Shown: positions 1 to 64,000 of the stretch, piece by piece
How the letters are laid out: each line of letters begins with the position of its first letter
How positions within the stretch are numbered: the stretch's first letter is position 1
Source of the DNA: an uncultured virus (IMG/VR IMGVR_UViG_3300045902_000304)
Taxonomy: Duplodnaviria; Heunggongvirae; Uroviricota; Caudoviricetes
DNA length: 64,000 nucleotides
Strand: one strand, 5' to 3'
IMG/VR virus record: IMGVR_UViG_3300045902_000304
The notes under the pieces: generated by a model
The model's database searches: none
What the model saw: the letters and a program-made list of their open reading frames with translations, nothing else
What the model was told of the DNA's origin: nothing
Translations under genes and position numbers: made by a program

Positions 1-430
1 CATAATCTGGTTTCAGACTTTTGTAAAACGCCAACATCTCATCCGTCTGTGCAAACTTGCAATTCGTTATCAGCCATCCCGCATCTTCATAATCTGGTTT
101 CAGACTTTTGTAAAACGCCAACATCTCATCCGTCTGTGCAAACTTGCAATTCGTTATCAGCCATCCCGCATCTTCATAATCTGGTTTCAGACTTTTGTAA
201 AACGCCAACATCTCATCCGTCTGTGCAAACTTGCAATTCGTTATCAGCCATCCCGCATCTTCATAATCTGGTTTCAGACTTTTGTAAAACGCCAACATCT
301 CCTCAGTTTGTGCAAACTTGCAATTCGTTATCAGCCATCTCGCATCTTTATAACTTGGATTTAAACCCTTGTAATACTCCAATATTTCCTCCGTCTGAGC
401 AAACTTGCAAAAACTTATCAACCATCTAAC
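1..430. repeat. 87-bp tandem repeat (three identical units 1-261, then degenerate units)
   Basis: cataatctgg recurs at 1, 88, 175 and 262. Encodes YEDAGWLITNCKFAQTDEMLAFYKSLKPD on the minus strand. Confidence 0.95.
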
Positions 431-559
431 ATCTTCATATAGCTCACCTCTTTTTTCTATTTCTTCAACCGCATCAAACACCTCCGGCAGGTCAGCATAT
501 CTATCACAAGGGGTGTCCAGTAAGTCAGTCTTTCTGATTATCAAGCTCGGCTTTATCAT
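1..559 (-). CDS. 29-aa repeat family protein, paralog 1 (runs off left edge of window)
   Basis: Not in ORF track. Manual translation from ATG at 559: MIKPSLIIRKTDLLDTPCDRYADLPEVFDAVEEIEKRGELYEDVRWLISFCKFAQTEEILEYYKGLNPSY..., open to position 1. Same N-terminus and repeats as 17059-17415 and 17427-18140. Confidence 0.9.
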   Translation of the reverse strand, partial: MIKPSLIIRKTDLLDTPCDRYADLPEVFDAVEEIEKRGELYEDVRWLISFCKFAQTEEILEYYKGLNPSYKDARWLITNCKFAQTEEMLAFYKSLKPDYEDAGWLITNCKFAQTDEMLAFYKSLKPDYEDAGWLITNCKFAQTDEMLAFYKSLKPDYEDAGWLITNCKFAQTDEMLAFYKSLKPDY

Positions 560-581
560 TGGTTTTAAATATTAATTTCAC

Positions 582-875
582 TTATTCCTGTGAATCTGAT
601 GCTGTTTTCGGTTTTAATTCGTCAAATATCGGTGGACGATAATTGTAGTACGGGTCAGGGATAACCTCAAAACCAGCATGTAAAAGAGTGTCAGAAATGA
701 TACCATTGATGAGTTCGTTCCAAAAGTTCCTCGAAAATCTACTGTTAAGCCAACGCTCTACATGTTGGGGGACTTTGTTGACTAACTCTATTGTATCTTC
801 AACGTAATCCGCATTAATATCATAGTCAAACTTCAAAGTGAAGTTATCCTTTTTTCTTAGACGTATCTCTACCAT
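582..875 (-). CDS. hypothetical protein
   Basis: 97-aa ORF with A-rich leader, co-oriented with the downstream repeat gene. Confidence 0.7.
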   Translation of the reverse strand: MVEIRLRKKDNFTLKFDYDINADYVEDTIELVNKVPQHVERWLNSRFSRNFWNELINGIISDTLLHAGFEVIPDPYYNYRPPIFDELKPKTASDSQE

Positions 876-953
876 ATTTGTTTATGTTTTTAGTTTGTGT
901 ATTTTTACAGCCACAAAAATCATAATCAATAACACAATTAATATATATATTAG

Positions 954-1391
954 ATGAAGGCTACCAAAACGCACGGTGAAATAGAGAAAATTGTCGATGT
1001 GTTGAATAGATACCTGATGATGGTGGATAAAAATGCAAATTACTTACCCGTAAAAAAGGCCAATACTCTTATCAGGAAAATAACTAAACAACACAACGAG
1101 CTAAAAGCCGAAAAGCTAACAGAACTACGGGAAAACAATTGCCTACTTGGTGAGAAAAAGGAAATACTTACGGACGAAAAAGGCAATATGATTTTTACGC
1201 CGGAAGGCAGCAAAGCCGTAAGGGAAGGCTACAAAAAGTTTTTGGCAACAACTATTGAAGTTGACTATAACGAGCAGCTCAACTTTTCAGACCTTGAAGA
1301 TTGTCTGCCTGAAAGCATTAAGGGTATAATGCCTGAAATTGATGATGAAGAAAAAGACCTTTTAAGCCCATTTTATTTGTTTAACGACTAA
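954..1391 (+). CDS. hypothetical protein
   Basis: 145-aa ORF at the head of the lysis-like cluster. Confidence 0.75.
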   Translation: MKATKTHGEIEKIVDVLNRYLMMVDKNANYLPVKKANTLIRKITKQHNELKAEKLTELRENNCLLGEKKEILTDEKGNMIFTPEGSKAVREGYKKFLATTIEVDYNEQLNFSDLEDCLPESIKGIMPEIDDEEKDLLSPFYLFND

Positions 1392-1396
1392 TTAGT

Positions 1397-1669
1397 ATGA
1401 ACCCACATAACTTAACTGAAATTAAAGAGCCTATCATTGCTATATTGGCTTGGTGTGTACAAGGAATACTCGGTGGCGCACTTGGTATGTATGCCTACAT
1501 ATACGCAACCGAAGAAAATCTCCTCTTAATAAAAATAGTCCGTGAAATGTTAGGGGTAATTGCAGGGGTAATATCTATCATAGCTCTTGCTATATACACA
1601 CATAGGCTTATATATTCCAAAATCAATAGCCGAAACACCAAAAAGAAAGATGATAAATCAGGCAATTAA
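1397..1669 (+). CDS. putative holin
   Basis: 90 aa, two hydrophobic segments, basic C-tail, upstream of endolysin. Confidence 0.5.
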   Translation: MNPHNLTEIKEPIIAILAWCVQGILGGALGMYAYIYATEENLLLIKIVREMLGVIAGVISIIALAIYTHRLIYSKINSRNTKKKDDKSGN

Positions 1670-2228
1670 ATATATATTTTTTGCTGGGTTTTTTGCGCTT
1701 CTAACAATAGCCGCAATAAACCAATGCGATAGAAACAAAAAAATTCGTACTGAAAGAGACGGACTTAAAAATATTGTAACCCATTCAATAGATACAGGCA
1801 GAAACAAATTAGGCGAGCCGCATGCTACCGTTCCTGTGGTTGAGCTATCTGAATCAACATTAAGAACAGTAACCCCAGAACTTGATAGTATAGAAAGCCG
1901 TTTTAATACATCTACAAAAAGGGTAATTACTTTTATATCTATACAAACCGAAAGAAATAACTACCTGAGACTGGCAGGGAAAGACACTATCATGGATGGG
2001 GATACAGTCAAATACTTTAAATCCAAAACAGCCACATATATCCAAAAAAAAGATAGCCTGATAGTAAGCGAAAAGTCAGGTGTTAAAAATACTTATGTTG
2101 TTATCCGAAAAGGTAAACGAACTAAGTGGTGGAAAGTATGGAGCAAAAGACCTACAATGGCCAATGTTTATATAACCGATAGCCTTGTAGATATTAAAGA
2201 CTTCAAAGTGCATTCTGTAATCAAATAA
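1650..2228 (+). CDS. membrane-anchored protein, possible spanin
   Basis: N-terminal TM helix (YIFFAGFFALLTIAAI) then soluble domain; lysis context; start taken at MINQAIK. Confidence 0.45.
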   Translation: MINQAIKYIFFAGFFALLTIAAINQCDRNKKIRTERDGLKNIVTHSIDTGRNKLGEPHATVPVVELSESTLRTVTPELDSIESRFNTSTKRVITFISIQTERNNYLRLAGKDTIMDGDTVKYFKSKTATYIQKKDSLIVSEKSGVKNTYVVIRKGKRTKWWKVWSKRPTMANVYITDSLVDIKDFKVHSVIK

Positions 2229-2237
2229 TATATTCTT

Positions 2238-2609
2238 ATGCCTATTAAAGAGATTATCAAAAGACTTAAACATAACGAAACCTTTAAAGCGTTTAATGAT
2301 GTAATACTGCTTATAGTGTTTGGATTGGCTTTTTTGGTTTTATACGCTGTCGCATTTTTGTTTTTAGGAGATTTCTCCGGCATGTTTGCTCCCGGCATTT
2401 TTATATCCGGCATAGCCGTGTTCCCTATGGCAGCCGGGATATTTGCATTTGCTACTTTGTGCCTTAATCTTTCTTTCCCTGACTTATACAAGATTTTGTA
2501 TCGGCAAAATAATATTTTTGATTCCCATTGGGATAAGATTAAGATAGCCTTATGGGTGTATAGCTTGTATATATTTGTCCCTTGCCTTATAGCTATGGCT
2601 TTATTGTGA
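2238..2609 (+). CDS. multi-pass membrane protein (lysis module, possible holin)
   Basis: About three hydrophobic helices; stop overlaps endolysin start. Confidence 0.55.
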   Translation: MPIKEIIKRLKHNETFKAFNDVILLIVFGLAFLVLYAVAFLFLGDFSGMFAPGIFISGIAVFPMAAGIFAFATLCLNLSFPDLYKILYRQNNIFDSHWDKIKIALWVYSLYIFVPCLIAMALL

Positions 2610-3169
2610 TGGTTGGCATATTTGACATTAAAAGCGCAGCCATAATAGCCACTGCAAGCCTGTTTGCAGCTATCCTATTTACTTTTGAAATACCTAAGCC
2701 AAAACCAGCCGATGGTTGTCAGTGTGATAATGAATACATTGTTAATGTAGCACTTAAAGAGGTTGGCGTAAGAGAACAAGGCGGTAATAACAGAGGGGAA
2801 AGGGTTGAGGAGTATATAGCCGCTGGGGGTGGCAAGCCCGGCGAGGCATGGTGCGCCTATTTTCTTGTATGGACTTGGTTAATATCTGACTGTGGTTTGC
2901 ATGGCAATGGATGGTCTCCTTCGTGGTTTAAGCCTTCAAGACAAATACAGCATGAACATATAAAAGGTGGCGATACTGGCGGGGTGTATAATGTAAAGCT
3001 AAAAAGAGTTAGCCATATATTCCTTGTTTGGAAAACAAAGGGTGATTTAATATATACGATAGAGGGCAACACATCATCAGGAGGTGGGCGTGATGGTGAT
3101 GGTGTGCGAAGCCTTGTGAGACATAAGAAAAACGTGGCCGTATGGTCAAGGAATTGGTGTGTGAATTAG
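2609..3169 (+). CDS. CHAP-domain endolysin with N-terminal hydrophobic anchor
   Basis: EVGVREQGGNNRG...AWCAYF (catalytic Cys), SHIFLV (His), TIEGNT. Confidence 0.8.
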   Translation: MVGIFDIKSAAIIATASLFAAILFTFEIPKPKPADGCQCDNEYIVNVALKEVGVREQGGNNRGERVEEYIAAGGGKPGEAWCAYFLVWTWLISDCGLHGNGWSPSWFKPSRQIQHEHIKGGDTGGVYNVKLKRVSHIFLVWKTKGDLIYTIEGNTSSGGGRDGDGVRSLVRHKKNVAVWSRNWCVN

Positions 3170-3272
3170 GCAATTTAAACTTTAGATGATATTACAAAAA
3201 TAAACCGTGCCATCTGCTAACCGCACCTAATAGTATTTCACTAATTTTTTTATGATTATTTTTAATATTTAG

Positions 3273-3854
3273 TTATTTTTTCCATTCTTTATAAGATTTT
3301 AACATTTCATATAAATATTCATGAAACTCTTCTTTAATGTAAAATTCTCTAAGACGCCATAAATCATATACAGAATTAAAATCTGGTTTTAAAGATTTAT
3401 AGTAATCAAACATTTTTTTTGTTTGGGCAAATTTGCAATCTTGAATAACAGAAGCAACATCATTATAATCTGGTTTTAAGGATATAAAAAAATCTAACAT
3501 TTCTTCAGTTTGAGCAATTTTACAACTTTTTAAAACCCAATAAAAATTGCTCCCATAAAATGGTTTTGATGCTTTATACAAATCAAGCATTTCTTGAGTT
3601 TGTGCAAATTCAAAAGCGACCATTAATTTCCCAATAAGTTCAAAGTTTTTTGGCTTTCGAGACATAAAGTAATCTAATATTTCTTTATTTCTTGCCTTTG
3701 GACAACGATGAATCAGGTATGCAACATCGTCAGCATAATTCCCTCTTTTTCTAATTTCCTCAATAGCATCAAATTCTTCTGGTAAATCATCAAAATACCA
3801 AGTATCCCCTAATAAATCAGTTTTTTTAATTATTAATTTAGGCACTTCCATCAT
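3273..3854 (-). CDS. 29-aa repeat family protein, paralog 2 (divergent)
   Basis: PKLIIKKTDLL...LPEEFDAIEEIRKRG N-terminus; CKFAQTKKMFDYYKSLKPD-type repeats. Confidence 0.85.
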   Translation of the reverse strand: MMEVPKLIIKKTDLLGDTWYFDDLPEEFDAIEEIRKRGNYADDVAYLIHRCPKARNKEILDYFMSRKPKNFELIGKLMVAFEFAQTQEMLDLYKASKPFYGSNFYWVLKSCKIAQTEEMLDFFISLKPDYNDVASVIQDCKFAQTKKMFDYYKSLKPDFNSVYDLWRLREFYIKEEFHEYLYEMLKSYKEWKK

Positions 3855-3926
3855 AGTTATCAATTTTATAATAAACTCTAAATTGCTCCCAAAGATAATC
3901 AAACCATCTTACTTTTGAAATAAGAA

Positions 3927-3962
3927 AGTCGGCAACGACCGCCAAGCCGCAAAGCGTTATGC
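3927..3962 (+). repeat. attC-like right half-site
   Basis: cgccaagccgcaaagcGTTATGC; the TAA stop of minus-strand gene 3957-4232 lies in the core. Confidence 0.6.
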
Positions 3963-4232
3963 GAAAGGAGGCTTAGGAAATTTATGCCAGTATTTAACAT
4001 CCAAATCATCACTTTCACATTCAGCAACTATTCGGCCATTTTCTTCATAAATCACTCCATTGCTTTCTGCCCAATGCCATCCGCAATCTTGCTCATAAGC
4101 TCTACACCCTATCGAAGTCCAGCCTTTCCCGTTGCTGATAAATACAGTTTCAAGTATATCGGGCAATTGAACATTTACGTCAATCCACCCCTCATGCGGG
4201 GTTTCTTGGTTTAATTTTGTTTTCGTTTCCAT
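3957..4232 (-). CDS. DUF551-like small phage protein
   Basis: WIDVNVQLP...VKYWHKFPKPP pattern. Confidence 0.65.
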   Translation of the reverse strand: METKTKLNQETPHEGWIDVNVQLPDILETVFISNGKGWTSIGCRAYEQDCGWHWAESNGVIYEENGRIVAECESDDLDVKYWHKFPKPPFA

Positions 4233-4273
4233 ATTAAAAATTGTTGTTAAGTTGATAAATTCGATTTAAAAAT

Positions 4274-4307
4274 CCAGCACGAACGCAAAGCTGCTGAAAC
4301 GTTGTAG
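4274..4307 (+). repeat. attC-like right half-site
   Basis: gcaaagctgctgaaacGTTGTAGgcagtgc. Confidence 0.5.
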
Positions 4308-4313
4308 GCAGTG

Positions 4314-4481
4314 CTACTTCCTTGCTTCGGATTTGACTTTAAGAAATTCATCGTAAGAAATCCTTTCCCATAAGTTTCTAAATCCTGTTTGCCATTTAAT
4401 AGCTTCATACTTTGCTTTCCCTTTTTTCCAAGGTCTTATGATTAATTCATAAGTAAATCCTTTGTATCTAAAATCTGCCAT
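4314..4481 (-). CDS. small hypothetical protein (55 aa)
   Basis: Manual translation MADFRYKGFTYELIIRPWKKGKAKYEAIKWQTGFRNLWERISYDEFLKVKSEARK*; below the ORF-track cutoff. Confidence 0.65.
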   Translation of the reverse strand: MADFRYKGFTYELIIRPWKKGKAKYEAIKWQTGFRNLWERISYDEFLKVKSEARK

Positions 4482-4522
4482 TTCGTTTTCAAATTAAATT
4501 TAGTGCTGATAAACCGCTCAGC

Positions 4523-4550
4523 ACATAACAGCGGTTTGGCAAAAGCCCGA
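4523..4550 (+). repeat. attC-like left half-site
   Basis: ACATAACagcggtttggcaaaagc; near-identical to the left arm at 11136. Confidence 0.6.
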
Positions 4551-5147
4551 TTATTGTACCTTCCCTTTCTCCACAAGCCATAGCCATTTCTCCCTGCCCT
4601 GATTGAATGTCTTGTCGCCTCTAACCACCTTAAAAGGAAACGCCTTGCCATTTTTCTTGCTAACAGGATACAAAATAAATACATCTAACTCACCAACACT
4701 CATATAGTGATATGCCTGCCTGTCGTAATCAAATGTATATACTGACTTTATAAACTGTTGTATGTCCGTCTTGTCAGTAGTCTTATAGTCTGCACCAAAT
4801 TTCCCGGTGTGAGTGTCATACTTGTCAAACAATGCCCGGCAAGCTATACCCTCCACTGTGTTGATTATTGCTACCTGATTGCTCCAGCCCTTAATAATGT
4901 CGTAAAAAGCATTATCCCTAACACCCCTCGCACATTTAACAGCATCCCCAAACCATTCCTCATTGATATACTTTGAAACATGCTCACTCTGGGTCAAAAT
5001 AGCATCCACACAAGAACCAAATGCAAAGGACTTTGTAGATGAACGTATGTAATCTCCTACAAGACCTTTCTTTATTTCAGTAAGCCCACTATTGCTTAAC
5101 TCTGGCCGACTGAAATATTCTTCCGGTGTAATTGGTAAAATTTGCAT
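4551..5147 (-). CDS. PD-(D/E)XK exonuclease (RecE/DUF3799-like)
   Basis: LSNSGL, FGSCVDAILT, CRALFDKY, ADYKTT, YDRQAYHY motifs; near SSB and RecT. Confidence 0.8.
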   Translation of the reverse strand: MQILPITPEEYFSRPELSNSGLTEIKKGLVGDYIRSSTKSFAFGSCVDAILTQSEHVSKYINEEWFGDAVKCARGVRDNAFYDIIKGWSNQVAIINTVEGIACRALFDKYDTHTGKFGADYKTTDKTDIQQFIKSVYTFDYDRQAYHYMSVGELDVFILYPVSKKNGKAFPFKVVRGDKTFNQGREKWLWLVEKGKVQ

Positions 5148-5174
5148 ATATTTGTCGTGTTAAATCTTATTGAC

Positions 5175-5414
5175 ATGTCTAAAATAGTAACTCTCCCAAA
5201 TGTAAAAAGAATTGGTGCGTCCATAAATAATCCGGCAGTCACCAAAAACTTTCTCGTGAACAACATTCTGCCCGATACAGTGGCAAATGTTTATGGTGAA
5301 GCTAACACTTCTCGGTTCAGTCTGCAAACCGGGAAAGGCTACCCTGAAAAGGTCAAGGTAGGCCTACCCGCTTCTACTGTGAATGCCTATATATTGGCAG
5401 CCGCTAACAGCTAA
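5175..5414 (+). CDS. hypothetical protein, inverted within recombination module
   Basis: 79 aa, preceded by TATATTTG at 5147-5154. Confidence 0.6.
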   Translation: MSKIVTLPNVKRIGASINNPAVTKNFLVNNILPDTVANVYGEANTSRFSLQTGKGYPEKVKVGLPASTVNAYILAAANS

Positions 5415-5773
5415 AAAGGCAAATCATCTGATTCGCTTGAACTGCCAGCACTCAATGGGTGTTGGCTTTCTGTGTTTGTACTTGGCTCTGCCTTACCAGA
5501 AAAGTCTATATTCAAAACCGTGACCTTAGTGTAATACTTGTCATCTTTCTTGTCAATAGAAACAACGCCTTGCACTGTTACCCTTGTGCCTTTGCTAACA
5601 TATTGCTCAATCACATCTGCAAGTTTTTCCCACGCCGAACAATTGAAATAGGACACCTTTTCTTTGTTGTGGTTGTGTGCCACTGAAAACTCGACAACTT
5701 TTTTGCCGTTCACATTTTTTGATACCGGATTTGCGGTCACATTGCCGCTAACTACTAACTGATTTATACTCAT
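5411..5773 (-). CDS. ssb: single-stranded DNA-binding protein
   Basis: NQLVVSGNVTANP OB-fold start, KGTRVTVQG, acidic tail DDLPF. Confidence 0.92.
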   Translation of the reverse strand: MSINQLVVSGNVTANPVSKNVNGKKVVEFSVAHNHNKEKVSYFNCSAWEKLADVIEQYVSKGTRVTVQGVVSIDKKDDKYYTKVTVLNIDFSGKAEPSTNTESQHPLSAGSSSESDDLPF

Positions 5774-5784
5774 TTTTTTACTGT

Positions 5785-6804
5785 TTACGCTTTTACCACT
5801 TCTACCATTCGTACACCATTAATGACGGTTTCGTTTTTCTTATACTCCGAATTTGCGAAGTTAAGCATTACCCCTAAATTCTTTGCACACCACTCAGGAG
5901 TAAGTTTCCCTTTTTGATGATAAAAAGCAATTATAGCCAACCACTCAGCAGCCGTTTCGGGGCTATACTTCTTCTCTACCTTTATCTTCAAAGCTCCGCT
6001 TGGGCTAATCTCAGGAATGGTGTCAATAGCTGCCATTGTTGTAGCCATCGCAATTTCTGCCTCCATATTGCGCTCTGCAACCTCAATAGCCTGCTCAGCT
6101 TCCTCTCTTGCTACTTCAAGAGAGGGCTGTAACTCAAAGTCTGCCATATCCCTTGCGTATGCCGGCACTAATTCATTCTTGCACTCAACAAATACATTGT
6201 GCACAAGTTTCTTAGCCTCTGCCTCTGTGTGATGCTTATATCCTACACTTGCCATTGCTTGGGCGCAAAGCCTCTTGTACTCTACATCTGATAGGTACTT
6301 GACGAATGGCTTCCCATCTACACAAAGTTGCTTTTGCTCTAACGTGAACTTGCTTATTTCGGACAACAAGTTAGCCTTAAATGCGCTTACTATTGTTGTT
6401 GCCTCTTTGGTCTTTTCGGCTTTTAATAACGCTTCCTGCTCTGCTTTACGCCTTTGCTCAAGCTCTATCTCTGCTTTCTTATTGAGTAGCGCTTGCATCT
6501 GTGCCAATATTTGCTCTATCTCGTTCTCCTTAGCGGTAAACATTTTTATCACCTCATTGAATGGTCGGGACTTTTCTTTCCTAAGCTCTGACCCTTTTTT
6601 AAGACTTGCAGCTATCTTGCTCTTTACATCCTTCAATGCCTCATGGTCTAACTCCATGATAGGCATTTGTGCGAATCTTTGATACTGGGCCTTTGCAGAT
6701 TGGCTTAACTGTTCAAAGCCATTGTACAGCGATTGAAACTCGCTATTAGAATGGGCTAATGAACTCAATACTGCTTGAACTGGTGCTAATTCTTTGTTCT
6801 CCAT
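5785..6804 (-). CDS. coiled-coil protein of recombination module
   Basis: 339 aa, helical and charged, between RecT-like gene and ssb. Confidence 0.7.
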   Translation of the reverse strand: MENKELAPVQAVLSSLAHSNSEFQSLYNGFEQLSQSAKAQYQRFAQMPIMELDHEALKDVKSKIAASLKKGSELRKEKSRPFNEVIKMFTAKENEIEQILAQMQALLNKKAEIELEQRRKAEQEALLKAEKTKEATTIVSAFKANLLSEISKFTLEQKQLCVDGKPFVKYLSDVEYKRLCAQAMASVGYKHHTEAEAKKLVHNVFVECKNELVPAYARDMADFELQPSLEVAREEAEQAIEVAERNMEAEIAMATTMAAIDTIPEISPSGALKIKVEKKYSPETAAEWLAIIAFYHQKGKLTPEWCAKNLGVMLNFANSEYKKNETVINGVRMVEVVKA

Positions 6805-7579
6805 TGTCTCTATTTATTTTATTTATTTGATTGTACTCTTCTCTGTTTGCTGCTTGCTCTAAATATTCCTCTTCATAGTCCGGTGCCTCTGCAATAGCTC
6901 TTGCTATTTCTGAGTGCTCAGGAGTAATAATGTTTATGAACAACTCATTACACAGCATTTTTACCGCTGTCTTACCATACATTTCTATATCCCACTCCTT
7001 CCAAACATAATCAGTCTTTGCCTTGCTTTTGCGCTTATCAAGCCTGTATAGCTCTACAAAAAGGTCTATCTGAACTCCGTTTTTCTTAACAGCGCTTGCA
7101 ACTACTCCATATATCCCTCTACTTTTTTGATGTGCTTCACTTTGTATAGGTATGTAGGTGTGCTTAATAACCCGTCTGTTTATAGGGTCATAAACAAATC
7201 CATTGCCTCCATCTGCTGCGGCCTCGTCTTTATACACAACCGTGTATCTAATATCTTCTGCTGCGCCTGATAGCCTCGCCAGCTTAGCGTAAGCCCTCCA
7301 TTGAAAGCCCAATGTACAAACGCCGTTCCTAACCTCGAAAAAAAGCTCTTTGGCAAATGATTGGTCAAGACTAAATATTACCAAATTAACGGCTTTCTTA
7401 ACCGCCGACTTAATGCTTTCGTAGTTGGTGCAAGCCCTAAGTGCATCGCCTTGCTTGCCAGGTGCATCAAATATAGACTTGGCTATATTTATCTCTGAGT
7501 ATATGCGTGATTCAGGCACGCTTTTTTCTTCAAGCAGCTCTTTTTGGGCTGCTTCAATGGCTTCGTGTATTGTTTTCAT
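6746..7579 (-). CDS. RecT-like single-strand annealing recombinase
   Basis: LGFQWRAYAKLARLSG, VVYKDE, VWKEWDIEMYGKTAVK match the RecT pattern. Confidence 0.75.
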   Translation of the reverse strand: MKTIHEAIEAAQKELLEEKSVPESRIYSEINIAKSIFDAPGKQGDALRACTNYESIKSAVKKAVNLVIFSLDQSFAKELFFEVRNGVCTLGFQWRAYAKLARLSGAAEDIRYTVVYKDEAAADGGNGFVYDPINRRVIKHTYIPIQSEAHQKSRGIYGVVASAVKKNGVQIDLFVELYRLDKRKSKAKTDYVWKEWDIEMYGKTAVKMLCNELFINIITPEHSEIARAIAEAPDYEEEYLEQAANREEYNQINKINRDNGEQRISTSSSSIEFISPF

Positions 7580-7622
7580 GCTTATATTTTAATTAGTGCT
7601 GCAATAGTACGGCGGCAAAATG

Positions 7623-7934
7623 TCATTGATTGGCACTTTTCGACAAGTTGCCACAATTGCTCGACAAATAGTCTAATAATTTAGACAGATTTTTATCATC
7701 GTCCGGCACAAGAAATATGATATATTCAGTCCGTCTGCTTAATATGTATTTGGATAGTCCATTATTGATAGCTCTGTTTGCATGGTGCATATATGAGGTG
7801 CCTTCAACACACAGCCTCCAGCATTTAACGCCAATGACTGCATGGTAATAGTCTTTGTTTAGCCATGCTTTTGACTTATCCGGCCATTGCTTGTGCAGCC
7901 TTTCAATAAGGTCTTTAGGTGTTTCTTTTGGCAT
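7623..7934 (-). CDS. hypothetical protein
   Basis: Start moved to MPKETPK to avoid overlap with 8005-8232. Confidence 0.55.
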   Translation of the reverse strand: MPKETPKDLIERLHKQWPDKSKAWLNKDYYHAVIGVKCWRLCVEGTSYMHHANRAINNGLSKYILSRRTEYIIFLVPDDDKNLSKLLDYLSSNCGNLSKSANQ

Positions 7935-8004
7935 GTTAATGATAGTTAGGCCGTATGGGGTAGGTGGTAGCAGATGTTGCGCAAATGAATGAGTTAGTGC
8001 CATT

Positions 8005-8232
8005 TTAAGAACACATCCTATCTCCGGTATCACCGTTACCAATGTTACCACGTAACACAACAACACTACCTCGTTTTTTACACCAAGCATAATCCATAGT
8101 AATCCACCACCTACCATTATTGTTAGTTGTGCTACTGTTCTTTCTAAACTTGATATAAAAACGGCACATAACATCGGCTATATTCAATGCCGATATTTGT
8201 GATGCGTTTAAATTTTGTTCTTCGTTTGTCAT
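8005..8232 (-). CDS. hypothetical protein whose start lies within an attC-like loop
   Basis: MTNEEQNLNASQISALNIADVMCR; ALNIADVM is the antisense read-through of the hairpin left arm. Confidence 0.65.
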   Translation of the reverse strand: MTNEEQNLNASQISALNIADVMCRFYIKFRKNSSTTNNNGRWWITMDYAWCKKRGSVVVLRGNIGNGDTGDRMCS

Positions 8233-8297
8233 TTTATATGTTTATTAAAATTTTGCTTTTCAAAGTCGCCACTAAATATAGCCGATAACCGTTAGAC
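8166..8297 (+). repeat. complete attC-like site (132 bp)
   Basis: ACATAACatcggctatattcaatgccga ... tcgccactaaatatagccgataaccGTTAGAC; arms are complementary. Confidence 0.8.
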
Positions 8298-8342
8298 GAA
8301 AGCACTACCAGACTGCTAATCCGATAGTGCATCGCATCTTAA

Positions 8343-8981
8343 TTACTTCTTGTCATAGTATTTAAAAACTGCATCAAGTTGTTTTGGGTCTTTCAGAATG
8401 TAGTAATAACATTCATCAAAATTACTTTCAATATAATGCAAATTTCTAATTTCAGCTTCCTCTTTTGTAATTGGCACACGAACTACATCAATGTAAAATG
8501 TTTTCGGTTTGAAAGGAAATTTAACAAATTGTCTGCTACTGATTAACTCAAAATTCCTATCATCATAATAAACGTGTCCAGTAAATGTTTCCCAATCTTC
8601 GACACCTTTCCAAACAATAGCATACAAATAATAAGCCCTTGAAACATCTCCACTTATAAAGTGCGTTGTTTCTAAAAATAATGCGGAACACCTTTTGTTT
8701 TGTCTAAAAGTAATGTCTTTTGATATATCACTTTCCAAAGGTTCACTCCATTCGTTTTCGTGTCCTGTAACATCGCAAATAGGTTCTTGCAACATTAGTT
8801 TTTTTACTGCTTGTGAAATAGCATAAGCGGTGTAAGGTGCTGAACCACCACTTTGTCCTGATTTGCCAAATGCTTCACACAATGCAAGTATTTCTTTTGC
8901 AAATGGTGTAATAATAGCATCAGGTGTTGTTGCTGCAAGAATATCCAACTCTTGCTTTGCAAATTTTTGTGTATTTGTCAT
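8343..8981 (-). CDS. conserved-looking hypothetical phage protein (cassette-borne)
   Basis: 212 aa, FGKSGQSGGSAPY and QNKRCSALF motifs; lies between two attC-like sites. Confidence 0.8.
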   Translation of the reverse strand: MTNTQKFAKQELDILAATTPDAIITPFAKEILALCEAFGKSGQSGGSAPYTAYAISQAVKKLMLQEPICDVTGHENEWSEPLESDISKDITFRQNKRCSALFLETTHFISGDVSRAYYLYAIVWKGVEDWETFTGHVYYDDRNFELISSRQFVKFPFKPKTFYIDVVRVPITKEEAEIRNLHYIESNFDECYYYILKDPKQLDAVFKYYDKK

Positions 8982-9046
8982 TTTATGTATGTGGTTCACC
9001 TTTACACCACAAGGTTTTAAGTTTCAGTTTAATAAATCGTGCCATC

Positions 9047-9178
9047 GCATAACACACGCTTGATAAAAGTGGCGGGGCAGTACTCCGCTTGACATTTAGT
9101 GATACATTCAACATTTGTTCTCCACACCAACATTTGTGGTTAAATTCCCCGCCTTCGCCAAGTCCGAACCAGTTAGTC
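9047..9178 (+). repeat. complete attC-like site (132 bp)
   Basis: GCATAACacacgcttgataaaagtggcgggg ... ccccgccttcgccaagtccgaaccaGTTAGTC. Confidence 0.8.
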
Positions 9179-9236
9179 TAAAATACACTAAACTAATATT
9201 CATCCAAAAGCATATCAAGTTTTTGAGATAAAAAAT

Positions 9237-9638
9237 TTAAGAATTGGCCGCTGTTGCGCAAATGAACGATTTATGCCTCATGCTCAAATAGCGACAAGAC
9301 ACCTTTGTTAAGTTTTCGATTTTTTTTCCTATAAGCAACATCATTTTTTTTGAAACTCTTTCAAAATAGTTAAACATTTGCGGGGTGTGTGAAGCCTCGC
9401 ATTTGAGTAACACGTTTACCGTGTTATCATAGTCTGGTTCCAAGGACAAATAATACGCAAACACTTCGGGTGTTTGTGCCTTTGTGCAGTTCCTGAGAAG
9501 CCAGCTTACATCATCAACCACATAATTTTGCCGCTCAATTTCTTTAATTGCGTCAAAACGCTGTCCTTCCAGATAGTCATACCTGCCGCAGGGGCGTTCT
9601 GCGAGGTCGGCGAAGGTGATAATTAATTGAGGTTTCAT
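9237..9638 (-). CDS. 29-aa repeat family protein, paralog 3 (chimeric C-terminus)
   Basis: PQLIITFADLAERPCGRYDYL; two repeats; tail copied from the HNH gene end. Confidence 0.8.
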   Translation of the reverse strand: MKPQLIITFADLAERPCGRYDYLEGQRFDAIKEIERQNYVVDDVSWLLRNCTKAQTPEVFAYYLSLEPDYDNTVNVLLKCEASHTPQMFNYFERVSKKMMLLIGKKIENLTKVSCRYLSMRHKSFICATAANS

Positions 9639-10132
9639 TTTTCTATTTTTTTAATGTAATTAATTACCTTATCGTTCTTTGCGGCGACTGGGCATTCATT
9701 TATCAAACGTATTACGTCTTTGTAATACGGTTTTTTTTCTAAATAATACGCAAACATTTCGCGGGTTTGGGCTTTTTTACAGTTGATTATTAACGAGCGT
9801 ATGTTTCGGTAATCCGGATTTTTCGACACATAATACCCAAACATTTCTGGCGTCTGGGCTGCTGGGCAGTTGATTATTAACCAGCTTACGGTACGGTAAT
9901 CTGGGTTTATAGAGATATAATATTGAAAAATTTCGCGGGTTTGCGCCTTGGGGCAGTTGATGAGGAGCCAGTCCATATCCATAAATATCATTTCATTTTT
10001 TTCAATTTCTTTAATTGCGTCAAAACGCTGCCCTTCCAGATAGTCATACCTGCGGCAGGGGCGTTCTGCAAGGTCGGCGAATGTGATAATTAATTGGGGT
10101 TTTTCAATCCGGTTGTTTTCTGTTGTTTCCAT
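9635..10132 (-). CDS. 29-aa repeat family protein, paralog 4
   Basis: PQLIITFADLAERPCRRYDYL; three repeats plus cap. Confidence 0.85.
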   Translation of the reverse strand: METTENNRIEKPQLIITFADLAERPCRRYDYLEGQRFDAIKEIEKNEMIFMDMDWLLINCPKAQTREIFQYYISINPDYRTVSWLIINCPAAQTPEMFGYYVSKNPDYRNIRSLIINCKKAQTREMFAYYLEKKPYYKDVIRLINECPVAAKNDKVINYIKKIEK

Positions 10133-10554
10133 ATTTTTTTTGTGTGATTAAAAAAGCGACAAGACACCTTTGTTAAGTTTTCGATTTTTTTCCTATAAGC
10201 AACATCATAACGGTTATGACAACGCTGACAAAGTGCTTTAAGGTTTGAGAAATCATTGTTTTTGACATCGTGGTCTAAGTGTGCAATAGTTAGAACAATG
10301 ACAATCAATTTATCATCACAACACTCGTTACAATGCTTGACAAGCTCACGAGCTTCTTTATATGAAAGCTCACCATTACCAGCAGAATCATGTGTAATGT
10401 TTCCTCCAGTTGGAATAAATTTTTCACCATTCCAATTACCAACTGAATAATTTTTGACACCGCAAAACTCACAACAATTTTTAGCACGTTCCATTATTGC
10501 AGGGCGTATTTCGGTTTTCCAGTTTGACGGATATTTTTTGTAATCTATTGGCAT
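10090..10554 (-). CDS. HNH endonuclease-like protein
   Basis: CEFCG, VLTIAHLDHD, NLKALCQRCHNRYD. Confidence 0.85.
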   Translation of the reverse strand: MPIDYKKYPSNWKTEIRPAIMERAKNCCEFCGVKNYSVGNWNGEKFIPTGGNITHDSAGNGELSYKEARELVKHCNECCDDKLIVIVLTIAHLDHDVKNNDFSNLKALCQRCHNRYDVAYRKKIENLTKVSCRFFNHTKKIWKQQKTTGLKNPN

Positions 10555-10581
10555 AATATTGAGTTTTAAACAAGCTCGAAG

Positions 10582-10713
10582 GCAGAACAGCAACTACACA
10601 AAATTGGCAGTTTAGTACTAAAATGAACTGTATTGCTTCGGTTTAACATTTGTGTTTATATTAAGTTTTGTGCTTTGTAATAGCCGCTTTCGCCAAGCCC
10701 GAAAACGTTACCT
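10582..10713 (+). repeat. attC-like site (132 bp, hybrid arms)
   Basis: GCAGAACagc ... ttcgccaagcccgaaaacGTTACCT; arms only partly complementary. Confidence 0.65.
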
Positions 10714-10719
10714 GCAAGG

Positions 10720-11094
10720 CTACGACACTGCATATAACGACATTACAATAATAACAATAGCGTGTAATAATTGGTCAAAACCAAAAACAATCCAATGCCA
10801 TTTATTAGCAGGTGATTGTAGTGCAGGAAACCACCCATTCATTCTGCCTTTCCAAACATCAATTAAAAAATGTGTATTCAATTGAAATGCTGATAAATTC
10901 AATACTAATTCTAAATTATTAGTAAAAAACACTAAAAATAAAAACATTAGTATTGTGTGGATTCCAGCGTGTGCAAATATTGGGAATAATGGTTTACCTA
11001 ATCGCTTTGCATTAAGCATCCAAGCAGTTGATAAATGTGTGTAATCTGCTAAAAAATGGCAGATAAATAATCCGATTAAAATTGTTGTTTGCAT
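10720..11094 (-). CDS. DUF3307-like membrane protein (cassette-borne)
   Basis: HFLADY, THFLID, GFDQLLH motifs. Confidence 0.8.
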   Translation of the reverse strand: MQTTILIGLFICHFLADYTHLSTAWMLNAKRLGKPLFPIFAHAGIHTILMFLFLVFFTNNLELVLNLSAFQLNTHFLIDVWKGRMNGWFPALQSPANKWHWIVFGFDQLLHAIVIIVMSLYAVS

Positions 11095-11135
11095 TTATTT
11101 TTCAAATTAAATTTCCTACTGATAATCCGACCAGC

Positions 11136-11227
11136 AGGCAACAGCGATTTGGCAAAAGCTACCAGAAACATTGTGCGAACTTTTAATATCAGTTAGTCCG
11201 CCTTCGCCAAGCTGCAAAACGTTATGC
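11136..11227 (+). repeat. complete attC-like site (92 bp)
   Basis: AGGCAACagcgatttggcaaaag ... ccttcgccaagctgcaaaacGTTATGC. Confidence 0.8.
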
Positions 11228-11228
11228 G

Positions 11229-11432
11229 CTATGCTGTGATAAACGCCAACAACTCAAACCGTTTTATTAGTTCCGACAATATCATATCTGTATCATCTAT
11301 TCTTGGAGGCACTGTCATTGTGAAACTTCTACCACCAGTTGAGCATAATTTACTAAGTGCTGATTTTGCCATTTCTGCAAGTTGTTGGTCAGGAATAGCT
11401 GCTAATTTTGCTTTAAATTCTTCGTTTGTCAT
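11229..11432 (-). CDS. small hypothetical protein
   Basis: 67 aa; same leader and MTNEE start as 8005-8232. Confidence 0.7.
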   Translation of the reverse strand: MTNEEFKAKLAAIPDQQLAEMAKSALSKLCSTGGRSFTMTVPPRIDDTDMILSELIKRFELLAFITA

Positions 11433-11568
11433 TTTATATGTTTATTAAAATTTTGCTTTTCAAAGTCGGCACTAAATATAGCCTATAACCGTTATTGCCA
11501 AAAGCGGGGGCTGACTTTCCACTAATAGGCAATTCCACTACATTCGCCAAGCCCGAAAAACGTTAGCT
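11419..11568 (+). repeat. tandem attC-like remnants (copy of 8219-8294 right arm, then truncated site ending GTTAGCT)
   Basis: GTT cores at 11491 and 11562; ttcgccaagcccgaaaaacgttag arm. Confidence 0.7.
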
Positions 11569-11622
11569 GCAAGCGTAGGACACTGCTCCGAATGAACAGC
11601 ATCCTACACAAGCCGAAAAAGG

Positions 11623-11925
11623 CTAAACTATTTTTCTCAAGTGCCTTAAATTCCCTTCTGCCTTTTCATTAAGTTCATTTAATCTGTCAAGCAAAAGATT
11701 GATTTCTTCCGTTATACTTTCGGGCTGCTTATCTTTTACAGATTCTTTTAACGTTGAAGGTTTATCATAACTTTTAATCGCTTGCAGTTTTTCTTTTGTT
11801 TCGCATACAATACTATCATAGCGATTCACTGCACTTTCTAACTTCCCGATAATTAAGCTAAATTCAGGTTGATGAATTGTAGTAGGCTCATCGTAGCCTG
11901 TTACTTGGATTTTTTCTCCGTACAT
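11623..11925 (-). CDS. hypothetical protein
   Basis: 100 aa, between attC-like sites. Confidence 0.7.
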   Translation of the reverse strand: MYGEKIQVTGYDEPTTIHQPEFSLIIGKLESAVNRYDSIVCETKEKLQAIKSYDKPSTLKESVKDKQPESITEEINLLLDRLNELNEKAEGNLRHLRKIV

Positions 11926-11951
11926 AATTTTTGTTGTTTAAAAACGCCAGC

Positions 11952-12037
11952 CTCAAACAAATTATTGCCAAAAGTGGGGGCTGACTTTCCACTAATAGGC
12001 AATTGCAATACTTTCGGCAAGCTCTAACCAATTACCT
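11952..12037 (+). repeat. degenerate attC-like site
   Basis: attgccaaaagt ... actttcggcaag stem; ~43 bp shared with 11492-11534; radical SAM stop falls in the degenerate core. Confidence 0.55.
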
Positions 12038-12937
12038 GCAACCTTTACCATTCTGCTCCGTTGCACAGCCCCTGCTGCTGAAATATTCCAATAAGGTACA
12101 ATCGGCAAATGATTTTCTAATAGCACTTCTGCTTGTTGGTGCATATTCCTGTTTGACAGCATCAATATACATAGTGAAGCAAAAATCATCGCCCATGTAA
12201 AATCTTTCCCACCCTTCTTCCGTAAATAACCGTTTGACATTAAGCTGCTCTATCGCAAGATTATCAAAGGATAGTGTGCATTTGCCTATTAATTTGGGCA
12301 ACTGTTTATACCATTGCTTTAACTCAGTATCAACTTTCTTGCTATGGTAATTAACGCCAAATCCAAAGTATTTATAGCCCAATACAAGCACTTTGCAATT
12401 GCCTAACTTAATCAATTTATCAATCACTTCAACTTTATTTACCCCCGCAATTAGATGATAAACAATATTGTTAGTAATTAGCAAAAGCGGCTTGATGTAT
12501 TTGAAATTATTGCTTGTAATGGAAATCCCAACACCCCTAACAAGTTCATCTTTTATCAAGTATGTAAGTAGGTCTTGATAGGCTTTTAAATGGCCTTGAT
12601 TAACTGTAATATTTGCAATAATTCCCCGTGCTTTCAATACCTGTAAAAAATCTACAAGTTTTGGATGCGATAATGGATTCCCTCCGCCAATAGCAAGCTC
12701 AACCCCGGCAGGCAATTCTGAAATAACATCAAGCAGTTTATCCAAGTCTGCGTGAATACCTTTTGTAGTTGAACTTTCGTGGCAATAAGCACAACCCATA
12801 TCACAGTAGTCTGTAATTTTTACATCAATGCTTTCAGGGTGCGTAATTTCAGGGTCATTTTCATACTCCCTAATTTTAGTACCATCATGCAATATTGTAA
12901 CGGTTGTGTTCCCGTTAGTATACTTCGCTATTACCAT
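12032..12937 (-). CDS. radical SAM protein
   Basis: CDMGCAYCHE (CxxxCxxC) and AIGGGNP. Confidence 0.9.
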   Translation of the reverse strand: MVIAKYTNGNTTVTILHDGTKIREYENDPEITHPESIDVKITDYCDMGCAYCHESSTTKGIHADLDKLLDVISELPAGVELAIGGGNPLSHPKLVDFLQVLKARGIIANITVNQGHLKAYQDLLTYLIKDELVRGVGISITSNNFKYIKPLLLITNNIVYHLIAGVNKVEVIDKLIKLGNCKVLVLGYKYFGFGVNYHSKKVDTELKQWYKQLPKLIGKCTLSFDNLAIEQLNVKRLFTEEGWERFYMGDDFCFTMYIDAVKQEYAPTSRSAIRKSFADCTLLEYFSSRGCATEQNGKGCR

Positions 12938-13467
12938 TAGTTCCCTTTCAAATATTTGTCGTGAGGATAAGAAACTTTTATTTTAAGTTTTTCAATACTT
13001 TCATCATCTTCATCATTGCCGGTGATGACAAAGCTTAGCGGCGAAAATAAGTATCTCATTAGCTTTTCGGGGTCTTTGCAAATTGCATCTAAAAATGGTT
13101 TCATTTCATCGGCATGGTCAACATAGCCACCATTTACACGTTCTGTATATGTAACTACTTTGCCATCTGATTCAGTATATCTGTGAACCTCGTAAATTGG
13201 TTTTTCGGCTGTAACTTTAATCCCTTTCTGGTTCAAAATAGAAATGATTTTATTGACATCTTTTTGTCGGTTGGTGTCAATAAGCCCGGTATAAATGTAG
13301 CTTGCCTTTTGCTCTGTTGAACGCAAGGTATTATGCTGCCACGCAAATTCCCCAAATTTAAAATGAAGGGATTGTGGAATTATTAAATCTGCATCTTTAG
13401 CTATGCAAATACTGTGAGTGCTTGAACTGTTTGTTTCAAACACGCCTTGTCTGATTTGTTTTTTCAT
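12937..13467 (-). CDS. hypothetical phage protein with GVFETNSSSTH motif
   Basis: MKKQIRQGVFETNSSSTHS; stop overlaps the radical SAM start. Confidence 0.8.
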   Translation of the reverse strand: MKKQIRQGVFETNSSSTHSICIAKDADLIIPQSLHFKFGEFAWQHNTLRSTEQKASYIYTGLIDTNRQKDVNKIISILNQKGIKVTAEKPIYEVHRYTESDGKVVTYTERVNGGYVDHADEMKPFLDAICKDPEKLMRYLFSPLSFVITGNDEDDESIEKLKIKVSYPHDKYLKGN

Positions 13468-13471
13468 AATG

Positions 13472-13807
13472 CTAATTATTAACAAAATCTATCAGCGCTG
13501 CCTCCTGAAATGCTTGATAGTTCCTATAACCCTCTACTTTTTCTAAACCCAACCCAGCCAACTGTATAACCCGTATATCGGCCAATGGGTGCATTGCTCT
13601 CAACATATCTTTTGCAACATGGCAATTGTCTGTATCAAGCAGGATAAACTTATGCTCAGGATGCAGCTCCCTAATATCTTTGTACTTTCGGCTTATAGCC
13701 AAGTGAACATCTAAGCTCTCTTTCAACCTGCACAAAATCTCTATATCCCCAAATTTGCCTGTTAAAATAGCTACCTTACCAGTGCCTATGAACTCATACC
13801 CTTGCAT
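13472..13807 (-). CDS. hypothetical protein
   Basis: 111-aa ORF in operon orientation. Confidence 0.65.
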   Translation of the reverse strand: MQGYEFIGTGKVAILTGKFGDIEILCRLKESLDVHLAISRKYKDIRELHPEHKFILLDTDNCHVAKDMLRAMHPLADIRVIQLAGLGLEKVEGYRNYQAFQEAALIDFVNN

Positions 13808-13866
13808 ATTTTTACCCTTTAATGATTTGTGTATATTTGCCTATGCGAATATTCGCATTTTTGCAC

Positions 13867-14277
13867 CTAATTTAACACCCTTACAACCACACTATCAAAC
13901 GCCAATTTTTCGCCTGGCGCAAGCATGAAATCCAATTTTTTACGCCACCTTTTGTTCATCCTATCTGCAACATGCCACTCACCAGCCAACTCTTGTGGAT
14001 AAAGCACCTCTATTTTACGGCCTATAAGGCTATCCAAATCACGGCTAACCGCTACTATCTTTGGCGGGAATAATGTGTCTATAAACAGCCCGGTCGCTGT
14101 AATGTGCGGAGTGTTGCCGCATTGCTTGCTTGTTGGATGATAGTACGAACTATTGTATTTAACCGCATCTGCCTCCAAAGTGTCTATCGGTGCAGGGAAA
14201 TGAAACTCCTGCCTGTATGGGTCGCCTATCGAAATTTTTATCAGCAATAGCGCCGATAGTATTAGTAACTGCTTCAT
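13867..14277 (-). CDS. 3D/RlpA-like domain protein with signal peptide
   Basis: QCGNTPHITATG, VAVSRDL, VADRMNKRW, KLDF. Confidence 0.75.
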   Translation of the reverse strand: MKQLLILSALLLIKISIGDPYRQEFHFPAPIDTLEADAVKYNSSYYHPTSKQCGNTPHITATGLFIDTLFPPKIVAVSRDLDSLIGRKIEVLYPQELAGEWHVADRMNKRWRKKLDFMLAPGEKLAFDSVVVRVLN

Positions 14278-14444
14278 ATCGTTCTATTTTCTATATACAT
14301 GTTCAAAATATACGAACACGCAAGTGCCGCAACGCCGTGAAGTGCCATATATTTTTCGTCAAAAATAATGCACACACTAACTATCACCGTAAGTGCTATT
14401 ATCAGCACAAAGGTGATGTCGCTAATTGTTTTCCTCCAGTTCAT
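14274..14444 (-). CDS. small membrane protein (56 aa)
   Basis: Manual translation MNWRKTISDITFVLIIALTVIVSVCIIFDEKY...; ATGA overlap with the next gene. Confidence 0.6.
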   Translation of the reverse strand: MNWRKTISDITFVLIIALTVIVSVCIIFDEKYMALHGVAALACSYILNMYIENRTI

Positions 14445-14631
14445 AGTTATCTTTGGTTTTTATTGTTTCAACTTCTACCTCGCCAATGTAATACACTGTC
14501 TTATGATAGCGCCCCTTTATCTCAGTAACGGTATGCGAAAGGCCATCTTCACGGTGCCTCTTCATAGCCGCTTGCTTTGCAGCCTCAAAGCCTAAGTAGA
14601 GCTTACCTTGTTCATTATCTATGTAAAACAT
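14422..14631 (-). CDS. hypothetical protein
   Basis: MFYIDNEQG...; minus-strand TAAATTTG promoter-like box upstream. Confidence 0.55.
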   Translation of the reverse strand: MFYIDNEQGKLYLGFEAAKQAAMKRHREDGLSHTVTEIKGRYHKTVYYIGEVEVETIKTKDNYELEENN

Positions 14632-14725
14632 GATGCAAAAATGTTTAATATTCAATTATCTGTATGCAAATTTAGACTAATGCGCTTAATATGTCGGTGA
14701 AACAATTAAATCAGCCTACAAAAAG

Positions 14726-14754
14726 AAAAAGCCTGCACAACGTACAAGCTTTTT
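14726..14754. terminator. putative intrinsic terminator
   Basis: aaaaagcctgcac-aac-gtacaagcttttt imperfect stem with A/T tracts, downstream of RHH gene. Confidence 0.5.
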
Positions 14755-14784
14755 ACCTTTTCACACCTTAACACTTAAACAAAA

Positions 14785-14928
14785 CTACTGTCTATCTGCC
14801 CAATGCTCAATAATTGCGGCAAGTAGGGCATTAATACTTATGCCTCTTTTTGCTGCTCTCTCTTGCAGCTTCTTAATCCGGCCTATCCCCTTAATATACA
14901 CCTTAAAAGGACTCTTTTGATTATCCAT
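14785..14928 (-). CDS. ribbon-helix-helix (Arc-like) DNA-binding protein
   Basis: Manual translation MDNQKSPFKVYIKGIGRIKKLQERAAKRGISINALLAAIIEHWADRQ*. Confidence 0.6.
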   Translation of the reverse strand: MDNQKSPFKVYIKGIGRIKKLQERAAKRGISINALLAAIIEHWADRQ

Positions 14929-14961
14929 TCTGTTCTTGGTTTATACTGACTTCTCCCACCG

Positions 14962-16125
14962 CTAAAGCGTGTGGGGTTCTTGATTCAACGAAAACCGCCT
15001 ATCAACGATGACAGGACTTACATTTTCTCCAACAAGTATAGAGGCGAAGCCCTCACCCCTGTTTTTTATATTGATGGCTGCATTGCCATCCCGATTATGT
15101 TTTGTTCTGCATACCGAACAAGTCCATTCACGAACACTTAAATCCATATCATCATTGACATTACCACAAACATTACAAATTTTGCTGGTATTTCTCGGAC
15201 TGACTTCAATATATTGTCTGCCATACCACTGGGACTTATACCGAAGCATATTTTTAAACATCCCCCATCCAGCATCGTTTATGCTTTTTGCAAGTTTGTG
15301 GTTTTTTACCATTCCTCTTATGTTCAGATTCTCCAAACTTACAGATTGGTTCTCTCGTATAAGTTTTGTGGAGAGTTTATGCAGAAAATCTTTACGCTGT
15401 TCACTTACTTTTTTATGTGCTTTGGCTAATTGTTTAACTGCTTTCTTACGATTGTTGCTTCCTTTCTTTTTACGGCTAACAACTCTTTGCAGTTGCTTTA
15501 ATTTTTTCTCTGTCTTGCGAAGATATTTCGGTGCATCAAAATATTCTCCATCACTTGTTACTAAAAAATTTGTTAATCCTAAATCAATGCCGATTTTATT
15601 TTTACTTTCTGCAAGTGGTTGTTTGCTAACATTTCCTGTTATACTGACATACCATCCGTCTGCCTCTTTGATAATAGTTGCAGTTTTTATGGTCATATTC
15701 TCATTGTATCGGTCTTTGAAAAATCTAACTTTGCCGATTTTAGGAAAGGAGAAACGAAGTGTATTAGGATGGAGTTTAACACCTTGCTTAAAAGTGAACG
15801 ATTTATATTTGTTTTTCTTTGCCCATTTCGGGTATTTTGCTCTGTGCTTAAAAAAGTTATCATACGACCTTTCAAGACGGTCTAAAACATTTTGCAGAAC
15901 TTGGCTGTGTGGAGCATTAAGCCATTCAGATTCTTTTTTTGCTTCGGTTAATTGCTTCATCAATTCATTCTTGCTAATTCCTTTTTGTCGTTTGCGGTAT
16001 GTATCTTTTTTTATGTCCATTCCCATATTGTACAGAAAACGACAAGTACCAAGCCATTGCTCAAATAACCTTGCTTGCTCTTTGTTTGGTTTGAGTTTGT
16101 ATTTATATGTTATATTTGTTAGCAT
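14962..16125 (-). CDS. tnpB: RNA-guided endonuclease TnpB
   Basis: GIDLGL, LENLNI, CNVC/CSVC zinc finger, RDGNAAINI; RuvC D-E-D intact. Confidence 0.95.
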   Translation of the reverse strand: MLTNITYKYKLKPNKEQARLFEQWLGTCRFLYNMGMDIKKDTYRKRQKGISKNELMKQLTEAKKESEWLNAPHSQVLQNVLDRLERSYDNFFKHRAKYPKWAKKNKYKSFTFKQGVKLHPNTLRFSFPKIGKVRFFKDRYNENMTIKTATIIKEADGWYVSITGNVSKQPLAESKNKIGIDLGLTNFLVTSDGEYFDAPKYLRKTEKKLKQLQRVVSRKKKGSNNRKKAVKQLAKAHKKVSEQRKDFLHKLSTKLIRENQSVSLENLNIRGMVKNHKLAKSINDAGWGMFKNMLRYKSQWYGRQYIEVSPRNTSKICNVCGNVNDDMDLSVREWTCSVCRTKHNRDGNAAINIKNRGEGFASILVGENVSPVIVDRRFSLNQEPHTL

Positions 16126-16165
16126 ATATTTATGCCACAAATATACTACTTATTATGATATGTTG

Positions 16166-16173
16166 TATATTTG
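16166..16173 (+). promoter_or_regulatory. Bacteroidota-type -7 promoter box for tnpA
   Basis: TATATTTG (TAnnTTTG); a mirror box on the minus strand near 16138-16145 would serve tnpB. Confidence 0.6.
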
Positions 16174-16188
16174 CAAAAAAATATTTTT

Positions 16189-16584
16189 ATGGACAGATGG
16201 AAACAGAGCAATACCTGTGTGTTTAATACTTCCTATCATTTTATATGGTGTCCTAAATATCGCAGAAAAGTCCTTGTTGGGAAAATTGAAAAGCGGTGCA
16301 AAGAACTTATTAAACACAAAGCCAAAGAACTTAATATTGAGATTGGCAAAATGGAAATTATGCCAGACCATGTTCATTTATTTATTAAAGCAAGACCTGT
16401 TCATAGCCCACAATATTTGGTTTCTCAATTTAAAGGTTTTACTTCTCACGAACTACGAAAAGAATTTCCTGAACTTAAAAGAAAATTGCCTACACTCTGG
16501 ACAAGAAGTTATTATGTTGAAACTATCGGACATATATCAGAAGAAACTATAAAAAAATATATTGAAGAACAAAAAAATAAATAG
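16189..16584 (+). CDS. tnpA: IS200-type Y1 transposase
   Basis: YHFIWCPKYRRK, PDHVHLF (HUH), LWTRSYY, KYIEEQ. Confidence 0.95.
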   Translation: MDRWKQSNTCVFNTSYHFIWCPKYRRKVLVGKIEKRCKELIKHKAKELNIEIGKMEIMPDHVHLFIKARPVHSPQYLVSQFKGFTSHELRKEFPELKRKLPTLWTRSYYVETIGHISEETIKKYIEEQKNK

Positions 16585-16796
16585 GCGCAATTCATCCCAC
16601 TCATAAATGAGGTGGGCTTTCTTGTGTCTCTTTCGTAGTAGCCCAAATGATAGCTTCCTCTGTCAAAATTGACTACATCCGGCAATCCATACATGACTGC
16701 ATAATTTTTAGCCTGTGCTTTCGTTAGCTTACGCAAAACAAATTTGCACTTTGAAATCTGCATTTCAAAAAGATATTCATTAACTGGTAGTATCAT
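16512..16796 (-). CDS. hypothetical protein with C-terminus replaced by IS left end
   Basis: Tail ERDTRKPTSF... is translated IS end; same string appears in ORF 35754-35939. Confidence 0.55.
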   Translation of the reverse strand: MILPVNEYLFEMQISKCKFVLRKLTKAQAKNYAVMYGLPDVVNFDRGSYHLGYYERDTRKPTSFMSGMNCAYLFFCSSIYFFIVSSDICPIVST

Positions 16797-17038
16797 CTTT
16801 GGTCTGCGCTTTTAGTTCCAATCAATTCTGTATCGCCGTGTGCCATGCCCACATAAAACCGTATGTTATCCAACACTTCCGCTATTTCCCTTAACTGCGC
16901 CGCCGTATATTCAACACCTTGGCGGGCTATAAAACTTATAGGCGCATACATATAGTCTATATGCCCCAAAATTACCTTCTTGTCTGCTGACTTGACCAAC
17001 AGACCATTGTGAATGTCCCACAAAAATAAATTGCTCAT
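16793..17038 (-). CDS. hypothetical protein
   Basis: 81-aa ORF with coupled stop/start. Confidence 0.65.
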   Translation of the reverse strand: MSNLFLWDIHNGLLVKSADKKVILGHIDYMYAPISFIARQGVEYTAAQLREIAEVLDNIRFYVGMAHGDTELIGTKSADQR

Positions 17039-17058
17039 ATTAACTTTGTTTTAATGTG

Positions 17059-17415
17059 TTACAAACTGAAATTTAAACGTGCAAACTCGCAATACTTTAT
17101 TAGCCAGTTTACATTTATATCATCCGGTTTCAAACTCCTATAATACTCCAACATCTCCGGCGTTTGTGCAAACTCACAATCCCTTATCAACCAGCTTACA
17201 TTTTCGTAATCCGGGTTCAAACTCTTGTAATACTCCAGCATCTCCGGCGTTTGGGCAGTCTTGCAATACCTAATGAGCCAGTTTACATCATTATACTTGT
17301 TACCCCTCTTTTCTATCTCTTTAATTGCATCAAATTCCTTCGGCAAGTCGGAATACCTTTCACAAGGGGTGTCCAGTAAGTCGCTTTCTCTAATTATCAA
17401 TCTCGGCTTGCTCAT
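17059..17415 (-). CDS. 29-aa repeat family protein, paralog 5
   Basis: MSKPRLIIRESDLLDTPCERY; two repeats plus cap. Confidence 0.9.
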   Translation of the reverse strand: MSKPRLIIRESDLLDTPCERYSDLPKEFDAIKEIEKRGNKYNDVNWLIRYCKTAQTPEMLEYYKSLNPDYENVSWLIRDCEFAQTPEMLEYYRSLKPDDINVNWLIKYCEFARLNFSL

Positions 17416-17426
17416 GATTATATTGT

Positions 17427-18140
17427 TTAAATATTAACCTTGCTATAGTTCTCTCTTGCAAACTTGCAAGTATTTATCAGCCAGTTTACATTTTCATAAT
17501 CTGGCTGCAAACCCAAATAATAATCCCAAATCTCCTGCGTTTGAGCTAACTTGCAAGTCGCAATCAGCCAACTCACATTTTCGTAATCCGGCTTTAAAAT
17601 CTTATAATACTCCAGCATTTCCGGCGTTTGGGCAAACTCGCAAAAAATTATCAGCCAATATACATCTTTATAATCCGGGTTCAACCCTTTATAAAAATCC
17701 AACATCTCCGATGTCTGTGCAAATTTGCAATCTACAATAAGCCCGCTCACATTTTTGTAATCCGGCTGCAAACTCTTGTAATACTCCAGCATCTCCAAAG
17801 TCTGAGCAAATTTGCAATACTTAATCAGTACACTCACATTTTCGTAATCAGGGTTCATACTCTTGTAATACTCTATCATCTCATCCGTCTGTGCAAATTC
17901 GCAATACCTTATCAAACAGTTCACATCTTTATAATCCGGCTGCAACCCTTTGTAATAATCCAACATTTCCGGCGTTTGAGCACGCTTGCATTTTCGTATC
18001 AACCAACCCGCATCTTTATAATTGTTGCCTCGCTTCTCTATCTCTGCAATAGCATCAAATTCTTTCGGCAGGTTCGCATACCTCTTGCAAAGCTTTTTGG
18101 GTAAATCCCTTTTTCTGATTATCAATTTAGGCTTGTTCAT
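17427..18140 (-). CDS. 29-aa repeat family protein, paralog 6
   Basis: Six repeats plus cap. Confidence 0.9.
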   Translation of the reverse strand: MNKPKLIIRKRDLPKKLCKRYANLPKEFDAIAEIEKRGNNYKDAGWLIRKCKRAQTPEMLDYYKGLQPDYKDVNCLIRYCEFAQTDEMIEYYKSMNPDYENVSVLIKYCKFAQTLEMLEYYKSLQPDYKNVSGLIVDCKFAQTSEMLDFYKGLNPDYKDVYWLIIFCEFAQTPEMLEYYKILKPDYENVSWLIATCKLAQTQEIWDYYLGLQPDYENVNWLINTCKFARENYSKVNI

Positions 18141-18159
18141 AGTTTTACTGTTTAAATGT

Positions 18160-18294
18160 TTAGCTCCCGGCGCCGGTATCGCTCCGGCTCAGCCACTTTG
18201 CCGGGAAGGTAATGTTAATTATCTCTCCTCTTTCGTGCTGCTCAGTGCATTGTGCTACAAATACATTTGGGCAGAATTTTTTAAACGTGTTCAT
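18160..18294 (-). pseudogene. possible truncated gene remnant (44 codons)
   Basis: MNTFKKFCPNVFVAQCTEQHERGEIINIT... runs into a GC hairpin; resembles from memory the N-terminus of longer Bacteroidota phage proteins. Confidence 0.35.
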
Positions 18295-18305
18295 GTCTTT
18301 GCTTG

Positions 18306-18536
18306 TTAATATTTAAACTCTTGTACCAATTGCGAACCTTCAAACATTGCAGCCAAACCTTTTTTAGTCAGCCTTTGGGGTTTATTATTCCAAAAATGAT
18401 ATATCTTGAAATAACCAGGGACGCAACCCATTTCTTTCACTACTCTATTTAGTTCTGAAATGTTGCAGAATGCTTGTCGGCCTGTGCTTGTTACCACTTG
18501 GTAAACTCTTAGACTGTTGTTAATTTTCGTTTCCAT
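18306..18536 (-). CDS. hypothetical protein, first gene of leftward early operon
   Basis: 76 aa; minus-strand TACATTTG box near 18569-18576. Confidence 0.7.
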   Translation of the reverse strand: METKINNSLRVYQVVTSTGRQAFCNISELNRVVKEMGCVPGYFKIYHFWNNKPQRLTKKGLAAMFEGSQLVQEFKY

Positions 18537-18764
18537 AATCGTATTGTTTAAAATGTTAATTTATACCACAAATGTATATCCAACCCCCAGTATTTAACCC
18601 TGCTATTCGGCAAAATGCACAAAAAACTCGGTGAAATGAACACATTACTCGATAAGTTGGGGCAGCCCTATTTTAGGGCAACCCTGGAAAGGGCCTATGG
18701 ATAAATGGCAATTTTTTTTGTGGGGGCGCTTTATTATCTTTGTCCCATTTGTTTTTTTTGAACC

Positions 18765-19110
18765 GGCACGAGCGCCAACCAATCGGCCAACGCCGGCCAA
18801 CCAACGAATACCCATCGGCACAACGGCGCACAACGGCCAACAACGGCCAACAAAACCAACCAGCGCACAACCGGCGCAACTATGGACACAAGCTAACCAG
18901 CACCAGCCAACGGCGCAACTATAGGCGCAACAGCGGAGCAACAACGGAGCAACAACGGCGCAAAAAGGCCAATCGGCCAACCATAGGCGCAAATATCTGC
19001 CAACCATCGGAGTAGCAGCGGCGCAACTATGGACACCAACCACGGCGAAACAACGGCGCAACTATAGACCCCAGCCATCGGCTCCGGCTCCGGTTCCGGC
19101 ACGGCCAAAA
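18765..19110 (+). repeat. C/A-rich degenerate repeat cluster (CAACGGCGCAAC / GGCGCAACTAT)
   Basis: GGCGCAACTAT four times, many CAACGG units, ggctccggctccggttccggc. Confidence 0.8.
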
Positions 19111-20497
19111 TATGCAATTACTAAAATATAAATTCGTAAATAAAAAACGATAATTTTATTAGGCGAAGTAGTGATTAATATGGTGATAATGTAATGGCTT
19201 TATCCTGCGGAGTACTTACAGGCCTCTCTCAATACATCTGCATGGCTCTCTAAGGCCTACAAAACTCCTTACAATTCAGTAAAAAAAAGCATTGAGCAAA
19301 AGCCACACTGCCTTTTTGCATGGTAAAAGTCAGCACAATCAACCCCAACAACCACTTGCGCCGATTACAGCCAGTGCAAAGCGACCTTAATCAAGACCGC
19401 AAATAAAGCCGTAGAACAAACGTTTAATCATTCAAGCATACCAAACTCCCTAAAAGCATACAAACGCCGCTTAAATAGCCTAAAAAGTGCCTTAATTTTG
19501 ATTTTAACCTGCAAACGCCAAGCAGCTTTTGCAATTCAATCCACAAATAGCCACAAAAAAGGCCGATGTATCTGCTCCGGCAATACAAACATCAGCCAAA
19601 TGCGCCCGCAATTTGCCCTTTAATAGCATTCCCAAACCCCAAAAACCAAAAACCCAAACAGCTTTGGCCTTGCAGCGCCGCAATTAGCCAACCAGCGCAA
19701 AATTACCCCACCCGGTTTGGCAGGTAAAAACCAAAACGGGGGCGGCAAATGCGGCGGGCGGGGGCGGTAACCCAATCACGCAACAAAATTTCGGGTTTTG
19801 CATGTTTTGATTGTTGGGATAGGCGTTTGCAGGGCATTTAGGACATGAGTTTTTGGGTTTTTATATAATTAGTACCTACTTGTAGGTACTATATATATAA
19901 AGGTTGATTAATACGAAATTGATTTTGTATGCCATTTTGTAATTGCAGAAATAGTAAAAATATTCATTGATATGTCAAACGAACTATAATTTTTAATACA
20001 TAGTTGTTTCGAAGTAGTTTTTATGTCAAAAAACAGGGGGTAAAACAACTTCTTTTTGAAAGTCATAATGAGATTAAAAACTGATTAAAAAAAAATTTTT
20101 TTCAGACTTTGAAACTTTTTTACTACATTAAAATTGGATTATTTTTATTTTTTTTTTCTATGAATATAAAAAAAATACAATTCCTCATTAGTTTTAAAGT
20201 TTTAAGCTCCAAAAAAAATTTTTTTTTAATCGTTTTTTAATGTGCTATTTCTAAGTAGTTTTTGTTGCAGTTTTAATTTTTGTTGTTTTTACTTCGGGAT
20301 ATATTATTTTTTATCATTCTAACTGCTTCCAAAAAAAGTAATTTTGGGTATTGTTTTAACCATTCACTTGCCTATAGGATTGCCCTTGCACTTGCCTATT
20401 CACTGACAATAATTTGCCGATAAAGCAGCCCATAGGCTTGCCTATGTATCGACAATTATTTGCATAAAAATGATACTATTATCACCTTTGTCTCGTT

Positions 20498-20884
20498 ATG
20501 CTAAAACTATTACCACATTTAGAATCATTCAGGCCAATTGTGGGCGGCTTAGGCTATGCTGCTGACGGTTCTGAGGTTTATGTACCTGTTTCAAGGTTAA
20601 TACCTTATATTGTTGACATTGCAAGCCCTGAGCCATTGCTTTGTTATGACAGACAATATGAACTTATGCGTAATGGTAAGCCTGTTAATGGGGTTGTAAT
20701 GTTAAAACAGATAACAGACAAGCTCATACTAACTCGTGAAACAGCCAAAAAAGCTGCTTGGTACATAGGAGATGATGGGCGCAAGTATTTTGCGGATACT
20801 GCTGTATTTCATTCGGTTGGGCAGCCTCATGGCTATGAGTACAGACCCGTATATGAATGGGCTATTTGGGCGATTGAACTTTAG
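20498..20884 (+). CDS. hypothetical protein
   Basis: 128 aa, first rightward gene after the non-coding region. Confidence 0.7.
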   Translation: MLKLLPHLESFRPIVGGLGYAADGSEVYVPVSRLIPYIVDIASPEPLLCYDRQYELMRNGKPVNGVVMLKQITDKLILTRETAKKAAWYIGDDGRKYFADTAVFHSVGQPHGYEYRPVYEWAIWAIEL

Positions 20885-20907
20885 TAAAATAATAAAAGTA
20901 AAATAAT

Positions 20908-22425
20908 ATGATTAAACCAAAAAAACTTTATTACAATAAAGATGCTCGTGAGAAGTTATTATCCGGCATAAACAAAGTGGCGGAGGCTGTAAAAGTAACA
21001 ATGGGTGCTATGGGTAGGACTGTGGTCATTGGACTTGAAAATGGGAATGTGCAGGTAACCAAAGATGGCGTAACAGTCGCAAGGAGCATACATTTGGAAG
21101 ATACAGCCGAAAATATGGCTGCTACACTGATTAAGCAGGCCGCTGAGATGACACTGTATATGGCAGGAGATGGCACTACAACAGCAACACTGCTTACCCA
21201 AATATTGTCAATGTTGGCTTTGAACGAAATTGATAAAGGAGTATCACACTTAGCAATTAAAAAGGAAATAGAGCATGGCGTAAAAAAGGCCGTTGATTTA
21301 ATTAGGCAGTATGCACACCCCGTCAAAGAAGCAGAAGATATTGAAATGATTGCCACTATATCGGCCAATAATGACAAAGAAATTGGCTCACTTATAGCAC
21401 AGGCAATGAAGGCAGTAAATATGGACGGGGAAATAACCGTTCAGGACAATTACGGCAGACAAACAACGGTGGAAACGGTTGAGGGCATGAGCATAAATGC
21501 AGGGTATGTAAGCGGAAACTTTGTTACTAACCAAAGAAAAAAAACGGCTGAACTTAATAACCCCTATGTGCTCATTTATGACATGAAGATAGTTAGGCTT
21601 GATGAACTATTGCCTATACTGGAAAAAGTGGTCACAACCGGAAGAGAGCTATTAATACTATGTGAAAACATGGAAGGAGAAGCGCTCAATACAACAGTGG
21701 TTAATCACCTCCAAGGGAAGCTAAAAGTTTGTGTGTGTAAATTGCCACAGACAGGGATGATAAAAAAAGATTTAATGATGGACGTAGCAATGCTGACAGG
21801 GGCTAAAATTATTAGCCATGAGTACGGACTATCACTGCGAACAGCCACATTAGAACATCTTGGCACTTGTGAGAGGGTTGAAGTAGGGCAGTATAATAGT
21901 ACCTTTTTGGGAGGCGGTGGCAAAAAGGAGGATATAGAGGACAGAAAATTGATTATCCGAGAGCAAATGGAACAAGAGGATAACGATATGGTAAAAGAGG
22001 TGTATAGAAAAAGGTTAAGCAATTTGACTAATGGAGTGGCAATAATTAAGGTAGGAGGATATACCCCTTCGGAGATAGGAGAAAAGAAAGACAGGATAGA
22101 CGATGCTCTTAAAGCGGCTAAGGCGGCTATTGAGGAAGGCTATATATATGGTGGAGGCTCGACAGCATATTGTATTGGCAAGAGTATTGGTGGGCTTGTT
22201 GGTTTAGCATTGCAAGCACCAATGAATCAAATATTAACAAATGCAGGGCTTAATACCTACTTTGGAGAGTTGCATCACGGCACAGGATTTAATGCTATAA
22301 CCGGAGAGCTCGTGAACATGAAAGAACATGGAATCATTGATAGCGCAAAGGTGCTAAGAGTGGCATTGGAAAACGCAGCGTCAGTTGCACTTATGGTACT
22401 TAGTACAGAATGCTTAATTGATTGA
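20908..22425 (+). CDS. groEL: phage-encoded chaperonin GroEL (Cpn60)
   Basis: VTKDGVTVARSI, AGDGTTTAT, ATISANNDKEIG, EKKDRIDDAL, GIIDSAKVLRVALENAAS; no GGM tail. Confidence 0.95.
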   Translation: MIKPKKLYYNKDAREKLLSGINKVAEAVKVTMGAMGRTVVIGLENGNVQVTKDGVTVARSIHLEDTAENMAATLIKQAAEMTLYMAGDGTTTATLLTQILSMLALNEIDKGVSHLAIKKEIEHGVKKAVDLIRQYAHPVKEAEDIEMIATISANNDKEIGSLIAQAMKAVNMDGEITVQDNYGRQTTVETVEGMSINAGYVSGNFVTNQRKKTAELNNPYVLIYDMKIVRLDELLPILEKVVTTGRELLILCENMEGEALNTTVVNHLQGKLKVCVCKLPQTGMIKKDLMMDVAMLTGAKIISHEYGLSLRTATLEHLGTCERVEVGQYNSTFLGGGGKKEDIEDRKLIIREQMEQEDNDMVKEVYRKRLSNLTNGVAIIKVGGYTPSEIGEKKDRIDDALKAAKAAIEEGYIYGGGSTAYCIGKSIGGLVGLALQAPMNQILTNAGLNTYFGELHHGTGFNAITGELVNMKEHGIIDSAKVLRVALENAASVALMVLSTECLID

Positions 22426-22429
22426 ACCC

Positions 22430-22867
22430 ATGGATAAAGCAATAATCAACCAGTTAAAACGATACAAGCACGATAACAGCAAAATCATTAAGGTGCTTGA
22501 AGAAGGCAAAGAGTTGTATTTTCGGATGCCTGACGGAACATACCATAGAGTTACTGTAACCAAAATACACAAAGATTGGGCCATTTGCTTCAACCATACC
22601 ACAGGCAGGACGCTTAAACGAAAAGGGTTAATATTTAGGGAATCTGACAAATACTTTTTCCCAAGGTATTTGGGCGGGTTAGTGCCCAATTCTATTGCTG
22701 CAAAATCATATAGAAATCAAGTTGTTGATAGAATACTAACAGAAAAAAAAAGAATAATAAACCAAAATATTAAGAAAAACCCAAAGAAGCATTTACAATC
22801 ATTGTTTGGTACGGATAATTTCTTGGATATTATTGAGAAAAAGCCAAAAGTGAAGCAGGATGCTTAA
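22430..22867 (+). CDS. hypothetical basic protein
   Basis: Between groEL and terL, overlapping terL start. Confidence 0.65.
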   Translation: MDKAIINQLKRYKHDNSKIIKVLEEGKELYFRMPDGTYHRVTVTKIHKDWAICFNHTTGRTLKRKGLIFRESDKYFFPRYLGGLVPNSIAAKSYRNQVVDRILTEKKRIINQNIKKNPKKHLQSLFGTDNFLDIIEKKPKVKQDA

Positions 22868-25166
22868 CATTGACAAAAACATACCAATAGGCACGTGCAT
22901 ACCACCTGTAGAGGAAAACGGGCGGCTTAAAGAATTTATATATCAGTTTTGGGTGTATAGCCCGCCTATTCCTGAAGACAGAACCAAAATTGAAGGGTAT
23001 GGGCAAAAGATACCGTTGCAAAGGGTAAAAGAGCCTGACTTTATGTTTGAGAATATCCCTATAACCAAAGTGGTTAATAAAAGCGGAGGCAAAAATGTGG
23101 AGGTAGAAATAGTAGATTGGACGAAAGGCACACCGCAGCAATTGGAGTATATACGCCAGCAGTTATCCAAATGCTATAAGACAGGGCACTTTGTTTACAT
23201 AGGTGGAGAGTTACGCTGGCTAACGCCGTGGATGTATATGTTTTTTAACTTTTGGCGGTGTAATCAAGACAGCGAAGACGGCTATGTAGAGTACAGAGAT
23301 AAGCAGAGAAGAATATTTGCTTATTTGTGGTACATATATACAGAGACCGAAATATACGGTATAAACTATATGAAAGGCCGTAGAGATGGATGGACGGCTA
23401 TACAGTTTTTTCTATCTTTTTGGTTTTCTACTAACGAAAAGAATCAGAGCATTGGGGTGAGGTCAATGGATATGGAGTTGGCTAAAAAGAACTTTAAGTC
23501 GCTATTGAGAGACCCTTTATCAAAAATGGTATCGTATTTGAGGCCACACTATCACGATACAGACACAAGCGTGACCTATACAACAAAGCCGGAAAAACCA
23601 ACGCTTTACAACCCCACGCCACCAAAACCAAGAGGCATGGGCGGCAAGACAGTATTGGAGGCAGCAACGGAAGCCGGCTTTGATGGCACGGCAAAGCACT
23701 TGATATTGGATGACGAGGTGGCTAAGGAAAAGAAGTACGACTACGCAATAAGCCATGCAAGGCAGATAAAGTGTTTATCTATGAATGGCAAAAGAATTGG
23801 ACTAATATTGGCAGGCTCAACGGTAGAGGATGCGCAAAAAGGCGGCGAAAATTTCAGAAAGGTTTGGGAAAACAGTAAACTATCTACAATGGGCAAGAAT
23901 ATGGAGTACAGGCATACCCTCACCAAAGTAGTCAATTTATTTTTTAAGACTTCTGACGGCTATCCGGGATATGTGGACAGGTATGGGAACAGTATTATTG
24001 ACACTCCTACGGACGAGCAGTATGAGGATATGCTTAAAAACAATCCATATTTACCTAAAAAGGGGGCGGCTCAAATAATCAAAGAGGACAAGATGCAGGC
24101 TTTGGAGGCTGGACAAGAGTATTTGTATCAGCAGTTGTGCTTGCAGAACCCAGAGAGCGAAGCTGAGGCATTTATGACAATGAATCAGAACAACCCATTG
24201 TTTATAAACATTATCAAGGGGATAATAGAGGCATTGCCCAATCCGAATGTAGATAAGTTTTTGCGCAAAGGGTACTTTAGGTGGGGAGATGTAATACGGA
24301 AAACAAACCCTTATTGGGTGGACGATGTAAACGGGCCTGTGGAATTGACATGGTTAGGAGTTAAGGAAAACATATATAAGTTTAAGCCTGGCATTAATGG
24401 CAGCAATGCCCCTATATTCAACAAAGAGAAAGGGATTTTTAGCATAGACCCCTATAGGAACTCGATAGTAAAAAATAACGCAAAGAGTTCAAAGTTGGCA
24501 ATGCTTGGCAAGTTATTTTTTGACAAGCCCTATATGGACTATCATTTACACATAAAAAATACGAGGGGCGTGTATGAAGAAAGTTATTTGCCGAGACCCT
24601 GCATATTTTTGGAGATGCTTGTAAGGAGTAATTATAAAGATGACTTTGAGCAGGTGATAATGATAATGACCTATTACAGTATGTACGTAAATATTGAGAA
24701 TGAGGCGGCAACGGCATTGACTACATACATAATAGACAGAGGCTTTGAGGGCTTTTTGCTTACAGAGCCAGAGGTAACAGGTAAGACAGCTATGGCTACT
24801 GATGCGGATTATTTGATAAAAGGCTACAACACAAAGCCAGAGAACATAGATACAGGCATAGACGGCCTCAATGACTTTTTATTGGGACAGGCAGACCACT
24901 TACAAGAGCACACATACGACATAACAGAGGAGCCTATTCGTTGGCCTTTTATGAAAAGTTTGCAGGATGCTCTTAACTTTAATAAGGAGGACAGGACAAA
25001 GAACGACTTAACGATGGCTAACATAGGGCTACACCTGGCGGAGTATAATTTAGCCAGATATAAGAATCCGTATTTTACCGGGCAAGTACAATCTTCTGTT
25101 GTGGACATGGGCAAAGGCACAAATACGTTGGCTAAACTGATTATGATGTCGAGGAGAGGTAGGTGA
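22860..25166 (+). CDS. terL: terminase large subunit
   Basis: KGRRDGWT Walker A, LILDDEVAK Walker B, SIDPY nuclease Asp; 768 aa. Confidence 0.85.
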   Translation: MLNIDKNIPIGTCIPPVEENGRLKEFIYQFWVYSPPIPEDRTKIEGYGQKIPLQRVKEPDFMFENIPITKVVNKSGGKNVEVEIVDWTKGTPQQLEYIRQQLSKCYKTGHFVYIGGELRWLTPWMYMFFNFWRCNQDSEDGYVEYRDKQRRIFAYLWYIYTETEIYGINYMKGRRDGWTAIQFFLSFWFSTNEKNQSIGVRSMDMELAKKNFKSLLRDPLSKMVSYLRPHYHDTDTSVTYTTKPEKPTLYNPTPPKPRGMGGKTVLEAATEAGFDGTAKHLILDDEVAKEKKYDYAISHARQIKCLSMNGKRIGLILAGSTVEDAQKGGENFRKVWENSKLSTMGKNMEYRHTLTKVVNLFFKTSDGYPGYVDRYGNSIIDTPTDEQYEDMLKNNPYLPKKGAAQIIKEDKMQALEAGQEYLYQQLCLQNPESEAEAFMTMNQNNPLFINIIKGIIEALPNPNVDKFLRKGYFRWGDVIRKTNPYWVDDVNGPVELTWLGVKENIYKFKPGINGSNAPIFNKEKGIFSIDPYRNSIVKNNAKSSKLAMLGKLFFDKPYMDYHLHIKNTRGVYEESYLPRPCIFLEMLVRSNYKDDFEQVIMIMTYYSMYVNIENEAATALTTYIIDRGFEGFLLTEPEVTGKTAMATDADYLIKGYNTKPENIDTGIDGLNDFLLGQADHLQEHTYDITEEPIRWPFMKSLQDALNFNKEDRTKNDLTMANIGLHLAEYNLARYKNPYFTGQVQSSVVDMGKGTNTLAKLIMMSRRGR

Positions 25167-25219
25167 ATTATCCTACGCCTAAAGGCAGTGGGGGGATGTC
25201 AGTGCTGTTGGCGGCAAGG

Positions 25220-25504
25220 CTAACCCCACCGCTCGACAAATACCGAAGGGTTCCATTTCAGTTGTATTGCCCCTACTTTTTTAAGTTTTTCAAAAGTATC
25301 TTTTCGGATAGTTTCAATATTTCCACCTTCTTCAACAAGTGTGTACTCGGTGCGCCCTTTATCAAAATTAATGTCAACCTGTATCTCAGCACCATAATTT
25401 TTGCAAAGCCCGTAGATAATAAGTTGATGACGAGAAAGCCCAGCCGGCAACAAGCGATTAGCTTCATTGCCTTTTTCTTGGTTTGTTGAAATTTTGTTTT
25501 CCAT
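25220..25504 (-). CDS. hypothetical protein in attC-like cassette
   Basis: MENKISTNQEKGNEANRLLPAG reads through hairpin left arm at 25445-25471. Confidence 0.65.
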   Translation of the reverse strand: MENKISTNQEKGNEANRLLPAGLSRHQLIIYGLCKNYGAEIQVDINFDKGRTEYTLVEEGGNIETIRKDTFEKLKKVGAIQLKWNPSVFVERWG

Positions 25505-25694
25505 ATTAAATTTATTTTTAAAGTTAAAAGTTCGTTTTGCAAAGTCAGCTACAAACGCCAACCTCTTGACATGCAAAGTATTGTTTCACTTTTATTCTGA
25601 GCTTCTTTAGAGCTATTTGCCCGCAAGACATCCCATCAAATAACGATAATACATTCAGTGCCATATTTGTATATTCGCTTAGGCGGTTATGCGA

Positions 25695-26768
25695 CTAATC
25701 AAGCCAGCTTGGCCAATAGGCATTAGAGGATTCAAACAACTTAAAGTTGCCCAATTGAGAACAAACTGTATGGTTGTGTAAGTTTTGGCTGTGTACGATT
25801 GGGTCGTTATATTTTTTTTCAAGCCATTCGCTGTTATGCGCAATATGATATACAAGCCTTATCGGGCAATAGTTGCCTACATAGTTAGACCAAACGGAAT
25901 CCCAGCAATATCTGCCTATATACAAATCTATGTTTGCAAGCTCTTTTATACACTCAGCGTTTGGGCGAAACACATATACATCGGAGCCTTCAAAGTCTTT
26001 TAACCCATCAGTATGCAGGTCTGTATCAAGCAAAAAGCTATCAATGCTACCAACATCTACACGAGATAAAAAGCAACTGTCTATTTCGGGTCTGTTGTCC
26101 ATGTAGCAGCGAATGTTTGCAGAAAATCCCGGAGTAAAAATTATATCTGTGTTAGCAAAAACAAGTAGGTCGTCAGGATGCTGAAATAGACTGATGCCCT
26201 CTTTCAGTATTTCGTTTACTTTTGGCAAAGTGTCAGTTTTGTACGTGCAAAGTTTGGTGTTGTAGTCGTGCATAGCAAGTCTTGCTCTTGATGCAGCAGC
26301 CATTGAATACCTATATTCTTCATCACTATTTTTTGCGGGGGCTTCGGCTACAAGAATATAAGTGTGTGCAGCATATCTATCGCTGTGCTGCCGCATGGGG
26401 GTCATCCTGTGTAAGCATGAAGCAATCTCTAATGGGTAATAGGCAGCCATATAATGAGTGATAGTGCCTATGGTGTTTGGCTTTGGTGAAGAAATAAGGA
26501 TGGAACTATCGTTGCAAAGCAAAATAACCGGCGCATCATTGCAAAGATGATAGGGCATACTATCATTAAGGATATAAATTGTATTTGGCAGGTTGAGGTT
26601 TTTCCTAAGCTCTACAAGCCCGCAATCAGGTTCAGGCATAAATTTGTATTTATAACCGAGAGATTGCGCCACTATGCGAATATTCATTTTAATTTTCCGC
26701 AAAAGTGTATAAGGAATTTTACTGCTTTCGCCACAGAGATAGATGTGTATTTCAGCCATTTTTTGCAT
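25695..26768 (-). CDS. putative glycosyltransferase-like protein
   Basis: C-terminal FANTDIIF, LSRVD, GSDVYVF, IGRYCWD, YHIAH resemble nucleotide-sugar transferase motifs. Confidence 0.5.
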   Translation of the reverse strand: MQKMAEIHIYLCGESSKIPYTLLRKIKMNIRIVAQSLGYKYKFMPEPDCGLVELRKNLNLPNTIYILNDSMPYHLCNDAPVILLCNDSSILISSPKPNTIGTITHYMAAYYPLEIASCLHRMTPMRQHSDRYAAHTYILVAEAPAKNSDEEYRYSMAAASRARLAMHDYNTKLCTYKTDTLPKVNEILKEGISLFQHPDDLLVFANTDIIFTPGFSANIRCYMDNRPEIDSCFLSRVDVGSIDSFLLDTDLHTDGLKDFEGSDVYVFRPNAECIKELANIDLYIGRYCWDSVWSNYVGNYCPIRLVYHIAHNSEWLEKKYNDPIVHSQNLHNHTVCSQLGNFKLFESSNAYWPSWLD

Positions 26769-26821
26769 ATTGATTGCTTTGATTTGATATTTGAATAGAG
26801 CTCATTGACATTCACTATCAA

Positions 26822-28918
26822 TTATCTAAAAATGCCAAGTTCTTTAAATAATCTATTTTCTGCAATCTTAACATATTCAGGATTTAATTCTATTCCCAAA
26901 AAGTTCCGATTTGCTTTTCTTGCATAAACACCAGTTGTTCCACTACCAAAAAACGGGTCTAAAACTATTCCGTTTTCAGGGCATCCAGCCTTCAACATTC
27001 TTTCAACTAATCTTTGTGGATAGGTTGCAAAATGGGCTTCGGACAATGGTTCTGTATTTATGCTCCATACTGTTCTCATGTTCTTTCCTGCTTCATTTGG
27101 TCGCATATTCATTGTTCTGTAAGTTGTTTGCTTTGTTCCTTCATCCCAAGTGCTTTTCCCAATTGCTTCCAACTTATTGCCGCCCCATCTATCAAGCGGC
27201 CTTGTATAAGGCTCTAATTGCTGTTCAAAATAGTAGCCCGTTGGCTTCTTTACAAAGAAGAATATCTTTTCAAAATCAACCGTAAACCTATCTTTTGCGC
27301 TTTGTGGCATTTGATTTGGCTTACAATTATGAGTCCAAATACCATTCCCAAGAAAATATAAATGATTATATTTCTGTTTTTTCTGGTCAATTGTTGGGTT
27401 TTCCGTTTTACCTTTACCACAAAATGTAGTATAAATAGGTTCTACTTCTATATCATAAACACGTCTTAAACCAACTGTTTCTATTTTTTCAATTTTATCA
27501 GTTGTGCAACCAAAATTTCGTGTTCTATAATTGTTTTTTCTTATACTAAAACTCATTGTTTTATGTAATTTATTTGTTTTAGTATTTTTAACATCTCTAA
27601 TAGAAAAAAATCTAAAATCATACCCAAGTATTCTACACAACAATAATAAATCATCTTTTAGTTCATAATTAGGTTTGATAGATATTTTATATCTATTATT
27701 ATCTAAATGTCCATCACCTGCTACAAATCCATCTATAATTCCAACCATAAACTGTCTTGTTTCATTAAAAGCATTTTGTTTCAGATGTTTACAATTACAT
27801 AAATCACCATCAACAAAATTTAAAATTAAATCTAAAAGATTTTTATCACTACTACGAATAGTTAAACTTTTATCATATTTATAGATATTAATATCATATT
27901 CTTTTAATGGTTCAAGATGTTTTCGTTCTTCATCTAAAACACCACAACTAAAATTTACTCCAACAATTTTATTTCGTAATTCACTCCTGCCCCATCTTTT
28001 TTGTGCTGCAATTGACAAAGAATTATCTTTATAAACGCCTATCCAATTTTTACAATAACTACCCTCTGCTAAAAAGAACCCCACAATAAATCCTCTTTTA
28101 TAATCTTCCCGTGTCCCTTCTACAATATCTAAATATAATTCATCATTAGAATATAAATATTCAGATTTTTTTAATTCTATTGCTTTTTTTATTTTCAGTT
28201 TTCTAAAGCTTTGTTTGAAAGATACAGTTGATTTACATACAAATTGATGCTCTGGAGTGCATACTATTTCTTTCCCTGTTTTTGTAGTTATTTTAATACT
28301 TTCTTTTTCACCATTATCATAAACATTTTTTACATTCACCCAAATATTTTCTCCTTGTAAATTTTGGGATAAAACTTTTATTTCGCCTTTGTCTTTTAAT
28401 TCATATAGTTTTTTTATTGTTAAGTGCATATATTTGTTATTAAATTTTACAAACATTTTTGTTTTTTCGTCTAAACACCATATTATCTGATTGCGTAATA
28501 TCCACCCCCTATCAATCATCTCAATAGCAAATCTTTCTGGTATCATGCAAAGGCTTTTGTCAGGTAATCCGCATCCCATTCTGTTCGGAGCCATTTTATT
28601 CCTATTTGCTTTTGTATTTTTCGGGTCGGTTGTATTCAAATCAGCACCGTTCTTTGCTCTTATTCCACTTGCGTAAGTATCCCCCAAGTTCACAAAGCAC
28701 GTGCCAGTAGGTTTCAGCACTCTTTTTACTTCATCAAATACATTGCAAAGATTATTCACAAAATCCTTAAAATGTGCTTCGCTTCCTAATTGTTCTTCGT
28801 GCCCGTAATCTCTCAAACCCCAATAAGGTGGCGAGGTAATACAACAATCAATAGAATTATCAGGTATCGTTTTTAATACTTCTAATGAGTTCCCAGTAAT
28901 GATTCTATTAACGTGCAT
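26822..28918 (-). CDS. beta-class amino-methyltransferase (likely N4-cytosine), intein-containing
   Basis: DCCITSPPYW, HFATYP, VLDPFFGSGTT, GIELNPEY; start at MHVNRIITGNS. Confidence 0.93.
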   Translation of the reverse strand: MHVNRIITGNSLEVLKTIPDNSIDCCITSPPYWGLRDYGHEEQLGSEAHFKDFVNNLCNVFDEVKRVLKPTGTCFVNLGDTYASGIRAKNGADLNTTDPKNTKANRNKMAPNRMGCGLPDKSLCMIPERFAIEMIDRGWILRNQIIWCLDEKTKMFVKFNNKYMHLTIKKLYELKDKGEIKVLSQNLQGENIWVNVKNVYDNGEKESIKITTKTGKEIVCTPEHQFVCKSTVSFKQSFRKLKIKKAIELKKSEYLYSNDELYLDIVEGTREDYKRGFIVGFFLAEGSYCKNWIGVYKDNSLSIAAQKRWGRSELRNKIVGVNFSCGVLDEERKHLEPLKEYDINIYKYDKSLTIRSSDKNLLDLILNFVDGDLCNCKHLKQNAFNETRQFMVGIIDGFVAGDGHLDNNRYKISIKPNYELKDDLLLLCRILGYDFRFFSIRDVKNTKTNKLHKTMSFSIRKNNYRTRNFGCTTDKIEKIETVGLRRVYDIEVEPIYTTFCGKGKTENPTIDQKKQKYNHLYFLGNGIWTHNCKPNQMPQSAKDRFTVDFEKIFFFVKKPTGYYFEQQLEPYTRPLDRWGGNKLEAIGKSTWDEGTKQTTYRTMNMRPNEAGKNMRTVWSINTEPLSEAHFATYPQRLVERMLKAGCPENGIVLDPFFGSGTTGVYARKANRNFLGIELNPEYVKIAENRLFKELGIFR
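27326..28477 (-). mobile_element. intein with LAGLIDADG homing endonuclease (384 aa)
   Basis: IIW|CLDEKT ... VCTPEHQF ... GFFLAEGS ... DGFVAGDG ... VYDIEV ... GIWTHN|CKPN. Confidence 0.93.
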
Positions 28919-31283
28919 ATTGATTGCTTTGATTTGATACAGAGTATAATTCTTCAACGGTTTTAATACGGCAGGCATAGACATAATTGCCCGCTGACAC
29001 TTTTGTCCTCATAATCCCCAGCTTCCTAAGAGCCGCTTCTACCGTGTAAAAATTAAAGTCATAGCCTTTGGCTGCATTCGTAATCATAGATATTTTCTCC
29101 ATGATGCTGACTACTGACAAACACTCTTTTTCGCTGTAAGGGGCAGATAAAGGCACTACATATTCACGTGTAAGTGCAAAGGTGTTTTCAAACTTAATCC
29201 AATCGAGATTAATTGCTTTTTGTATAGCTCTTTCTTCGTCTGATATTTTATAATCAACTCCTTGCAAAAAGTCTTGATAGGCAGTATACCAAAGGTCGGT
29301 TAAGCATATATTTTTCGTGTATCCCTCCCAATCAATGTTAAGTATTGGAATAGTTACAAACCTTGTATTTTGTTCTGTGGCGGGTAAATATGGGTGATTA
29401 GTAGTGCCGTAAAAGTTAGCTCTGCGCTTATACAAATCTGAATACTCTTTGTATAACTGCCTTGAATCTACTATATCATTACTAATTACCGCTTTAATAT
29501 AGCTAAGTTGAGCAGCGTTAGTATTAGACATTTCTTCCATCAAATAGGTGATGTTTTCAGTAAGCCGCATCATACTTTCTTTGTCTTTGCCAAGTGCCAT
29601 ACTTGTGTAATATGCCATATCCTCAAATGGGTGCAACCATCGCACAAATTCGGTTTTGCCTATATTTTCTGTTTGCCCGGCAAATACTAATACCTCCCTA
29701 TTAATTATTTTACCAAGACCGCATCCAACACTTCTAATAAGATGCTTTTTCATCATGCTTACAGCCCAATCACGAGGCACATTATCATCAAAAGTGAAGT
29801 ATTCAAATAATTGCTCAACAGTAGAGTTTTTGCCTGATGGTCTTATTTTTTTAAGAAAATCCTCAAATGGGTTAAAATCTTGATACAAATGGTTGTCGTC
29901 AAGTATTGAGGCCACATCTTGCTTTTTGACATTATTCTTAATAAATTTTAGCTTGTTATATATTGAGCTTACATTATCAAGTGTCATTGTGTTGGTTTCT
30001 TTGTCAAAAATAAACTGACTGTTTCGTTTAAGTACGTTTCTTTTAAATAGGTATTTATTTTTAATGTAGTTATACATCCACTTATGAAGGCCATCAGAGG
30101 CATCAAGCTCCCCTTTTCTGTCTTGGTAATTTTCTTCAACGTAATTTATTACCGACCTTACAAGCTCTGGTGTTACATCTTTAATATGTTCTAATACTGT
30201 ATCTACATATATTTGGGTGTTGATGTTAATATTTTTGGAAGAAATATAATCGTTGAGGACAAATACTTTAACCCTTTCAAAGTCCATGTTATTCATAAAC
30301 TTTTGAACCGGGTTTAGCTCTTTGTTTTGATGTGCAAGTTTTTGTGATTTTGAATTTCCGATAGTTTTGACAAATTCTTTGAAGTCGCCTTTGTATTTAG
30401 TGAAGCAGGTATATGCTGCGGCGGTATAGGCTTTTTGCAAGGATGGGAAATCAGTTATGCTTGCACTAAACGGCACAAACTTGTCTCCGTATATGTAGGC
30501 ATCAATTGGTTTTTTGGAGGTGGCATTTGGTCTGCCAAGTGCAATCTTATCTTTATATTCTTTGGTGATTGTATAGCCATCTGCCAATACCAAGTCCAAT
30601 ATTTTATGTTCTGCATTATAGTTGTTAAGCGGGGTGTCGTCATTGGGCTTATATGTAGGGTTGTATTTGTGCTGATAGGTTTCAATTTCTCTTTGATTGA
30701 ACAGCCTTGCTACATCAAAAAGTTTGTTTAACTCAACCGAAGATATTGCCGGAACTGTATCAAAGCTGCCTGTGTGCCATTGGTAGCCCCCGTATTCAGG
30801 CACATTAATCAATGATTTTTTACCCCTGTATTCAATAACCGGACGGTCTTTCTTTTTATTGTCTGGGTCTTGCGGGTCTATAAATATGGCAAGGTTTTGA
30901 GAAGGGTAAATGTCTTTGCACCTAAAATACAAATGATAACCGCCAGATGGGGTCATAGCAACTGCCCCTTGTATTTTAATGTATAGCTCTGGGCTTACCT
31001 CTTCGAGCAATAGCAAATAATCATTGAATACATCTTCGTTGTAGGAGTTTTTAAGGTCGAAGTCAATAGCCTGAAAATTGGTACTATGTTCTCCACAAAG
31101 TATGGCAATATAATCGGCTTTGTCGGCTGCCTCAAGAGCAATGCTTATGGGCAGTTGCTTTCCAATATTATCGAGGTATCCACCTTTTGCCAATGGTACT
31201 TTTTTACCATCTTCAAAACGTCCGCAAACAACCGAAAAACCTCGATAGTATAAGTTGTATATGTAGTCTTGAGGTACGGGCAT
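28908..31283 (-). CDS. primase-polymerase fused to VapE-like/SF3 helicase
   Basis: AIDFD and TPSGGYHLYF (PrimPol); FAGQTENIGKT, MEEM, FYGTTN, NTRF. Confidence 0.85.
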   Translation of the reverse strand: MPVPQDYIYNLYYRGFSVVCGRFEDGKKVPLAKGGYLDNIGKQLPISIALEAADKADYIAILCGEHSTNFQAIDFDLKNSYNEDVFNDYLLLLEEVSPELYIKIQGAVAMTPSGGYHLYFRCKDIYPSQNLAIFIDPQDPDNKKKDRPVIEYRGKKSLINVPEYGGYQWHTGSFDTVPAISSVELNKLFDVARLFNQREIETYQHKYNPTYKPNDDTPLNNYNAEHKILDLVLADGYTITKEYKDKIALGRPNATSKKPIDAYIYGDKFVPFSASITDFPSLQKAYTAAAYTCFTKYKGDFKEFVKTIGNSKSQKLAHQNKELNPVQKFMNNMDFERVKVFVLNDYISSKNININTQIYVDTVLEHIKDVTPELVRSVINYVEENYQDRKGELDASDGLHKWMYNYIKNKYLFKRNVLKRNSQFIFDKETNTMTLDNVSSIYNKLKFIKNNVKKQDVASILDDNHLYQDFNPFEDFLKKIRPSGKNSTVEQLFEYFTFDDNVPRDWAVSMMKKHLIRSVGCGLGKIINREVLVFAGQTENIGKTEFVRWLHPFEDMAYYTSMALGKDKESMMRLTENITYLMEEMSNTNAAQLSYIKAVISNDIVDSRQLYKEYSDLYKRRANFYGTTNHPYLPATEQNTRFVTIPILNIDWEGYTKNICLTDLWYTAYQDFLQGVDYKISDEERAIQKAINLDWIKFENTFALTREYVVPLSAPYSEKECLSVVSIMEKISMITNAAKGYDFNFYTVEAALRKLGIMRTKVSAGNYVYACRIKTVEELYSVSNQSNQYAR

Positions 31284-31285
31284 AA

Positions 31286-32737
31286 TTAATTTTTAAAAGA
31301 TTTGAACGCTTTACTGTTTTTAAGCAGATTGTTTACCCACCCGCTTTTGTATCCTTTTTCACGGGCGTATGATTCTGCATATTGCCTTCTTCTTGCTTCG
31401 TCATTTATAGAGTACAAAGTTTTAAAAAACCCAGATAGTGCTTTTTCTTTTTTAGGCTGTGTTTGCTTTGCATCATCAAGCAATTCTAAGTCTAATTTAA
31501 GGGCATCTACATTTGGGCTTTCTTGCGTGTTTATCTTAAATATATGCCCACACTCAGGGCATATTCGAGTTGCAACAGGCACAATTAGCTCACATGAGGG
31601 ACACTCCTTAGAAATTTTTACTCCCTTTTTTTCATTGTCATCGGAATCAGTCCTTGCTTTATAATCAGGTCTATCTAAAAGACCGCCATGAATAATGGCG
31701 TTTCTAAATGGGTCTAAAACTATAAACTCATTTTTGCCGGGATAAACTCTATCTCCCCTTAATATCATTTGTCTCCACAAGGCATTGCTGCTTACTTTCC
31801 TATTGACTATTATGGTGTCAAGGCTTTTGTCGTCATATCCATAGGTTGCTATGCCAACAACGCAAAGTACTCTAAATAACCCAGATTTGAAATTGTTGAT
31901 AATGTGCGCTCTTTCACCTTTTGGGGTATTGCCGTCTAAATGTACTGCCGATATACCATGTTGCTGAAATACCTGAGCCATCTGTTTGCTGTGTTCGACA
32001 TTGAGATTAAAGCAAATTGCCCTTTTTGCATAAGCTTTATCTTTATACATCCTTACCACCTCATTGTAAAAAATGCTCTTGTTAAGCAGTTCATACATTT
32101 TGGCTTCGTTGTATTCAAGCCCAAACTCTGTTTTTCTTTTAGGTATCTTACTAAAATCTACATCTACAATTTTGCCTATGTAAATTTTATCTTTTACCAA
32201 CTCGCCATCAGCGACGTGTTCAGCTGGGTGTTTACCCATAATCATATTATCGTAATCATAAAATTCCGAAAGTCTGTTTACGCTATTGTCTGCTGGTGTA
32301 GCCGATAGCCCCACTACAATTCGCCCTTCCTTTGGGTTGTCTTTATACCATTGCAGCATGGTTGAATATACCCCCAAATGACATTCATCTACAAATACAA
32401 TATCCGCATCAAAAAAGCCTCTTGACCTCATTGTTTGCACGCTTGCTATAACCATCCTTGCATGAGGTGGGGGCGGTTCTGTTTGCCTATAAATGTATGG
32501 CTTAATGCCAAATTGCACATAGGTTTTGTAAGCTTGCATTAGCAGTTCTTCCATAGGCACTACAAAAAGGGCTTTTTTATTTTTGTTTTTCTCTAAGAAA
32601 GACTTGCAAGTAAATACGGATATAACCGTTTTGCCTGTTCCTCCTTCTTGACAAATAATATTCCATGTACTTTTGAGTGCTAAAACATTATGTCTAAGTT
32701 TGTCAATCACTTCAATTTGATAAGGCTTTAATTCCAT
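31286..32737 (-). CDS. SF2 DExH helicase with C-terminal zinc ribbon
   Basis: GGTGKT, VDECH, GLSATP, QMILRGDR, CPSC/CPEC. Confidence 0.92.
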   Translation of the reverse strand: MELKPYQIEVIDKLRHNVLALKSTWNIICQEGGTGKTVISVFTCKSFLEKNKNKKALFVVPMEELLMQAYKTYVQFGIKPYIYRQTEPPPPHARMVIASVQTMRSRGFFDADIVFVDECHLGVYSTMLQWYKDNPKEGRIVVGLSATPADNSVNRLSEFYDYDNMIMGKHPAEHVADGELVKDKIYIGKIVDVDFSKIPKRKTEFGLEYNEAKMYELLNKSIFYNEVVRMYKDKAYAKRAICFNLNVEHSKQMAQVFQQHGISAVHLDGNTPKGERAHIINNFKSGLFRVLCVVGIATYGYDDKSLDTIIVNRKVSSNALWRQMILRGDRVYPGKNEFIVLDPFRNAIIHGGLLDRPDYKARTDSDDNEKKGVKISKECPSCELIVPVATRICPECGHIFKINTQESPNVDALKLDLELLDDAKQTQPKKEKALSGFFKTLYSINDEARRRQYAESYAREKGYKSGWVNNLLKNSKAFKSFKN

Positions 32738-32743
32738 AAAATT

Positions 32744-33166
32744 ATGTCAAAAATTTACGAAGATGCGGTATTGGCCGAATTTCATTCATGGCTTAGAAAC
32801 AATTACCGCTGGACAAGTAAGCTGGCATATCACATACCCAACGAACTTAACAGAGGCAGCCTGTTTCAAAAGTCAAGGGAAAAGAGCAAAGGCTTACTAA
32901 CCGGAGCGGTTGACTACTGCATAGATATACCCAACAAATTTTATCATGGTTTACGATTAGAGTTTAAAGATAAGTATAAAAGTAAAACAAGCTCAGAACA
33001 GATAAAGCATCACGAGCGATTACAAATATGTGGGTATAAAGTTGAGATAGTTCATGATTTAGATGAAGCTATCAAAATATGGCATGAATATGTAATACAT
33101 GTCGATGAAATTATGATATCGCAACTAAATTCCCTTCGCAATCAATATCCCAAAAAAGATGGTTAA
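32744..33166 (+). CDS. VRR-NUC domain nuclease
   Basis: YHIPNE, GLLTGAVDY, LEFKD, SSEQ. Confidence 0.8.
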   Translation: MSKIYEDAVLAEFHSWLRNNYRWTSKLAYHIPNELNRGSLFQKSREKSKGLLTGAVDYCIDIPNKFYHGLRLEFKDKYKSKTSSEQIKHHERLQICGYKVEIVHDLDEAIKIWHEYVIHVDEIMISQLNSLRNQYPKKDG

Positions 33167-33740
33167 TTTTTGGCTGGTTGTTTATTAGCTCAACGATGTA
33201 ACTGTCATCATCTAATTTTGAAACATCTAAATTTTCAAAGAATAGGTTGTGCGTTGGTTTATCGTAAATAGGGTAAACGGTTAGTTCTGTGGTGAATAGT
33301 TTTCTTTTATTGCGATATTGATTGATTTGGGTAATCCTACAAAAAATACTATTGGCGGATAGGATTATTTGCTTAGGTTCTGCATGGTATAAAGCGTAGA
33401 TTATTATTTTGTATGGCTCAATATAAACAGGATACATTTCGCTAATTGATACAACGCTATGATGATGAATGTGCTGCTTAACGCTTGCATCAATGCGTAT
33501 TGGCTTTTCTTTATCTTTAAACCTTGTTATGATTAGATTGCCATTTGAAGTATGCTTAATGCTGAACGAGTTGTAAAAAGCGCTATTTATTATAGAGTAA
33601 TAGGTATTCCCAAAAAAAGCTATGAGTTGTTTTCTTGTAAAGAAAGCCGATTCGCCCTTCCCGAGCCTGTTTATGATGTTTACTATTTTATTGTTTGCGA
33701 CGGCTTTGCCTGATGATACATAGTCGTATAATGGATTCAT
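33111..33740 (-). CDS. hypothetical protein
   Basis: 209-aa ORF. Confidence 0.65.
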   Translation of the reverse strand: MNPLYDYVSSGKAVANNKIVNIINRLGKGESAFFTRKQLIAFFGNTYYSIINSAFYNSFSIKHTSNGNLIITRFKDKEKPIRIDASVKQHIHHHSVVSISEMYPVYIEPYKIIIYALYHAEPKQIILSANSIFCRITQINQYRNKRKLFTTELTVYPIYDKPTHNLFFENLDVSKLDDDSYIVELINNQPKINHLFWDIDCEGNLVAIS

Positions 33741-33795
33741 TGTTCTATCAGGTTTATTTCGAGGATAAGCCTAATCTAATCAGACAAGGAGATTA

Positions 33796-33945
33796 GTTAG
33801 TGGCAAGTGCTACTGACCGCCTTCATTTAATAGTATATTCAATATCGTATCTGCTGTTTTGATTGCTACCAGCTAACACCGATATGTCAAAAGTGGGCAG
33901 ACTTGCTTCTAATTAATATTCATTAGAAAGAAAAAATCTGCCCAC
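33796..33945 (+). repeat. degenerate attC-like cassette remnant
   Basis: GTTAGTGgcaagtgc core; AGCTAAC at 33871 followed by gtgggcaga/tctgcccac stem; right core missing. Confidence 0.5.
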
Positions 33946-33951
33946 GATTAA

Positions 33952-34512
33952 TTAATAAATTAAATCAACATCCTTTTCGTTTTCAGAAAAATACTTCTTT
34001 AGATGCTCCAATCCGTAACGGTCTATAACTTGCTTACTTGGTTTGTAATACCTTCTTTTAGTTGTTGGGTTTTGACCCCATTCGCCACCAATCATAGTTT
34101 TGCCATCATGGTATTTGCTTTGATTGCTAAAAGTTATGTGATTTGGCTTTTTCCATTTGTCGCCACCATGTCCACGTTCATCTAATTTATTAATATCTCC
34201 ACTTTTCCAAGCGCCTTGCAGGTCATAAGTTCCCATTTCGTATAGGATAGCGTCTTGACTACCATATTTTTTAATTGCCCATTTATAAAATTCATTAAAC
34301 TCTTCTCGAGTTAATCCGGTATTGTAATTAGAAACATACTCTAATTCAGGGTCTTTCCCTATTTGACTTCTTATTTTATCAGTCAAAGAAACTTGGAATA
34401 ATCGAGAAGGTTCTCCTTTTAATTGGGTAGTGTATTGTTTACCGTTAAAAGAGAATTGTGCTAATCCTTGTTTTCGTGCATTCGCAAATGCAATTTCAAA
34501 ATCTGTTGGCAT
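33952..34512 (-). CDS. hypothetical phage protein
   Basis: FEIAFANARKQGLAQFSFNGKQYTT N-terminal motif; YDLQGAW...WKKPNHITFS. Confidence 0.75.
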   Translation of the reverse strand: MPTDFEIAFANARKQGLAQFSFNGKQYTTQLKGEPSRLFQVSLTDKIRSQIGKDPELEYVSNYNTGLTREEFNEFYKWAIKKYGSQDAILYEMGTYDLQGAWKSGDINKLDERGHGGDKWKKPNHITFSNQSKYHDGKTMIGGEWGQNPTTKRRYYKPSKQVIDRYGLEHLKKYFSENEKDVDLIY

Positions 34513-34567
34513 ATTTTTAATTGATTTAATTGTTTACTACGCATATTTTACCTTTTAAGTGCGACGT

Positions 34568-35867
34568 CTGACTTCTCCCACGCCTAAAGGCAGTGGGGTT
34601 CTTGCTCAATGCTTGTTCTACTGAACTACATTAGCGAGCAAGGGCTTAGTCCGAAGCCCAAAGTTTTTTATATTATTCGCAGCCAAAATGTCCCTGTCAT
34701 GTGTTTTCTTGCATTTAGGACAAGTCCATTGCCTATCTGACAATTTAAGTTCTGAATTAAAATATCCACAGGAACACATTTTACTGCTTGGTTCAAATCT
34801 GCCTATCTGCACAAAATTTTTACCATACCATTCTGACTTGTATTTAAGTTGAGATATAAACATACCCCAACCTGCATCTGAAATGGAACGGCTTAAATTT
34901 CTGTTTTGAACCATCCCTTGTATATTGAGATTTTCAACACAAATTGTATCATTCTGTTTGACTATCACAGAAGATAGTTTATGCAGAAAATCCTTTCGTT
35001 GATTGCTTATTTTTTCGTGCAACCTTGCAACTACTAATTTTTGTTTTTTATATGAGTTGCTTTGTTCTTCAAACTTTTTTCCTTTTTTGTATTTTCTTTG
35101 CAAACTTCTCTGCTCTATTCTTAATCGTTTCAACGAATGAAAAAGATACTTTGGGTTTTCAATTTTAGCTCCATTTGATAAAGTTGCAAAATGTTTCAAT
35201 CCTACATCTATTCCAATTGCGGTTTCTTCTTTTATAGGTTTTTTCTTCGGCAATTCTTTTTTATTATCAACGAGAATAAATATAAAATATCTGTTAGTTG
35301 GAGTTTTTATTATCGTTGCTTGTCTTATTTCACCATTAAACTTTCTGTCTCTGCAAAATTCAACCCATTTTAATTTTGGAATAAATACTTTCCAATTTTC
35401 AAAATCAACTTTAATGCCTTGTGGTATTCTAAATGATTGCTTATGTTTTCTCTTTTTGAATTTTGGGAAATCTGCTTTACATCTAAAAAAATTTGAAAAA
35501 GCATTATCTAAATTTGATATTGCCTGTTGCAAACTTTGAGATGGAACATCATTAAGCCATTTTGTTTTTTCATCTTGTTTTAATTCGGTTAGTTGCTTCA
35601 TCAATTCAAAACAGGAAATACTCTTTTTTTGCGACTGATAGGCATAAATTTTTGTTTGCAAAGCAAGATTATATACAAAACGGCAACTACCAGCAATTTG
35701 GTTTATGCTATTACTCTGCTCTGCCGTTGGCAGAAGTTCATATTTATATGCTTTTAACACAATGCAAAGATAGGAAATAATTTTATACAAAAAAATTTTT
35801 TATTTAAAAATTTATAGGCGCAATTCATCCCACTCGTAAACGAGGTGGGCTTTCTTGCGTCTCTCTC
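34568..35867 (-). mobile_element. non-autonomous IS200/IS605 element (tnpB only)
   Basis: Left end near-identical to that of 14946-16634, preceded by TTAC; right end ...gggagaagTCAG. Confidence 0.9.
34618..35760 (-). CDS. tnpB: RNA-guided endonuclease TnpB
   Basis: GIDVGL, VENLNI, CSC/CPKC, DRDILAANNI; GTG start after TATCTTTG box. Confidence 0.95.
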   Translation of the reverse strand: MLKAYKYELLPTAEQSNSINQIAGSCRFVYNLALQTKIYAYQSQKKSISCFELMKQLTELKQDEKTKWLNDVPSQSLQQAISNLDNAFSNFFRCKADFPKFKKRKHKQSFRIPQGIKVDFENWKVFIPKLKWVEFCRDRKFNGEIRQATIIKTPTNRYFIFILVDNKKELPKKKPIKEETAIGIDVGLKHFATLSNGAKIENPKYLFHSLKRLRIEQRSLQRKYKKGKKFEEQSNSYKKQKLVVARLHEKISNQRKDFLHKLSSVIVKQNDTICVENLNIQGMVQNRNLSRSISDAGWGMFISQLKYKSEWYGKNFVQIGRFEPSSKMCSCGYFNSELKLSDRQWTCPKCKKTHDRDILAANNIKNFGLRTKPLLANVVQ

Positions 35868-35919
35868 GTAAGCTACCAAACCCATCGGCTCTGCCGTGAG
35901 TGGGTGGTTCACCCAATAA

Positions 35920-36261
35920 TTAATAACTGCCAACCGCATAAATGGCTATATCTTTGTGCCTCAACCCTTTTATATACGAATTGTAGTTGATGTATATTGG
36001 CTTATCGTTGCCAATATTAAAATCCGTATTAGCATTATACCACTCCAAAATCAAACCTTTTGGCTGCTTGGTGTTAAGGTCTAAAATTATATCAGACAAA
36101 TTGAAAAAATATTGATTAATAAATACGGCTATACCACCAACTGTATTCCCTACCCACCCATCAAAATCAATATCTTGTTTATTGGCAAATTTTCTCACCC
36201 ATTCATTATAGACAAATTCGTATTGTCTATTTAGCTCTTTCAGTTTCAAAGTTTTACTCAT
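35920..36261 (-). CDS. hypothetical protein
   Basis: 113 aa, coupled to upstream gene. Confidence 0.7.
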   Translation of the reverse strand: MSKTLKLKELNRQYEFVYNEWVRKFANKQDIDFDGWVGNTVGGIAVFINQYFFNLSDIILDLNTKQPKGLILEWYNANTDFNIGNDKPIYINYNSYIKGLRHKDIAIYAVGSY

Positions 36262-36767
36262 ATTTTTTTGGATTCCCGACTTTCCATAATCTCATTGAAA
36301 ATTTCATGCACTCCTTTTGGCATAAAGCTTTGCTTCATCCCCAATTCAGACACATTGCGCAATAGCTCTGCGTTTGAGAAAAACTCTTTATCCAATGCCT
36401 CTATTTCTTGCTCAATGGTCTTAATATCGACCGCATTTTTAATTTTGGTCTGATAGCTTTTTTGGTCGTCATCTTCCTGTGTTTGCATAATATCTACAAT
36501 CACATTAAAAAATAGTTTTTTAAGAGCCATCAGGCGCATGAACCTTGGGCTTTTTTCTATGCCTATCTTATAGAAAACATTGTAGAAATTATCGCTATTC
36601 AGCGGTGTCGGCTCTATCGTCTTTCCTGCTGCTTTGAGCGAGGTCTCCACTTTCTTGATTATTGATTCCCCATCTTGTTTGAAGAAGGTGTCGAGATACT
36701 TTTCCAGCTCCGTAGCTGTGTATAATATCTCTGGCATTTCGGTAATCTCTTTTTCTGATTTGCCCAT
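36258..36767 (-). CDS. hypothetical helical protein
   Basis: Start taken at MGKSEKE. Confidence 0.65.
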   Translation of the reverse strand: MGKSEKEITEMPEILYTATELEKYLDTFFKQDGESIIKKVETSLKAAGKTIEPTPLNSDNFYNVFYKIGIEKSPRFMRLMALKKLFFNVIVDIMQTQEDDDQKSYQTKIKNAVDIKTIEQEIEALDKEFFSNAELLRNVSELGMKQSFMPKGVHEIFNEIMESRESKKI

Positions 36768-37287
36768 ATTTTTCAACTGATTCAACGATATTAATATTTG
36801 TGAAATACAAAGCTGTGGATATAAGGAAAAGGTCAGCAACATCTTCCTGTTCGATTAGGTCTGCAACAATAGTGTTGAACTTTCTACCTGTTTTAATGAT
36901 TCTAAAAAACGCCTGCCCTTCCCTAAAGTATTTTTCTTTATCATAGGGGAATGGGTTGCCCATATCGTTTTTGGTTCGGTGCGAGGTGTTGTTGGGTCTA
37001 AGCCTTTTTGCTAATTGTTCTTCCGAAAGTGGTATTTCTAAAGGAACTTTGGTTAGCCTTACAAAAGGAGTAATGATAAAAGTTCCCATCGATTTGATAC
37101 GCTTACGTATAATTTCCCACTTAAAGCGATAGTTTTTTTTCAAGTCCTCATGATTTTTAAGCCACTTTGAAAACTGAGTACGCAAGCTGTCCATATTGTT
37201 AGCTTGCATTTCTATGTAGTCTTTTTCGTAAAGCATATCAAACTGATACACCCTAATTCGTTTCCGTACCTTCGTCATAAATACCAA
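36595..37287 (-). CDS. hypothetical basic protein
   Basis: Long ORF in operon; 3' end overlaps next gene. Confidence 0.6.
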   Translation of the reverse strand: MVFMTKVRKRIRVYQFDMLYEKDYIEMQANNMDSLRTQFSKWLKNHEDLKKNYRFKWEIIRKRIKSMGTFIITPFVRLTKVPLEIPLSEEQLAKRLRPNNTSHRTKNDMGNPFPYDKEKYFREGQAFFRIIKTGRKFNTIVADLIEQEDVADLFLISTALYFTNINIVESVEKYGQIRKRDYRNARDIIHSYGAGKVSRHLLQTRWGINNQESGDLAQSSRKDDRADTAE

Positions 37288-37897
37288 TTACAAATTTGTC
37301 AAAACCGTAAAATATTTGCCTTTCAAAAAATACATCAAGCCCTATACGTATAGGTAGTATGTGTATAACTTGGTCTTTTTTGTATTTTTGCCCATCAATA
37401 AGCACCCTGTATTTTTCATAGTTATTGCCGTGAATGGATAATAACTTGCTTTCTAAGCTAACGGGTTGCAGAAATAAAAAGTTGTGGTGTGAAACCCATT
37501 TATCGCCATCACCATAGGCCATAATATTTTCAAAATCAACAGGGATATTAATGCCATTATTGCTCTTATTATGCCCGTAAAATATAAGGTTTGATATTGC
37601 GTTTTGATGTAAAAAAACATCGTACCCTATCTTAAGATTGCCTTTATATCCTTTGGGCAATGAATAAACAACCCCATACCTTTGTGCTGTGTTCTCCAAG
37701 TCGGCTAAAAATCTATCTTGAGCTTGCTGCTCATAATAATTTTTCTCTGCTTCTGCTGAAAGTCCTATTTGCTTAGGCTTTGTAGCCGTCTCTACATAGT
37801 CATTAAGCACAGACTTTTGAAGGGTCAAAGAGCCATACTTGTATTCTCTTTTATAGAAGTCAGGTATGGTTATTATTGCAAATGTAGGCGAATACAT
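37253..37897 (-). CDS. putative GroES-like co-chaperonin (divergent, tandem-domain size)
   Basis: YGVVYSLP...LKIGYDVFLHQN and FLFLQPV resemble the GroES GxVvavp...vkvGDxV pattern. Confidence 0.45.
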   Translation of the reverse strand: MYSPTFAIITIPDFYKREYKYGSLTLQKSVLNDYVETATKPKQIGLSAEAEKNYYEQQAQDRFLADLENTAQRYGVVYSLPKGYKGNLKIGYDVFLHQNAISNLIFYGHNKSNNGINIPVDFENIMAYGDGDKWVSHHNFLFLQPVSLESKLLSIHGNNYEKYRVLIDGQKYKKDQVIHILPIRIGLDVFFERQIFYGFDKFVIGIYDEGTETN

Positions 37898-37976
37898 AGT
37901 GTGATTAAAAACACTACAAAGGTAATGAAAATGTTACCGATAAAACAACATGTATTCAGTGTTGCCTAAAAATTTG

Positions 37977-37984
37977 TATATTTG
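37977..37984 (+). promoter_or_regulatory. Bacteroidota-type -7 promoter box for structural operon
   Basis: TATATTTG ~20 bp upstream of 38005; divergent TACCTTTG on minus strand near 37917-37924. Confidence 0.6.
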
Positions 37985-38004
37985 CGTAAAATATAGGTAT
38001 TCAA

Positions 38005-38706
38005 ATGATACAGGCACTTTGGCGCTCGATATATACTACTCTTAACCCCGGTAAGCATTACAGAAGCCCAAAGGAGATTGAGGATGCAATAAATTATGGG
38101 GCTATTCTTCCATATTTTTTTGAGCTAAAAGGCAACCTTATTCAGTATAGGCAAAACAATCCAAAGGCAATGATAAACTTTCAGGAGACCGATGCTGCCT
38201 ATTACGCATTGAAAGATTTTTATGTGCGCAAGTCAGGGGATTTGCCAGCGCCTTCTAATACGTTGGATATAACCAATCAATTGGATGGCAAGAACGTGGA
38301 AGATTTAACCTATATGTTGGTTAAAGATGCTGAAAGCGGTAGGCTATCACAGGTTACAATCCTTCCCGACAATCAGTACCAGACCATTATTGAAAACAGA
38401 GTTATAGGGAAGAATAGTATCTATGCCAGATACCCGGTAGGCAACGTATATACTTTTAACAAAAATATATCATATTTTGAGATAGGATATTTGTTTACGC
38501 CAACCCTTGTAAAAATTGTGACAGATGAAAACCAAACAGATGAACTTGGTATCCCCGAACTATTGGACGGGACTGTGGATAGCGAGTGGTCAGATTCACA
38601 AGTACCATTTTTGTTACTCAGGACACTCATGCACTTGGGTATCAACATTAACAATCCGCAGCTAATGCAGATGGCTGCACCATTAATAAATAAAGTTGAA
38701 GGCTAA
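38005..38706 (+). CDS. putative tail ring/adaptor protein
   Basis: Size and position at head of virion operon; one of three consecutive ~200-230 aa genes as in crAss-like phages. Confidence 0.5.
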   Translation: MIQALWRSIYTTLNPGKHYRSPKEIEDAINYGAILPYFFELKGNLIQYRQNNPKAMINFQETDAAYYALKDFYVRKSGDLPAPSNTLDITNQLDGKNVEDLTYMLVKDAESGRLSQVTILPDNQYQTIIENRVIGKNSIYARYPVGNVYTFNKNISYFEIGYLFTPTLVKIVTDENQTDELGIPELLDGTVDSEWSDSQVPFLLLRTLMHLGININNPQLMQMAAPLINKVEG

Positions 38707-38711
38707 CATAC

Positions 38712-39323
38712 ATGGAGTACAGCATTGATTATATTGTTGACCAAATACATTTAATGGTATCTGGTGGTCGCCCGGACAAGTCTAATATTAACAGGGATGA
38801 GATTGTTCCTTTGGTAGAGCAAGCACTTGGCAGAAAAGCGCTTGAAGATTTCTATACCAACTACAAACTTGAAAACCAAAGCTATATTAACGGTGAGTGG
38901 GTTATACCGGTGTCTATACCATTGACAAAAACAGATATACAAAACAGGTATGAAGGGATTATTCCCAGACCCGCATTATCATTCCCGAAGGACAAGGGCT
39001 ATACCCATTGTGAGACAAACAAAGGCAGACCAATTGACTATATGCCTATTGGCAATGCAAACAGGTTCAGGGGCAGCAGTTTTAGCTCGTTCAACAATAA
39101 TTACACTTACTCTATACAAAGCAATAAATTGATTGTAGATGGGGATTGCGACCTTGATGATGTAAACCTAAATACTGTGACTTTATACATTGCAGCTCCT
39201 AACAATTTTAATACTAACGAGGCGGCGGCATTATCTGTTATTGCCTCGGTAATTGAGATATTAAAGCCGAGGATTTCTATACCTGCCGACATGACAAATG
39301 ACAACAATCCAAACACTAAGTAA
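38712..39323 (+). CDS. putative tail ring/adaptor protein
   Basis: Context as above. Confidence 0.5.
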   Translation: MEYSIDYIVDQIHLMVSGGRPDKSNINRDEIVPLVEQALGRKALEDFYTNYKLENQSYINGEWVIPVSIPLTKTDIQNRYEGIIPRPALSFPKDKGYTHCETNKGRPIDYMPIGNANRFRGSSFSSFNNNYTYSIQSNKLIVDGDCDLDDVNLNTVTLYIAAPNNFNTNEAAALSVIASVIEILKPRISIPADMTNDNNPNTK

Positions 39324-40027
39324 TGGCAACAATAAGCGCAACAGTAGAGGACTTGATTGCCGAAGTAATGGCAGAGGCTCAAATGCACGACAACGAAAAA
39401 ACACGTGTAACGGTATTTGCATTTGATGCAGTAAGGTGGCTATACAGAGATTCAGACATATTGCCATATACAAATAAGACCAAGATATACGACAACGTAA
39501 TAGACAACAGAGAGATAGGATTCCCTACCGATGCGGCATCTATTTATTATGTAGGCACACAAATAGGTGGGTATGTACGTGCGCTTGCGTGCAATTCAAG
39601 CATAATGTCTGTGCCGGAGAAAAGAGGCAGCCTTGTGGAAAATATTGACGGTTACAATTGGTACATAAGGCCAAATAGATTTATTGGTATGGGCGGCGAC
39701 AATAGGGGAGACGTAAATGTGGATATGGCAAATAGAAAGATATACCTAAGCCCACATAGCAGGTACTCTAATTATGTAGTGTACTACAAAAGTAACTGCA
39801 TTAAAACAAGCAGAGACACGTGTATACACCCTTATTACATAATGGCTTTTAAGTCTTATGTATTGGCCAGATGGTATCAGAGCAGGAAAGAGATAAACAT
39901 GTATCAAACCTATCAACAAAGAGCCGATGTAGAGTGGCGCAATGGCAATTTGCAAAAAGCGAAAGAAGCCATAAGTTTGCCTACTATTATAAACATTATA
40001 GAAAATAACCGACGAAGAATATGGTAA
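39323..40027 (+). CDS. putative tail ring/adaptor protein
   Basis: Context as above. Confidence 0.5.
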   Translation: MATISATVEDLIAEVMAEAQMHDNEKTRVTVFAFDAVRWLYRDSDILPYTNKTKIYDNVIDNREIGFPTDAASIYYVGTQIGGYVRALACNSSIMSVPEKRGSLVENIDGYNWYIRPNRFIGMGGDNRGDVNVDMANRKIYLSPHSRYSNYVVYYKSNCIKTSRDTCIHPYYIMAFKSYVLARWYQSRKEINMYQTYQQRADVEWRNGNLQKAKEAISLPTIINIIENNRRRIW

Positions 40028-41727
40028 TAAATCCAGTAGCAAGAGGCGTAGAAGGCACGGGAGCAGCCTATGTTCACGATAGACCCAAGTATTTTGATAG
40101 GGCATGGGCGCTATTGGCTGCAAACGCATTAAAGGCTAATAGGGAGGCTGCATTGGCTGCAAAGCAGAAGATGGCCGAAGACAAGCAGAAGATGGAGGAG
40201 ATGAAGTATTTTATGGATAATAGCAAGCTTACTCCAGAAGATGCAGGTTTATTTCAGCCAACAGCAAACGACATGGCTAAAGAAACTATTAATGCCTTAA
40301 AAGAAATATACATGACGGAAGGCGATTTATATAAAAAAGTTACTGATGCCAGGCGTTTGACCACTGAAGCTATTGAAGCCGCAAAATATTTAAAAAATCA
40401 ATCAGAACAAGTAGAAAAAACCATTAAATCACTTCAAGAGAGCGGATTTGAATTTTCGCAGGAGGATGCTCAATCGGCAATAGCCCAAGAAGGTATTAGA
40501 TATAAAAATATGTTTAAAACGGGGGGATATGCAGCAATATTTGGAAACCCTCAACAAGCAAGCCAAAACATAGCTAAAACTCTTGGCAGTTTGGATAGAT
40601 ACAATATATCTAAAGGTGCAGATAAAATTGTGAAAAATATGGGCGGCTCGCAAGTTTCATATACAGCACCAAGTGGCATGAAATACACAGCCGACATGAC
40701 AACTTTTTTTAATTTAGAGAAAGACAAAAAAAACAATTCAGTAGTAGTAAAGCCAGACTATAATGCAATAGACAATTTTTTAAGCTATGGGGCAGGAGTG
40801 CACAGCGAAATGTATAATGAGTACAAAGAAAGGTTGTTTAAATCTGGTCTTTCAAGGGATGCAGCCAAGGTTCAAGCAGCCAATGCTTTTTATGTGAATG
40901 CGGCTAAAAATAAGTATGAAACAGATTTGTCTGCAAAAGGGCAAAAAGTGGCTAAGAAGGAAGACACAACAGAGACTGCATCATATTATGACGATAATAG
41001 AACAAAAATAACTGTAAACGTTGGGATAGCCGAACCTGACAAACCTATTCCAGACATACCTCAAAATCCATTTTTACCAAAGAACCTTTATAGCGAGCCC
41101 AAAAAGGAGCCTACAAGGTACATTGAGCAACAAATGGATTTAGAAGTTAAGGGGTTAAAATCATACTTAATGACAAATAAAGAGCCAATAAAGCTGCCTG
41201 CCGGCATTAGCTTTTTTGTGCTTAATTCAGACGGGCTTAATGGAATAATATATAAAAACTATGACAACACCTATTCGTCTAAGCGTACATTTAACTTGCC
41301 CAAAGGTGCAGTATTAGAATACATTGAAAATATGCCTTTTGCAATTAAGGATGTTGAATTTACATTCAATGGGCAAAACTTGCGGATAAAAGCTAACACC
41401 CCAATAAGTGATGAGATGATGGATGCGATTATATATAGTGGTCATGGGGATAAAGTTACAAGGGTTTCAGGCACAAAAATAACTCCGTCATTTATGCAAG
41501 AGAAACCTGACACGCAAACAAGGGTATCATTTTTACAGACTAATGATGGGGCCAATATAAATTTTATTAACCCAGAAACCAGCGCTGGTAGCATATTTAT
41601 ACCATACGAAAGTGTTAAGTGGTTAAAAGAATATGTGGTAGAAGGTAAACTCAGCGATAAAGTAAAACAGCAACTTGAAAAAGGGCAGCAGTCAACATCA
41701 GCATTTCAAAATAAAATAGTCAAATGA
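40021..41727 (+). CDS. putative internal virion/ejection protein
   Basis: 568 aa, Ala-rich helical N-terminus, precedes giant protein. Confidence 0.5.
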   Translation: MVINPVARGVEGTGAAYVHDRPKYFDRAWALLAANALKANREAALAAKQKMAEDKQKMEEMKYFMDNSKLTPEDAGLFQPTANDMAKETINALKEIYMTEGDLYKKVTDARRLTTEAIEAAKYLKNQSEQVEKTIKSLQESGFEFSQEDAQSAIAQEGIRYKNMFKTGGYAAIFGNPQQASQNIAKTLGSLDRYNISKGADKIVKNMGGSQVSYTAPSGMKYTADMTTFFNLEKDKKNNSVVVKPDYNAIDNFLSYGAGVHSEMYNEYKERLFKSGLSRDAAKVQAANAFYVNAAKNKYETDLSAKGQKVAKKEDTTETASYYDDNRTKITVNVGIAEPDKPIPDIPQNPFLPKNLYSEPKKEPTRYIEQQMDLEVKGLKSYLMTNKEPIKLPAGISFFVLNSDGLNGIIYKNYDNTYSSKRTFNLPKGAVLEYIENMPFAIKDVEFTFNGQNLRIKANTPISDEMMDAIIYSGHGDKVTRVSGTKITPSFMQEKPDTQTRVSFLQTNDGANINFINPETSAGSIFIPYESVKWLKEYVVEGKLSDKVKQQLEKGQQSTSAFQNKIVK

Positions 41728-44700
41728 TAGAGAACGAAGAAATAATAGAAGAAGATGTTGCGCAAGTAGGGGAGGGGAAAGCTCCTACAAGCGGCGAGGA
41801 TGAAGTATTAAAAGCTAAAAAAGATTTATACAGAGCTTTAATCTCAAGCCCTGACTATGGTCATGTGTTTAAGAAGCACAGCTTTGAATCGTTTAATAAT
41901 ATAATAACTAACGACAAAGAGGGGCTTAAGCAAGCTATAAACATAGGAGTTGAGATAGGTGCAATATCAGACCCTGCCAAGTTTTCTACATTCATATCAG
42001 GGCAAAAGGTAACAGACATAGCTCGTTACAGCATGATGCCTACGGCAGAAAAAGCAAAGCCAAAAGCCCCTGTTCAAGAGCCCGCAAAAGCCCCTGAAAA
42101 GAAAGATGAAAGTTCTTTTTTGGAGGATATTTGGAAGTCAATAGAAAGAGGATGGACAAGAGGCGAGGCAATTCAGGTTGCTAAGCCTTCTGACATTTTT
42201 CAGGGCAAGGTGTCTGATGAAGATTTGAAAAAAATTGCAGCATTAAATGCTAAGATAAAGCTATATGGGCAGACGGGTATTGAGAAAGACTTTCAAAAGC
42301 AAGAAGGTCTTTTAGATACAGTTACTGATTGGTTAAAGATGCTGCCTGCTGCCGGATTGGAAAGCTATGCTGCTTTAATTAGAAGTGGTTATAATGAAGC
42401 ATTGGCAGGGATGGGAATAGGTGCAGGGGCAGGGGCTCTTGGAATGGGGATTGGTGCTATCCCTATGGCAGCAATGGGCTTTGGTGCAGGGCTAACTACT
42501 GCTGGTAGTTTTTTAGAGTTTTATAGCTCTATAATGGAAAGCTTTGAGGATGCCGGTTACGACACATCTGATTGGAAACAATTAAAAGCAGCACAAAATA
42601 ACCCTGATGTATTGGAAAAAGCACGCAAGCGAGCGGGGACAAGAGCCGCCGTAATAGGTATTGGGTCTGCCGTTGGTGCAGGAGCTTTATCAAATGCAAA
42701 ATTGGGCAAATTAGCTATACCTGTTGATATGGCTACTGAGGTTGGGATAGAATTGGGAGCGCAAGCAGCCGCAGGAGATAAACTTAATTTAGAAGATGCC
42801 TTATTAGAGACAAGTGGGCAAATACTTACACCAGTAAGGTATCTTTTGAGCAAAGTGCCCAAGCCTCAATATAGTGTACCTAAGAATAAAGTTGAAACAC
42901 CTCCTTCAACTCTTGGTGGGGTAGCTATGGAAGATGGGGAAAGAGTTGCAATAAGCCCAGATGAGGCGGAAGAATTTAAGAATACAGGGGTAGTGCCGGA
43001 AGAGATAAAAATAAGCATAATAGCCGACGTTAAAGATGGTATAGATATATTGGCTGACCCTGACATAGACCCATTATACAAGCAGATGTATCAGGCTATG
43101 AGAGATAGCGGGGAGTTGGAGGCTGAGTTAGAGAGTGAGGTAGTTGCGGGGGATGCTTTGGAAGCAACTGTAAATAATGTGATAAATGAGGCAGCCAAGA
43201 TGGGGATAGAGATGGATGAGGGCGATGGGTTGAGTGTGGTGGAGTATATGAATGACAAAGGGGTTAGTATAGTTGAGGCTATTGAGGCGGTGGCACAGGC
43301 GAAGGCAGAAGAGGGAGACACCGAATCTAAAACGCAGACTGAACCCGCAGCTTCCACAACATCTACTACTGAATCTCAAATAGAAGCTAAAAAAGCTGAA
43401 ATAGAAAGAAGGCGGAAAAAAGACCCAAGCTTAGAAAGAGGTGTCTTAATTAATTTTGAAAGTGAAAAAACAAAAGAACAGTTAGCTAATATCGTAAATA
43501 GATTAAATAATGGTACTATAACATTGGCTGAAATACTTGATGAATTTTCTAAATTGCCATTAAATACACTTAATGAAGTAAAAGAAGCATTTCGCAATGG
43601 AACTCTTGCTGATAAAATACAATTTGGGTTAGACGTAAGTGAGATTAATGATTTGAAACCTAAAACAAGAAGCAAGGAGAGTATAATAAAAGCAAAACAA
43701 AAAGCAGAATTAGATAAACAAAAAGCGGAAGAGGCATTAAAAAATTCAGAGTATAGAATAGTCAAAAAAAGAAACTCTATTACAGGTCAAGTAACAGAAA
43801 CAAAGGTAAAAAGGACTGATGAAGAAAAAGCCAAATATGAAGACTTTCATAAGAAAGCATTAGAAGAAGCAAATAAAAATATTGAAGAATACGATGCAGA
43901 ACTAAAAGCATTGGAAGAACAACAATCAAAACTATCCACAGAGAGTAAAACGACTGAAAAAGCACCCAGCTCTCAATCCGAAACCAAAGGCACAAAAAAA
44001 GCTATTGAGGCGGGGGCAAAGCCAAAAGCAGAAGCGAATGATACGGGCGTTACTAACGTAATAAGCGAACCAACAGTACAGGGAAAAACAATTGCAGAAG
44101 AAGCTGTTGAGGAGGTAGGGATTCAAGCCACTAAGGAACAACCTAAACCTGTCAAGACACCAGCACAAAAACCCGCAGCTAAGGGAAACGAGAAAGTTTT
44201 GACTAAGGAGGAGGCCGAACCTACAAAAAAAGAAAATGAAGCATGGGATAAAGATGTAGAGAGTACGGCTAAGGCGTTGGAAAATTCGGATAGTGAAAAT
44301 ATCGCAATCCCATTTAAAGGCAAGTTTTCAGATGGGAAAGAGTATGATGTTACATTAAGTAAAAAGCAATCATACAAAGATTTTAGCGGAAATGAAATAA
44401 AGGGATTTAAAGGGTTGGCTAACTCTACAATACCTTACAAATTGGTCGCCGAAGCCTACCATGCCGACAAGAAAGCAGGTAAAGAAACCGAACTAACAAA
44501 GGCAGTAGAAAAGCTATTAGGTAAACCTACCGAAACTAAACCTCAATCTGCGCCTGTTAGTGAAGCTAAAACAGATGGTGGTAAGAAACCTGTTACAAAG
44601 CCGAAAGCAGAAGCCAAGCCCGAAGGCACACAAGAAACCTTTGAAAAGAGTGTAGATGAAGCTATTAAAGGCACAGAGATAACACAAGAACAAGGAGATG

Positions 44701-47700
44701 CTTTAAAGAAAACCAAACTTGAACAAGCGAAGGCATGGGCAAAGCGAACAGGTAAAACAGTTGCTGACTTCTTTGCTAAGTTTAAGCCTACATTTAGAAA
44801 GGCTAAAAGTGTTAAAGGGTTGCCTCAAGGGGCGCTGTTTCAGAATGAAGGATATTTGAGTAAATCCGACTTCAACCCTGATGGCACAGTAAAAGAAAGT
44901 GTGCTGCAAGAAATAAAAGAAGAAAGAGATATTATAGAGAAAATTGGGAAGGCGAAAACATTTGAGGAATTTAAGGAGATGATGGCCGATTTTAGGGATG
45001 GCCATTCTGCGCCTTCAAAAGATACAAGACCAGCGGAAGAAAAGTTGGAAGAAGGTGGCGACTTCTCATTAAGAGAAGTGGCACAAGGGGTACACAGTCA
45101 GCCTGATGATTACTTTGACCCAAAAGTAGGTGCGATATACTATGGATATGACAATAAAGAAGGGATGCAGTCGTATGTCGCAATCAATAATGTTGTTCGA
45201 GCTTTGAAAGCTGGGAAGAAAGATGTTAAGGTAAAAGTATATCGAGCAGTTCCTCAAGACATCCCAATAGATAGGCTAATAGACTATGATTGGGTTTCTT
45301 TTTCAAAAGAGTATGCTATCAATCATGGTGAAAGAAGGTTTGGCGAAGGAGAATACAAAATAATAGAACAAGAAGTTGGTATAGATGATTTATGGTGGGA
45401 TGGCAACGATATAAATGAGTGGGGTTATGATACTGGTGGCACAAAATGGTATTCTAATGCCGAATTAAAAGAAATGTATGAAAATTCGCCATATAAAGGG
45501 AAGTTCGGCAAAGCCCCCAACGGTAAAAAATCTAATCTAACTGATGAGCAGTGGATTACCGTGAGAACCAGACGGTTTAAGCAATGGTTTGGGGATTGGG
45601 AGAATGACCCCCAAAACGCTTCAAAAGTAGTTGATGAGAATGGCGAACCGTTGGTGGTGTATCATGGGACTAAGGCAGATTTTGATGTGTTTAAAAGTGG
45701 GGAAACAAAAGGCTCTCCTTATTCTGATTATTTTGACGATGAGTTCTTTTTTACAGACAACTACGAAGTTGCAAAAGCATATGGCACAGAAACAGAATAT
45801 GACAAGGAGAAAAAACAAAAAATTAAAAAGGGAGCAGAAATATTTAAAAACACATCATACTACAAAGAAAATCAAAAAGAGATATATGGACAATCGGACG
45901 AGTATTACTATAAAAAATTGATTACACGATATGACAACAAATTGTTTAAGAAAGATGATTTGGAATATATTTCAAAATATATTGACAGTATAAGACTAAA
46001 AAACAAAGAAACCGTAAGAGTTATTGAGGCGTTCTTAAATATTAGGCATCCTTACAATCAAAAAGGAGAGAATGTTGGAATAACAAATAAAGTTGTGTAT
46101 GAAGAAGATTACACAGATGGAAACATAATAACAAATGCTGACACAGGTGCTGGGGTTGCAAATGAATACATAGTGTTCTCCCCCAACCAAATCAAATCAG
46201 CTACCTCAAACATCGGCACATTCAGCGAGGGTAATCCGAGTATATTGTTTCAGCAACAACAACAAACTCCATTAGGCGCATTTACCACCATAGACGGAGC
46301 GCAAAGCGCATGGTTATTTGATGGGGCTAAACCCGAAACTTTATTCCACGAAGACGCTCATGGTATAAAAGGCATTATTGAAGACATTGCAGACAATGCC
46401 TTACCTGAATACAAAGAACAAGCGGTAGCAGACGAAAAAACCATACAAGAATTTGTGGGGGCTAAAGACCGTAATTGGACAAGAGAGCAACACGAAAAGT
46501 TAGCCAATGCTTTTGTTAAATACTTAAACGAGGGTAAAGCTCCTACTAACGCACTTGCAGAAGTTTTTGAGCGTATTAAGCAATGGTTGGCAGGGGTTTG
46601 GGTGAACGCCAGAGAAATGGATGAAATACAGCTAACGCCAGAAGTTAGAGCCGTATTTGATAGACTTTTGGGAGGGAATATAAAGCCGCAAGCCAAAGCA
46701 CAGTCTAAGGCCACAGCCTTAGAATCAGGAACAGAAATAGAAACACTTGCGAAAGGCGCTGACATAACTCAAGATGAAGCACGAGCCGTGCTAATGATGT
46801 TTGGGGGTAGTGAAAATAAGGGCTTTAAAAAGGCTTTCAAAGCCTTTATGAAAGTCCCTATAAGCGAGATAGAAGATTACCTATCAGAAGCAGAAGCCAA
46901 GTTAGCGCCAAAACTAATTGCATACAGGAAACAGGCAGCCAATAAGCCAAAGTCTATAAGTAAGAAAGTAGCCGAAACAATAGAAAAAGCCGTAAGCGAG
47001 CAGCCGGAAGAAAACAGACAGGCCTACGAAAGCGAAAGAGATAAAAGTAAGACGTTTGAGCAAGCGCTAAAAGACGATGTAACCGCTTTTATTGAGAATG
47101 GTGTTGATGCCATCAAGAACTACTCAAAGAAGGCTATTGAGTTTATTACCAATGTAGCTGCACAGGTAAAAACGTTGCTCTTGGCGGCAGGCGTAGGATT
47201 AACACTTGTAGCTTTAGGCATTAATGGAACAATAGATGCCGATGTTATACAGGGCATAATGTTTATTCCTGCTTTTAAGGTACTTAAAGCTCCAATAAGA
47301 AGAAAAATTCAAACAGTAGTTGACCAATCAATAAATGCAGGCGACAGTTCAATCCAAACAGTAAATAAAGCCGAAAGAGAGTTGGGAAGCCCGCTAAATG
47401 CGGAGCAAGTGGCGGCTATTAAATTGTATTACGACAAGGCTAAAAGAGCCGTGCCAATAAGCACTCAGGACATAGCCAACCTAATAGGGGTATCCAACTA
47501 CAACAAGCTCTCTAATATGGCGGCTAAGGCTGCGGCAGCTGGTAAAAGCGCAAAAGAGATATATACAGAGGCGCTCGTTAAGCTAAACAATCTTAAGGTA
47601 TATCCGAGCATTGCCAAGCAAATGGCATTGAAAGTAGCAGCAATGGCTACAAGCAACCGTAATCCCAACGCTAAAAATATAGCTCAAAATCTAAAGACTA

Positions 47701-50700
47701 ATCAATTGCCCGCTAAATCAAGAGCTATGTATTTTACCGACCAAGTAAAAGCTGCATTGAAGGGCAACAAGATAAGCAAGGCGAATGCGGTAAAAATAAT
47801 GACAATGTATAAAGGGCTTGTAGGCTCTACAAGAGGGCTTGTCAATGCGCTTGATGCACTGCAAAGGATAATGATTGATAGTGATTACTTGAATAAATTG
47901 GCGGACGCTAAAAGGGCATACAATGCACTAAAATCATTTAACAGTAGCAAACTGACATACGCAGACAAGCAGCTTATACAGCATATGCCAGATATATACG
48001 TATCTGCCGTATCTGATTTGGCTAAGTTTTCAAATACCTTAACCGATTGGATGTTAGGCAAACAAACGGGCAAAGAGACCGTAAGCAATGCGCAGTTGGA
48101 GGCATATATGCAGCAAATGGCAATAGAAACGCAAGCGGTAAAAGCCGCCAAAGAGCTAAGGGTATTGGAAATGAGGGAGGAAGAGTTCCAAAAAAACTTA
48201 GCTAATGGCAATGTACCTCCGGGCATAACCACATTAGACCAATACAAGAACTACCTGCAAGGCAACCCGCAATATCTGACGTATCAAAAACTAAATGCAG
48301 CCAACAAGCTACCTGCCGGAGTAACGGACTTTGATAGCTATGTGGAGTATAAGCGGCAAGAGCAGTATGATTCGTTGAAGCAAAAAGGGCAGTTGCCTTT
48401 AGGTGTAGATACTTATGCTGAATATGTGGCATATATAGAAGGGGATAGTGACGTAAAGCACGATGCGCAGGTTAAAGGTTTGAAAGAGGCAATAGACAAC
48501 AACGCCCATCTAAGCAAAAGCATAGCCAACTTAAAGAACATTGACTTAAAATACTTGATGCCTGACGAAGTGTATAGAGTTATCAATGCCATTAACAACT
48601 TTTTAAGCACGGGGCAGATAACCGACATAGACGGCATCTATGCTAAGGCATTGGCGAGGCAGAACATGGCAAAGCTGCCAAAGGTAACTGAGCGCATACC
48701 TTTTATAAAGAAGATGACAGTAAATGCTTTGTCGAGGCTATTGGGGTATAAAAGCGACCCCGCCAACATCAAGCGTATTTTGACAGGGGGTATTGACACC
48801 AAGATAGACAACAACACCAATCAGATGTTGCGGGCAGCCAATGCCATTAGGGATTATCTTAACAAAAACAAAATAAAGGATGCAGATATTGTGGTAGGCA
48901 ATATCTATGGTTTTTTTGCGGAGGTATCAGAGCCTTTTGTAGAGAAGCAAAAATCACTCGTGGACACAATAAACTATGTGCGAAGAAGGTATGAGGCTGC
49001 AATAAATAAGGACAGTCACGACAGCGTTACTTGGTTTAATCATGTATTCCAGCACGGGGTGATAATCAATGCAATAATAGATGTAACCGAATCGGCTAAG
49101 GCCGCAGAAAAACTTGGGTTAGTTACTGCCACATACGACAGCAGAGGCTATGTAAAAAGTGTTGCTGCCGTTGATGGGGTTGACATGAGTACATTGGATA
49201 GCAAAATTGATGCGAAGGCAAAGCTGTATTATGACTATACCCAAGACATATTGGACATATACAATGCAGACTTTTTCAATGAGGTTAAGAAATTCACCAA
49301 CGAGCCGTTGTCTCCTATACAAAAGTATTTTGGGCGCTCATGGATACGCATGGATACCAAAGTGGAGAGCGAGAACTTTTTAGGCTCAATGGACAATATG
49401 TTTAGCAGTAGCGACCCGACAAAAGGCAAACTAAGCAGGAGTTTGGTAGATAGAATGCGAGGCAGGGTTGGGCTTGGTAAAGACGGTGGCTATTATCAGT
49501 TTAACGGCATAAATACATTTTTGGACAGTGTATTTATGATGCAGTCATACATAAACCTATTACCTGAATACACCTATTTGCAGGAGGTAGTAAATTCAAA
49601 GCATGGGATAGCGAGTGTTTTTCAAGATGCACGGACAGCGAGCGCTATAAAAGAAATGCTTGCATCGAGAGTAGGTGCGAGGCTTGATATGTATAACACA
49701 GGAGTTACAAACAGGAGCAAGTCAAACGCTGTGTTAAATTTTTTAAGTACAAACCTTGTAAAGTCTGTGCTTAATAGGCCTGCACAGATTGGCAAGCAGG
49801 TGACTTCGGTAATGTTTGTGGCATTTACTGCAAGCCCAAAAGTAACGGCTAAGGCTTTATATATAATCAGACAAGTGGCATTGGCAAAGATGCTTCCTAT
49901 GGTGGGGTTGCCAGTCCCTAAAAGAACAAAAGAGATTATGGGGTGGTTCAAAGAGTTGCGCATGGAGAGCACCCTTATTAACAGGCTAAAGCCAGACGAG
50001 CTCGAAGCGGCTGCACAGTACAAAAGGATTAAAGACTTAGCTTCTGGAAGCACCTTCAATACTGTAATGGACTTTTTGGAAGTAGGACGGGAGACGTTCA
50101 ACAAATACACGCTTGCAAACGTGATGTACCCGACAGACAACTTTATATCATCATACGCCAAATTAGTTGGCTATATTGATTATATAGAAAAGCAGACGGG
50201 CATGCCATTCAATTTTAAAACCAAATACGACAGTGAGCTGCATCAGAATGCCTTGCAAAATGCAGAGATATACATGGAGACGGCAAACTCTGTAAATACC
50301 CCACAAGATTTGCCGATAGAAATTAAAGATGCAAAGAAAACAGCCGTAGGTAGGATGCAATACTTCCTATCCACAATGACCTTTGTTACTACCATGCAAT
50401 CTTTTGTGTCCGTGAAAGTGTTGTTTAAGCCTGGTTCTTCTCCCGCCATGAAGTCTTGGGCTATTCGGAATATATTGGGAACGATAGCAGGGAACATGGC
50501 TTTTGAGATGGTTGCGAGAGCAGCATGGCCGATGCTTAAAGAGTTGATGTGGAAAGACGACCCAGAGGACGATGAAACTAAAGAGCAAAACCTATACGAC
50601 AATATGTATAGAGGTGTAGCCAACAGCACAGTAAACTTAGCCACTGCAATATTCCCTATATATGTAAACATGATAACTAAGACTGCATTAGGCATTGTGG

Positions 50701-51488
50701 AAATTACGGCTAAATCACAGCTACTTGACGAGGACGACAACGACCCCGCCCAATGGGATACTGTTAAGAAATCAATATGGAAGGAAAAGAACAAGAACCT
50801 TTTCTTTGAGGAGCAGATACCGGGCATTTACTCTATTGCTTTGGATTTGTTCAAGCTATCTGCGCTGGTATATACAAATATGACGGGGAAAAAGCCGCTT
50901 TCTGACGAATATGTATTTTTAAAGGGCGGCACATCTATTATAGCTTCATTTATGGGTTTAGGTACGGCTAAAGAGATAAGCAATGATTTATACAAGCAGA
51001 GTATAAAGGAGGCTGCATTGGCAGAAAAAACAAGTAAAAAAGTATTTGAGCAACACCCAAAAGTATTGATTGAATGGCGAAAGAGTTTAATTGATAGGGG
51101 CCTAAGTAATCAGGAGGTATCCGATTTGGTTTTTATTGAAGAACAGTCAAGGAGACCAAACATGGATGCAAGGAGAACGCTTGTAGATGTATATTTACCT
51201 ACTCCTGAAATGGCAGAAGTATTTGCCAAAGAGTACAGGCTAAGGTTTGAGGAAGCGAAGCAGTTGTTGATGACTTATGACCCGAAGGCATCTCCTGAGA
51301 AAATGTATAGGTATGCGGGTTATTTGAGAGATATTGGTAAGGCATATACACAGAAGGAGCTTGTGTCGGAGGCAAAGCGAGTGGCTAAGGATGCGGCTAA
51401 TGAGGCTATGATAAAGTTTTATCAAGCAGAGATTGCAAAAAACCCTAACTTTGCTAAATCAATGAAAGTAGTAACTATTTTGGAATGA
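41724..51488 (+). CDS. giant polyvalent virion protein (3254 aa) with ADP-ribosyltransferase-like and zincin-like domains
   Basis: FKQWFGDW...DENGEPLVVYHGT...FFFTD...EYIVFSPNQIKSA (ART-PolyVal-like), VYRAVP...WVSFSKEYA, TLFHEDAHG (HExxH), Gly-rich hydrophobic N-region. Confidence 0.8.
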   Translation: MIENEEIIEEDVAQVGEGKAPTSGEDEVLKAKKDLYRALISSPDYGHVFKKHSFESFNNIITNDKEGLKQAINIGVEIGAISDPAKFSTFISGQKVTDIARYSMMPTAEKAKPKAPVQEPAKAPEKKDESSFLEDIWKSIERGWTRGEAIQVAKPSDIFQGKVSDEDLKKIAALNAKIKLYGQTGIEKDFQKQEGLLDTVTDWLKMLPAAGLESYAALIRSGYNEALAGMGIGAGAGALGMGIGAIPMAAMGFGAGLTTAGSFLEFYSSIMESFEDAGYDTSDWKQLKAAQNNPDVLEKARKRAGTRAAVIGIGSAVGAGALSNAKLGKLAIPVDMATEVGIELGAQAAAGDKLNLEDALLETSGQILTPVRYLLSKVPKPQYSVPKNKVETPPSTLGGVAMEDGERVAISPDEAEEFKNTGVVPEEIKISIIADVKDGIDILADPDIDPLYKQMYQAMRDSGELEAELESEVVAGDALEATVNNVINEAAKMGIEMDEGDGLSVVEYMNDKGVSIVEAIEAVAQAKAEEGDTESKTQTEPAASTTSTTESQIEAKKAEIERRRKKDPSLERGVLINFESEKTKEQLANIVNRLNNGTITLAEILDEFSKLPLNTLNEVKEAFRNGTLADKIQFGLDVSEINDLKPKTRSKESIIKAKQKAELDKQKAEEALKNSEYRIVKKRNSITGQVTETKVKRTDEEKAKYEDFHKKALEEANKNIEEYDAELKALEEQQSKLSTESKTTEKAPSSQSETKGTKKAIEAGAKPKAEANDTGVTNVISEPTVQGKTIAEEAVEEVGIQATKEQPKPVKTPAQKPAAKGNEKVLTKEEAEPTKKENEAWDKDVESTAKALENSDSENIAIPFKGKFSDGKEYDVTLSKKQSYKDFSGNEIKGFKGLANSTIPYKLVAEAYHADKKAGKETELTKAVEKLLGKPTETKPQSAPVSEAKTDGGKKPVTKPKAEAKPEGTQETFEKSVDEAIKGTEITQEQGDALKKTKLEQAKAWAKRTGKTVADFFAKFKPTFRKAKSVKGLPQGALFQNEGYLSKSDFNPDGTVKESVLQEIKEERDIIEKIGKAKTFEEFKEMMADFRDGHSAPSKDTRPAEEKLEEGGDFSLREVAQGVHSQPDDYFDPKVGAIYYGYDNKEGMQSYVAINNVVRALKAGKKDVKVKVYRAVPQDIPIDRLIDYDWVSFSKEYAINHGERRFGEGEYKIIEQEVGIDDLWWDGNDINEWGYDTGGTKWYSNAELKEMYENSPYKGKFGKAPNGKKSNLTDEQWITVRTRRFKQWFGDWENDPQNASKVVDENGEPLVVYHGTKADFDVFKSGETKGSPYSDYFDDEFFFTDNYEVAKAYGTETEYDKEKKQKIKKGAEIFKNTSYYKENQKEIYGQSDEYYYKKLITRYDNKLFKKDDLEYISKYIDSIRLKNKETVRVIEAFLNIRHPYNQKGENVGITNKVVYEEDYTDGNIITNADTGAGVANEYIVFSPNQIKSATSNIGTFSEGNPSILFQQQQQTPLGAFTTIDGAQSAWLFDGAKPETLFHEDAHGIKGIIEDIADNALPEYKEQAVADEKTIQEFVGAKDRNWTREQHEKLANAFVKYLNEGKAPTNALAEVFERIKQWLAGVWVNAREMDEIQLTPEVRAVFDRLLGGNIKPQAKAQSKATALESGTEIETLAKGADITQDEARAVLMMFGGSENKGFKKAFKAFMKVPISEIEDYLSEAEAKLAPKLIAYRKQAANKPKSISKKVAETIEKAVSEQPEENRQAYESERDKSKTFEQALKDDVTAFIENGVDAIKNYSKKAIEFITNVAAQVKTLLLAAGVGLTLVALGINGTIDADVIQGIMFIPAFKVLKAPIRRKIQTVVDQSINAGDSSIQTVNKAERELGSPLNAEQVAAIKLYYDKAKRAVPISTQDIANLIGVSNYNKLSNMAAKAAAAGKSAKEIYTEALVKLNNLKVYPSIAKQMALKVAAMATSNRNPNAKNIAQNLKTNQLPAKSRAMYFTDQVKAALKGNKISKANAVKIMTMYKGLVGSTRGLVNALDALQRIMIDSDYLNKLADAKRAYNALKSFNSSKLTYADKQLIQHMPDIYVSAVSDLAKFSNTLTDWMLGKQTGKETVSNAQLEAYMQQMAIETQAVKAAKELRVLEMREEEFQKNLANGNVPPGITTLDQYKNYLQGNPQYLTYQKLNAANKLPAGVTDFDSYVEYKRQEQYDSLKQKGQLPLGVDTYAEYVAYIEGDSDVKHDAQVKGLKEAIDNNAHLSKSIANLKNIDLKYLMPDEVYRVINAINNFLSTGQITDIDGIYAKALARQNMAKLPKVTERIPFIKKMTVNALSRLLGYKSDPANIKRILTGGIDTKIDNNTNQMLRAANAIRDYLNKNKIKDADIVVGNIYGFFAEVSEPFVEKQKSLVDTINYVRRRYEAAINKDSHDSVTWFNHVFQHGVIINAIIDVTESAKAAEKLGLVTATYDSRGYVKSVAAVDGVDMSTLDSKIDAKAKLYYDYTQDILDIYNADFFNEVKKFTNEPLSPIQKYFGRSWIRMDTKVESENFLGSMDNMFSSSDPTKGKLSRSLVDRMRGRVGLGKDGGYYQFNGINTFLDSVFMMQSYINLLPEYTYLQEVVNSKHGIASVFQDARTASAIKEMLASRVGARLDMYNTGVTNRSKSNAVLNFLSTNLVKSVLNRPAQIGKQVTSVMFVAFTASPKVTAKALYIIRQVALAKMLPMVGLPVPKRTKEIMGWFKELRMESTLINRLKPDELEAAAQYKRIKDLASGSTFNTVMDFLEVGRETFNKYTLANVMYPTDNFISSYAKLVGYIDYIEKQTGMPFNFKTKYDSELHQNALQNAEIYMETANSVNTPQDLPIEIKDAKKTAVGRMQYFLSTMTFVTTMQSFVSVKVLFKPGSSPAMKSWAIRNILGTIAGNMAFEMVARAAWPMLKELMWKDDPEDDETKEQNLYDNMYRGVANSTVNLATAIFPIYVNMITKTALGIVEITAKSQLLDEDDNDPAQWDTVKKSIWKEKNKNLFFEEQIPGIYSIALDLFKLSALVYTNMTGKKPLSDEYVFLKGGTSIIASFMGLGTAKEISNDLYKQSIKEAALAEKTSKKVFEQHPKVLIEWRKSLIDRGLSNQEVSDLVFIEEQSRRPNMDARRTLVDVYLPTPEMAEVFAKEYRLRFEEAKQLLMTYDPKASPEKMYRYAGYLRDIGKAYTQKELVSEAKRVAKDAANEAMIKFYQAEIAKNPNFAKSMKVVTILE

Positions 51489-54400
51489 CAACAATCGCTA
51501 TCCATAGAATTAGGAGTGTTGCGCCCGATTTAGACGTATTGGCACTTGCCCCAACACAGGCGAGGTTAGCTAATAATATGCGTTTTAGTGCGAGTGGCGA
51601 AAGTCAAGACCAATGCAGTCAGTTTGTAAAGGGCAATGTATTGATAGATAATCCTGCGATAGACCCGACTGTAAGCATAGTTGTTGGCACTCTTGATGTA
51701 GGCGAGGAGGATAAAATATTTTATGCTGAGTATAGGGAAGTAGGCACACACAGAATTTGGGAGTATAGTTTAACAGGTGGGCATAAGCTATTAGTAGAGG
51801 GTGCTTTTTTTAATTTTAAACAAGGTAAATATCCCGAAAGACCTAACTACATTGAAGAGTATAATGTAGATATGTGCTTTGTATTAGGCAACCTGCTACT
51901 CACAGACAATATAAACCCTAAATGGCACATAGTAGTTGGGGAGATAGACAAGTACCCCAAGATAGCGCAGGAGTGGCATTACACACAAATAAAAAAAAAG
52001 CCGCTATACCCGCTTGAAGTTACCGGGGCTCAGGTTAGGCCTAACGAGTTATCGTTGGACATAAACCCTAATGCCAACACACAGGGTTATCAGTATAGTT
52101 TTTACTACAAATACTTAGGTGGGTGCAGTTCGAGGCTTGCTCCTGCATCTCCATTATTTTTTGGCAAGACGGCTAATTTGGGAATACCATTCCAAGAAAG
52201 AAGATTTTTGCAAAATGGTACAACCACTATACAGAAGATAGTATATTGCTATCGTGCAGGGAATGATGGGGTATGGAAAATACTCAAAGAGGTAGATGTA
52301 AGCGATAAATTATTTTATAGGGTAGAGGACATAGAGACGGCCTCCCAAGTGCCTGTACCGAGCAACATTACTGATTCTGACTATGATTTAGTGCCGTTGG
52401 TTAGCAATACGCACGAGGTGGTAGAGGGCAGGGTTATGGACAGCAACTATGTACTTGATTACGACAATTGGGATAAGCTCAAGATTAAGTCAGTAAATTT
52501 TTTTGTGCCGCAGCAGCCCAATGGCTTGTTTACCAATCGAACATTTTTAGCAGGCGGCAGAAGGTACAGGTTTGGCATAGAGCTATTAGACTTTTATGGC
52601 AGGAAAATAGGGGTGATAGGCGAGAAGATTGTACGCACCCCTGATTATGTACCTTACACAACTCCATTTAAAGATTACGACACATTTGATAAATCCCCTA
52701 TTTTTAATGATTACGCCAACGAATTGCAATACAATGCAGAAGTAGAATTAGAGGGGGAATTGCCGGAATGGGCAGCCTCTGCAAGAATTGTATATAGTAA
52801 ATGTTTAGACATAATAACCTATTACAAAACCAGAGTTTTGCCGCTTTATTGGTATCAGGACACAGATGGCAGCGATGTGCTTCAAGACAGAATAAACGAT
52901 GTTACTAATCCATCTACTCCTTTTGTGCATCCAAGAGTAAGCAGTGAGCTTATATTTAAAGGTGTTGCAATTGTTTTGCTGCAAGGTGAACCTATAAATT
53001 TTACTAATGCAGATAATGCTTATGTTAGATTTAGCGCATGGACTGGAAGAAGAAATTTAGTTAGCTTTAACGTAAAGCCTGAATTTGTTGAGCTAATTAA
53101 AAAAGAAAGAAAAATAGAAAAGCAAATAGGCAACATTATATATGTACCATTTAGCGAAACCGAAAAAGAAAAATTTGAATTTCAGTCGCTGAATGCAGTT
53201 ATAGAAAATAATTCCATAGCATTTCACATGATTACAGGATTTGCAGTAGTTGAATTATATACAAAGCGCAAAGTAGATGATGGAGTATTTTATACTAACA
53301 CAGCGTTTTCACTACCGCAAGACATTAACTTAACATATACCGTATATGGGGATTTATTTATATCGCTGTGGGAAAAGACTATGAATGATTATTCTTTTAT
53401 TCACGCAAGAGACCAAGGTCAAAGCAGTGGTGGCTTAATAACTGTTAAAAATAGGGCGAATTTGAGAAGATTACAAGGCTACTTCACCGCCATGACCCCA
53501 GTGGATATATTTGGGCAGACATGGGATAGCGACATTGGAGAAGCTAACGTTGTTACCCCACAGCAAGAGGCAAAACGCATACCAAGCGATATTATATACA
53601 GCAATCAGGTTATATCTGGGCTAAAGGTAAACAATATCAATCAGTACACGGCTGACAACATCAAGCAACTGCCAACAGAAATGGGGGCAGTAACCAAGCT
53701 GATACGCACAGGCGGTGGTTCATTAGAGCCTGGTGTATTGATAGCGGTGGGCAGATTTCAATGGTGCAGTTTATATCCCGGCAGCAGTCAAATATTTACA
53801 TCTACTGGCGACAGTCTTATTTCTACAACTGACAAGGTATTGCCTACTGTAAGGCTACTTAAAAACACCTTTGGGGTAAGTTCACAGAAAAGTGTGCATA
53901 AAAGCCCGACAGGTCATATATTTGCCTACTCCAACGTAGTTAGAGACCACGTAAGATATACTGAGGGTGGGCTTGATGCTTTGGGCGCTAACAGTGCTTA
54001 TGCTAATGATATTAGGCGCAGGATTGGTGATGGCAAAGGGGTGCAGGGGTACTATGACCAGCTGTATGAAGAGACTGTAATAATTGACAAGTTTGGGCAG
54101 GCTTATTGCTACAACAATAAATATAGGAACTTTGATGGGCGTAGAGATATATCTTTAAACAACAAAGCCCCTGATAGAGTGTGCGCACTAAGCAATCAAA
54201 CATTTTTCTTTATGGACGGGAAGATGTATGTATCGGACATAGATTCTCCTTTACTCACTTTTTTTGGGGAGGAAAAGAGAGCTACTATGCAAATAGTGAC
54301 CAATATAGATGCGAGTTCAATTAAGAATTATCAAGCGATAAGTATTGATGGATATAAGCCTATTGAGACTATATTGCAGACCGATATAGAAGCAGCAAGT

Positions 54401-54610
54401 ACTGTAAACAAATGGATACAGAGAAAGGACACATTTGAGGCAGCTATATTGCGCAATGCGAATAGTCCGGGCGGCTTAAAAAACGGCGGGATATTTGAAG
54501 GCAACATATTAATAAGCACATTTGTATGGCGAAAGGACGACTTTGGCAACAACGAAGATGGTCGTATTAAGATAATCAAAATTTACGGAACTAAAAGTGT
54601 AGTACAATGA
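51485..54610 (+). CDS. putative tail muzzle/stabilisation protein
   Basis: 1041 aa, beta-rich; ARLANNMR start, YQYSFYYKY...SRLAPAS, YRFGIELLDFYGR. Confidence 0.6.
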   Translation: MTTIAIHRIRSVAPDLDVLALAPTQARLANNMRFSASGESQDQCSQFVKGNVLIDNPAIDPTVSIVVGTLDVGEEDKIFYAEYREVGTHRIWEYSLTGGHKLLVEGAFFNFKQGKYPERPNYIEEYNVDMCFVLGNLLLTDNINPKWHIVVGEIDKYPKIAQEWHYTQIKKKPLYPLEVTGAQVRPNELSLDINPNANTQGYQYSFYYKYLGGCSSRLAPASPLFFGKTANLGIPFQERRFLQNGTTTIQKIVYCYRAGNDGVWKILKEVDVSDKLFYRVEDIETASQVPVPSNITDSDYDLVPLVSNTHEVVEGRVMDSNYVLDYDNWDKLKIKSVNFFVPQQPNGLFTNRTFLAGGRRYRFGIELLDFYGRKIGVIGEKIVRTPDYVPYTTPFKDYDTFDKSPIFNDYANELQYNAEVELEGELPEWAASARIVYSKCLDIITYYKTRVLPLYWYQDTDGSDVLQDRINDVTNPSTPFVHPRVSSELIFKGVAIVLLQGEPINFTNADNAYVRFSAWTGRRNLVSFNVKPEFVELIKKERKIEKQIGNIIYVPFSETEKEKFEFQSLNAVIENNSIAFHMITGFAVVELYTKRKVDDGVFYTNTAFSLPQDINLTYTVYGDLFISLWEKTMNDYSFIHARDQGQSSGGLITVKNRANLRRLQGYFTAMTPVDIFGQTWDSDIGEANVVTPQQEAKRIPSDIIYSNQVISGLKVNNINQYTADNIKQLPTEMGAVTKLIRTGGGSLEPGVLIAVGRFQWCSLYPGSSQIFTSTGDSLISTTDKVLPTVRLLKNTFGVSSQKSVHKSPTGHIFAYSNVVRDHVRYTEGGLDALGANSAYANDIRRRIGDGKGVQGYYDQLYEETVIIDKFGQAYCYNNKYRNFDGRRDISLNNKAPDRVCALSNQTFFFMDGKMYVSDIDSPLLTFFGEEKRATMQIVTNIDASSIKNYQAISIDGYKPIETILQTDIEAASTVNKWIQRKDTFEAAILRNANSPGGLKNGGIFEGNILISTFVWRKDDFGNNEDGRIKIIKIYGTKSVVQ

Positions 54611-55287
54611 CACCAGAAATTAAAAGCAGCAATTTACTAACAGCCTTATCGGCGGCTCCTACATTTGGGCCTGCATTTACGGCAATCAATCAAGCAAGGA
54701 TGCAAAAGCAGGTTAGGAAGCTAAAGCCTAATGATTTTATTCCTGAATCATTCAAAGAGATGAAGCGTGCTGCGAGAGGATTGAGCAATGATGCCACTAT
54801 TGCGGGGGAATCAGCGGCAATGGAAGGGCTTGATAGAGATGTTTCTGAAATGACAGGCAGTGCAATGGCTTCTGGGATGGATGCGGCTACTGTGCGGGCG
54901 TTGCTAAAAAATGCCAACACGGTAAGAAGTAGAGGTAGGCAAAAGTTGAGGATGGCAGGAGCAGAAGCGAGAGAACGTAGATTAGGAAATTACATGAACG
55001 TATTGGGCAAAGAGGCACAGCTACAAGACAATGCAAGGAAAGAGATTAGTGGTATGTATAGCGCATTGGAGGGGGCAAAACAAGCAAATGCAGCAAAAGT
55101 TGGGAATAACATTACTGAGGCTGCGTTAATAGCAGCAGGTGCAGGTGCTTTTGGCCCGGGATTAAAAAGTTCAGTGTTGGCTTTAAAAGGCAAAGGAGGT
55201 GCAGGGGCTTATGGTGGTGGGGGTGTAGTCAGTATGCCCAATTATACAGTGCCAGACTTTAAATACGAAAGCAAATACGGGCTATAA
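54607..55287 (+). CDS. putative ejection/pilot protein
   Basis: Ala/Gly-rich helical, 226 aa. Confidence 0.45.
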   Translation: MTPEIKSSNLLTALSAAPTFGPAFTAINQARMQKQVRKLKPNDFIPESFKEMKRAARGLSNDATIAGESAAMEGLDRDVSEMTGSAMASGMDAATVRALLKNANTVRSRGRQKLRMAGAEARERRLGNYMNVLGKEAQLQDNARKEISGMYSALEGAKQANAAKVGNNITEAALIAAGAGAFGPGLKSSVLALKGKGGAGAYGGGGVVSMPNYTVPDFKYESKYGL

Positions 55288-55300
55288 AAGCCAATAAACA

Positions 55301-57541
55301 ATGGAACAACCTGTAAAGAACTTTAACATAGCAGACTTTGACCAAATGCCGAGTACGCAAAAGCTGATGCCGGAAACAGGGAATCAGATTGGGCAGTACA
55401 TAAGCACTTATCATCAAAACTACCTAAACGATGCCATGTTCGATAGGTATAAGATGATACAGAGAAGGTTTGCCATGTTGGGGGTAATTGGAGGTGAGAG
55501 TACCATAAAGAAGTCGCAGAACTTTGACCCTTCGGCACAAATAGCAAATGCCGCAAAAGCAAGAAATGTTATGGGGCTGGAGGACGAGGAAGATTTAATC
55601 TATGTAGGCACTCAAATTATTGAGAGTATCGTAGGTAAAATATCAAAGCAAAAGTATATGCCCAATGTGGCATTTATAGATGCAATGGCAGAGGATGCTA
55701 AAATGGACTATGAGGCAAAGCTGTTTGCATCATTAATGCTATCACAAACAGGTGTAGAGATTGCAAAAATAGCCGAGCAAATAGGCATTACACCGGAAGA
55801 TATACCTATGGATATGACAGACTTTGAGGTGCGCATAGAAAACCCGCCAAAGCTGTATAAGGAAAGCCAATTAGAGATAGGGATTCAAAGTATTCTTTAT
55901 CAAAACAAAATAGAAGATATAAGCTATGAGGTATTATCGGATTTGGCTATTGATGGGATAGGCATTTTACATATCAACAGGTCAATGAATCAGCGCTCAA
56001 TAAGCCGAGTTGACCCGATGAATTTTGGGTGCAGCAACTTCACCGATATAGGGGCTAAGGATATGGCGTTTGCCTATCACATTGACTTAGTAGATATCCC
56101 TAAATTAAAGTACGAGGCACAAGGGCAAATAGACCCCGAAAAATTAAAGCAATTAAAGCCCGAGAAATACGCATATAATTATGGGTGGCTAATGTATGGC
56201 TCAATGCTTAATTCAAGCTTGGTAAGTACCAATTTTGACAATAAAGCAATACGTATAAACTTCCAGATAACTACTAATAGCACCTACTATTTATTAGTAA
56301 TGGAAGATGGACAGATTGTATATTCGGAAGACCCAAAAAGCGGCGGGAAGCCCGTTACTTTTAGAGAGCAATATACAGGCAAGTATATACCACAAATAGG
56401 GGCTACATACGACTATGTGCGAAACAAAAGAATAGCACAGCCAATAACTCCAAACCCGGAAGAATGGTATAAGATTGATGTTACAAAGATATTTGGCGAC
56501 TATGTTGTGCAGACGGTAGGATTAAAAAGTGGTCGTATAGTTTCTTTGCTTGACAAAATAATGCCACATCTAAAAGCCATAAAACAGTCATGGCAAAAAT
56601 ATGTAGAGGCAGTAGATACGTTTATCCCTTTTATTACCGAGATAAACTACAATGCCATAGCTGACAATGTGCTTATAGGCAATGAGACATTAAGCAGAGA
56701 TGCTCTCATAGATTTATTTTTTAGTAAAAAAATAGTCGTTAAGGGTAAGATAGAAACCATAATGCCCGGGGGTAGGAATCAGCAAGCAGACCAAGCGGTT
56801 CAAATTATAGCCAATCAGGGTCAGCAAATGATAACTATGCTAAGGCAGGAGTTGGAAGGGCTTGTGACATTCACTAAAAGTATGGCAGGTACTCCTGATA
56901 TAGTTATGGGTGGTACGCCAAGTCCGTATATGCCGAAGGGTGTGGCTATGATGCAGGCAGAAGGTGCAGACAATAGTATGTATAATATAATATCGGCTAA
57001 TTATAGGATGCACCAGACCCTAATGGAGAACCTAATGTTTGACATGATAGTAAATGGGTATAAGGGGGTATATAGAAACAAGCCAGTTATTATCAATCCT
57101 GACAATTTTAATGCTGTGATAGCCAATTTGTCTGTGGAGTTGTCGCCTACACCAGAGCAGTGGAGCATATTGTTCAATGAGCTTGAACAAGCTAAGGCCA
57201 ACGGAACAGTAGATTTATCTACAATTGCACTCATACAAAGCATGGCCAATGCAAATGGTAATTTGAAACAGGCGCAAATGATGCTTGCGACCATAGAAAA
57301 AAGGAAGCGCATAGAGGCGCAGCAGCAAAGTATAGCATTGCAAAAAGCCAATGGAGAAGAACAGAGGGCAACAGCAGAAATGACCAATGCAATGAAGGTA
57401 GAGCTTGAAAGAGTGAAGGGAGAACAAATGAGGCTTACTAAACTATTGGAGAAGCTATTGGAAGAAAGCAAACAACCGCTAACTTTGCAAAGCGGATTAG
57501 ATATGGTGTCAAAGATTGATACCCCAGAGGAACAACAATAA
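55301..57541 (+). CDS. portal protein
   Basis: 746 aa; LSDLAIDGIG...RVDPMN, C-terminal Gln-rich coiled coil; two genes upstream of capsid. Confidence 0.75.
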   Translation: MEQPVKNFNIADFDQMPSTQKLMPETGNQIGQYISTYHQNYLNDAMFDRYKMIQRRFAMLGVIGGESTIKKSQNFDPSAQIANAAKARNVMGLEDEEDLIYVGTQIIESIVGKISKQKYMPNVAFIDAMAEDAKMDYEAKLFASLMLSQTGVEIAKIAEQIGITPEDIPMDMTDFEVRIENPPKLYKESQLEIGIQSILYQNKIEDISYEVLSDLAIDGIGILHINRSMNQRSISRVDPMNFGCSNFTDIGAKDMAFAYHIDLVDIPKLKYEAQGQIDPEKLKQLKPEKYAYNYGWLMYGSMLNSSLVSTNFDNKAIRINFQITTNSTYYLLVMEDGQIVYSEDPKSGGKPVTFREQYTGKYIPQIGATYDYVRNKRIAQPITPNPEEWYKIDVTKIFGDYVVQTVGLKSGRIVSLLDKIMPHLKAIKQSWQKYVEAVDTFIPFITEINYNAIADNVLIGNETLSRDALIDLFFSKKIVVKGKIETIMPGGRNQQADQAVQIIANQGQQMITMLRQELEGLVTFTKSMAGTPDIVMGGTPSPYMPKGVAMMQAEGADNSMYNIISANYRMHQTLMENLMFDMIVNGYKGVYRNKPVIINPDNFNAVIANLSVELSPTPEQWSILFNELEQAKANGTVDLSTIALIQSMANANGNLKQAQMMLATIEKRKRIEAQQQSIALQKANGEEQRATAEMTNAMKVELERVKGEQMRLTKLLEKLLEESKQPLTLQSGLDMVSKIDTPEEQQ

Positions 57542-57556
57542 TCAAAAAGTATATAT

Positions 57557-58636
57557 ATGGAAACGCAAGATTTAATATTAGCGGCTCGTGATGAGATGCA
57601 AAAGGCATTTCAAGCAGCAGCACCAGCCGAGCCGATAGCACCAGCCGAGCCAGCACCAGCCGAGCCGATAGCACCAGCCGAGCCAGCACCAGCCGAGCCG
57701 ATAGCACCAGCCGAGCCAGCACCTGCCGAGCCGATAGCACCAGCCGAGCCAGCTCCAGCAGAGCCGATAGCACCAGCCGAGCCTATACCAGCCGAGCCAG
57801 TACCTGCATTTACTCTTACCGAAGAAGAAAGGAATCAGATTACAAATTTGCTTGATAAGCTAAGAGACCCTGCACAGGCTATGGAGTATTTTGCCGATAA
57901 AGTGGCCGGCATTGATAATATATCCGTTGAAGATGTTTTGAAGGCAAGGTTTTCACAAAGTAAGTTTGGCTCAAACCCCAAAAACTATGATTTGTGGTTA
58001 AAGGCTAATTATCCCGGTATTGACCTTACCAACGAGATTAATTTCGACTTGGGAGAACAAGAGTACAATAAGCTATTGCTTGAAGTAGAAGCTTACAAAT
58101 CGGAACTTAAGGCCGAGAAACTTAATGCCTTAAAAAGCGAGCTTGAGATATTGCGCAAAGCCGCAGAAGCAATAAAACCCAGCCAACCACAAAACATTAT
58201 TGAAGATGAGGCCATACAAAAAGCAATAATCAAACAGGTCGAAGATGTATTTAATAACTATGTGCCTGAACCTATCGCTGTTAATGTAGAAGGGTTTGTG
58301 CCGATAGATGTTAAATCCGATACGTTTTTGCAGAAGCTTGATGCAGAGATACTCAAATTGAGCCAAGCGGGTCAGATAGCATACGTATCAGATAGCAATG
58401 GCATAATGCACCCTGACATTAAAAGCATTAAGGATAGGCTGTATTTACAGGAAACAATAAAAAGTCTGCAAGCGCAATTGCCTACTCTAAAAAAAGAGGT
58501 AGCCAATCAAGTTATTGCAGATGTTAGCAAGATAGCACAGCCCCCTTCTGCTTCGGCAGCACCAGAACCAGGGGGTAATTCAAATAGCCTTGTTGAATTT
58601 ATGGCTAACAAAGCTATGCTATATGCTAATAGATAA
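57557..58636 (+). CDS. putative scaffolding protein
   Basis: Acidic and helical, between portal and capsid; N-terminal APAEP repeats. Confidence 0.6.
   Translation: METQDLILAARDEMQKAFQAAAPAEPIAPAEPAPAEPIAPAEPAPAEPIAPAEPAPAEPIAPAEPAPAEPIAPAEPIPAEPVPAFTLTEEERNQITNLLDKLRDPAQAMEYFADKVAGIDNISVEDVLKARFSQSKFGSNPKNYDLWLKANYPGIDLTNEINFDLGEQEYNKLLLEVEAYKSELKAEKLNALKSELEILRKAAEAIKPSQPQNIIEDEAIQKAIIKQVEDVFNNYVPEPIAVNVEGFVPIDVKSDTFLQKLDAEILKLSQAGQIAYVSDSNGIMHPDIKSIKDRLYLQETIKSLQAQLPTLKKEVANQVIADVSKIAQPPSASAAPEPGGNSNSLVEFMANKAMLYANR
57620..57805 (+). repeat. 33-bp coding tandem repeat (APAEPIAPAEP)
   Basis: gcaccagccgagccgatagcaccagccgagcca, about five units. Confidence 0.95.
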
Positions 58637-58644
58637 TTTTTTTG

Positions 58645-58652
58645 TATATTTG
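58645..58652 (+). promoter_or_regulatory. Bacteroidota-type -7 promoter box for capsid gene
   Basis: TATATTTG upstream of 58689. Confidence 0.6.
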
Positions 58653-58688
58653 CGGAATTAAACAACCATTATTTTAAAACTTTAAGTT

Positions 58689-60131
58689 ATGAACTCTCCA
58701 TTTGCTCAGATTACATCTACAACCCCCCCTTGGTCTGGAGGTGCAGCAGGCATAGACATAAATGGCGCTGCCAGTTTGTTTTTTGACCAGCTGCAAAAAA
58801 TGCAGAAGTGGCTTAGGCCAACCGAAGCTGTTTATGACGACAAACTGTTTCTTGGCACAGGCTCAATGCGTGCAGATTTACTGGGCATGGATGCCTATGG
58901 TGTTCAAGTAAATACAGACTTGATTTTTACAACCGAAACAGGCACATTGTTTCCGCCTATTAGCGGTGTCAGAACATCAGGCGGTGCAACGCCCGGTGCA
59001 GAGGCAGTTATCACGCTTGATGCAAGTAGCGTTTACTCTATAAATGGCAGCTTTGTATCATCTATTGCAGTAGGTAACATCTATGGTATAAACGGCACGC
59101 CTTACTCTTTTAGGGTAAATGCAGTTACAAAACCAATAAACAGCGCAACGCATACACTCACGGTAAAGCCGGAACAAAATGTGGCATTAAACACAATACT
59201 GTTAAATTCGGTATCTTACACCTTTGTAAGCCGTACAAGGTCTGACAAACCAGATGTTGAGTTTGGAGGCTCTTTGTATCGTCAGTTTGATAGATTTAAG
59301 CATGGCACAGGCTATATCAACACTTCACAGGACTTGACAAGTGAAGATTACAGACAGTTTACTTCTTTCTTGCTATCAACTGGCAATAATGTACCGGGTA
59401 CTGTGTTTGCCGATGATGTAATGACGAGACACGAAAGCGACAAGCATTTCCAAGTGCTGTTTGGTAGCGGTCTCATCCAAGACGGTGCGCCTTCTACATT
59501 AGGTACTTGGAATTACATCACCTCTTTTGGGGAAGGCATGGTGCTACCATCAGGGCTTGAAACAGTTTCTGACGTACAGGACATAGTTCTACAAGCTAAA
59601 ATACGTCAGGCAGGACAAGGGTTGTTGAAATTGTATATGGGTTCAAACAGAAAGTCTGCATTTGATGCCTTGTACGAGAATAGTACATCTAAGTTTGACA
59701 TACCCGAAAAACGCAACGACCAAATTGTGTATGCTTACGGCACAAAAGGCATAATCATTGATGGTGCTATGGTAGAGTTCAAAGAGTGGTTAGAACTCAA
59801 CTCAAACCGTATGTCAGACATTACCACAGGCATTGACGAATACAGAAGCAACTATTGGCAAAATGTGGTAGCGGTGCTGCCTTCTTCAAAGGTTACAACT
59901 TTTGATGCAAGAACCCAAAAAGATGTGACTGTGCCAATGTTCCAAGTAATAAGCAAAGGAGTGCCAGAGCGAGTTACTATGGGCGGTGAACCTGTGCTTT
60001 TACCACGCCGAGTAGTGCTACAAGAGCCATCAGACCTCAACAAAATGGCATACCGGCTGACAATCAATGAGGACTTTGGCGTGGCCGGAACGCTTGTGAG
60101 AAAAGCAGGTTACATTGTACCAACCGCATAA
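58689..60131 (+). CDS. major capsid protein
   Basis: 480 aa, follows portal and scaffold, own promoter and terminator; HFQVLFG...STLGTWNYI pattern. Confidence 0.7.
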   Translation: MNSPFAQITSTTPPWSGGAAGIDINGAASLFFDQLQKMQKWLRPTEAVYDDKLFLGTGSMRADLLGMDAYGVQVNTDLIFTTETGTLFPPISGVRTSGGATPGAEAVITLDASSVYSINGSFVSSIAVGNIYGINGTPYSFRVNAVTKPINSATHTLTVKPEQNVALNTILLNSVSYTFVSRTRSDKPDVEFGGSLYRQFDRFKHGTGYINTSQDLTSEDYRQFTSFLLSTGNNVPGTVFADDVMTRHESDKHFQVLFGSGLIQDGAPSTLGTWNYITSFGEGMVLPSGLETVSDVQDIVLQAKIRQAGQGLLKLYMGSNRKSAFDALYENSTSKFDIPEKRNDQIVYAYGTKGIIIDGAMVEFKEWLELNSNRMSDITTGIDEYRSNYWQNVVAVLPSSKVTTFDARTQKDVTVPMFQVISKGVPERVTMGGEPVLLPRRVVLQEPSDLNKMAYRLTINEDFGVAGTLVRKAGYIVPTA

Positions 60132-60152
60132 ACTATAAACTAAACAACCACG

Positions 60153-60185
60153 TAATAAAAGAGGTATTAAAAACCTCTTTTATTA
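60153..60185 (+). terminator. hairpin/terminator after capsid gene
   Basis: taataaaagaggt-attaaaa-acctcttttatta, 13-bp perfect stem. Confidence 0.7.
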
Positions 60186-60223
60186 TAGCCAAACGAAATA
60201 AAGGTAATAAATAAATAACCTAT

Positions 60224-61180
60224 ATGACCCCAGACGTAATATACAAGCAAGAGAGAGTTAAGTACAACAGGTATGAGCAACTGCCCGAAAAGATGCGTGA
60301 TGAAATAAAGGCACGCATGGATGCTTTCGGCAAGAACGAAATAAAGCTTTTTTATATGCCGAGGCATAATAACCACAGGATGCAAGTAGAAAGAGTGGTA
60401 ACCGTCAATGGTAGCGAAGCTAAAGTACTTACATCTTATGACAGGCCGATAGGCAATATCAGGCTTCAAAGCAGGTGGATAGTAACGCTTGAAATAGAAG
60501 GTGAAATCTATAATTTCCCCTTTGGGTTTATATCAAAGACAACCCCTGACGGCAAGCCAACATGGTCTCCTCCGACAGTAAAAGGAGACGGAACATTTGA
60601 ATTGCAAGGCTCTAACCCGGAACACAGAGAAATCTACAAGGCACTATTAGTTTTCCCTTTCTTTAAGAACAGCATATTTTCTAAAGAATACATCGAGCAA
60701 ATGGGTATTCGTCAGACGATTGAGGAAATTAAGTACAACCAACAAACACAAAATGCGATAAACGAAGTGGATAGAGTGCTTGCAAGAGCTTCGTTCCTCG
60801 ACAAGCTTGCAACACAACAGCTTGATATATTGAAGCGCAAGTTTGGAGTAGATAGCCATGAAAAAGTCATAAACAATGTTAAGGCCTATATTAAGCATTA
60901 TACAGATGCAGAGTGGGATAACTTTTTATCAGAATTAGCTATTGCCACTTTTACAGAAGCTTACGAGCTTGCAGCAGGTGCGTTTATATCTATTGAAGGG
61001 AATGTGGTAACCACTAAAACAGGCAAGACATTTACTATACCAATGGATTTCAACAATATTACCAACATCAAAGACCGAATTACAGCATGGGCAACAAACG
61101 CTCAGGCAGGGAAAGAGTTTCGTACACAAATAATTAATGAGTATCTTAGCGGGCAATACAGCACTAAAAAAGCTAAGTAA
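60224..61180 (+). CDS. hypothetical protein following capsid gene
   Basis: 318-aa ORF. Confidence 0.75.
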   Translation: MTPDVIYKQERVKYNRYEQLPEKMRDEIKARMDAFGKNEIKLFYMPRHNNHRMQVERVVTVNGSEAKVLTSYDRPIGNIRLQSRWIVTLEIEGEIYNFPFGFISKTTPDGKPTWSPPTVKGDGTFELQGSNPEHREIYKALLVFPFFKNSIFSKEYIEQMGIRQTIEEIKYNQQTQNAINEVDRVLARASFLDKLATQQLDILKRKFGVDSHEKVINNVKAYIKHYTDAEWDNFLSELAIATFTEAYELAAGAFISIEGNVVTTKTGKTFTIPMDFNNITNIKDRITAWATNAQAGKEFRTQIINEYLSGQYSTKKAK

Positions 61181-61371
61181 TGGACACATTAGAAACTCTT
61201 AAGGCTAAATTATTAAAGAAATTACAGATAGATGCTAAAAATGGGTGTTCGTGGTCGCAAGAAGCATTTGATTTAAAAATATGCTATAATATTGCAAAGA
61301 CCCGTACATTTATAGGCGATATGATAAGTGCCAACAGGGTGTTGACATTTACATATAACAACTATCGGTGA
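61180..61371 (+). CDS. small hypothetical protein
   Basis: 63 aa, TAATG coupling. Confidence 0.6.
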   Translation: MDTLETLKAKLLKKLQIDAKNGCSWSQEAFDLKICYNIAKTRTFIGDMISANRVLTFTYNNYR

Positions 61372-61377
61372 TTGCTT

Positions 61378-62037
61378 ATGGATAATTTGACAGTAAAATT
61401 CTGGCATCTTGAAAAGATACCGCACGATTGGGAGATAGTTAGCTTCTACGAAAGCTGCTTGTCTTGGAATATATTTAACGGCTCTATTGTAATGGTATGC
61501 AATAGAGCCTTTTTATTGTCGGTAATAGAGCCATTAGAAATAGAGAGCCTGTTTGTGGATATAATAGTGGCGGAGGAGTACAAGCACGGCAGAGCACCTT
61601 TGTACATAGAGTTCCCTTTGGGGACAATATTTACATCAAACACACATTCGCAGTATGAAGATTTGAATAAGTACAACTTTGATGCAACTAAAACTTTGCT
61701 GCATACAGGTGAAAAGGGCGGAGAAATTTCAAGAGAAATTATAGTTTGGAACACCGATAAAAAACTTGATGACTATGTTGCCTTATGCACAGATTACGTG
61801 GCTCAAGGCGAAGATATAGACATTGTAGAGGGCAAGCTCCTATACGAAATGTATAATTATGACAGTGCAATGATTTACCATGATGCGGGGGTTAATAGGC
61901 ACGCATTAAATAATAATCCAAAAATTGCCGAAAACTTTGTAAATTTGCGTATGAAAACCATGCAGCAACACATGGGAGATAAAGCAACCCAAAATCTAAA
62001 ATCAAAGCTATGTCAACTACAAACTTTCCGGGCATAA
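61378..62037 (+). CDS. hypothetical protein
   Basis: ~219-aa ORF. Confidence 0.65.
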   Translation: MDNLTVKFWHLEKIPHDWEIVSFYESCLSWNIFNGSIVMVCNRAFLLSVIEPLEIESLFVDIIVAEEYKHGRAPLYIEFPLGTIFTSNTHSQYEDLNKYNFDATKTLLHTGEKGGEISREIIVWNTDKKLDDYVALCTDYVAQGEDIDIVEGKLLYEMYNYDSAMIYHDAGVNRHALNNNPKIAENFVNLRMKTMQQHMGDKATQNLKSKLCQLQTFRA

Positions 62038-62819
62038 AAATATTCAGAAGCACTGTTAATAACAGAGCGATAGCCATATCCAATAGTGGCACAGGCACTC
62101 CAAATGATGAAATACCTATCCCCACATTATTAACAGGAACGCTTGCCAGTATATCTGGGGCAACAGTTGTAGGTGCGGGTACGGCTTTTGATACAGAAGT
62201 AGAGATAGGGCAAAACCTATACTTTATCAACCTTAACGGAACGCCTATACTTGTGGGCAAGGTGCAGTCAATCAATAGCGCAACAAACATAACGCTAACG
62301 GCCAACGCTTCATCATCGCCTGCATCTGGCTCTACTTTGGCGGTATCTCAAAAGTTTACAGGCACACAAGAGGTATTTCTTGTAAGGATACCAACGGTTG
62401 CTATAAACGATTCAATAAGAGCCATACCAAACATTGCTCAATTAAGACAAGCTAATCAGCTTAACGTGGTGCAGTATTGCAGTTTAAGCAGAACATCAGC
62501 GGTAGGGCAGCCTTTAGTAAATTCAACATTTGCCAATGTGCCATTTACATTACTAAGTCAGAATCAGTTCGCCGCAGGGGCATTACCCAACACAAGATTT
62601 ACCAATGCCGGGCAGCTACCTGCATTTATATGGATACAGATTACCCCTGTGGTTGATGGCAATAATAGATTATTTCAAAGCACGCAATGGCTGCATGACT
62701 GGGAAGAAAATTTGCCTTCAATACAAATAACCTTAAACACTCCTGACCAAACATTAAGAAATGCAGGTTATGTAGTGCAAAGCGGTCAAACAGCAGGAGG
62801 CGCACCATCAACCAACTAA
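62010..62819 (+). CDS. putative virion structural protein
   Basis: TGTLASISGATVVGAGTAFDTE...VQSINSATNITLT beta-rich Thr/Asn/Gly module. Confidence 0.55.
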   Translation: MSTTNFPGIKIFRSTVNNRAIAISNSGTGTPNDEIPIPTLLTGTLASISGATVVGAGTAFDTEVEIGQNLYFINLNGTPILVGKVQSINSATNITLTANASSSPASGSTLAVSQKFTGTQEVFLVRIPTVAINDSIRAIPNIAQLRQANQLNVVQYCSLSRTSAVGQPLVNSTFANVPFTLLSQNQFAAGALPNTRFTNAGQLPAFIWIQITPVVDGNNRLFQSTQWLHDWEENLPSIQITLNTPDQTLRNAGYVVQSGQTAGGAPSTN

Positions 62820-62831
62820 TTTATTAAGCCC

Positions 62832-63689
62832 ATGCCTAAGTTCACATTTAGCACATCTGGGCGGTTGAGCGTTTATTTTGATACAATAAACGCTACACAC
62901 TCTTTTGAAACAGGTGGAGTGGCTGCGGCATACATGGAGACGATTTCAGAATCGGCTTTATTTGAAACGTCTGGCAAGGCTTTGGCTGCTTTTGAAACAA
63001 TAAAAAATGTAGCCACATTTCAATCTGCTTCAACTATTAGAACCCCCTTTGAGACCTTTGGCGACAATGTTACCAAAGAACTATTGCTAAGGATAGGGCA
63101 AATAACTATTAGCAATGATTGCAGCACAATAACTGTAACGGATGATACAGGCGTATTTGAAGCAGGAGTAAATAATGGTGGCTATACACCGGAAGATGGC
63201 ACAGGAACACTACTAAGACCCAAAAGGAGTGAGGTAGATTTATATGTATTGACACAAAACATGACCACCCCTAACGCCCCTTTGGTGTATCATTTTATTT
63301 CAGACCCAACGGCAGTGCCATTTGTAGGTGAGGCAATAATATCTGAAAGCGGTATATACAGGGTGTATATGCTGGCTGTGCCTACGGGTGAAGATGTAGG
63401 TGATGAGCCTTCAATACAAGACTTTGTAAACACTACACTCGGATGGTTTATTGTAGAGGCAGCGATAGTGGTAAACTGCGAACTTGGAGACTGTGTGGCT
63501 ACAAGAGAATGGGATTACTTTGAGCAATTAGAATGCGGTAAGTGCGATAAAACATTTGTAGAGTTTTACTCAAACCTAATGGCTTTGTATGAAGCGCTTG
63601 GCACAAAAGACTATAATTTGGCCAATATCCTATATGCAGATTTGATTAAGGATTGTCAAGATAGAGGCTGTGGATGTAAAAACTGTTAA
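62832..63689 (+). CDS. putative virion structural protein with Cys-rich C-terminus
   Basis: ITVTDDTGVF...NNGGY; ends CQDRGCGCKNC. Confidence 0.55.
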   Translation: MPKFTFSTSGRLSVYFDTINATHSFETGGVAAAYMETISESALFETSGKALAAFETIKNVATFQSASTIRTPFETFGDNVTKELLLRIGQITISNDCSTITVTDDTGVFEAGVNNGGYTPEDGTGTLLRPKRSEVDLYVLTQNMTTPNAPLVYHFISDPTAVPFVGEAIISESGIYRVYMLAVPTGEDVGDEPSIQDFVNTTLGWFIVEAAIVVNCELGDCVATREWDYFEQLECGKCDKTFVEFYSNLMALYEALGTKDYNLANILYADLIKDCQDRGCGCKNC

Positions 63690-63694
63690 GTGTA

Positions 63695-64000
63695 ATGAGT
63701 TTTCTGAACGAATTAAACGAGTACAATGGGAGAGCGGCAAGCAAGATAGCCGAACTAATTGCTCAACGCAATGAGTTAAAAGCTATAGGTGAGCCTGTGG
63801 CTGCTATTAACAAAAAGATAGCATTTATATCACAGCTTAAACAACTTGCCAATGATACAACGCTTAGCGATACACAGCGGCTTGAATACCTCACGTACTT
63901 AATAAACTATGCAGACCTGCTAAAGCAGCCTGTAGTACCTTTTACCCCCTATCAGCCAATACCCAATAACAACCCTTTATTTGCAGGGCAGCACAATGTC
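63695..64000 (+). CDS. hypothetical protein (runs off right edge)
   Basis: Manual translation MSFLNELNEYNGRAASKIAELIAQRNELK..., open to 64000. Confidence 0.7.
   Translation, partial: MSFLNELNEYNGRAASKIAELIAQRNELKAIGEPVAAINKKIAFISQLKQLANDTTLSDTQRLEYLTYLINYADLLKQPVVPFTPYQPIPNNNPLFAGQHNV

What the first reader, a model, noticed from the sequence alone, without database searches (positions are those of the whole stretch)
3927..12037. Integron-like attC cassette array in a phage early region, with no integrase in view
Seen: at least ten related hairpin elements separate single small genes. Complete ones are 8166-8297, 9047-9178, 10582-10713 (each 132 bp) and 11136-11227 (92 bp). Half or degenerate ones lie at 3927, 4274, 4523, 11491, 11562 and 11952. 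They run ..(T/C/G)AAC-arm...arm-GTT.., and several share ttcgccaagc..aaaacgtt. No tyrosine recombinase ORF is present in the window. Established: this is the R''...R' architecture of integron attC sites, and clusters without intI are called CALINs. Inference: the phage gains and shuffles accessory genes as cassettes, perhaps using a host integron integrase in trans.
Basis: partly seen in the sequence, partly recalled or inferred. Interest (0 to 1): 0.88.

Follow-up and report, generated by a model that had tools for sequence, protein, structure and literature searches.

The report
Integron-like gene cassettes in a phage
A large phage of Bacteroidota carries a row of small genes, including one resembling a known anti-defence gene, separated by folding DNA sites that behave like integron recombination sites but belong to a little-described system with a simpler recombinase and a reversed layout.

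Summary
A covariance model built from 32 related sites in viral contigs and 2 window copies finds 7 sites in the window, all on the gene-sense (minus) strand. Six lie inside the finding. Three or four more are half-sites.

The family is widespread. It occurs in at least 125 viral contigs, at least 126 Bacteroidota genome contigs and 57 of 121 Flavobacteriaceae genomes searched. Its fold is supported by covariation.

The sites behave as cassette boundaries. In ten cultured Flavobacterium phages every switch of gene order lies inside 5'-TAACG-3' at the 5' end of a site. The site always stays with the gene downstream. In the window, one cassette (site C plus a DUF3307 gene) is shared core-to-core with an unrelated viral contig.

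In bacterial chromosomes the same sites follow genes in the classical integron orientation. There they lie next to a Xer-like tyrosine recombinase that lacks most of the IntI-specific insertion. In phages the layout is reversed.

The window holds no such recombinase, and several of its sites are decayed. Partial precedents are Qi et al. 2023 (attC clusters without an integrase, called CALINs, in phages) and Ross et al. 2019 (rAID-1 clusters).

The parts
11947..12041 (-). Site A. Degenerate site whose core reads TAAT (12034-12031). Its TAA is the stop codon of the radical-SAM gene 12032-12937.
   Evidence: R1 22.5 bits, E 5e-4. The arm pair GCTTGCCGAA/TTTTGGCAA carries a compensatory G>C / C>G change relative to the family.
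11623..11925 (-). 100-aa gene of unknown function, downstream of site A.
   Evidence: ORF list. No PHROG or Pfam match.
11478..11572 (-). Site B, core TAAC 11565-11562. Its 3' end runs straight into a second core (B').
   Evidence: R1 30.9 bits, E 1.7e-6. Sequence.
11433..11494 (-). Half-site B'. It holds a core (TAAC 11494-11491), the 5' arm and the loop of an F-type site, and lacks a 3' arm. The ATG of the next gene (11432) follows the loop sequence.
   Evidence: The 77-nt repeat 11418-11494 is 97% identical to 8218-8294.
11229..11432 (-). 67-aa gene that shares its first codons (MTNEE) and its leader with gene 8005-8232.
11131..11231 (-). Site C, core TAAC 11224-11221. It is the best-folding window copy.
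   Evidence: R1 64.1 bits (this copy was in the model's alignment). The MFE structure pairs the two arms. It is 84% identical over 128 nt to a 642-kb uncultured phage record.
10720..11094 (-). DUF3307 membrane protein, the cargo of cassette C.
   Evidence: Pfam PF11750, 52 bits. phrog_2470. Window 10702-11224 matches viral contig L053 at 81.9% over 530 nt, core to core, with unrelated flanks.
10587..10717 (-). Site D, core TAAC 10710-10707. Its 3' arm is degenerate.
   Evidence: R1 61.2 bits, with 9 unpaired pairs in the inner stem.
9237..10554 (-). Three genes after site D: an HNH endonuclease (10090-10554) and two paralogous repeat proteins (9635-10132 and 9237-9638).
   Evidence: phrog_1571, E 4e-21. 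87-nt tandem repeats and a 101-nt repeat at 95% identity.
9042..9182 (-). Site E, core TAAC 9175-9172, of the 125-nt class.
   Evidence: R1 79.4 bits (this copy was in the model's alignment). It is 74-84% identical to about 30 sites in the fetched loci, many of them in bacterial-genome contigs.
8343..8981 (-). Gene resembling Tad3 (a type I Thoeris inhibitor), the cargo of cassette E.
   Evidence: Pfam PF25185, 59 bits against a cut-off of 27, E 4.8e-16.
8161..8301 (-). Site F, core TAAC 8294-8291. Its arm sequences differ from the family consensus but still pair. The ATG of gene 8005-8232 lies in its loop.
   Evidence: R1 63.4 bits with only 1 unpaired pair. Inverted repeat 8173-8193 / 8266-8286.
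4482..4546 (-). 3' half-site (arm 4523-4546) plus a leader hairpin, directly after the stop of the exonuclease gene. The 5' half is missing.
   Evidence: The 68-nt repeat 4479-4546 is 82% identical to 11092-11159. A 55-nt stretch is 96% identical to a 635-kb uncultured phage record. Not significant with R1.
4274..4297 (-). Degenerate 5' half-site, core CAAC 4294-4291.
   Evidence: Sequence. Not significant with R1.
3927..3960 (-). 5' half-site. The core TAAC is at 3959-3956, and its TAA is the stop codon of gene 3957-4232.
   Evidence: A member of repeat family D2, 63% identical to the reference copy. R1 10.5 bits, E 2.1.
25440..25575 (-). Isolated degenerate site outside the finding, between a 357-aa gene and a 118-aa ORF.
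   Evidence: R1 36.5 bits, E 3.6e-8.

Best explanation
The region is a partly decayed array of folded single-strand recombination sites. They belong to a Bacteroidota-wide, integron-like cassette system.

Fold of a site. On the gene-sense strand the consensus site folds as follows:
- a terminal TAAC/GTTA helix;
- a 5-by-1 nt internal loop;
- a 4-bp covarying helix;
- a conserved C.A mismatch;
- a helix of about 15 bp with two conserved G.T wobbles;
- a variable loop. Whole sites measure 77-128 nt.

The mobile unit. It is the site body plus the gene or genes downstream, up to the TAA of the next core. Strand exchange happens inside 5'-TAACG-3'. On the other strand this is the G|TT point of integron sites.

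Likely enzyme (inferred). It is a Xer-like tyrosine recombinase that lies beside arrays of the same sites in Bacteroidota chromosomes and in a few phages. This window has none, so any shuffling would need a host or co-infecting source.

Cargo. In the window it includes a Tad3-like gene and a DUF3307 membrane protein. In related phages it is mostly DNA methyltransferases.

Shown here: the fold, the strand bias, the core-restricted junctions and the physical linkage to the recombinase.

Inferred: the identity of the enzyme, the single-stranded substrate, circular intermediates, and present-day activity in this phage.
For: 1. Structure. On 34 diverse sites, 94.9% of pair cells are standard pairs, against 36-51% when the partner columns are slid. 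Eight of 23 pairs change on both sides. Site F keeps the fold with different arm sequences.

2. Strand. Folded as DNA, the gene-sense strand is more stable in 33 of 34 sites (mean -17.4 against -14.4 kcal/mol; shuffles -10.5).

3. Junctions. Ten Flavobacterium phages hold 119 sites, all on the gene strand.
- 8 of 22 upstream-flank types are joined to more than one site body.
- 6 of 28 bodies are joined to more than one upstream flank.
- 0 of 28 bodies are joined to more than one downstream sequence.
- Every listed switch lies at TAACG(T).
- The 506-bp indel between mumin6-1 and mumin6-3 is bounded by the 7-nt TAACGTT of two consecutive cores.

4. The window itself. Cassette C (10702-11224) is shared with viral contig L053 at 81.9% over 530 nt. 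It runs core to core, and the flanks are unrelated.

5. Orientation. In viral contigs, genes lie on the site's model strand in 72 cases and on the opposite strand in 2 (13 mixed, 43 with too little flank). In bacterial contigs the counts are 64 opposite and 2 same (21 mixed, 2 with too little flank). A purely transcript-level element should keep one orientation relative to genes.

6. Recombinase.
- Locus L153 reads recombinase, SSB, a 445-aa gene, then 7 sites with HEPN, GNAT and glycosyltransferase genes.
- Homologues lie near sites in 7 further bacterial loci and 2 viral contigs.
- Of 121 Flavobacteriaceae genomes, 51 have both sites and recombinase, 6 have sites only, 39 have the recombinase only and 25 have neither. 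The odds ratio is 5.4 and p is 3.5e-4, not corrected for phylogeny.
- In 16 of the 51, a listed site lies within 17 kb of the recombinase gene (my reading of the tables).

7. Precedent. One site of Polaribacter phage P12002L recombined with attI1 under IntI1, bottom strand only (Qi et al. 2023, PMC9892861, section 3.4).
Against: - No recombinase was found in the 64-kb window, and the rest of the genome is not held.
- Window copies fold no better than shuffles. Three or four are half-sites, so the array may be a fossil.
- No excision circle or recombination assay exists for this family.
- The P12002L sites score only about 19 bits with R1, so that experiment may not transfer.
- The exact 5' arm was required by the search pattern. 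Its invariance in alignment A1 is therefore partly by construction.
- Not all switches are core-exact. One element was replaced between TAACG and the 3' GTTA with both flanks kept, and one switch lies about 12 nt inside a site.
- The joints seen in metagenome contigs are at low depth with short sides. Two of them lie in 3' arms or loops rather than at cores.
- Array L190 has 13 sites, but its genome gave no high-scoring recombinase.
- The co-occurrence statistic ignores relatedness and genome completeness.
Confidence: 0.7

Rival explanations
1. The hairpins act mainly in the phage mRNA, as processing sites, stabilisers or translation-start platforms between early genes. Cassette-like mosaicism would then be a by-product of conserved intergenic sequence.
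For: - All phage sites lie on the transcribed sense strand.
- Two conserved G.U pairs favour that strand.
- In many sites the ATG of the next gene sits in the loop and the 3' arm is coding. This holds for the methyltransferase genes and for site F.
- Upstream stop codons fall at fixed places. The TAA of TAAC serves as the stop in 28 cases, and a stop lies at -13 in 21.
Against: - In bacterial chromosomes the same sites lie on the opposite strand to the genes: 64 opposite against 2 same. The conserved fold is therefore not tied to the transcript.
- Junctions restricted to 5-6 nt are not explained by an RNA role.
- Physical linkage to a tyrosine recombinase is not explained either.
- No Rfam family matches.
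- A dual role remains possible and is not excluded.
Confidence: 0.15
2. No dedicated enzyme is involved. The conserved intergenic sequences act as short homology patches for general or phage (RecT-type) recombination or for template switching. This would resemble the promoter-stem-loop cassettes described for T4-type phages (recalled, not read here).
For: - The window encodes RecT, SSB and an exonuclease inside the array.
- Some breakpoints lie in arms or loops rather than at the core.
- Repeats between sites within the window are 66-77 nt long and 89-97% identical.
- Most phages with arrays have no recombinase of their own. The complete lillamy9-1 genome has none annotated.
Against: In the ten-phage comparison, switches occur at TAACG even where the adjoining arms are dissimilar. 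The shared identity is then only 5-7 nt. Homology-driven exchange should spread over the longer conserved arms and across both ends of the site. Yet 0 of 28 bodies change their downstream partner.
Confidence: 0.1
3. The elements are miniature transposable elements (MITE or palindrome-associated type) moved by the IS200/IS605 Y1 transposase present in the window.
For: - The window has two IS200/IS605 copies. One carries TnpA (PF01797), and both carry TnpB.
- Y1 transposases act on single-strand hairpins next to a short cleavage word (established knowledge, recalled).
Against: - The IS end hairpins share no sequence with the sites.
- The sites never move alone: 0 of 28 bodies have more than one downstream partner.
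- No TnpA is annotated in lillamy9-1, which has 13 sites.
- No target duplication or empty-site pair was seen.
Confidence: 0.03

Closest known systems
Integrons: attC sites, IntI, and attC clusters lacking an integrase (CALINs), including CALINs reported in phages (Qi et al. 2023, PMC9892861; abstract, sections 2.1 and 3.4 and supplement read)
   Same: - Imperfect inverted repeats with AAC/GTT cores, paired arms and a variable central part. Site length is 77-128 nt.
- One strand folds better than the other.
- Crossover is confined to the core.
- Sites form same-polarity arrays between single genes.
- Cargo includes DNA methyltransferases, as in Polaribacter phage P12002L.
- This window has no integrase.
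   Different: - The associated recombinase lacks most of the IntI-specific insertion and is below the curated IntI cut-off.
- The consensus stem has no bulged bases. The spacer is 5 by 1 nt.
- In phages the site lies upstream of its gene on the sense strand.
- Qi et al. list 17 CALINs in 10,705 phage genomes and no Flavobacterium phage. Here single phages hold 10-14 sites.
- IntegronFinder 2.0 reports only one complete integron in Bacteroidetes (PMC9024848, passage read).
rAID-1 clusters of Bacteroidales (Ross et al. 2019, bioRxiv 10.1101/471110; passages read)
   Same: [quoted passage not shown] This matches L153 and the Flavobacterium lutivivi array.
   Different: - rAID-1 was described in gut Bacteroidales, with immunity genes as cargo.
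- In the passages read there was no mention of phages, a folded-site model, a crossover point or a reversed layout.
- Homology between the rAID-1 recombinase or its repeats and those found here was not tested.
Xer-dependent resistance-gene modules (pdif modules) of Acinetobacter plasmids (PMC7399989; only the start of the abstract was seen, in the listing)
   Same: Single-gene modules are bounded by sites for a Xer-type tyrosine recombinase supplied by the host.
   Different: To my recollection those sites are duplex dif-like sites, not folded hairpins. They are not arranged in same-polarity arrays in phage early operons.
Promoter-stem-loop 'mobile regulatory cassettes' of T4-type phages
   Same: Conserved intergenic stem-loops flank small accessory early genes and coincide with mosaic boundaries.
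   Different: Those are thought to work through homology and carry promoters. Here the junctions are confined to a 5-6 nt core, and the sites are shared with recombinase-linked chromosomal arrays.

Membership tests
Integron attC site | Inverse core sites ending in AAC and beginning with GTT that pair with each other | tested here: met
   A-U, A-U and C-G pairs in 34, 34 and 33 of 34 sites. The preceding T-A pair is standard in 30 of 34. Pairing further out is only 40-80%.
Integron attC site | Second pair of imperfect inverted repeats (L boxes) and a variable central part | tested here: met
   A 19-pair inner helix is 94.6% paired, and 8 of its pairs change on both sides. Whole-site lengths fall into classes of 77, 86-90, 118-120 and 124-128 nt.
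Integron attC site | Extrahelical bases in the stem of the recombining strand | tested here: not met
   The consensus helix has no bulge. It has only a C.A mismatch and a 5-by-1 internal loop. Individual sites were not inspected for bulges.
Integron attC site | One (bottom) strand folds better and carries the crossover 5'-AA|C | tested here: met
   The model strand is more stable in 33 of 34 sites. Switches are confined to TAACG at its 5' end. The exact phosphodiester bond cannot be resolved.
Integron attC site | Detection by the published attC covariance model (IntegronFinder or HattCI) | not testable with these tools
   That model is not available here. Rfam gives no match.
Integron (complete) | IntI integrase with the IntI-specific insertion in the catalytic domain | tested here: not met
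   TIGR02249 scores 133-209 bits against a cut-off of 265 for 6 array-linked recombinases. Against Vibrio IntI4 (2a3v) the alignment breaks, with 35 residues facing 77.
Integron (complete) | attI site and Pc promoter next to a divergent intI | not tested
   In L153 and G003 the recombinase is co-directional with the cassettes. No attI was sought.
CALIN (cluster of attC sites lacking an integrase) | Two or more sites close together with no integrase nearby | tested here: met
   Six model-supported sites lie within 3.9 kb (8161-12041), and no tyrosine recombinase is in the window. This holds only if the sites are accepted as attC-type.
rAID-1-like recombinase-associated array | 5' XerD-like recombinase followed by co-directional genes with repeated intergenic elements | tested here: met
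   Met for bacterial loci L153 and G003. Not met for the window, which has no recombinase. Homology to the B. fragilis recombinase was not tested.

The most novel reading that the evidence does not exclude
Bacteroidota hosts and their virulent phages share one folded-DNA cassette exchange system run by a Xer-like recombinase. Phages use it in reverse layout. Each site then mobilises a gene and also supplies its translation start, and sometimes its first codons. The phage early operon becomes a swappable counter-defence store holding methyltransferases, Tad3-like inhibitors and similar genes. This store would mirror the defence and immunity arrays of the host chromosomes.
Probability: 0.45. Interest if true: 0.85.

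Novelty: new variant of a known kind. Interest (0 to 1): 0.72.

Why it matters
If the reading holds, integron-style gene capture is not confined to IntI integrons of Proteobacteria.

- A simpler Xer-like version would be common in Bacteroidota. Sites were found in 57 of 121 Flavobacteriaceae genomes searched and the recombinase in 90 of 121.
- The same system would reach into virulent phages, where it would explain how early-operon anti-defence genes are swapped one at a time.
- The sites would give a sequence handle for finding new anti-defence genes, as cargo between sites.
- They would provide a tractable model, because the cultured Flavobacterium phages differ by single cassettes.
- They would offer a possible route of gene flow between phage and host arrays.
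- Standard integron finders appear to miss most of it.

Tried and rejected
- Rfam. The whole window at gathering thresholds gave 0 hits. Region 3500-12500 at E<=10 gave only chance-level hits elsewhere. There are no tRNA or tmRNA genes.
- Single-sequence folding of window copies did not separate them from shuffles.
- IS200/IS605 ends do not resemble the sites.
- I looked by eye for sigma-54-like or Bacteroidota promoter motifs in the arms. Spacing was inconsistent, so I dropped this.
- Relatives of the window's own phage. Nineteen loci fetched with the radical-SAM protein share only a two-gene module, with one R1 hit in 342 kb. RecT gave no relative in the viral contigs. Megablast against 50,697 phage records found only a 55-nt site fragment. 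No whole genome is held for the window.
- Polaribacter phage P12002L gave only three R1 hits of about 19 bits.
- No RNA holder is listed among the sequencing runs.
- In runs X2, X4 and X6 some bins have no cover. I draw nothing from that.
- The high-depth joint 10727>11107 has sides of 22-26 letters and probably comes from other organisms' sites.
- Searches of this scan's earlier findings by place and by sequence returned nothing.
- Structure prediction, complex prediction and the large protein searches were not used.

Full report
WHAT IS THERE

The window is part of a large phage. It holds a terminase, portal, GroEL, helicase-primase, RecT, SSB and an exonuclease, and a 3254-aa ORF. Between 3273 and 14655 almost all genes lie on the minus strand.

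Read on that strand, the intergenic stretches share a motif. In the consensus site it starts with (n)TAAC GTTTT CGGG CTTGGCGAAG and ends with TTTTGCCAAA CCCG T GTTA.

I searched viral contigs for the exact 5' word. The full elements there run 77 to 128 nt.

I aligned 32 diverse elements with two window copies (A1) and wrote down the obvious fold. Of all pair cells, 94.9% are standard pairs, against 36-51% when the partner columns are slid by 1-3. Eight of 23 pairs change on both sides. Two G.U pairs and one C.A mismatch are invariant. The 5' arm was fixed by the search pattern, so its invariance is partly by construction.

SITES IN THE WINDOW

A covariance model of this alignment (R1) finds seven sites in the window with filters off, all on the minus strand:
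- 9042-9182 (79.4 bits)
- 11131-11231 (64.1 bits)
- 8161-8301 (63.4 bits)
- 10587-10717 (61.2 bits)
- 25440-25575 (36.5 bits)
- 11478-11572 (30.9 bits)
- 11947-12041 (22.5 bits)

The copies at 9042-9182 and 11131-11231 were in the model's alignment and match it by construction.

Site 8161-8301 has quite different arm sequences that still pair, which is strong covariation.

Most window copies are weak hairpins. Nothing in Rfam matches.

DO THE SITES BOUND CASSETTES?

A distant search of phage records hit 46 Flavobacterium phage records.

The complete 38-kb genome of phage lillamy9-1 has 13 R1 sites. All lie on the gene strand, between 2247 and 8963, among the small genes of the leftward early gene cluster. 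No integrase is annotated.

Ten such phages hold 119 sites, all on the gene strand.

Phages mumin6-1 and mumin6-3 differ by 506 bp. The difference is one site body plus one gene. The junction lies inside the 7-nt TAACGTT shared by two consecutive cores, although the adjoining arms differ.

I classified the flank before each core, the site body, and the sequence after each site:
- 8 of 22 upstream types are joined to more than one body.
- 6 of 28 bodies are joined to more than one upstream type.
- 0 of 28 bodies are joined to more than one downstream sequence.

In the junction table every switch is exactly at TAACG(T).

The exceptions are these:
- One site was replaced between TAACG and its 3' GTTA, with both flanks kept.
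- One switch lies about 12 nt inside a site.
- One body differs only in its spacer.

In the IMG/VR loci, alignments that share the downstream side start 1-3 nt before AAC in 40 of 68 cases. Twelve alignments share the upstream side. Ten of them end between +1 and +22, and two end at -60.

THE WINDOW ITSELF

No close relative of this phage was found. One cassette is nevertheless shared with an unrelated viral contig. Window 10702-11224 matches L053 at 81.9% over 530 nt. The match runs from the TAAC of site C (11224) to just past the TAAC of site D (10710-10707). The flanks are unrelated on both sides. The cargo is a DUF3307 membrane protein.

The next cassette carries a gene matching the Pfam family of the Thoeris inhibitor Tad3, at 59 bits against a cut-off of 27.

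Contigs from public runs give weak hints that the region varies in nature:
- 10598>11969 skips three cassettes (depth 3, side 30). Both ends lie in site 3' arms.
- 4300>9172 has one end at the core of site E (depth 2, side 30).
- 4545>9120 has depth 2.6 and side 24.

BACTERIA

R1 gives 199 hits in 75 of these loci. Some loci hold arrays, for example 13 sites in 20 kb in L190 and 7 sites in L153.

In bacteria the genes lie on the strand opposite to the model: 64 opposite, 2 same, 21 mixed and 2 with too little flank. In viral contigs the counts are 72 same, 2 opposite, 13 mixed and 43 with too little flank.

So in bacteria a gene is followed by its site, with the crossover core at the far end. 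This is the classical integron arrangement, and the model strand corresponds to the integron bottom strand. That strand folds better as DNA in 33 of 34 sites. In phages the layout is reversed.

This dichotomy argues against a purely RNA-level role.

THE RECOMBINASE

In L153 the array is preceded, in the same direction, by three genes:
- a 558-aa tyrosine recombinase. It matches PF00589 and PF13495. It scores 211 bits on NF040815 (cut-off 220) and 209 bits on TIGR02249, the integron-integrase model (cut-off 265).
- an SSB.
- a 445-aa gene.

Its best solved relative is Vibrio IntI4. The alignment breaks where IntI has its specific insertion, with 35 residues facing 77.

Homologues lie near sites in seven more bacterial loci and in two viral contigs. 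One of the viral contigs is a complete 62.9-kb genome.

In a sample of 121 Flavobacteriaceae genomes:
- 57 have R1 sites.
- 90 have this recombinase type.
- 51 have both, 6 sites only, 39 the recombinase only and 25 neither.
- The odds ratio is 5.4 and p is 3.5e-4, uncorrected for phylogeny.

In 16 of the 51 genomes with both, a listed site lies within 17 kb of the recombinase gene. This count is my own reading of the two tables.

In Flavobacterium lutivivi the recombinase sits about 5.7 kb upstream of the L156 array and points the same way. L190's genome gave no high-scoring copy.

LITERATURE

- Qi et al. 2023 (PMC9892861; abstract, sections 2.1 and 3.4 and supplement read) report 17 CALINs in 10,705 phage genomes. 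One is in Polaribacter phage P12002L, with methyltransferase cargo. One of its sites recombined with attI1 under IntI1, bottom strand only. No Flavobacterium phage is listed.
- IntegronFinder 2.0 (PMC9024848, passage read) reports a single complete integron in Bacteroidetes.
- Ross et al. 2019 (bioRxiv 10.1101/471110, passages read) describe rAID-1 clusters. These have a 5' XerD-like recombinase and co-directional arrays with integron-like intergenic repeats.
- Searches for Flavobacterium-phage intergenic stem-loops, for integron-like hairpin cassettes in phages, and for Xer-like cassette systems in Bacteroidetes found nothing closer.
- Earlier notes of this scan describe the same family in other genomes. 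They are not independent evidence.

VERDICT

The array works like an integron cassette array and fits the CALIN description. It belongs, however, to a Xer-type, bulge-free system that is reversed in phages and is only partly described in print.

In this window the array is partly decayed and has no recombinase in view.

Noticed in passing
window 14700-16620 and 34540-35870: There are two IS200/IS605 copies in a phage genome. One has TnpB (14962-16140, minus strand) and a divergent TnpA (16189-16584, PF01797). The other has TnpB only (34618-35790, minus strand). Their end hairpins are nearly identical to each other.
   Followed up: partly
window 9237-10208: Two adjacent paralogous genes (9237-9638 and 9635-10132) are built from 87-nt (29-aa) tandem repeats. 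There is also a 101-nt repeat at 95% identity and a 58-nt repeat at 98-100% identity at 9286-9344 and 10151-10208. This looks like a recent local duplication next to the HNH gene.
   Followed up: no
window 8343-8981 (minus strand): A cassette gene matches Pfam Tad3, a type I Thoeris inhibitor (59 bits, cut-off 27). It is a candidate anti-defence gene in a phage of Bacteroidota.
   Followed up: partly
window 12032-13485 (minus strand): A radical-SAM gene plus a phrog_28997 gene form a two-gene module. It recurs at 57-80% protein identity in 19 otherwise unrelated viral contigs, some 345-435 kb long. The module seems mobile on its own, without R1 sites.
   Followed up: partly
loci L017, L018, L019, L026, L029, L072 (viral contigs): In many 119-nt sites the ATG of a DNA methyltransferase gene lies in the loop, and the 3' arm is read as its first codons. 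Different methyltransferase families read that arm in different frames (FCQTRV against FAKPVL).
   Followed up: partly
site loops, e.g. window 9060-9140 and 10600-10680; L115, L020: Long loops contain 2-4 tandem copies of a motif of about 16 nt (roughly nCACnAAAnGTTnAAT). Its role is unknown. It might be a protein-binding repeat.
   Followed up: no
window 20908-22425 and 37253-37897: The phage encodes a GroEL and has a weak GroES-like match. A 3254-aa ORF lies at 41724-51488. Both are consistent with a very large phage genome.
   Followed up: no
L153:8091-9886: An SSB gene and a 445-aa coiled-coil-like gene sit between the array recombinase and the first site. An SSB beside a system that needs folded single strands may be functional.
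   Followed up: no
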